A DNA stretch of 32,000 nt from Bacteroides sp. (GTDB lineage: Bacteria > Bacteroidota > Bacteroidia > Bacteroidales > Bacteroidaceae), in the NCBI GenBank assembly GCA_030151885.1, contig JASLCG010000014.1:11209-43208 (forward strand). Reading direction: 5' to 3'. The first letter of the stretch is position 1. The number at the start of each line of letters is the position of its first letter. The notes below the pieces were generated by a model. It was given only the letters and a program-made list of their open reading frames with translations. It did no database searches and had not been told where the DNA came from. The position numbers and the translations under genes were made by a program. Below are positions 1 through 32,000 of the stretch, piece after piece.

Positions 1-2
1 TT

Positions 3-752
3 ATGAATAATCAGTTAACAGAACTTCTAACTAATTATGGGCCTATTCGTGCCATTTGGTTTGATGGCTGGTGGGATCAAGATATAAACCCTAACTTCGA
101 CTGGGAACTGCCAGAACAATATAAGATGATTCACGATTTACAACCAGGCTGTATGGTTGCAAACAACCATCATCAAGTGCCTTTTGAAGGAGAAGATATG
201 CAGATTTTTGAGCGTGATTTACCTGGAGAAAATCTTGCTGGACTTTCTGGACAAGAGGTAGCCCATCTACCACTTGAAACCTGTGAAACTATGAATGGAA
301 TGTGGGGTTATAAGATAACCGACTTAGACTATAAATCGCCTAAAGTGTTGATACATTACTTAGTGAAAGCAGCTGGTAGAGATGCCAACCTTTTGATGAA
401 TGTTGGTCCGCAACCCGATGGAGAGTTCCCTTCTCAAGCTATTGATAGATTAAAGGCAATGGGAGAGTGGACTAGAAAATATGGGGAAACCATTTACGGA
501 ACAAGAGGTGGATTGGTTACACCTAGGGATTGGGGAGTTACTACTATAAAGGGGAATAAACTATATGTGCATATTTTAAACTTGGAAGACGATGCTTTGT
601 TTTTACCTCTGCATAGTCATAAAGTAAAGAGTGCAGTAGATTTCCAAACTGGTAAGAAAATACGCTTTACACAAGATAAAGATGGGGTATTATTAAAATT
701 AGGAGTTGTACCAACAGATATAGATCATGTTATTGAAATAACACTTCGTTAA
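3..752 (+). CDS. alpha-L-fucosidase, glycoside hydrolase family 29 (C-terminal part; 5' end lies outside the window)
   Basis: The ORF runs from the window edge. 'IRAIWFDGWWD', 'ETCETMNGMWGY' and 'NLLMNVGPQPDG' are typical GH29 fucosidase catalytic-domain blocks, followed by a beta-sandwich-like C-terminus. Family recognised by motif only. Confidence 0.85.
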   Translation: MNNQLTELLTNYGPIRAIWFDGWWDQDINPNFDWELPEQYKMIHDLQPGCMVANNHHQVPFEGEDMQIFERDLPGENLAGLSGQEVAHLPLETCETMNGMWGYKITDLDYKSPKVLIHYLVKAAGRDANLLMNVGPQPDGEFPSQAIDRLKAMGEWTRKYGETIYGTRGGLVTPRDWGVTTIKGNKLYVHILNLEDDALFLPLHSHKVKSAVDFQTGKKIRFTQDKDGVLLKLGVVPTDIDHVIEITLR

Positions 753-782
753 GTTTTATTACAAAGACTATACTAATAATGG

Positions 783-830
783 ATAAGCGAATTGATTCCC
801 CTCTTGGGTATTAGTTCGCTTATTTTATTT
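783..830 (+). terminator. rho-independent terminator downstream of the fucosidase gene
   Basis: Inverted repeat ataagcgaa (783-791) / ttcgcttat (815-823), with extra inner pairing (ccc/ggg), followed by tttatttt. Confidence 0.6.
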
Positions 831-844
831 TGATGCCTATTATA

Positions 845-1645
845 TTATAAACTTCTCAAAGCACGTTTTACAATATATGCTGTAGCTTTGGACGCAGGGT
901 TATTTTGACTCCATTGTTTGCAAATGCTTTGAACAACATCTGGCTTTGACTTACTAGCATCATTCAACCAGTTTGCTACACTATCTTGTACGTACTTGTG
1001 TGGATCAGTTTGAAGTGCATCGAGTAGTGGAAGTGCCAATTCTGGTTGTTGTTGCATCAGTTTAAACTGCTTACACCACACCCCTTTAGGACGGATAGAC
1101 TCAATAGCAAATCTTCTTAGATAAGCATTCTCACTCTTTACCCATGTTTTTAAAATAGGCAGTGCTTTGGTAAACTCCTCCATAAGTTGATCTCTTATAG
1201 CTACCCAAGATATTTCTCTAACGCCAAAGTGCTGATCTGTAGCCAATGTAAAAATAGCATCTAGTTGTAAGGCAATATCTTGCTTTTGTTCACCTATATA
1301 AATACAGGCCCAACATCGTAACATATCTGCATGGTGACCCACTAGATAAGGTAGTATTTTATCGTCTTTAGTAAGAGCTGCTTGGTTGTAAATGGCTTTT
1401 CCTACCACTTTTATAGCTTGTAGGGCAGTAACATTTTTTAATTGATTAATAGCATCAGTAGCTACCACTATATATGCTTTGGGCAAGGTGTTTTGAACCA
1501 GTTTAGACTGGTCTATGGCTAGCCACTCTACAAGATTAACCGTAGGTATAGTTCCTAAGTTTAATTGCTCTAAAACAGGTGTTGGAATATCACTAATTTT
1601 AACAGCACCTTTACGATTTTTCATCTCTTGCAAGTTGGCATTCAT
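845..1645 (-). CDS. DNA alkylation repair protein (AlkD/AlkC-like HEAT-repeat family)
   Basis: 266-aa all-helical protein. 'LRRFAIESIRPKGVWCKQF' and the C-terminal 'VQDSVANWLNDASKSKPD' resemble the DNA_alkylation (AlkD-like) family. Sits 24 nt downstream of the MBL gene on the same strand. Confidence 0.6.
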   Translation of the reverse strand: MNANLQEMKNRKGAVKISDIPTPVLEQLNLGTIPTVNLVEWLAIDQSKLVQNTLPKAYIVVATDAINQLKNVTALQAIKVVGKAIYNQAALTKDDKILPYLVGHHADMLRCWACIYIGEQKQDIALQLDAIFTLATDQHFGVREISWVAIRDQLMEEFTKALPILKTWVKSENAYLRRFAIESIRPKGVWCKQFKLMQQQPELALPLLDALQTDPHKYVQDSVANWLNDASKSKPDVVQSICKQWSQNNPASKATAYIVKRALRSL

Positions 1646-1669
1646 ACTATAAAGCAGTTCGTTTTTATA

Positions 1670-2473
1670 CTAAAATGTATATAAATCAGAAGGAGTGGTG
1701 CGTTTTAGAGGTAGTAGCTCTACATCTTTTCCCACAATAATATTTTGAGCTCTTAATTTACTCTCGATGGTCTTATATGCTAAGTCTGGATGATTATTAT
1801 CTTTACTTAAATGACACAACCAAATATGTTTCCAGTTGGGTTGATATTCTGTTGCTAGGAATTCTGCTGTATCTTGATTGCTTAAATGGCCTGTTTTACT
1901 AGAAACACGCTCTTTTAAGAACATTGGATATCTGCCCATACGCAACATTTCATCTTCATAGTTGGCCTCAATAACCATGTAATCTGCCTTCTTTAAGTAA
2001 TGAGCCACAGTAGGTGTAATTTCTCCTAAGTCGGTAGCAAAAGTAAAGATTTTATCATCAATCTCTACACTGTATCCAACATTGTCGGTACCATCGTGTG
2101 GCACTTCAAAAGCAGTAATACTAAAATCTTTTATATCAAAAGGTTCTTCTTTTTCAATATACCTAACAGATGTAGAGCTAAGAGGTGCGCTCATACATTT
2201 GTTTCTATTAATGCCCAAATGTACTGCAGCAGTAGTATAAATAGGGATTGTCATCTTTTCGGCTAGATTACCCACACCTTTAATATGATCGGCATGATCG
2301 TGAGTAATTAATACGCCTTGTATTTTTTCTATATCTATACCTACTTGTTTTAGGTATTTTCTTATGGTACGTGTACTTAAGCCCGCATCAATTAGTATTC
2401 CATGGTCGGGTGTGCCCAGATAATAACAATTTCCACTACTGCCACTACCTAGACTTATAAATTGTATTTTCAT
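1670..2473 (-). CDS. MBL-fold metallo-hydrolase (YycJ-like)
   Basis: 'ILIDAG' plus the HxHxDH metal-binding motif 'THDHADH', and a later 'LCHLS' histidine block. Length (267 aa) is typical. Confidence 0.85.
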   Translation of the reverse strand: MKIQFISLGSGSSGNCYYLGTPDHGILIDAGLSTRTIRKYLKQVGIDIEKIQGVLITHDHADHIKGVGNLAEKMTIPIYTTAAVHLGINRNKCMSAPLSSTSVRYIEKEEPFDIKDFSITAFEVPHDGTDNVGYSVEIDDKIFTFATDLGEITPTVAHYLKKADYMVIEANYEDEMLRMGRYPMFLKERVSSKTGHLSNQDTAEFLATEYQPNWKHIWLCHLSKDNNHPDLAYKTIESKLRAQNIIVGKDVELLPLKRTTPSDLYTF

Positions 2474-2489
2474 ATTTTTTCAGTAGAAT

Positions 2490-2522
2490 TAAAAATGCCG
2501 TTGCAGTGTGAACAGCAACGGC
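2490..2522 (-). terminator. rho-independent terminator of the POT transporter gene
   Basis: gccgttgc (2497-2504) / gcaacggc (2515-2522) stem. Read on the minus strand it is followed by ATTTTT (2491-2496). Confidence 0.7.
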
Positions 2523-2556
2523 AAATATACTAAATATTAGAATGGTATTTTTCTTA

Positions 2557-3924
2557 CTATGCTTTTTTGCGAGTAAGCTTACCAAATATTAACAAAGCAA
2601 ATGCAGCAACAAGTCCAATAGCTGCAAAGTAGTACCATATATGGTGTGCATTGCTTGATGCTTCTAACCAAGCTTCATGGCTTTCAAAAAGCTTAGGGTC
2701 TGGACAATATTTACTTAATAATACTCCCGATAGCCCGAAACCAAATATAGAAGCTAAGAAAGAGTGTAGATGACTAAATCCTAGATACATACCCTCTTCT
2801 CCTTTTGGGGCTTGTAATGAGAAGTATTCTAAATAACGTGGAGAGATAAAGCATTCCGCCAGTGCTTGTATGGCAATACCTAACACCATCATTAATGTAA
2901 TGTTAGTTATACCACTGATTAGCTGACTATCGAATGTGTTTCCTAACGACATAACTATTGCCGACAGAGGAATAAGGAACATACCAACATTCATAGATAC
3001 TATGGCGCGTTGTTTCTTCATCCAGTTAGTTATTAAACCAACAAATAGAACTACAACAAATGGGTTTACATTGGCAATCCAACCTGGTTTTGCATCTTCA
3101 CCTGCTAGACGAATTACATATTTAGGCATAGTAGCATATAGTTGGTGCTGAACCATCCAGAAGCCAGTAACAATAAGAATAAGTACCAATAATTTCCAGT
3201 TCTTTAGTAGTTTAGTAAATCCTTTAATAATATCGGACATACTTTTTCCTTCTCCTGCAGTTTTATTAGATTTATATAAAAAGAATACAGCAACAAGCGC
3301 TGCCAGTGTCATAAAGCCAGATAAATAATTCATATATACATAGGCAATCTCTCCAACTTGTCCACGTAGAGGGTCAATAACAGTTTTGCCCGTAAAAGCT
3401 CCAATATTAACCATCATATAGAATATAGAGTACCCTTTAGCACGATTTGCTTCGGTAGTCTCTTTGGCTATTGATGCAGAGATAACAGACTTAATAAATG
3501 AACCCCCAACCATTAGAACAAATAGAATTGGTACAATAAGCCAAGGTGCATCACTCTCTACCAAGCCGTTGTATATGGTCTCTTCTCCATACTCAACAAG
3601 TCCCATACCCTGTAAAAGCCCAGGAAGTAGTCCTAATCCAAAGTATCCAATAGTTAACAGGAAGAAAGCGATAAGCATTGATTTTCTAAAACCAATTTTA
3701 TCGGCATAGGCTCCTGTAAAAATAGGAAGTAAGTAAAGTCCTCCCGAGAATAACCCCGAAATGATACTTGCTTCAATATCATTAAAACCAAGAATGGTAG
3801 AGAGGTAAATGGTTAATACAATAAAAACGCCATAATAGGCCATACGCTCAAGGAGCTCTACAAAGTTACTAATCCAAAAGGCTCGGCTGTAACCCTTCAT
3901 AGCTGGTTGAGTTGAATCTGTCAT
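2557..3924 (-). CDS. proton-dependent oligopeptide transporter (POT/PTR2 family, MFS)
   Basis: Multi-pass hydrophobic 455-aa protein. The N-terminal POT signature ExxERxxYYG is present as 'ELLERMAYYG'. Confidence 0.85.
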   Translation of the reverse strand: MTDSTQPAMKGYSRAFWISNFVELLERMAYYGVFIVLTIYLSTILGFNDIEASIISGLFSGGLYLLPIFTGAYADKIGFRKSMLIAFFLLTIGYFGLGLLPGLLQGMGLVEYGEETIYNGLVESDAPWLIVPILFVLMVGGSFIKSVISASIAKETTEANRAKGYSIFYMMVNIGAFTGKTVIDPLRGQVGEIAYVYMNYLSGFMTLAALVAVFFLYKSNKTAGEGKSMSDIIKGFTKLLKNWKLLVLILIVTGFWMVQHQLYATMPKYVIRLAGEDAKPGWIANVNPFVVVLFVGLITNWMKKQRAIVSMNVGMFLIPLSAIVMSLGNTFDSQLISGITNITLMMVLGIAIQALAECFISPRYLEYFSLQAPKGEEGMYLGFSHLHSFLASIFGFGLSGVLLSKYCPDPKLFESHEAWLEASSNAHHIWYYFAAIGLVAAFALLIFGKLTRKKA

Positions 3925-4071
3925 TTTGATAAAAGTTAGTTAGTTTTTAAAATAATTCGTGCTAATATAGGCATTTGGGTCTTAATTATCTTACATTATG
4001 ATAATAAAATTCAAAATAGTTTATCTATTTGTTTATTACATAGAGCTATCTATTACTAACTATATGGTTAT

Positions 4072-4108
4072 AAAAAATGTGGCTTCTCAAAATAAATGGA
4101 AAAGCCAC
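4072..4108 (-). terminator. rho-independent terminator of oxyR
   Basis: gtggcttctc (4079-4088) / gaaaagccac (4099-4108) stem, followed on the minus strand by ATTTTTT (4072-4078). Confidence 0.65.
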
Positions 4109-4184
4109 GGCTTATTAGTAAATTAAAATTTAAAGGATATTTTATTTACCCATAAAGGTTTTTTTATTGGATAGGTGTCTTTTA

Positions 4185-5111
4185 CTACACTAAGTATTGT
4201 GTGTTATTCAGAGTTTGTAATGTTTTAGGGATATTTTGTAAAATAGTCTCTTTCAGTAATTTTAGAAGAGTGTACCTTACAAAATCTTTATTTGTAATTA
4301 AATTAATTTGTCGGGTTGGTCTTGGAATGGCAAAAGGTCTTACCAACTCTTTTTGACAAGAGTTTAGTTGGTCCAAAGCCAGTTGAGGAATAAAGGTAAT
4401 ACCTTGTCCACTCTCCACCATACGCATAAAGGTCTCCATACTACCCAAGTTATATGCCAGTCTGCTATCTTGTACAGCCTTTAGATTACAAAATTTAACC
4501 AGTTGATCTCTAAAACAATGTCCTTCATCTAGTAGCCATAACCTATCTCCAGTTATATCAGAAGTTTTAATGCTTTCATGTTTAAAAAGGGGCTCTGTTG
4601 TAGCAACATAGCCATAAAACTCTTCGTAAAATAGGACGTCACGCTGTAGGTTACTATTTATAGGTTCTGTTGCAACTATTGCAGCATCTAGTTCACCAGC
4701 GGCCAATGCTTGTTCTATCTTTTCAATTTTAATCTCACTCACCCTTACATCTAAATCTGGATATTTGGCTATGAACTTGGGGTAAAATCGAGGTAATAGA
4801 TAAGGTGCAATTGTAGGTAAAATACCCAATCGGAAGGTGCCCGTCATAGATGACTGCTCTTCTGTAACAATTTCTTTAATATGTTCGGTCTGTATTAATA
4901 CGTATCGAGCTTGTTTTATAATACGCTCTCCAATAAAAGTAGGGCTGATGGGCTGGCTAGTTCTATCAAATAGCTTAACTCCTAGTTCTTCTTCCAGTTT
5001 ATGTATCATGGCACTAAGAGTGGGCTGAGTAACATTGCAGTGTTCTGCGGCCTTTCCAAAGTGGCGATGCTGGTCTACAGCTAGGATATATTCAAGTTGT
5101 TGTAATGTCAT
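4185..5111 (-). CDS. oxyR: LysR-family hydrogen-peroxide-sensing transcriptional activator OxyR
   Basis: N-terminal LysR HTH ('FGKAAEHCNVTQPTLSAMIHKLEEELGVKLFDR'). 'LDEGHCFRDQLVKFC' matches the OxyR redox-cysteine pair region (E. coli GHCLRDQ...FC). The gene is divergent from dps. Confidence 0.85.
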   Translation of the reverse strand: MTLQQLEYILAVDQHRHFGKAAEHCNVTQPTLSAMIHKLEEELGVKLFDRTSQPISPTFIGERIIKQARYVLIQTEHIKEIVTEEQSSMTGTFRLGILPTIAPYLLPRFYPKFIAKYPDLDVRVSEIKIEKIEQALAAGELDAAIVATEPINSNLQRDVLFYEEFYGYVATTEPLFKHESIKTSDITGDRLWLLDEGHCFRDQLVKFCNLKAVQDSRLAYNLGSMETFMRMVESGQGITFIPQLALDQLNSCQKELVRPFAIPRPTRQINLITNKDFVRYTLLKLLKETILQNIPKTLQTLNNTQYLV

Positions 5112-5124
5112 TGATATTATTTAT

Positions 5125-5157
5125 ATAGTGTTATAGATTCTGTCTATCGTAGCATAG
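5125..5157. promoter_or_regulatory. candidate OxyR operator (ATAG/CTAT repeats) in the oxyR-dps intergenic region
   Basis: ATAG at 5125, 5133 and 5154, and CTAT at 5144, within 33 bp. This resembles the ATAGnt-repeat OxyR/LysR box. A further ATAG at 5183 abuts the dps -7 box. Confidence 0.4.
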
Positions 5158-5190
5158 ATTTTATGAGTTGGTGGCTCTGAGTATAGCACC

Positions 5191-5198
5191 TATATTTG
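5191..5198 (+). promoter_or_regulatory. Bacteroidetes-type -7 promoter box (TAnnTTTG) for dps
   Basis: tatatttg lies 54 nt upstream of the dps ATG. A GTTG about 20 nt further upstream could be the -33 element. Pattern match only. Confidence 0.4.
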
Positions 5199-5251
5199 CA
5201 ATACAAAATCAGAACAAAAAGAAAATAACTCAATAAATAAAACAGAAAATT

Positions 5252-5728
5252 ATGAAAACTTTAGATTACATTAAATTAAACGAATCAGGTGCAAAAAATG
5301 TTGTTAATTCTCTTCAACTTTTATTAGCAGACCTACAAGTGTACTATACAAACTTACGTAGTTTCCATTGGAATATCAAAGGTAGTAAGTTTTTCCACTT
5401 ACATAGTAAATTTGAATCACTATATACAGAAGTGGCAGAAAATGTAGATGAAGTGGCAGAACGTATCTTAATGTTGGGTGGTGTACCAGAAAATAAATTT
5501 AGTAACTACCTAAAGATAGCAAGAATCGCCGAAGTAGGTGCAGAGAGTGATGGCGATAAAGCAATTCAAAATATTTTAGATACATTGAAACACCTAATTG
5601 CCGAAGAACGAGAAATTATATCTATCGCAGGCGACAATAACGACGAGGTTACCGTAGCTATGATGAGCGACAACCTTGTAGAACAAGAAAAACTAGTTTG
5701 GATGCTAGTAGCTTATTTAAATAAATAA
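5252..5728 (+). CDS. dps: Dps (DNA starvation/stationary-phase protection, ferritin-like)
   Basis: 158 aa. 'FHWNIKGSKFFHLHSKFESLY...DEVAERI' is the Dps ferroxidase-centre region. Classic divergent pairing with oxyR. Confidence 0.9.
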   Translation: MKTLDYIKLNESGAKNVVNSLQLLLADLQVYYTNLRSFHWNIKGSKFFHLHSKFESLYTEVAENVDEVAERILMLGGVPENKFSNYLKIARIAEVGAESDGDKAIQNILDTLKHLIAEEREIISIAGDNNDEVTVAMMSDNLVEQEKLVWMLVAYLNK

Positions 5729-5817
5729 GGAGTTTATATTTTATATAATAATCACGTAACAATTTGTAAATCACATCTTATTTGGGTATCGTAATATTAA
5801 TAAATTAAATAAGATGG

Positions 5818-5866
5818 AACAGGAGGATAGCTCGCGATGAGCATACCCTCCTGTTTTTATTTTTAA
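5818..5866. terminator. terminator hairpin between convergent dps and the outer-membrane protein gene
   Basis: aacaggagg (5818-5826) / cctcctgtt (5847-5855), followed by tttttatttt on the plus strand. Preceded by a second 10-bp hairpin (catcttattt 5774-5783 / aaataagatg 5807-5816). Confidence 0.7.
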
Positions 5867-5881
5867 TATTTGGTCTATTCT

Positions 5882-6535
5882 TTAAAATAAATAAGCTACT
5901 GATAGGTGTAGATTTCTATTCCTCATTTTATGGTAGTATTTATTTAGATTGGTCATTCCCCAATCATAGCCCATCATAAATTGGTAGTGGTTAAAAAGCT
6001 CTACACCAAGTTTATATCCAAGGCCAAACTCTCCACGATAATCTCCAGAGTTTTTCTTATATAAATCTACATTATGAATGTTGTGACCTGGTTTATTGTG
6101 AATCTCTAATTTCTGTTTCCAGAATCCATAAATACCAAAACCAAAGTATGGACCAGCAGAACCAAAGACAGCTACTTTTTCATTTATTTTGTATCGATAT
6201 CCTAAATGAATGGGTATCTCTATATTGAACATATTACGCTGTACATACTCTGCTGATATGCGAGAATCAAATCTAAAAGACTTTAGAGTGAAAAGCATTG
6301 TAGCATCTGTATAAAAACCATTCCAAAAATGCAATTCATATTTACCCCCTACTAAAAAACCAGGACGTATCTTGTTTTTGGTTCCCACATCTGGCTTTGC
6401 AGATACATTAAAATTTGCACCTGCCACAACGCCTAACTTATGCTGAATGGTATTTTTATGGCCCGTATAGTTTTGAGCATTAGTAATATTAGAGCAAAAA
6501 ATAAGTGCGAAAAGAAGTAAATATGTTTTTTTCAT
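5882..6535 (-). CDS. outer-membrane beta-barrel protein (small porin-like OMP_b-brl family)
   Basis: Signal peptide 'LLFALIFCSNITNAQ', alternating aromatic/glycine beta-strand pattern, and a C-terminal aromatic beta-signal '...LSVAYLF'. Confidence 0.7.
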   Translation of the reverse strand: MKKTYLLLFALIFCSNITNAQNYTGHKNTIQHKLGVVAGANFNVSAKPDVGTKNKIRPGFLVGGKYELHFWNGFYTDATMLFTLKSFRFDSRISAEYVQRNMFNIEIPIHLGYRYKINEKVAVFGSAGPYFGFGIYGFWKQKLEIHNKPGHNIHNVDLYKKNSGDYRGEFGLGYKLGVELFNHYQFMMGYDWGMTNLNKYYHKMRNRNLHLSVAYLF

Positions 6536-6570
6536 AAGATTATTGTATTGAAAATCTAAATATCTTTCTA

Positions 6571-6578
6571 CAAATCTA
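6571..6578 (-). promoter_or_regulatory. candidate -7 promoter box (TAgaTTTG on the minus strand) for the OMP gene
   Basis: caaatcta on the plus strand reads TAGATTTG on the minus strand, 36 nt upstream of the ATG at 6535. Pattern match only. Confidence 0.3.
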
Positions 6579-6660
6579 TATATAAGCCTACTAACTACGA
6601 AATTAATTATATGAAATCTATATTCTAGTTTCTATGCAAGTAGGCGTAAAACATCTTATA

Positions 6661-6801
6661 TGTCGGCAATATACCTCTCTTTGGATGGGTAGTCTGTTCA
6701 TTGCCGATATACCTCTTGTTTATCGGCAACGTACCTCAAGTACATCGGCAACATACTTGAGGTATGTCGGCGACTAATAAAACGTATGTCGTAGAGCTGA
6801 T
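6661..6801 (+). repeat. copy A of a short repeat built from YRTCGGCRAY boxes with 22-bp phasing
   Basis: Boxes: tgtcggcaat 6661, inverted ttgccgatat 6701, tatcggcaac 6721, catcggcaac 6743, tgtcggcgac 6765, degenerate tgtcgtagag 6787. Internal hairpins: 6701-6709/6721-6729 (9 bp) and 6732-6742/6754-6764 (11 bp). About 76% identical to 24162-24247 by manual alignment (65 of 86 positions). Confidence 0.8.
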
Positions 6802-6874
6802 TTAAGCCTGTTGGTAGCATCTCTATCTATTGACTAGATGGTAGTGTTTGCAGTATAGCAGTGTATAGAGTTAG

Positions 6875-7417
6875 TTACCTAATGATAAGGTAGCTTACTA
6901 GAACTAAAAGTATGTTTTTTCTAACCTTTAGTAATCCTTTGTACAGTTGAGCCTCAACCGTTCGTTTTGAAATATTAAGTTGTAGTGCTATTTGATCATT
7001 AGAAAGACCTCTAAAATAAGATAGTGTCATAACCTCTTTACATTTATCTGGAAGTTTATCTATTTCAGCTTTTACTTGTGTTAAGACTTCACTCTCTTCT
7101 TCCAAGTGTTGCAGTTCGTAGTGTGTAAGGTTATTCAATTCCTTTTGTAGTAGGGAGTAAGAGAGGTATTTATTGTGTACATCGAGTTGCCGCAGATAGT
7201 CGATACTTGCAGCCTTAACCCCAAAGAAAAGATAAGACATGATATTCTTATTAAAATCTACCTCTTCAATATTATTCCACAATTTGATAAAAATATCTTG
7301 GACAATATCTTCGGCAGTTTCAAGATCTACGTATTTACACGCAAAATATATAAGCTTAGGAGATGCACACGAATACAGCTCTTTAAACTCGTCAAGATAG
7401 TCTTTAGTGGTTTTCAT
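6875..7417 (-). CDS. RNA polymerase ECF-type sigma-70 factor
   Basis: 180 aa. Region 2 'AEDIVQDIFIKLW' and region 4 HTH 'LSNDQIALQLNISKRTVEAQLYKGLLKVR'. Adjacent to a FecR/SusC/SusD cluster. Confidence 0.85.
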   Translation of the reverse strand: MKTTKDYLDEFKELYSCASPKLIYFACKYVDLETAEDIVQDIFIKLWNNIEEVDFNKNIMSYLFFGVKAASIDYLRQLDVHNKYLSYSLLQKELNNLTHYELQHLEEESEVLTQVKAEIDKLPDKCKEVMTLSYFRGLSNDQIALQLNISKRTVEAQLYKGLLKVRKNILLVLVSYLIIR

Positions 7418-7512
7418 AAGATATTTGGTAAACGGGAAAAGATCTATTGCTCTGATTACTCAATATTACGATATTTTGTTAATATAAACAAATAATGCTC
7501 TTTTTTAACAAC

Positions 7513-7520
7513 CAAATGTA
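7513..7520 (-). promoter_or_regulatory. candidate -7 promoter box (TAcaTTTG on the minus strand) for the ECF sigma gene
   Basis: caaatgta on the plus strand is TACATTTG on the minus strand, about 95 nt upstream of the ATG at 7417. Pattern match only. Confidence 0.25.
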
Positions 7521-7601
7521 ATTACTCAAAAAAAAGAATAGAAATGCGTAAGTAAATAACTCTATCTGTTCGTAGTATGGGTAAAGAGAAGAAAAATACC
7601 T

Positions 7602-8618
7602 ATGCAAAATATAGATCAATATATAGAAGCTGAGTTTAACCATGTAATCCTTGAAGAAGATTACAAGGAGTTACAAAACTGGATAACAGCGAAAGAAGAG
7701 AATAGATGTTATTACGAAGCCAAAAAACAACATCTTGAAGTGAAGTTAATGGAACAGATTAAGGGTAGAGTGTCAAATAATTGGGATAAATTATCGCAGA
7801 AGATAGAAAGTCCTAAAGTTTCGGCAAGAACCAATAAAGTATTACCGTTAGTAAGAAAATACTTCATCTATGCAGCTGCTCTTCTATTGGTTAGTTCTAT
7901 ATTTTTTAATGTGTATGCTTTGTTAACCAAAAAAGAACAAAAGGTTATGGCTAGAAGTATGACCGAATTTTATGTTCCTGCAGGAAGTAGAACAGCAGAA
8001 GTAACTCTTTCTGATGGTACTAAGGTGATGCTTAACCCTGGAAGTAGGATAAGTTACCCAAGCTCTTTTCAAGATAATAGGAGAGAGGTTACTGTATCGG
8101 GCGAAGCTTTTTTTAATGTATGTAGAGATGAAGAAAAACCTTTTGTAGTGCATGTTGGCAAGCAAGAAATTCGTGTATTAGGAACTTCGTTCATTGTAGA
8201 TGCTTACGATGAGTTAGATTACATCAAGACTACCTTAATATCTGGTAGTGTAGAGCTCTGCTTCAAAAAAGACGATGGCGAGTGTACAAAAATATTAGAG
8301 CCGCAAGAGTCTTGCTTATACGATAAGAAAAGCGAAAGTGTAAAACTAATACCTAAGGAGTTTTATAACCCTTCGTTGGTAAGTACAGATACCTATAAGT
8401 TTAAAGACACATCTTTGAAAGAGATCTGTGCCAAGCTTAATCTTATATTCGATGTTGAAATAGTACTATCTGCTGATATTGCAGGAGAGGTTTATACAGG
8501 TACTATATCGCTAAAAGAGCCAATAACACAAGCCCTAAAACTACTTAACTATAAAGAAGAATTCAGCATTCAGAGAATTAATGCAACTAAATATGAGTTG
8601 AAAAGGAAAACTAGTTAA
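7602..8618 (+). CDS. FecR-family anti-sigma factor / transmembrane sensor
   Basis: 338 aa with one central TM helix ('YFIYAAALLLVSSIFFNVYALL'). The periplasmic FecR block 'EVTLSDGTKVMLNPGSRISY...VSGEAFFNV...PFVVHVGKQEIRVLGTSF' is present. Lies directly upstream of an STN-containing SusC. Confidence 0.85.
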   Translation: MQNIDQYIEAEFNHVILEEDYKELQNWITAKEENRCYYEAKKQHLEVKLMEQIKGRVSNNWDKLSQKIESPKVSARTNKVLPLVRKYFIYAAALLLVSSIFFNVYALLTKKEQKVMARSMTEFYVPAGSRTAEVTLSDGTKVMLNPGSRISYPSSFQDNRREVTVSGEAFFNVCRDEEKPFVVHVGKQEIRVLGTSFIVDAYDELDYIKTTLISGSVELCFKKDDGECTKILEPQESCLYDKKSESVKLIPKEFYNPSLVSTDTYKFKDTSLKEICAKLNLIFDVEIVLSADIAGEVYTGTISLKEPITQALKLLNYKEEFSIQRINATKYELKRKTS

Positions 8619-8658
8619 CCAAAAGCACAAAACCTTTTAATACTAAAAATTAATACTT

Positions 8659-11600
8659 ATGGAAACACATTATTGTCGGGACAAGATTGTACTGATTAGG
8701 TCGCTCTTGTTTGTAATTGTAGCTTTATTTGTGAGCAATTTTACAGCTAAAGCTAATCCACAGAACCCTCCTAAAATTTCGGTCAATGTGGAAAATGGTA
8801 CTTTCTACGATGTTGTGAAACAGATAGAAGGGCAATCAAACTACATGTTTATGTATAAAAACGAAGAGGTTGAAGACGCACAACCAATATCGTTAAGTTG
8901 TAATAATCAAAACTTAGAATATGTATTAAATACATTGTCTAAGACTTCAAAGCTATCCTATAAAATAGATGGCAATCATATTTTAATTTCGAAAGTAAAC
9001 CAAAGTAATAGTACGAATCAAAAAGAGCAACTAACAGCTCGTGGTATAATCTACGACCCCGATGGGCTACCAATTATTGGGGCAAATATAACAGAGGTAG
9101 GTACTACAAATGGTACTATATCTGATATAGATGGTAATTTTACTTTAAAAGTGGCAAAAGGTGCCACTCTGAAGGTAAGTTACGTAGGCTTTATGGAGTA
9201 TAAAGGAAGTGTTACTTCAGAAAAACTGATGAAAATATTTCTTCAAGAAGATAAGAAACTACTTGACGAAGTAATTGTAATTGGTTACGGTACTCAGAAA
9301 AAATCGGATGTATCGGGGTCTGTTACAAGTGTTACAGGAGAGAATATTGGTAAAATACCATCGTCTGGTACGGCAGAGGCTCTTCAAGGTGTAGCGCCTG
9401 GGCTTACAGTAAATTTTGGTAGTGGTGCGCCTGGTAGTAATCCTACTTTAATGATTAGAGGAATGACCTCTTGGGGATCTAGCAACGAACCTCTAGTAAT
9501 TATTGATGGTACACCTGGAGATATTGCTTTCCTAAACCCAGAAGATATTAAAACCATGACTGTGCTAAAAGATGCTGCTATGGCTGCAATTTATGGTTCC
9601 AGAGCAGCGGCTGGGGTTATATTAATTGAAACACATCGTGGTGGTATGCAAGATCCGAAAATCCACTTCTCTGCTTTTGCTGGTATTGAAGATCTTCCTA
9701 AGCGTATGGATGTTTGTAACTCTGCACAATATATTCAAGTGAATAAAATGGCATTAGAGAATGCTGGTATTCCAAAGAATAGATGGCCAAAGTATATTGA
9801 GGCGTATGATGCAGATCCTTCTCAGTTTGCCGATACAGATTGGCAAGACGAATATTACAGAAGAGGCTGGACCCAGAAATACAACGTGGGTTATAGTGCA
9901 GGAAATCAAGTAATGAATGTGGCAATATCTGGATTCTATACATCGAAAGAGGGTATAGTTGTAGGTACTAGCAGCGATCAGTTGGGCTTTAGAGTAAACT
10001 CTGACGTTACTAGAGGTAAGTTTAAAATGGGTGAGTCTGTAAGTTATGGTAAGCGTTCTTATCGTCCAGAAGCAAATACAGGTTTCCCAGGAATGTATCA
10101 GACTACAAATATTCAGCCTCTAATTTTTGTACATAATAAGGATAATGAAGGCGGATTTGGTGGTGCTGTTCCAGGAATGGGTATGACAGATGCTGCGAAT
10201 CCTGTAGCTTTTAACAAACTTATGAATACAAAGAGCGCTACGGATTATATTACTGCATCGGCCTATCTTCAATATGAGCCTATAAAAGACCTTATTTTTA
10301 AGTTTAAAGCAGGAAGAAATTTAAGCTTTAATCATTATAAGTCGTTTAGCCCAACTTATTATGTAGGGGCAAATAGTGTAAATACTATTGCCAATCTATA
10401 TGAATCTAGAAATAGATATACAGAAGATACTTACGAGCTGGTGGGTAATTATAATAAGACTATTGCAGAGGCACACCATCTTGATGTAATGATTGGTGGG
10501 TCGCAAGAAGAGAATCGTTTCAAGGATTTAAGTGGATCGGCTGGGAAATTTGAGAATAACGATTTACAGCTATTAGTACATGGACAAGAGAACTTTGCAG
10601 TAGGTGGAGAGTACACACGTAATGCATTAAGATCACTATTTGGTCGTATTGGCTATAATTACGACTACCGATATATGGTAAACTTCTCTGCTCGTTACGA
10701 CGGGTCATCTCGATTTGCAGAAGGTAATAAATGGGGATTCTTCCCATCGGCATCTTTAGGTTGGAACATAGCTAATGAGAAGTTTTGGAAAAACATGAAA
10801 GACCTAATGTCTGCATTTAAGCTTCGTTTAAGTTATGGTGCTTTAGGTAATCAGTCTATTGGTAACTATAAATACATACCAGAATTATCGTACAATACTA
10901 ATAACTTGAATTATCCGTTAAATGGTAAAGACATTAACCTAGGTTATGCTATTCTTGGTTTACCATCGGGCAATATAAAATGGGAAACTACATTTTATCA
11001 GAACATTGGTTTTGATCTTGGATTCTGGAATAACAAGTTAGAGCTGACATTCGATGCTTATATTAAAAACACAAGAGATATGCTCTCTACCAAGAACATA
11101 TCTTCTAGTACAGGATTTGGTTCACTTATTGTAAATGATGGTAAGTTAAGGACTACTGGTTTTGAAATGCAAGCAATTTATCATGGCACAGCAGGAGATT
11201 TTAATTATGACTTGGATATGAATATTTCACACTATAAAAGTGTGTTGAAGTCTATGGCAGATTCGGGTTATATGTACGAAAATGGTCCGGCAAGAACTTA
11301 TGTAGGTGGAGAGATTGGAGAGTTCTGGGTGCTTAAAACAGCTGGAATATTCCAAAACGAACAAGAGGTGCAAGAGTGGAACGCTAAGAATGGTTTCAAA
11401 AATGACAATGGAGATTGGATACCTCTTCAACCAGCAGCTAAACCAGGTGATATACGCTTTATAGATCAAAATGGAGATGGTAAGTTAGACTCTAATGATA
11501 AAGTAAAAGTTGGTAGTGGTAATCCGAAGGTCGTTTTAGGATTTAATGCAACTTTAAGTTATAAAAACTTTGACTTAGTAGCCAACTTCTATGGTAGCTT

Positions 11601-12015
11601 CGGTGTAAAACGTTACAACGGAATGAAACGTCAGTTACAGCGTATGGATAAGAACTTTAATTATGGTAAGGATGCTCTAAATGCATGGAGACCAGATAAT
11701 ACAAATACATCAATTCCTCGTGCAGTAATTGGAGACCCTAATGGTAATAGTCAGATATCAGATCGTTTTATTGAAAAAGGAGACTATTTAAGACTTAATA
11801 ATCTACAAATTGGTTATAACCTTCCTACTAAGGTGTGTAAAGATTTAGGCATTCAAAATCTAAGATTCTACATTGGTGCAACAAGGTTATTTACCATTAC
11901 AGGATATAAAGGATACGATCCTGCAACAGGTGCAGAAGCTGGTTCTTTAGGAGTGGACGATGCCCTATATCCATTGAGTAGAACATATATGATGGGACTT
12001 AAATTTGGCTTTTAA
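8659..12015 (+). CDS. SusC/RagA-family TonB-dependent outer-membrane transporter with N-terminal signalling (STN) extension
   Basis: 1118 aa. Contains an STN-like segment ('FYDVVKQIEGQSNYMFMY'), a carboxypeptidase-regulatory-like domain ('IIGANITEVGTTNGTISDIDGNFTL'), the TonB-box/plug 'DEVIVIGYGTQKKSDVSGSV', and a C-terminal beta-barrel ending '...MMGLKFGF'. Confidence 0.92.
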   Translation: METHYCRDKIVLIRSLLFVIVALFVSNFTAKANPQNPPKISVNVENGTFYDVVKQIEGQSNYMFMYKNEEVEDAQPISLSCNNQNLEYVLNTLSKTSKLSYKIDGNHILISKVNQSNSTNQKEQLTARGIIYDPDGLPIIGANITEVGTTNGTISDIDGNFTLKVAKGATLKVSYVGFMEYKGSVTSEKLMKIFLQEDKKLLDEVIVIGYGTQKKSDVSGSVTSVTGENIGKIPSSGTAEALQGVAPGLTVNFGSGAPGSNPTLMIRGMTSWGSSNEPLVIIDGTPGDIAFLNPEDIKTMTVLKDAAMAAIYGSRAAAGVILIETHRGGMQDPKIHFSAFAGIEDLPKRMDVCNSAQYIQVNKMALENAGIPKNRWPKYIEAYDADPSQFADTDWQDEYYRRGWTQKYNVGYSAGNQVMNVAISGFYTSKEGIVVGTSSDQLGFRVNSDVTRGKFKMGESVSYGKRSYRPEANTGFPGMYQTTNIQPLIFVHNKDNEGGFGGAVPGMGMTDAANPVAFNKLMNTKSATDYITASAYLQYEPIKDLIFKFKAGRNLSFNHYKSFSPTYYVGANSVNTIANLYESRNRYTEDTYELVGNYNKTIAEAHHLDVMIGGSQEENRFKDLSGSAGKFENNDLQLLVHGQENFAVGGEYTRNALRSLFGRIGYNYDYRYMVNFSARYDGSSRFAEGNKWGFFPSASLGWNIANEKFWKNMKDLMSAFKLRLSYGALGNQSIGNYKYIPELSYNTNNLNYPLNGKDINLGYAILGLPSGNIKWETTFYQNIGFDLGFWNNKLELTFDAYIKNTRDMLSTKNISSSTGFGSLIVNDGKLRTTGFEMQAIYHGTAGDFNYDLDMNISHYKSVLKSMADSGYMYENGPARTYVGGEIGEFWVLKTAGIFQNEQEVQEWNAKNGFKNDNGDWIPLQPAAKPGDIRFIDQNGDGKLDSNDKVKVGSGNPKVVLGFNATLSYKNFDLVANFYGSFGVKRYNGMKRQLQRMDKNFNYGKDALNAWRPDNTNTSIPRAVIGDPNGNSQISDRFIEKGDYLRLNNLQIGYNLPTKVCKDLGIQNLRFYIGATRLFTITGYKGYDPATGAEAGSLGVDDALYPLSRTYMMGLKFGF

Positions 12016-12027
12016 CTTTAAAGATTC

Positions 12028-13548
12028 ATGATTATGAGAAAACATATATTAGTATTGATGCTAGTGGGTAGCGTACTATGTTCTTGTACGGGAGCTAGCT
12101 TCTTAGACGAAAAAACAAATCCCAATAAACTAACACCAAATGTGTTTTGGAAGTCGGAGGGAGATATATTAAAGGGCTTAGTAAGTGTGTATGCTTCACT
12201 ACAACCTAATATGAATTGGGCGGCACCTTTTGAAAGATATATTGTAGTTGACAATTATAGAACAGACGAGCTAGATTATCGTCCTGACGTAGGTACGTGG
12301 TTAAGATTGGCTACCTATAATAATACCCCCACTAATAGTACAACAAATGCAGAGTGGCTATACCTATATCGTGGAATAAATTATGCCAACCAATGTATAG
12401 ACAATACACCTAGTGTACCTAATCTAAGCGAAGAGGTTAAAAAAGCCTATATAGCCGAGGCTCGTTTCTTAAGGGCATACTACTACTTTAGGTTGTATCA
12501 GAATTTTGGTGAGCGTATCCCTCTATTTTCAAAACAGATTGAGGGTACAGAAGCAGAGTTTTATCCAGATCAGTCTAAGCCAGGAGAAATTGTGGCACTA
12601 ATAGAGAAGGAGCTGATAGATGTACAAAACTACCTTCCTGCCGACCATTCTGGAGCTGGTTATTTGCCTGGTAGAGTAACAAAGTATGCAGCAGCTGCTA
12701 TTTTAGGCAAGTTCTATCTATTTCGTAATGAGTTAGCGAAAGCAGAGAAAGAGTTTGAAAAACTGATTGGTAAGTTCGAACTTATGGAGAATTATGCCGA
12801 TAACTTCTCTGGATTACATAAAAATAATAAAGAATCTGTCTTTGAAATTCAATTCTCAGGAGATAGAACGGGTGGCTTAAGAGAGTATAATAGAATAGCA
12901 CTACACTTAGCATCTTCAAATGCAGAGGGGTATGAAGAGGCTTACCCATCTAAATGGTTATTTGAAACATTTAAAAAAGACTTGACTAAAGATGGAAAGT
13001 TTAGCGATAGAATGTATGCTACTATTCTTTTTGATGATCCTAATACGAAAGCATTCTATATTAAAGAGGGCGAGAAATTTACTGATTACCATAGTACAGA
13101 TGAGATATTCTGGCACAAGTTTGTTACGTGGGATCCTTCTTTAAGCCAATATTGGGACATGAGTGCTTATAATATTCCTATAGTAAGATATGCAGATGTA
13201 TTACTGTGTTATGCAGAGTGTCTAAACGATAGAGGTGCAACTAAGGAGGCTATTAAATATGTTAATATGGTAAGAGCTCGAGTAAATTGCCCTGATTTAG
13301 ACGAAGGTATGGGAAAAGATGAGCTACTTAAACACCTTCAAGAGGTTGAAAGACCTTGTGAGTTGGCATTAGAGGGTACAAGATGGTATGACCTAGTGCG
13401 TTGGGGTATTGTAGGTGAGTCGCTTAAAGCACACGAAAAACCCCATGCAGATAACTTTGTAGCTTCAAAACATACATTACTACCAATTCCTCATTCTGAA
13501 TTCTTATTAAATCCTGACTGGGAACAGAATCCTGGCTTCAGTAAATAA
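12028..13548 (+). CDS. SusD/RagB-family nutrient-binding outer-membrane lipoprotein
   Basis: Lipobox 'VLCSC'. TPR-like helical N-half ('EARFLRAYYYFRLYQNFG') and the typical C-terminal 'ELALEGTRWYDLVRW'. Sits immediately after SusC. Confidence 0.9.
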   Translation: MIMRKHILVLMLVGSVLCSCTGASFLDEKTNPNKLTPNVFWKSEGDILKGLVSVYASLQPNMNWAAPFERYIVVDNYRTDELDYRPDVGTWLRLATYNNTPTNSTTNAEWLYLYRGINYANQCIDNTPSVPNLSEEVKKAYIAEARFLRAYYYFRLYQNFGERIPLFSKQIEGTEAEFYPDQSKPGEIVALIEKELIDVQNYLPADHSGAGYLPGRVTKYAAAAILGKFYLFRNELAKAEKEFEKLIGKFELMENYADNFSGLHKNNKESVFEIQFSGDRTGGLREYNRIALHLASSNAEGYEEAYPSKWLFETFKKDLTKDGKFSDRMYATILFDDPNTKAFYIKEGEKFTDYHSTDEIFWHKFVTWDPSLSQYWDMSAYNIPIVRYADVLLCYAECLNDRGATKEAIKYVNMVRARVNCPDLDEGMGKDELLKHLQEVERPCELALEGTRWYDLVRWGIVGESLKAHEKPHADNFVASKHTLLPIPHSEFLLNPDWEQNPGFSK

Positions 13549-13555
13549 TATTACT

Positions 13556-15559
13556 ATGATAAAAATGAAAAACATATTCCGTAGCACTTTACTAACACTT
13601 TTGCTATGCTCTTGTGGGGGTAAGGAGGCTACGGTCTCTACGCCGTTACAGTCTGTACAGACTGATTTCTCTAATCTACTAAATATTAAAAATGTTCCTG
13701 ACGATCAAAGGGATAGGACCAAGTATGTCTTTACAGACTATGGTGCTTGGGGAGGCTATGCTTTACCTTATCTACAAAGTAGGAGGGTTTCGGGAGCATT
13801 TATAGGGCCCATGTTAATGAGTGGCCAAGGCTGGGTGTCGAGAAGTGTAGCTATTCCAGAGCTTAAACTGAATGATAAGCCTTTTGACTTCTTTTACGAT
13901 GTGAAAGATACAGAATATCTACCTGGTAGATTGGTGCAGAAGTTTGGTAATGTAAATGTTGCTATAACTTCAGAGCTTTGTTACGCTTCTCGTTACGAGG
14001 CAGTAATACGTACTACAATCAAAAACTTGACAACCAAGGAGATGAAAGTGAACTTGGCATGGGGTGGAGATTTATTCTCCGAAGATGCTAGGGTAAATGT
14101 TATGCCCGATCATTTTGCCTGCATAGATCCGAATACAAATGTAAATGTCGATATCTATAATGCAAAGGTTTATGAAAGAGGTTTCAAAGAGGGGAAAATG
14201 CTAGCTAGAGAGAGTGAACAGCTATTAGCACCTAGTGCTATATATGTATCTACACAATCTATCTGGACATATTTTGGTAATGAAGGGGTTACATCTACAA
14301 AAGTAAGTTTAATAGACGATAGTAAGAGCATCTTCAATGCTAATGCTTCAAGATGGAATGGATACTTGGCAAAAGTGTTGGACAGAGAGAGCCCTTTCCT
14401 TCAGGATAATACCTACAGAAGAGTTATAGTGAAAGCTATGAATACTTTAAATAATAACTGGAGAGCTCCTTTAGACGATTTACTATACGATGGTTCTTAT
14501 CCTTCGTATTGTGGATTCTTTGGATTCTGGTCGTGGGATTCGTGGAAGCATGCATCTGCTACTACACTTTACAACCCAGAGTTGGCAAAGAACGAAGTAC
14601 GTTCTCTATTTGCATACCAAGATAAAGAGACTGGAATGATTCCAGACTATGTGAGCCGACGCAAAGAGCGTATCAACTGGAGAGATTCTAAACCTCCACT
14701 ATCTACTTGGGCGGTGCATAACATATACCGTGAGTCGGGCGATAAAGAGTTCGTAAAAGAGATGTTCGATAGGTTACTTCAGTATCATTACTGGTGGTAT
14801 TCGCATAGAGATCATGATGGAAATGGAATTTGCGAATATGGTTCGACAGATGGAACTCTTATTGCTGCTGCTTGGGAGAGTGGTATGGATAATGGTGTAA
14901 GGTTTGACGATGCCATTATGTTGAAGAATAAACCTGACTACTCGTGGTCTATGAATCAAGAGAATATCTGTTTAAATTCTTTTTTGTATGCTGAGAAATT
15001 ATATTTGGCAGAGTTAGCTGAGCTGATTGGTAGATCGGAAGTAGTAGAAAGACTTCAAAAAGATGCTGCTTATATTAAAGAGTACATACAAACGAAAATG
15101 TACGATGCCGAAACAGGCTTCTTCTACGATAGAAAATTAGAAACAGGTGAACTTGTCAAAGTGATGGGCGCAGAGTGCTGGCTACCTCTTTGGGCTGGTG
15201 TAGCAACTCCAGAACAAGCTAGAAATGTGGCAGATAAAATGATAAATCCAAATCACTTCTTCTCTACAGTACCACTGGGTACTTTAGATGTGAGCCACCC
15301 TAAGTTAAGACCTATTAACGGTTATTGGAGAGGTCCTGTTTGGATTGATCAAGTCTATTTCGGAGTTACTGGACTTAAAAAATATGGAATGCACACAGAG
15401 GCTAATCGTATTGTAGAGCAGTATATTCATAATGCTTATGGACTTACAAGCGATGGTCCTATCCATGAAAATTACAATCCACTTACTGGCGAACCGTTGA
15501 ACTGTCCTCACTTTGGATGGTCGTCGGCAACCACTATATTAATGCTATTAAATTTATAA
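13556..15559 (+). CDS. (alpha/alpha)6-barrel glycoside hydrolase lipoprotein, GH63-like (YgjK/MGH1/trehalase clan)
   Basis: Lipobox 'LLLCSCGG'. Blocks 'GFWSWDSWKHA', 'ETGMIPDYV', 'WESGMDNGVRFD', 'GYWRGPVWIDQVYF' and 'ENYNPLTGEPL...FGWSSA' look like the GH63/GH37 clan. The exact family and substrate were not verified. Confidence 0.6.
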   Translation: MIKMKNIFRSTLLTLLLCSCGGKEATVSTPLQSVQTDFSNLLNIKNVPDDQRDRTKYVFTDYGAWGGYALPYLQSRRVSGAFIGPMLMSGQGWVSRSVAIPELKLNDKPFDFFYDVKDTEYLPGRLVQKFGNVNVAITSELCYASRYEAVIRTTIKNLTTKEMKVNLAWGGDLFSEDARVNVMPDHFACIDPNTNVNVDIYNAKVYERGFKEGKMLARESEQLLAPSAIYVSTQSIWTYFGNEGVTSTKVSLIDDSKSIFNANASRWNGYLAKVLDRESPFLQDNTYRRVIVKAMNTLNNNWRAPLDDLLYDGSYPSYCGFFGFWSWDSWKHASATTLYNPELAKNEVRSLFAYQDKETGMIPDYVSRRKERINWRDSKPPLSTWAVHNIYRESGDKEFVKEMFDRLLQYHYWWYSHRDHDGNGICEYGSTDGTLIAAAWESGMDNGVRFDDAIMLKNKPDYSWSMNQENICLNSFLYAEKLYLAELAELIGRSEVVERLQKDAAYIKEYIQTKMYDAETGFFYDRKLETGELVKVMGAECWLPLWAGVATPEQARNVADKMINPNHFFSTVPLGTLDVSHPKLRPINGYWRGPVWIDQVYFGVTGLKKYGMHTEANRIVEQYIHNAYGLTSDGPIHENYNPLTGEPLNCPHFGWSSATTILMLLNL

Positions 15560-15563
15560 ATAG

Positions 15564-18752
<3,189 letters not shown>

Positions 18753-18785
18753 GGAATTAGTTGTTTTAAATTGATGCTTATGTTT

Positions 18786-18838
18786 ATTGGAGCGATTTTC
18801 ACTTTCTATAAGAGGTGGAAGTTGCTCCAATTCTTTTA
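18786..18838 (+). terminator. rho-independent terminator ending the PUL transcript
   Basis: 17-bp stem (18786-18802 pairs with 18815-18831, including 3 G-U pairs), a 12-nt loop, then tcttttata. Confidence 0.7.
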
Positions 18839-19098
18839 TACAAGAAGCGTTGCCTAGTGGTATAAACAGCATATAGGCATAAGAATCTGTAAAGCTTTGT
18901 TAGCTAGTGCCTATTATATGTTATAAAATTATAATATAAGGTATTGGCATACTACATGGCAGAAAACTTAATCTCTTCTGTTTGTACCACTGCGCTATTA
19001 TTGCTAGTTTCGCAACTGTTTCTTTTTAATACGCTTGTACTAGGAAGAAGTAACCTTTTAAAAACTAAAACTAACTATCAAGACTAAAATTACTATTT

Positions 19099-20238
19099 AT
19101 GCAGAAAAGTAACCTTTCATCCGCAGCCTTTGCCGATTCGAAACCGCATTACATTATTCTGAATGGACTGCGTGGTGTTGCAGCTATAACAGTGGTCTGT
19201 TTCCATCTGTTTGAAGCTTTTGCGACTAGCCACTTAGACCAAAGACTTAATCATGGCTATTTAGCTGTAGATTTCTTCTTTATACTATCTGGGTTTGTTA
19301 TAGCATATGCTTATGACGACCGATGGGGAAAAATGAGTATCAAAGACTTTATTAAACGAAGAGTAATACGTCTTCAACCCATGGTTGTGATGGGAGCCAT
19401 AATTGGTGCCGTAATGTTCTATACGCAAGGCTGTTCGGCCTGGGATGTGTCAACAGTTGCTGTATCGACACTGCTTTTGGCTACCATAATGAATGCGTTA
19501 ATGATACCTGCCACTACAGGTGCAGAAATCCGTGGAGTAGGAGAGATGTACCCACTTAATGGTCCAACATGGTCTCTTTTCTTCGAGTATATAGCTTGCT
19601 TTATGTATGCTTTCTTTATCCGTAGATTAAGCAAAGCAGCCTTAACAGGGTTGGTTATCTTATCAGGATTAGGATTAGCTTACTATAGTATTTTTGGTCC
19701 ATTGGGCGATATTTGTGTAGGCTATTCACTAACAGGTTCCGAATTTACAGGTGGATTTTTAAGAGTATTGTTCTCTTTCTCTGCTGGTCTTTTACTATCT
19801 CGAGTATTTAAAAAAGCAGTGAATATTAAAGGAGCTTTCTGGTTGTGTGGATTAGCAATTGTAGTTCTACTATCTGTTCCTCGTATTGGTGGTGCAGAAC
19901 ACTTATGGATGAATGGACTTTACGATACAATTTGCTTTGCATTATTCTTTCCACTAATTGTTTATCTAGGTGCATCGGGTAGGGTATCTGATAAATACAC
20001 ACAAAAGCTTTGTAAGTTTTTAGGAGATATCTCTTATCCTTTATACATCGTTCACTATCCATTTATCTACCTATATATTGCATGGGTTAGTAACAATGGT
20101 TTAACATTCGAACAGTCGTTGCCAGGTGCAGCAGCAGTAGTAGTAGGAAGTATTGTACTAGCATATATCTGTTTAAAATGCTACGATATTCCTGTACGTA
20201 AATTCCTAGCAAAGAAGTTCTTGCATAAGACAAAATAG
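19099..20238 (+). CDS. membrane acyltransferase (acyltransferase family 3, O-acyltransferase)
   Basis: 379 aa and polytopic. The N-terminal family signature 'LNGLRGVAAITVVCFHL' and 'GYLAVDFFFILSGFVI' are present. Confidence 0.8.
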   Translation: MQKSNLSSAAFADSKPHYIILNGLRGVAAITVVCFHLFEAFATSHLDQRLNHGYLAVDFFFILSGFVIAYAYDDRWGKMSIKDFIKRRVIRLQPMVVMGAIIGAVMFYTQGCSAWDVSTVAVSTLLLATIMNALMIPATTGAEIRGVGEMYPLNGPTWSLFFEYIACFMYAFFIRRLSKAALTGLVILSGLGLAYYSIFGPLGDICVGYSLTGSEFTGGFLRVLFSFSAGLLLSRVFKKAVNIKGAFWLCGLAIVVLLSVPRIGGAEHLWMNGLYDTICFALFFPLIVYLGASGRVSDKYTQKLCKFLGDISYPLYIVHYPFIYLYIAWVSNNGLTFEQSLPGAAAVVVGSIVLAYICLKCYDIPVRKFLAKKFLHKTK

Positions 20239-20266
20239 AGTCCTGTAAAATAGGCTTAACCATATA

Positions 20267-20330
20267 AAAGAGGACCTTTTATGACATAAGAAAATATTTC
20301 GGCTTATGTGTAAAAGGACCTCTTTTTTGT
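20267..20330 (+). terminator. strong rho-independent terminator after the acyltransferase gene
   Basis: Arms aaaagaggaccttttatgacataag (20267-20290) and cttatgtgtaaaaggacctctttt (20303-20326) form a stem of more than 20 bp with one small bulge. Followed by a T-run. Confidence 0.8.
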
Positions 20331-20373
20331 TTCTATTAGACTGATGCAAAACTTAATGAATGGGGATACTTTG

Positions 20374-20381
20374 TAGCTTTG
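20374..20381 (+). promoter_or_regulatory. candidate -7 promoter box (TAgcTTTG) for the helicase-PLD gene
   Basis: tagctttg lies about 100 nt upstream of the ATG at 20483, downstream of the preceding terminator. This implies the gene has its own promoter. Pattern match only. Confidence 0.35.
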
Positions 20382-20406
20382 GGGCTATATAATCTGCTTG
20401 TAGTAT

Positions 20407-20448
20407 TAGTAACTACACTTGAAATATAGTAACTTTACACTTGAAATA
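20407..20448 (+). repeat. tandem direct repeat (20 nt + 22 nt) in the 5' leader of the helicase-PLD gene
   Basis: tagtaactacacttgaaata (20407-20426) is immediately followed by tagtaactttacacttgaaata (20427-20448). The two are identical except for a 2-nt 'tt' insertion. Confidence 0.85.
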
Positions 20449-20482
20449 GAAACACTAAAAAGAGAAGGATTAAACTACAGAG

Positions 20483-23400
20483 ATGGTTATAAAGCGAAAT
20501 TCAGCACGTCAATGGCTTAATTACTATGCTACCAGTTTGACGGATGGAGATATGATTGAAGTTGCCGATGATGAAATTAAGCAACGACTTATATTAAACT
20601 CATCAGCAGTACTTCTTGATAAAGTCAGTTTAGAGAGGGCTTATCAGAAATTATATCAACGCTTGCCCCAGATAGAAGGCGGTGAAAGGAAGCCTGGTGA
20701 TGTGTTTGATTTAGAGCTATCTGTTTTTATATCTCCTTTCTATATGGTCGAGGTTAATGCTAATAACATTAAAAAACCAAAACGAGTGTTTCCTTTTTGG
20801 ATTCCAGCTTTACTTTTGGCTACTGGCGAATTAAGACCTCCTACAGATGATAAAATTGCTCCTTGGTTTATTCGTAGTGTGTTAGATCCAATGCCTAGTG
20901 TGGGTAATATTGCAAGTTTGGGAAATCTTACTGATGTGTTAGATGTTTTAACAAAACATGAGTTCTCTACTATAAGCTGGTCTGAGTATTGGGAGAGCAG
21001 TTGTAAGTTTTTCCATAAAATAACGGAAGCCAACTTTGATAATATTCAAGTAGAAGGTGCTACCATTGTGCACGAATATAGCTTGGTAAATAGCGATAAG
21101 AAGGTAGAAGCACGTAGTATTGCTAAACTGTATGCTAGGTTGCAACGAGATAATAAGACTCCTAAATTACTGAATCATATTTTGAGTAATCAGTTTATGA
21201 AACAAGAGAGTCTTCCTAGAAGAGAAATTTCATTCTTGCAGAAAGGGCATTATGGTCAGTTCAATAATAAATTTCCATTAAGTCCGTCTCAAAGAGAATC
21301 ATTACTTACATTTATAAAAGAGGAGCATAGCACCCCAACCAGTGTATTGGCTGTTAATGGTCCTCCTGGAACAGGGAAGACCACGTTGTTGCAAAGTGTA
21401 GTGGCTAACGAAATGGTTTATAGTGCTTTGGCTGGTTCTAAACCAAAAAGAATAGTTGCCTCCTCAACGAACAATAAGGCTATTACCAATATATTAGACT
21501 CCTTTGGAAATACCTCTAGCTTGAAACGATGGTTACCCAAACTCTCTTCTTTGGGTGTATATATGATATCGGGCGACGAACAGAAGCAGTTAGATGCTAT
21601 AAGATCTGGTTATCAGTTGTTAAGGCTGACTAGAGATGGGTTGGAAGGGCATTATTTTGATCATCATGAAAACCCACATCGCTCTTTAGAGCAGTTTGAA
21701 TTATACTACAAAGCGGCATATGCTACAGCCTACGATTCAATAGCAGAGCTTAGTATTAAAAATATTACAGACGAATTGTATGAAGAACTTCTGCACAAAA
21801 GCCAGCTAATAGACAAGGTTATAGGTACCTATCAGAAGATAGCTATTTTTGAAAACGATTCAGAATATAAGCTTTCGGACTTGTCAATCCTTCAAGAAAA
21901 TATTTGTCAGCAAAAAGAGCAGAAAGAGAAGATATTGGCTCGTAAAAAAGAGCTTATAACATTTAAAACTGAAGTGTTTGATGCCTTTTTTGTCAAACAT
22001 AAAGCCCCATTGCTAACTAGGATTATTGGTACTAAAGACAAGGAGTATAACAACAGGGTACAGTTGTTTTTATCTACAACCGAATATGCTTCTTATTTTA
22101 AAACTTGTAACTCAAGAGAAGAGGCAGAGCAGGTATTGTTAGAGATCTTAGAAGAGGTTAATAATGAGCTTAATCTAGTTAATAAGCAGATAGATAGACT
22201 AGACAAGTTAGCAGTGCAATGTGAAGAGCTATTGACACAACAACAAGAGGTAAACGATAATTTACAACTATATTGGAAGGCTTATTTAGCAGGACAAGGA
22301 GAGAAGGCAATGGTGTATAAAGCTATGTTATCTGATGCCGAACTACATATTGAGCGAATACAGATAATACTAGATTTAACTTTGCGTTACGATTGCTTTG
22401 TGTTGGCTGTGCACTATTGGGAAGGACAGTGGTTGCTTCATCAGCAGAAGGGGCCTTATAAAAACACGAAAGGAGTAGTCTCCAGACTAGATGTATTTAA
22501 GCGTATCAGCTACTTAACGCCTCTGTTTGTATCTACATTCCACATGTTGCCAAGTTATTGCAGTGCCTTTACACTTCTAAATAAACAGTGGAAAGTACAA
22601 CCCATTTACGAAGCTTTTGATGTCTTAATTGTGGACGAGGCAGGACAGGTGTCTCCCGAAATAGGGTTGCCATCTATGAGTTTTGCGAAGTATGCATTGA
22701 TTGTTGGTGATGTGCATCAAATAGAACCAGTGTGGAATATTGCATCTGCAAAAGTTGATAAAGCTAATTTGGACGATTATAACTTATTAAAAGAGCATAG
22801 TTACGAAACTTGGAAAGATAGGGGAGTGTTGTGTACATCTGGTAATTTAATGAGCTTAGCACAAAATGCTTCAAAATACAAGGTGTCGTCCGAATTAGGT
22901 GGAACAATGTTAGTAGAGCATCGTCGTTGTGTGGACGAGTTAGTGGCTTTTAGCAACGAGTGTGTTTACAAAGGTCTGCTCAAACCAATGGTTGGTAGCA
23001 AAGGTAACTGTCAATTGTTATGGAAGAATGAAACGTTGACTCTTCCTCCTTTTGGCTATATAAACATCAGAAGTAGGTCGGAGCGTAGGTATGGAAGTAC
23101 CTGTAATGAATATGAGGCACAAGCAATAGCTCAATGGATTAAATATTATACTCCACATATTTTACACCACTATGCCAAAGAGAGTGGTGGAGAGCTGATT
23201 TATAAAGATATAAGTGAGTGTATTGCCGTAATTACTCCTTTTACGGCACAAGCTAAAGTGATAAGAGAAGCTTTTATACAAGAGGGTGTAAGTACACAAA
23301 TAGGAATAGGTACAGTGCATACCTTTCAAGGTGCAGAGGTGCCAATAGTTGTTTTTTCGCCTACTTATGGAGCGAATACCTATGGTAGAAGTTTCTTTTT

Positions 23401-24070
23401 TGATCGTGGTTATAATATGCTTAATGTAGCAATAACGCGTGCTAAAGATCATTTTATTGTTATTGGAAACATGTGTAATTTCAGGATAAATGGAATGAAA
23501 AAACCATCTACAATACTGGCTAAGTATTTAATGTCTTCTGAAAATAATGAACTTCCTAGCTCTTTTCTGTATCAAAATGACACACGTTTTCACTGTCCAA
23601 CTAACAGATTAGATAAGTTAGAACGACATCAAGCTTGTTTAAAATATACCATATCTAAAGCAACAAACCAAGTAGTTATTGTATCGCCATTTATATCAAT
23701 ATATGCCATTGAGGCCGATGGCTTGGTGACATTGATAAAAGAGGCTGTAAGTAGAGGGGTGAGAGTTATAGTTTATACAGATGCTCAATTAGATGTGGTT
23801 AATAGAACCCTAAAAGAGAGTAGCAGTCGTGGCCGATCCGCATTGCTAGATGCAGGTGTGGATCTTAGGATATTGAATGGAATTCATAACAAGGCTATTG
23901 CTATGGATGATATTATGTTAGTAGAGGGTTCTTTTAACTGGTTGTCGGCTATTAGAGATCAAAGCCACCCTTATTTCAGACATGAAGTATCTCAAGTACT
24001 TCAGGGTGTGAATGCTCAAAGAGAAATTCCTAGATTATTAAAAGATCTAGAAGATATAGAACATACCTAA
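20483..24070 (+). CDS. SF1 Upf1/DNA2-like helicase fused to a C-terminal PLD-family (single HKD) nuclease; Mokosh type II (MkoC)-like architecture
   Basis: Helicase motifs: 'LSPSQRESL', Walker A 'GPPGTGKTT' (aa 293-301, nt 21359-21385), Walker B 'LIVDEAGQ' (D718/E719), 'VGDVHQIEPV', 'TVHTFQGAEVPIVVFS' and 'LNVAITRAKDHFIVIGN'. The C-terminus has a perfect HxK(x)4D(x)6GSxN motif, 'HNKAIAMDDIMLVEGSFN' (aa 1135-1152, nt 23885-23938). Confidence 0.85.
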   Translation: MVIKRNSARQWLNYYATSLTDGDMIEVADDEIKQRLILNSSAVLLDKVSLERAYQKLYQRLPQIEGGERKPGDVFDLELSVFISPFYMVEVNANNIKKPKRVFPFWIPALLLATGELRPPTDDKIAPWFIRSVLDPMPSVGNIASLGNLTDVLDVLTKHEFSTISWSEYWESSCKFFHKITEANFDNIQVEGATIVHEYSLVNSDKKVEARSIAKLYARLQRDNKTPKLLNHILSNQFMKQESLPRREISFLQKGHYGQFNNKFPLSPSQRESLLTFIKEEHSTPTSVLAVNGPPGTGKTTLLQSVVANEMVYSALAGSKPKRIVASSTNNKAITNILDSFGNTSSLKRWLPKLSSLGVYMISGDEQKQLDAIRSGYQLLRLTRDGLEGHYFDHHENPHRSLEQFELYYKAAYATAYDSIAELSIKNITDELYEELLHKSQLIDKVIGTYQKIAIFENDSEYKLSDLSILQENICQQKEQKEKILARKKELITFKTEVFDAFFVKHKAPLLTRIIGTKDKEYNNRVQLFLSTTEYASYFKTCNSREEAEQVLLEILEEVNNELNLVNKQIDRLDKLAVQCEELLTQQQEVNDNLQLYWKAYLAGQGEKAMVYKAMLSDAELHIERIQIILDLTLRYDCFVLAVHYWEGQWLLHQQKGPYKNTKGVVSRLDVFKRISYLTPLFVSTFHMLPSYCSAFTLLNKQWKVQPIYEAFDVLIVDEAGQVSPEIGLPSMSFAKYALIVGDVHQIEPVWNIASAKVDKANLDDYNLLKEHSYETWKDRGVLCTSGNLMSLAQNASKYKVSSELGGTMLVEHRRCVDELVAFSNECVYKGLLKPMVGSKGNCQLLWKNETLTLPPFGYINIRSRSERRYGSTCNEYEAQAIAQWIKYYTPHILHHYAKESGGELIYKDISECIAVITPFTAQAKVIREAFIQEGVSTQIGIGTVHTFQGAEVPIVVFSPTYGANTYGRSFFFDRGYNMLNVAITRAKDHFIVIGNMCNFRINGMKKPSTILAKYLMSSENNELPSSFLYQNDTRFHCPTNRLDKLERHQACLKYTISKATNQVVIVSPFISIYAIEADGLVTLIKEAVSRGVRVIVYTDAQLDVVNRTLKESSSRGRSALLDAGVDLRILNGIHNKAIAMDDIMLVEGSFNWLSAIRDQSHPYFRHEVSQVLQGVNAQREIPRLLKDLEDIEHT

Positions 24071-24160
24071 TTAGGCTGTAAATCCTTTCATATAGTAGTA
24101 AATAACACTTAATATGTTGCTTTACTAGGTTACCCCCCCCTTAAAAGGAACACTTAGTAA

Positions 24161-24266
24161 GTCGCCGATAAGCCTTATGTTTATCGGCGACTTACCTCTA
24201 TCTTATCGGCAACATGCTTGAGGTATGTCGGCAATGAACAAATAGCTTCTCGTAGCTAGCTCTGAT
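24161..24266 (+). repeat. copy B of the YRTCGGCRAY / 22-bp-phased repeat
   Basis: Boxes: inverted gtcgccgata 24161, tatcggcgac 24182, tatcggcaac 24204, tgtcggcaat 24226, degenerate tctcgtag 24248. An 11-bp hairpin forms at 24161-24171/24181-24191. Same orientation as copy A. Confidence 0.8.
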
Positions 24267-24310
24267 GGTTGTTGTACACTTGTTATTTTTATAGAGTTGG
24301 TGTGGGTAAT

Positions 24311-24347
24311 AAAGAAACAACACCAGTACAAATAATGTACTGGTGTT
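24311..24347 (-). terminator. rho-independent terminator of the pilus operon
   Basis: Perfect 12-bp stem aacaccagtaca (24319-24330) / tgtactggtgtt (24336-24347) with a 5-nt loop. Followed on the minus strand by GTTTCTTTATT. Lies 56 nt after the stop of the tip gene. Confidence 0.75.
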
Positions 24348-24402
24348 ACCTAGGTTATTAGAACGAAGTTCTAAATTAAGAAAACAAAATATATTTTTCA
24401 AG

Positions 24403-26436
24403 TTAATTTCTTACACAACGGATCGGGAGAAGGTAATATTTAAGTTTTTCATATTCTTTTAATATATTATTCCCTGTTCCATATTGAGAAAATACGATTG
24501 CACTAGAAGCTGAGTTTTTTATAGTTTCAGTACTCCAGTAAGCTCCTTCATAATATAGAGTTACACTCTTTGACTTAGTTTTTGTATCATTTATAAATCC
24601 TCCAGGAAAAATACGTACAATATCCATATTGTTGTTTTTTTCCCAGTAGGCTGGGTTCGAAATATCTGTAATAGATATCTTTGCCCCAGCTTGTCCAAGA
24701 TATCTAGCTCTAATCTCTAAATCTCTAATTTTAGTATTAGGCCGATTATAGGTACTCCATCTATAGGCAGTTAAGTAATTATTTGTACTACTAGAAATAA
24801 ACTTTAGTGCATAAACTATTGTACTGAATTCTGTGTTTTTCTGTTCTGTATACTCTCCAGTAATACCGCGTACTTTTATAGTATATTTGCTTGTAGGGTA
24901 AGGGGATTGAGAAATAGTTAATGCTTTGGTCTCTAGTACATCTGGTATGTGGTATCCTTGTGGGCAAGGGTCTCCAGTAAGTTCGCCCATGTAGTCTTTA
25001 TTAGTACCAATATACTCTTTAGGAGCATAAGGAATTTGTCGCTTAATTATGGATGTCCAAGTATCCTCAACCTTTTTTACATTTAATTCTAATTGTCCAT
25101 TATAAGTCCAAAAAGCAGAATCATCTATACTTGTTATTTTAAAATCTTCTAACTTATTATAGTCAATAGGTTTATTTCTTCCCCAATTCCAAAGAGCTCC
25201 TACTGGATAACTTGAATCTTTTTTAGAGACAAACTTATTTACATCGACAAGATTTTCTTCGGCAAAATAGTATAAAGCAACATTAGGAAGTATCACACGT
25301 TTATCGGTAGTCTTAACATTGGCTATTGTAGCAGATATGGTATAGTGGTGGTTACGCTTAGTGTCAAAACTTTTTGTGTTGTCCATTCCTAAATAGATGC
25401 GGTACACTGCAGGAAAAGACTCTATATCTCCACTTGCAGTCGGACGAGAGTAATATCCATATATTTGTATATTTGATGCAAACTCTGGTGCAGAAATTCC
25501 CCCTTTTTGATGAGGAAACTTAATTTTATCTACTGTCCCTTTTATATTTTCTGCAATATACCAAGTAATCTCTTTACCAGGAGATAAACTCACCATATCG
25601 TAGTCCACATAATCTGACTTGTTAGCCTTATCGGGCTCAGTTGGTTGGATGTAATACATACCTTTGCTACACTCTTGTAACTGTACGGCTTTAGGTTCGA
25701 ATGTATGCTTGTCAGGTAGTTTAACAGAATAGCTGAAGGTAACTTTTGCAACCATTCGCTCTAATTTAATCTCCTTAATAGCTTCTGTTACTTTACCTGT
25801 ATATACGGCAGCCATAGGTAAGTTACTACCATTGGTAGTAAGCTCCTCTTGCACATTATAGGTTCTAGATTTTAATTGTTTTAATTTCCCTAATGTTTCA
25901 ATTGAAGAGGAACTACTAAATAGAGAAGAGTTATTCGAATTCGCTATAAAGCATATAGTTTGCTCGATATTTGCATCGCTATCTTCTTTTTTATCACTGT
26001 TTAAATTAGGTTTAATAATATAATCATCACCTATTTCTGTTATAAACTCTTTTGATACGAGCTTTGCTTCATTATCTGTGCCATTGTATTGTAATACCCA
26101 AACGTTGTCTATAGTCTCTTCTGCATCTTCACCTACATCTCCAGGAGCCCTGGTTTTAGCCTTTTTTTGTGTAGGTTTAGCATTATAATCTACGTACATA
26201 GATGATTCTTCAGAGTCATTTTCTACACTCGAAACTTTGTGCGCTCTTGTATCTTTATCTAAGTTATACTCTTTTATTGGATCTACAACTAGTTTAAAAG
26301 CTGGCCCATTACCATTTAGCTCTGGCTTCTGAGGTGCTTTTACGTCCACCTCAATCTCGCTGCTACAAGAAATGAGCATCCCCAGACAGGTTACTAGTAA
26401 TAGGACCGTTTTTATTGTTTGATTCACTATTTTCAT
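24403..26436 (-). CDS. type V pilus tip/adhesin-like lipoprotein with C-terminal FISUMP-like (Fibrobacter succinogenes major paralogous) lectin-type domain
   Basis: Lipobox 'MLISCSSE' and last position in the fimbrial operon. The C-terminal third carries FISUMP hallmarks: 'GALWNWG', 'DPCPQGYHIPDVLETKAL', 'GAYWSTE' and the terminal 'LLPIRCVRN'. Confidence 0.65.
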   Translation of the reverse strand: MKIVNQTIKTVLLLVTCLGMLISCSSEIEVDVKAPQKPELNGNGPAFKLVVDPIKEYNLDKDTRAHKVSSVENDSEESSMYVDYNAKPTQKKAKTRAPGDVGEDAEETIDNVWVLQYNGTDNEAKLVSKEFITEIGDDYIIKPNLNSDKKEDSDANIEQTICFIANSNNSSLFSSSSSIETLGKLKQLKSRTYNVQEELTTNGSNLPMAAVYTGKVTEAIKEIKLERMVAKVTFSYSVKLPDKHTFEPKAVQLQECSKGMYYIQPTEPDKANKSDYVDYDMVSLSPGKEITWYIAENIKGTVDKIKFPHQKGGISAPEFASNIQIYGYYSRPTASGDIESFPAVYRIYLGMDNTKSFDTKRNHHYTISATIANVKTTDKRVILPNVALYYFAEENLVDVNKFVSKKDSSYPVGALWNWGRNKPIDYNKLEDFKITSIDDSAFWTYNGQLELNVKKVEDTWTSIIKRQIPYAPKEYIGTNKDYMGELTGDPCPQGYHIPDVLETKALTISQSPYPTSKYTIKVRGITGEYTEQKNTEFSTIVYALKFISSSTNNYLTAYRWSTYNRPNTKIRDLEIRARYLGQAGAKISITDISNPAYWEKNNNMDIVRIFPGGFINDTKTKSKSVTLYYEGAYWSTETIKNSASSAIVFSQYGTGNNILKEYEKLKYYLLPIRCVRN

Positions 26437-26490
26437 ATTCTTATGTTACGTTTTAATTGATCCAGTTAAATCGTTTTAAAAACTTATTAA

Positions 26491-27897
26491 CTATTTACTT
26501 TCACTAATTTCTTTTTGTTCATCGTCTTTTTCCTTCTCTTCGACCTCATTGCCCATGCCATCATGAACAAGCTTAGTTATGTGTTTCCAAGGTTCGACAA
26601 TGTCAAATTTTCCTATACCATAAAAACCATCCCACTTGTAAACGGTCCATGGTATTGCAAAAGATTCTCCTTCACCCAACTTATCAATCCATTCTTTTGG
26701 TATCCATGGCTTTGCTTGCGATGTTGCAACTCCAAGTATTAATGAGGATTGAGCTAATACCCAGTCGTTTACAGAGTAAGCTCCTAAGGTGGCTATTCCT
26801 AACTTAGGAACTTCCCACTCTACAGGAACCCATCCCATAACTTCTAGTTTTGTACCACATCCATTCTGGTTGGCAGCTAGGTCGGGATCTTCGCATCCAG
26901 GGCCACTAATTTTTTTTATACAGAAGCCATAAAAGTGGTTGCGTAGATACTCGTCAATTAAGACTTTTTTCTCTTCATCAGTTGCTTTAGCTAAATCAGA
27001 TTGAATAATTTTGTTTGAATCTATTCTATAAAAAGTCTCTTGAGTATCTCCTCTATAAAAGCCTCCTACAATAATGCAGGTAGGCTTATTAATCCAATTG
27101 GCATCCGTTTCTAATAGCCCTTTTGATTCGCTTAAATAGAAAGTACAGGGTAAAGTTGGATTTTCAATTTCTAAAGGGGGCTCAACTACTGATTCTTCAG
27201 GTTGAGTATGTTGTATAGGTAAGGTAGGTTGTTGAACTCTAAAGTCTTTTTCATGAATAGCCTCTTTATCAGGCACTAATACCACATCTTTTGCACGATA
27301 TACTTTTATAGAGTTTACTTTGAATATATCTTCCGTAATCTCGTCCGAAAGTCTAATCTCTACTTTAGATATTGCACGAAGAAGCTGTACCGAATGATTA
27401 TGTGTCTCATCCTTGGCAGTAGCTTTAACTCCATTTGGTAGTAAAATACTTCCCCACATTGGAATCAAATTGTATGCTAATTTAGCTTCATAATGAGGCA
27501 GTGCGTGTAAAAAGTCTTTTTCATGAGTTCCATAAACATGACTTAGGTCCTCTTTGGTTAGGTTTGTATTTGCCAGAAAATGTATGGCTATTTTATTTGC
27601 AGAGGCATTTAAGTTGAATAAAAGCTTGGTATTCATTGTTACCGTATATTCATAAATGTCTGTTAAGACATCCTCTGTAAATACAAAAATCAAGATGTTA
27701 TCAATTGTATTCTCTGTAAAGTTGGAATTAGCTCCTCGGGTTACCATCTTAAAGTTGAAGTTGATGTTACTATCTTCTGTGTTAGAAGGAGTAGTCAGTG
27801 CTTCTGTACTACAAGATGTAATTCCAAACATTGAAGAGATACAAGTTATTAAAAGAATAAACTCTTTATAAAACTTTTTTATTACCATTCTTCCCAT
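26491..27897 (-). CDS. fimbrial accessory subunit-like lipoprotein (Mfa3/4-position) with W-rich C-terminal repeats and acidic tail
   Basis: Lipobox 'GITSCSTE'. Assigned from its position between the anchor and tip genes and its beta-rich composition; no strong family motif was recognised. The true start may be the second Met at 27888. Confidence 0.5.
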   Translation of the reverse strand: MGRMVIKKFYKEFILLITCISSMFGITSCSTEALTTPSNTEDSNINFNFKMVTRGANSNFTENTIDNILIFVFTEDVLTDIYEYTVTMNTKLLFNLNASANKIAIHFLANTNLTKEDLSHVYGTHEKDFLHALPHYEAKLAYNLIPMWGSILLPNGVKATAKDETHNHSVQLLRAISKVEIRLSDEITEDIFKVNSIKVYRAKDVVLVPDKEAIHEKDFRVQQPTLPIQHTQPEESVVEPPLEIENPTLPCTFYLSESKGLLETDANWINKPTCIIVGGFYRGDTQETFYRIDSNKIIQSDLAKATDEEKKVLIDEYLRNHFYGFCIKKISGPGCEDPDLAANQNGCGTKLEVMGWVPVEWEVPKLGIATLGAYSVNDWVLAQSSLILGVATSQAKPWIPKEWIDKLGEGESFAIPWTVYKWDGFYGIGKFDIVEPWKHITKLVHDGMGNEVEEKEKDDEQKEISESK

Positions 27898-28850
27898 AAT
27901 TCAATGCTATTCCAGTTATTTACACGAACTAAGACCGTAAGGTTTGCATCTTGAGGATCGTTATCTTCTCCGTCAAAGTCTCCTAATTGCTGACGCATAT
28001 CAATTAATATATTCATACGTTCTCCAGCTTGTGGGCAAATAGGATGTCCTATGTGGTCTTTGTTAAATTGTCTAATTAATTTGTCTTGATAGAATAATTG
28101 TACTTCAAAAGGCTCGTTAGGCTCCAGTGGAGCAACTTTTAAAGCCTTAGGCATCACTAATAGATTATTATAAGCAGCCCATTCCGTGTTCGATTTGTAT
28201 TTGTTGATGTGTATGGTTGGTTCGCAGGGTTTGCTCTCAAAGTTGAAAGCTCTGTAAAAGCCACCATGAATCTCAACTCTATAATCTTCGGGGTTATGAT
28301 CTGGGTTAATACCTTTTACACTTACGTGTATGGCCGAAAGCCTTCTTCGAACAATCAGTTCATCAGAATATACTCCCGAATCAGCATCATAAAGTGGTAT
28401 CCTGTTATTACCTTGGAAAATATCGGACTGTATAAATTTGTATTCTTCCCCCTCAGGGAGGAAGAATACTTTATTTACTGCTAATAAAGAGGCAGGATTA
28501 AAATCAATCATTTTTCCAATTGAAGAATTTACCCAAGCTACAACTTTATAGCTTTTATTGGGACAAATGGTCAATTGAATAGGCTCATGCATTGAAATGG
28601 CTCGATGGCTTATATAATGTTTCTCTTCAAATTCATTATAATTGTTAAACAGGTATAAGTAGCCATCTGTTAAATCACTGTCTGTAGAAATATCATTTCC
28701 GCTGTTATCTTCAGCTCTAATATATAAGTTGTATTCTACAGTACAATCATTAAAATCTGTTCCAATGCAGCCTAGGAAACAAGAACAACTAACTAAGATT
28801 AATAGATATAATTTTAATCTGATTCCTCTTTTTTTAGAGCTTGTTACCAT
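27882..28850 (-). CDS. FimB/Mfa2-family fimbrial anchor/length-regulator-like lipoprotein
   Basis: 322 aa with lipobox 'FLGCIG'. Size and position immediately after the stalk fimbrillin gene match Mfa2/FimB-type subunits. Start overlaps the upstream stop (ATGGTAA). Confidence 0.6.
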   Translation of the reverse strand: MVTSSKKRGIRLKLYLLILVSCSCFLGCIGTDFNDCTVEYNLYIRAEDNSGNDISTDSDLTDGYLYLFNNYNEFEEKHYISHRAISMHEPIQLTICPNKSYKVVAWVNSSIGKMIDFNPASLLAVNKVFFLPEGEEYKFIQSDIFQGNNRIPLYDADSGVYSDELIVRRRLSAIHVSVKGINPDHNPEDYRVEIHGGFYRAFNFESKPCEPTIHINKYKSNTEWAAYNNLLVMPKALKVAPLEPNEPFEVQLFYQDKLIRQFNKDHIGHPICPQAGERMNILIDMRQQLGDFDGEDNDPQDANLTVLVRVNNWNSIELWEEW

Positions 28851-29884
28851 TCTACGGTTTGAGATGGAACTACTACCCAGTCTTGTGGGATAACAGTAAC
28901 TTCTAATGTAGCAGGGCTTTGAGGATCTTCAGGTCCTGTACCAAAAGGCTTTTTAATCAATACATTAAGTGTGTATTGGTGGTTTGGCTCGATATATTTA
29001 CCTGTAAGCTCTTCATGACCTTTAATCTCTTTGTCGTTAATTCGGAATGCAAAATGTTGCTCTTCTCCATCATATTGTGCAGAGATAGTCATTAGTGTAC
29101 AGTTATCACCAGCATTATCGTTAGGAGATACGTAGAAGTAAGTTTTATTAGCACCTTTTACGATGTCTCCAGTAAGACGATCGTCTTTAATAGTAGAAAC
29201 TTTACCATCTACACCACCCATAAATTGGAAATGGTTGCCAGTAGCTTTTAATAGATATTCAGGGAAACCGATTAAAGATTTAGATCTTACTTTCATCATA
29301 GAAACACCAGTAAGTTTGAATTTATCTTCATCAAAACCTTTTAGTAGTTTAACGTCCACGTTACCTAGAATAACCTTAGCAACTATACGGCTCACTTTGA
29401 TTTCAACTTTATTGTCATCACCAGCCTTTAATACAACATTTTCTTGGCCAGTCATGGTGAAACCTTTATCGCTCATTTCACCTTTTTTGTTCCACTCTTC
29501 TTCAAGGTCAAGTGTCACATTTTTGAAATCTTCAAATTTTATTACTTTATTAAGTTTTGTAAGAGTTTCGTCCGAAGGGTTAACCACTACATTTACTTGT
29601 TTACCACCAGTAATAAGTCCTGTGATTTTTCCTTCCGATCCTTTAATTTCTTGTCTAGCCTCTAAAACGCCTTTAGAGAATACTAGAACCATCATTTTGT
29701 GGATTGAGTTTTCTTCTTTTTGTGTAACTTCTAAAGAAGCTCTAGTTGCTTTGTTTGCTAAAGAAATTGATAGTGATGCTCTAGTAATCGAGTCTTTCAC
29801 TTCATTAGTTTCATTGCTACAGCTTGTAAAAAGCATAGCTATTCCTAAAAAAGGAATAAAAAGTTTTGAAAAGTTAATTTTCAT
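28844..29884 (-). CDS. FimA/Mfa1-family type V pilus major (stalk) fimbrillin
   Basis: 346 aa with lipobox 'LFTSCSNE'. An Arg-containing propeptide region ('ATRASLEV') lies near residue 48, as in FimA-type prepilins. Two-domain beta-rich sequence. Confidence 0.65.
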   Translation of the reverse strand: MKINFSKLFIPFLGIAMLFTSCSNETNEVKDSITRASLSISLANKATRASLEVTQKEENSIHKMMVLVFSKGVLEARQEIKGSEGKITGLITGGKQVNVVVNPSDETLTKLNKVIKFEDFKNVTLDLEEEWNKKGEMSDKGFTMTGQENVVLKAGDDNKVEIKVSRIVAKVILGNVDVKLLKGFDEDKFKLTGVSMMKVRSKSLIGFPEYLLKATGNHFQFMGGVDGKVSTIKDDRLTGDIVKGANKTYFYVSPNDNAGDNCTLMTISAQYDGEEQHFAFRINDKEIKGHEELTGKYIEPNHQYTLNVLIKKPFGTGPEDPQSPATLEVTVIPQDWVVVPSQTVEW

Positions 29885-29929
29885 ACTTACTTTGTTTTAA
29901 AATTAAAATTATTTTGATTTTTGAATAGG

Positions 29930-31453
29930 CTAGAAAGGAATTCTCACTTGTCCAATTTGATGAATTTCCTTTTTAGCTTTATTTTTAATTCGTAATTGAA
30001 TTATCTCAAGATTTGTTATAGCCTCTTCCGAACCATCTTCTGCAGCTCTACTTAACCAGTATAATGCTGTATCCATATCATTTTGCAAAGCAAATAATAC
30101 TCCTAGGTTATTAAACTTATCTGTAGAATCTGGTGCTTTGGTTAAAATATCTAAGGCTCTATCATATTCTCCACGTGACATTGCAAATGCAGCTGCATTA
30201 TTTATTGCTATAAGGTCGGTAGGGTATGTATCTGCAGCCTTATCAATTGTATTGTAAAACTGGTCACTATCTCTTCCGTATGACTCTGCAAGTGCATACA
30301 TCTCAAAAATGCTTAGTTTTTGTGGATTAGTTTGTATTATATCTTCACTCTCTTCTACGTCGAAAGGTCTAACGGTATAATCTATTCTATAATATACACG
30401 TCTTAAAAGTGGGAAGTACTCCTTATACATTTGTCTATATGGGTTTCCTCCGTGCATAGACATTAGTTTTTGTTCTCTACCATCAAATACCCCATATCTG
30501 TATATGACATCAAGAGCTCCATATTTCCAGTAATATTCGCTTTGATCAATTAGTTTAGCCAGTCTATCCCAGTCTTCTCCCTTCCATTGTATGTCAAAAT
30601 AGTGTCCATTAAGTTCTGGGTATCTTCCTCTTAACCAGTTTGTGAAAGATTTAGCTCTGTCTCTTGATAGCTCGAGGTTATGTTTATAAGTTCCTTCTAT
30701 AGAGCAGTATCCAACAACTTTAATACTTTTAATATCAATGTCTTGATCTCTTACTACGCGGTTAAAGAAGGCACTAGTTTGGCTTAATGTTTGGCCATTG
30801 TTTTTATAGTCAAAAAGTATCTCAGACTTGCCTTGTTTAAAGTTAAGATAAGCTTCTCCATGTTCAAATCTAGTCTTCTCATACTCTTCTATAGGTTGAT
30901 ATTCTGTAACATTAAAATCTAAAGAATCTGCAGGATGTATTGTGAATCTACGTGATCGTGGTCTAGATTTAAATGGCTTATTGCTCTTTGCCATGTTTTC
31001 AACCAAGATAAGTTCTTGTCCTTTGATGTTGCCACAAAAACAATCAGCTTTATAAAGAAGTAGTTTAGCACTCTTCATCCAAGGTCTATTTTTTATAGAT
31101 ATAGTGTAATCTAATGTTTTATCATTTTTTCTAAGCTCATGTACTACTAGTGCATTTGCAAAACTATGGTGTCTTGGAAATCTCTTGTATGTTTGATGTG
31201 CCGATCTACTGTTTATAATTATATTAGGAAGACTTAAAGTGTCTGTAGATGAAGCCAATATAGGATATAGGTAAATTGAATTACCTCTTTTTATATTACA
31301 TTCACTGATGTCTAACGTTAAGTCAATATCAAGATTATTGTTTTGCACGGAAGAAGTAAGAGAATTTAAATATATCGGATTCTTCTTTTGTGCATTAGCT
31401 ATAGTGCCATGGATTACCAATAGTACTAGTAGAGTAATTATATTTCTTTTCAT
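29930..31453 (-). CDS. DUF3868-like envelope protein with OmpA-like peptidoglycan-binding motif and C-terminal TPR repeats
   Basis: Signal peptide. 'VVGYCSIEGTYKHNLELSRDRAKSFTNWL' resembles the OmpA_C motif (G..D..G....N..LS..RA). The C-terminal helical repeats are TPR-like. Follows DUF3575, as is typical in Bacteroidales fimbrial loci. Confidence 0.7.
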   Translation of the reverse strand: MKRNIITLLVLLVIHGTIANAQKKNPIYLNSLTSSVQNNNLDIDLTLDISECNIKRGNSIYLYPILASSTDTLSLPNIIINSRSAHQTYKRFPRHHSFANALVVHELRKNDKTLDYTISIKNRPWMKSAKLLLYKADCFCGNIKGQELILVENMAKSNKPFKSRPRSRRFTIHPADSLDFNVTEYQPIEEYEKTRFEHGEAYLNFKQGKSEILFDYKNNGQTLSQTSAFFNRVVRDQDIDIKSIKVVGYCSIEGTYKHNLELSRDRAKSFTNWLRGRYPELNGHYFDIQWKGEDWDRLAKLIDQSEYYWKYGALDVIYRYGVFDGREQKLMSMHGGNPYRQMYKEYFPLLRRVYYRIDYTVRPFDVEESEDIIQTNPQKLSIFEMYALAESYGRDSDQFYNTIDKAADTYPTDLIAINNAAAFAMSRGEYDRALDILTKAPDSTDKFNNLGVLFALQNDMDTALYWLSRAAEDGSEEAITNLEIIQLRIKNKAKKEIHQIGQVRIPF

Positions 31454-31463
31454 TATAAAAAAC

Positions 31464-32000
31464 TTATAATATGTAAACTAATGAGATTGCAGCACGGGTA
31501 GGACCTACATAGTCTCTTTCAAAGTATCCTTGGCTTTCACCACATTTACCACACTCATATTTATTGTATGTTAAGTGTGCATATCCTAAGCCGATTAAAA
31601 ATTCTAATCCCCAATTCTTATTCAAGTAAAGATGGTAACCATATACTAATCCTGCTCCGATGATATCTCCTTCAAATCTGCTATCCAGAAATTTACTATC
31701 GTCTAAGTTGTATTTGCCATATAAGCCATGTAATCCAAAAAAGGATTTGTTAAACTTGTAGCAAGTCCAGTATCTAAGCTCAGGAATTACTAGAAAATGC
31801 TTATGGTATTTATTCTCTGACCATTCAAAAGGATTATAACTACCTTCTATATTGAAGGACAATGATTTAGATAACCCAAACTCAACTCCTAGGTTTGGTG
31901 TTAAAGTAGCAGCATAGGGCAAATTAGTCTTGATTAAGACCCCTTGTGCACTTATTGCAAGTGAATAAATTAGCGTTAGTAATGTAAATATTTTTCGCAT
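31464..32000 (-). CDS. DUF3575-family outer-membrane beta-barrel protein (first gene of the fimbrial locus)
   Basis: 178 aa with signal peptide 'SLAISAQG'. 'NLPYAATLTPNLGVEFGLSKSLSF...PELRYW' is typical DUF3575. The ATG sits exactly at the window edge (32000). Confidence 0.8.
   Translation of the reverse strand: MRKIFTLLTLIYSLAISAQGVLIKTNLPYAATLTPNLGVEFGLSKSLSFNIEGSYNPFEWSENKYHKHFLVIPELRYWTCYKFNKSFFGLHGLYGKYNLDDSKFLDSRFEGDIIGAGLVYGYHLYLNKNWGLEFLIGLGYAHLTYNKYECGKCGESQGYFERDYVGPTRAAISLVYIL

Follow-up and report, generated by a model that had tools for sequence, protein, structure and literature searches.

A Mokosh type II (MkoC) gene standing alone in the chromosome of an uncultured Bacteroidales lineage, with a predicted role against phages and mobile elements

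The window analysed here, that is, the whole stretch of 32,000 nucleotides, contains a complete gene of 3588 nt (mkoC; 20483..24070, plus strand) that starts with ATG and encodes a protein of 1195 residues, as the first-pass annotation had proposed. The helicase and PLD motifs listed in that annotation, including K299 and H1135, were all found where it had placed them. The sequence GPPGTGKTT occupies residues 293–301, and K299 is therefore the Walker A lysine. It is followed by DEAGQ (Walker B, 718–722), GDVHQIEPV (motif III, 742–750), TFQGAE (motif V, 947–952), and ITRAKDHFIVIGN (984–996). Residues 1135–1152, HNKAIAMDDIMLVEGSFN, fit the pattern HxK(x)4D(x)6GSxN, which makes H1135 the HKD histidine, and since HxKxxxxD occurs only once in the protein, MkoC has a single HKD motif. 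The Pfam scan suggested earlier returned AAA_11 (two stretches, the best at 266–358), AAA_12 (807–997), and PLDc_2 (1055–1153; 33.7 bits with a cutoff of 27), each above its gathering score, and no kinase domain was detected in the 1195-residue protein.

When 70 homologues with 30–56% identity were aligned, K299, D718, E719, Q746, R986, H1135, K1137, D1142, G1149, S1150, and N1152 were invariant, as were G293–T300, Q949, and G950. The ATP-binding site (K299, D718/E719, R986) and the PLD active site (H1135/K1137/D1142) are thus intact in the present protein, and the reading frame is unbroken in three alleles from different samples.

The protein, for which AlphaFold2 gave a model with pLDDT 90.5 and pTM 0.86, has four parts, all encoded on the plus strand: an N-terminal domain specific to MkoC, a helicase core of the Upf1-like SF1B type, a helical stalk of approximately 320 residues, and one C-terminal HKD domain. 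The N-terminal domain (residues 1–262; 20483..21268; model pLDDT 85.9) has no structural match in either PDB or BFVD. P85, P104, R131, L134, and H256 are invariant in it among the 70 homologues, and it was located at the N-terminus in nearly all of the 150 related cluster representatives listed (155 at E ≤ 0.001). The first part of RecA1 (residues 266–358; 21278..21556) corresponds to AAA_11 and carries K299, and the second part of RecA1 together with RecA2 (residues 681–1000; 22523..23482) includes AAA_12 and motifs II, III, V, and VI (ITRAKDHF). Between motifs I and II lies a helical coiled-coil insertion, the stalk (residues ~360–680; 21560..22522), with long helices at 425–460, 464–505, 545–603, and 622–654 in the model. 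The single-HKD PLD nuclease domain with HNKAIAMDDIMLVEGSFN (residues ~1046–1175; 23618..24007) closes the protein. A sister family without the PLD domain also exists.

The gene is flanked by functions unrelated to it, as had been noted before. On the 5′ side there is a SusC/SusD PUL with GH63-like, GH2, and acyltransferase genes, and on the 3′ side Mfa/FimA-type fimbrial genes extend from 24403 to 32000 on the minus strand; mkoC is thus convergent with the pilus operon, as the annotation had it. The annotation also claimed a strong terminator at 20267–20330, and RNA folding bears this out. An intrinsic-terminator-like hairpin followed by U6 (about 20262..20330, plus strand) ends the acyltransferase gene (19099–20238) and sets it apart from mkoC, with a dG of −25.1 kcal/mol, a z score of −5.7, and no equally good fold among 200 shuffles. 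The two arms of the inverted repeat (20266–20281 and 20311–20326) are complementary at 94%, and the generic terminator scan overlooked the hairpin because of the internal mismatch.

The TAnnTTTG box that had been assigned to the gene as its own is present, in the form of the weak candidate Bacteroidota −7 box TAGCTTTG (20374..20381, plus strand, 102 nt 5′ of the ATG), but the claim carries no statistical weight. The window contains 49 such boxes where 41.6 are expected by chance; since the motif is not enriched, the box by itself does not testify to a promoter, and what singles out TAGCTTTG is its position inside the 244-nt intergenic region. Between this candidate promoter and the start codon, TACACTTGAAATA occurs in two exact copies 22 nt apart (20414..20448, plus strand), both identical in a second strain, L083; the pair is a possible operator. 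A hairpin with a perfect 17-bp stem begins 87 nt past the stop codon (24157..24195, plus strand; dG −27.5 kcal/mol, z −6.8) and is likely the mkoC terminator, with a weak T tail. The convergent fimbrial operon has a terminator-like hairpin of its own (24315..24351, minus strand; dG −20.5 kcal/mol, z −4.4). The mkoC transcription unit is thus bordered by hairpins on both sides.

Within this window, mkoC is solitary, lying outside any defence island and without mobility scars. A scan of 10 other proteins of the window, both immediate neighbours included, for defence families gave only weak metallo-beta-lactamase-fold matches, and the adjoining acyltransferase and fimbrial genes contained neither an MkoB-like partner nor any other PADLOC match. 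No integrase, tRNA, flanking or att-like repeat, or mobile-element gene was seen in the window, and the base composition of mkoC equals that of its flanks. The homologue neighbourhoods share no partner gene, which, with the hairpins on either side, fits a stand-alone gene. Two further contigs of the same species also carry it, giving three sampled strains in all.

The protein was compared with the PADLOC models, as the first-pass annotation had recommended. The MkoC profile (PDLC03924) matched it with 964.8 bits (E 1.9e-290), residues 7–1190 corresponding to profile positions 4–1133 of 1136. The MkoA profile reached 116 bits over residues 194–1001 (78 bits with a second MkoA model), confined to the helicase part, and the MkoB profile gave 48 bits in the shared PLD part only. 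When the PLD fragment was scanned alone, MkoC scored 125 bits and MkoB 56 bits. [quoted passage not shown] The two genes and the MkoA Ser/Thr kinase domain of type I are not found; there is one open reading frame and it is kinase-free.

We conclude that the gene product is in all probability a genuine MkoC, a stand-alone single-polypeptide nuclease-helicase with a predicted anti-phage and anti-mobile-element function. The end-to-end profile match, the defence and mobile-element contexts of the homologues, and the strain comparison given below support the defence role that had been proposed. [quoted passage not shown] This is a known, experimentally validated family, to which the present gene adds a further member; as PADLOC and DefenseFinder already detect Mokosh II routinely, the identification is no discovery in itself. 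It does place a Mokosh type II gene with confidence in an uncultured gut-type Bacteroidales lineage.

Among described systems, the closest is the YjhR-type Mokosh II of E. coli (Millman et al. 2022, 10.1101/2022.05.11.491447), with which the present protein shares the helicase–PLD order, the full-length profile match, and intact catalytic residues. It originates from an uncultured Bacteroidales and shares approximately 30% identity with its enterobacterial and other proteobacterial relatives. The E. coli gene co-localises with type IV R-M (10.1101/2022.08.21.504612), whereas the present one is solitary. The fragment encoded by E. coli yjhR, a Mokosh fusion according to 10.1101/2022.12.12.520048, aligns to residues 857–1190 (32% identity, E 2e-53). 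Mokosh type I (MkoA + MkoB) has the helicase family and the PLD family in common with MkoC, but divides them between two genes (10.1101/2022.05.11.491447).

In a Foldseek search, the top matches of the model were senataxin, Upf1, and IGHMBP2 (E 1e-15 to 5e-18), together with Aquarius, DNA2, and ZNFX1, also with sequence-level (phmmer) support; over the Upf1-like SF1B helicases as a whole, E ranged from 5e-18 to 1e-11, the target-normalised TM from 0.45 to 0.59, and the identity from 12 to 15%. No MkoC structure was found in PDB. The Upf1-like proteins (Upf1, senataxin/Sen1, IGHMBP2, Aquarius, ZNFX1) share motifs I, II, III, V, and VI and the two-RecA fold with MkoC. The MkoC insertion interrupts RecA1 between motifs I and II, a place where Upf1, too, carries accessory-domain insertions; in MkoC, however, it is expanded to a helical bundle of ~320 residues, and the protein further differs in its additional N-terminal domain and in having a nuclease fused to the helicase. 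DNA2, Nhi-like, Hachiman, and Gabija follow the same ‘nuclease-NTPase’ logic of an SF1/SF2 helicase with a nuclease effector, and DNA2 matches the MkoC RecA2, but their nuclease folds (PD-(D/E)xK, Cap4, Toprim) and domain order differ. The PADLOC models of these types of system matched nothing beyond the generic helicase part. With single-HKD nucleases of the Nuc/Zucchini/BfiI type, the protein shares a PLDc_2 domain that bears HxK(x)4D(x)6GSxN, and by sequence a single PLD-family structure was retrieved, mitochondrial cardiolipin hydrolase, with a weak match (4ggj; E 0.43). The parallel with the animal piRNA pathway drawn in the first-pass annotation appears in the literature as MOV10L1/PLD6 (10.1101/2022.12.12.520048). 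As here, MOV10L1 and PLD6/Zucchini pair a Upf1-like RNA helicase with a single-HKD PLD nuclease, but they are separate eukaryotic proteins and the sequence similarity is marginal; an evolutionary link with MkoC is a hypothesis.

The homologues are distributed patchily over Bacteroidota, Paenibacillaceae, Spirochaetes, and Proteobacteria, and the nearest one, 56% identical, lies at a different locus. Synteny like that of a housekeeping repair helicase, which according to the annotation would speak against a defence role, was not observed: four close homologues were located in four different contexts, each with many genes of defence systems or mobile elements. One adjoins AbiH, another has both type I R-M genes and a further AAA_11/12 helicase as neighbours, the Dysgonomonas homologue is within a conjugative transposon, and that of Olivibacter is flanked by Tra genes of conjugative-transposon type and by IS elements. 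Relatives were also found on 66 plasmids of Proteobacteria and Bacteroidota, 40 of them predicted to be conjugative or mobilizable, but were almost absent from phages (two fragments and one viral contig). The relatives of mkoC thus move horizontally and keep company with defence genes. This sporadic distribution, linked to defence and mobile elements, is seen for the family; the present locus shows no island, mobility gene, or scar, and all three sampled strains have the gene. A gene of this defence family can thus stand alone in the core chromosome, which is relevant to surveys based on island context.

The same distribution could mean that the gene is mobile-element cargo serving chiefly in competition between elements (plasmid or conjugative-element exclusion), the present copy having been stranded after its carrier decayed. 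Homologues with 44–45% identity in or beside conjugative-transposon genes (relaxase, TraG, TraJ/TraM, PRTRC) agree with this, as does the preponderance of plasmids over phages. The window, however, has no mobile-element genes, att-like repeats, or tRNA, mkoC does not deviate from its flanks in composition, and an anti-phage phenotype has been demonstrated for the E. coli type II system. We consider this explanation unlikely, and competition between mobile elements and phage defence are not mutually exclusive.

Comparison of the window with strain L083 showed a polymorphism hot spot in a stalk helix (codons 567–596; 22181..22270, plus strand), which holds 9 of the 16 nucleotide and 7 of the 10 amino-acid differences and is also the least conserved block family-wide. 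The ratio of nonsynonymous to synonymous differences was 10:5 in mkoC and 16:51 in the flanking genes (Fisher p 0.004, strain comparison). Such a ratio looks relaxed, and a solitary gene with no defence neighbours and only a candidate promoter might be a relic that is intact in appearance but unexpressed or non-functional in its host; the pseudogene decay of yjhR in E. coli K-12 shows that this happens in the family. Against this stand the uninterrupted frame in all three alleles, the retention of every catalytic residue, and the concentration of the substitutions in one stalk helix instead of protein-wide, and an inactive gene is accordingly very improbable.

We also considered a non-immune DNA-repair or RNA-surveillance helicase-nuclease, similar to DNA2 or Upf1. 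In structure, the nearest proteins to the helicase core are Upf1, senataxin, IGHMBP2, and DNA2, the chromosomal neighbours are ordinary, and mkoC resembles them both in composition and in identity between strains (99.55% compared with 99.1–99.7% in the upstream flanks), being present in three of three strains. However, relatives of the flanking genes led to 160 loci, not one of which has mkoC, and the nearest relative is elsewhere and only 56% identical. The patchy taxonomy, the contexts of the relatives, the end-to-end MkoC match, and the nonsynonymous:synonymous ratio, raised in relation to the flanks, likewise make such a role more improbable still. Least credible of all is the ‘divergent or undescribed subtype’ that the first-pass annotation had envisaged, with both the N-terminal domain and the insertion being novel: residues 1–260 and 360–700 have no Pfam match, the N-terminal domain has no structural relative, and the nearest homologue is distant, but the two fragments, scanned alone, matched MkoC as the sole family (101 bits over profile 4–244 and 111 bits over profile 351–654), their lengths are typical (264 aa with a family median of 256 for the first, and 419 aa from Walker A to Walker B with a median of 409), and the N-terminal domain has invariant residues, so that both regions are canonical MkoC features.

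For MkoC as a defence protein, a mechanism may be outlined. In Nuc, Zucchini, and BfiI, two HKD motifs are paired in each active site. With one HKD motif, half a PLD active site, an MkoC monomer would be nuclease-incompetent as it patrols the cell. The helicase would load on single-stranded phage nucleic acid (ssDNA, RNA, or RNA/DNA replication intermediates) and, judging from membership of the Upf1-like family, would be driven by ATP along the strand in the 5′→3′ direction. The PLD domains might then pair when two molecules meet on one substrate, or alternatively upon a conformational change signalled via the N-terminal domain and stalk. The composite HKD site would cut the nucleic acid metal-independently via a phospho-histidine intermediate, and phage replication would be aborted. 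EcMokosh II is reported to be a monomer in solution and to defend against an ssDNA phage; because of the former, dimerisation on the substrate is something we infer, and the nature of the substrate and the part played by the N-terminal domain are likewise suggestions.

The N-terminal domain, lacking detectable structural relatives, could be a new sensor fold, and residues 567–596 in the distal part of the stalk, where co-circulating strains differ, may form a surface under diversification, either for contact with a trigger from the phage or for escape from a phage-encoded inhibitor. The combined proposal, that MkoC specificity is set by such a sensor fold and a diversifying stalk surface, with a single HKD, substrate-induced dimerisation, and arms-race evolution, is a doubtful one. 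What triggers a helicase-nuclease that is monomeric and has one HKD motif is a question for the whole family, beyond the present copy, and it can be approached through the high-confidence model, the N-terminal domain with its orphan fold, and the hot spot in the stalk.

The open reading frame of mkoC (20483–24070, plus strand) begins with ATG and encodes 1195 residues, and all motifs quoted for it in the first-pass annotation were confirmed: Walker A GPPGTGKTT at residues 293–301 (including K299), Walker B DEAGQ at 718–722, GDVHQIEPV at 742–750, TFQGAE at 947–952, ITRAKDHFIVIGN at 984–996, and HNKAIAMDDIMLVEGSFN at 1135–1152 (including H1135). The HxKxxxxD motif occurs a single time in the whole protein. 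Pfam AAA_11 (best stretch, residues 266–358), AAA_12 (807–997), and PLDc_2 (1055–1153) all scored above their gathering thresholds. When the protein was scanned with the PADLOC MkoC profile, the check that the first-pass annotation had proposed, residues 7–1190 aligned with profile positions 4–1133 of 1136 (E 1.9e-290, 964.8 bits), bearing out the suggested Mokosh type II identity. The matches to MkoA (116 bits) and MkoB (48 bits) were confined to the shared domains, and all NCBIfam matches were far under their cutoffs, that collection being without a model for the MkoC family.

It had also been proposed that the gene might represent a divergent or undescribed subtype. The N-terminal 262 residues and the insertion between the helicase motifs, each scanned alone, matched MkoC (101 and 111 bits, respectively) and nothing else, and the PLD domain alone matched MkoC with 125 bits. 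Across 70 aligned homologues of 30–56% identity, K299, D718, E719, Q746, Q949, G950, and R986 were invariant, as were H1135, K1137, D1142, G1149, S1150, and N1152 of the PLD domain and P85, P104, R131, L134, and H256 of the N-terminal domain. The N-terminal part comprises 264 residues against a family median of 256, and the spacing from Walker A to Walker B is 419 residues against a median of 409. Thus, since the profile is covered almost end to end, the fragments match MkoC, the key residues are invariant, and the domain lengths are typical, the protein is a canonical type II Mokosh and not a divergent subtype. The gene almost certainly belongs to the Mokosh type II family; the identification was right, and the locus is an additional member of an already known family.

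The AlphaFold2 model of MkoC was confident (pLDDT 90.5, pTM 0.86) and showed an alpha/beta N-terminal domain, two RecA-like domains, and a compact C-terminal alpha/beta PLD domain. The insertion (the stalk, residues ~360–680) was modelled mainly as very long helices (425–460, 464–505, 545–603, and 622–654). Searching the PDB with Foldseek returned Upf1-like SF1B helicases (E 5e-18 to 1e-11), namely senataxin, Upf1, IGHMBP2, Aquarius, DNA2, Sen1, and ZNFX1; the sequence search gave the same picture, and neither search found a structure of MkoC itself in the PDB. The N-terminal domain (residues 1–262, window 20483–21268), modelled alone with a pLDDT of 85.9, gave no significant hit in structural searches of PDB and BFVD and is not covered by any Pfam family. 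The likeness of the PLD fragment to mitochondrial cardiolipin hydrolase/Zucchini (4ggj), the one structure it recovered, was marginal (E 0.43).

Of 8000 candidates scored, 1224 matched MkoC at E<=1e-10. The closest relative is 56% identical; the next, at about 45%, come from Dysgonomonas, Marinifilum, Ancylomarina, and Olivibacter, and farther ones from Paenibacillus, Cohnella, Spirochaetes, and Hymenobacter. By tblastn, relatives were found on 66 plasmids, including megaplasmids of Agrobacterium, Acetobacter, Vibrio, Escherichia, and Nitratidesulfovibrio. Almost no relatives were found on phages, and a phage-borne origin was rejected: two fragmentary phage records were recovered, and IMG/VR, in a scan saturated by the Walker A pattern, gave one true relative. 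A housekeeping repair helicase would be expected to keep its synteny, and the four close homologues examined lie in four different neighbourhoods: P0002 (56% identical) 3' of a chondroitin-lyase PUL and adjoining AbiH, P0004 (Dysgonomonas) within a conjugative transposon, P0015 (Ancylomarina) adjoining type I restriction-modification genes and a second AAA_11/12 helicase, and P0018 (Olivibacter) with conjugative-transposon Tra genes on one side and IS elements on the other. Judged from these sequences, such scattered contexts are typical of a mobile defence gene and not of a housekeeping helicase. In Dysgonomonas sp. 25 (L085; QVMN01000009.1, 1–23576), the 44–45% identical homologue is cargo of a conjugative transposon, where it is flanked by a PRTRC/ThiF-E2-Ub-like module and by relaxase/coupling-protein genes.

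An exhaustive search of 1.84 billion representatives with the N-terminal domain yielded 155 cluster representatives at E<=0.001; the domain occurs almost only in MkoC-like helicases and lies at the protein N-terminus in nearly all of the 150 matches listed. Besides full-length proteins of ~1150 residues, the carriers include a second population of ~910–1050 residues. All nine of these shorter proteins tested, of ~970–1000 residues (P0134, P0138, P0142, P0158, P0161, P0166, P0190, P0211, and P0252), have the N-terminal domain and an Upf1-like helicase, stop directly behind AAA_12, and lack the PLD domain. No adjacent PLD gene was present at the two such loci inspected (L176, 6001–8982, and L177, 6001–9006); housekeeping genes surround one of them, and HTH and AbiEii fragments adjoin the other. 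This sister population may be related to Mokosh II but either lack a nuclease or work with a different partner.

The window comes from a Bacteroidota genome. On the 5' side of mkoC, the plus strand carries SusC/SusD, a GH63-like enzyme, a GH2 beta-galactosidase, and an acyltransferase_3 protein; on the 3' side, the minus strand carries an Mfa/FimA-type fimbrial operon with DUF4906, Mfa2, DUF3868, and DUF3575 proteins. The PADLOC scan of both immediate neighbours and eight more window proteins returned only weak metallo-beta-lactamase-fold matches to defence families. The window contains no tRNA, integrase, or transposase, no direct repeats were found flanking mkoC, and its G+C content equals that of the flanks. 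Thus the labels 'orphan', 'convergent', and 'unrelated to both neighbours' were correct. Insertion scars, looked for as flanking direct repeats, a tRNA, or a GC anomaly, were not found. The upstream genes form part of a complete PUL (6875–20238) under trans-envelope signalling, with an ECF sigma factor (6875–7417, minus strand), a FecR-type anti-sigma factor (7602–8618), a SusC with an N-terminal STN/FecR_C extension (8659–12015), and then SusD, the GH63/MGH1-like hydrolase, the GH2 enzyme, and the acyltransferase up to 20238. Farther away, a metallo-beta-lactamase-fold protein (1670–2473, minus strand) matched anti-Pycsar Apyc1 below threshold (27 bits, cutoff 50) and resembled MBL-type domains of defence proteins (RTasMBL, 30 bits), which is probably a generic resemblance of fold.

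The strong terminator reported upstream was found as a hairpin followed by U6 (~20262–20330, dG -25.1 kcal/mol, z -5.7), which closes the acyltransferase gene. A perfect 17-bp hairpin lies 3' of the mkoC stop codon (24157–24195, dG -27.5), and another closes the convergent operon (24351–24315, minus strand). The gene had been credited with its own TAnnTTTG box; such a box, TAGCTTTG, is present at 20374–20381, but the motif is not enriched in the window (49 observed, 41.6 expected), so position alone favours it and its weight as promoter evidence was not upheld. Sigma-70 promoter scans are not applicable to Bacteroidota. Between this candidate -7 box and the ATG, the leader (20414–20448) contains two exact copies of TACACTTGAAATA, 22 nt apart. 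The second strain carries both unchanged, and neither occurs upstream of the 56% identical homologue (L001); the copies could serve as an operator or be a promoter element present in duplicate. A C8 tract (24133–24140) in the 332-nt spacer that separates mkoC from the convergent fimbrial genes had the same length in the second strain, with no slipped-strand variation seen in these two samples.

The exact MkoC protein is encoded on a single NCBI contig; Logan assemblies supplied two close alleles. Exact look-ups recovered only two further contigs of the species, both with mkoC and both keeping the order GH2–acyltransferase–mkoC(–fimbriae); those made with MkoC itself and with the 677-residue fimbrial protein returned nothing. 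The species is poorly sampled. Scanning genome contigs with the flanking GH2 gave a best identity of 61%, and in none of 80 loci was it accompanied by MkoC, the acyltransferase, or the fimbrial genes; scanning metagenomes with the acyltransferase gave 80 relatives of 55–75% identity on mainly gut-associated contigs, none syntenic and none with MkoC. Between the window and the second strain (L083), identity is 99.55% for mkoC and 99.1–99.7% for the flanking genes and intergenic spacer upstream of it. However, mkoC showed 10 nonsynonymous and 5 synonymous codon changes; for nine genes of the flanks, the counts were 16 and 51, respectively (Fisher p 0.004). Codons 567–596 (22181–22270), which sit on the long stalk helix 545–603 and are the least conserved block of the family, hold 9 of the 16 nucleotide and 7 of the 10 amino-acid changes; the third allele (P0121) has just the first three of the changes in this block. 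Across the three alleles compared, the cluster is compatible with either a patch of recombination or diversifying selection. The 677-residue DUF4906 fimbrial (tip-like) protein (24403–26436, minus strand) also differed between strains by 9 nonsynonymous and 4 synonymous changes, an excess not shared with the other fimbrial genes.

In the PLD nucleases Nuc, Zucchini, and BfiI, one HKD motif constitutes half an active site. By analogy, we therefore tentatively propose, as a possible mechanism for MkoC, that the patrolling monomer would be nuclease-incompetent and that its Upf1-like motor would load onto single-stranded phage nucleic acid and move 5'->3'. Two PLD domains might then be paired, either when two molecules crowd together on the substrate or through a signal passed by the N-terminal domain and stalk, and the pair would cut through a phospho-histidine mechanism that needs no metal ion. 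The sensing and triggering of Mokosh II concern the whole family and are not specific to the mkoC locus.

[quoted passage not shown] The helicase–PLD architecture has been likened to the MOV10L1 helicase and the PLD6 nuclease (10.1101/2022.12.12.520048). EcMokosh II was a monomer of about 138 kDa by mass photometry and, in the panel tested, protected only against an ssDNA phage, spelled 'SEC 17' (10.1101/2025.07.10.664194). It is likely that mkoC serves defence in its Bacteroides host. E. coli K-12 and AR_0055 carry just a C-terminal Mokosh II pseudogene fragment, yjhR (L088, 5016–6032, and L089, 4911–6017), so the comparison of E. coli with the window MkoC was made with a 338-residue fragment. 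The fragment adjoins IS elements and the TopAI-YjhQ toxin–antitoxin pair, and its sequence is present in 1730 of 5426 complete E. coli genomes.
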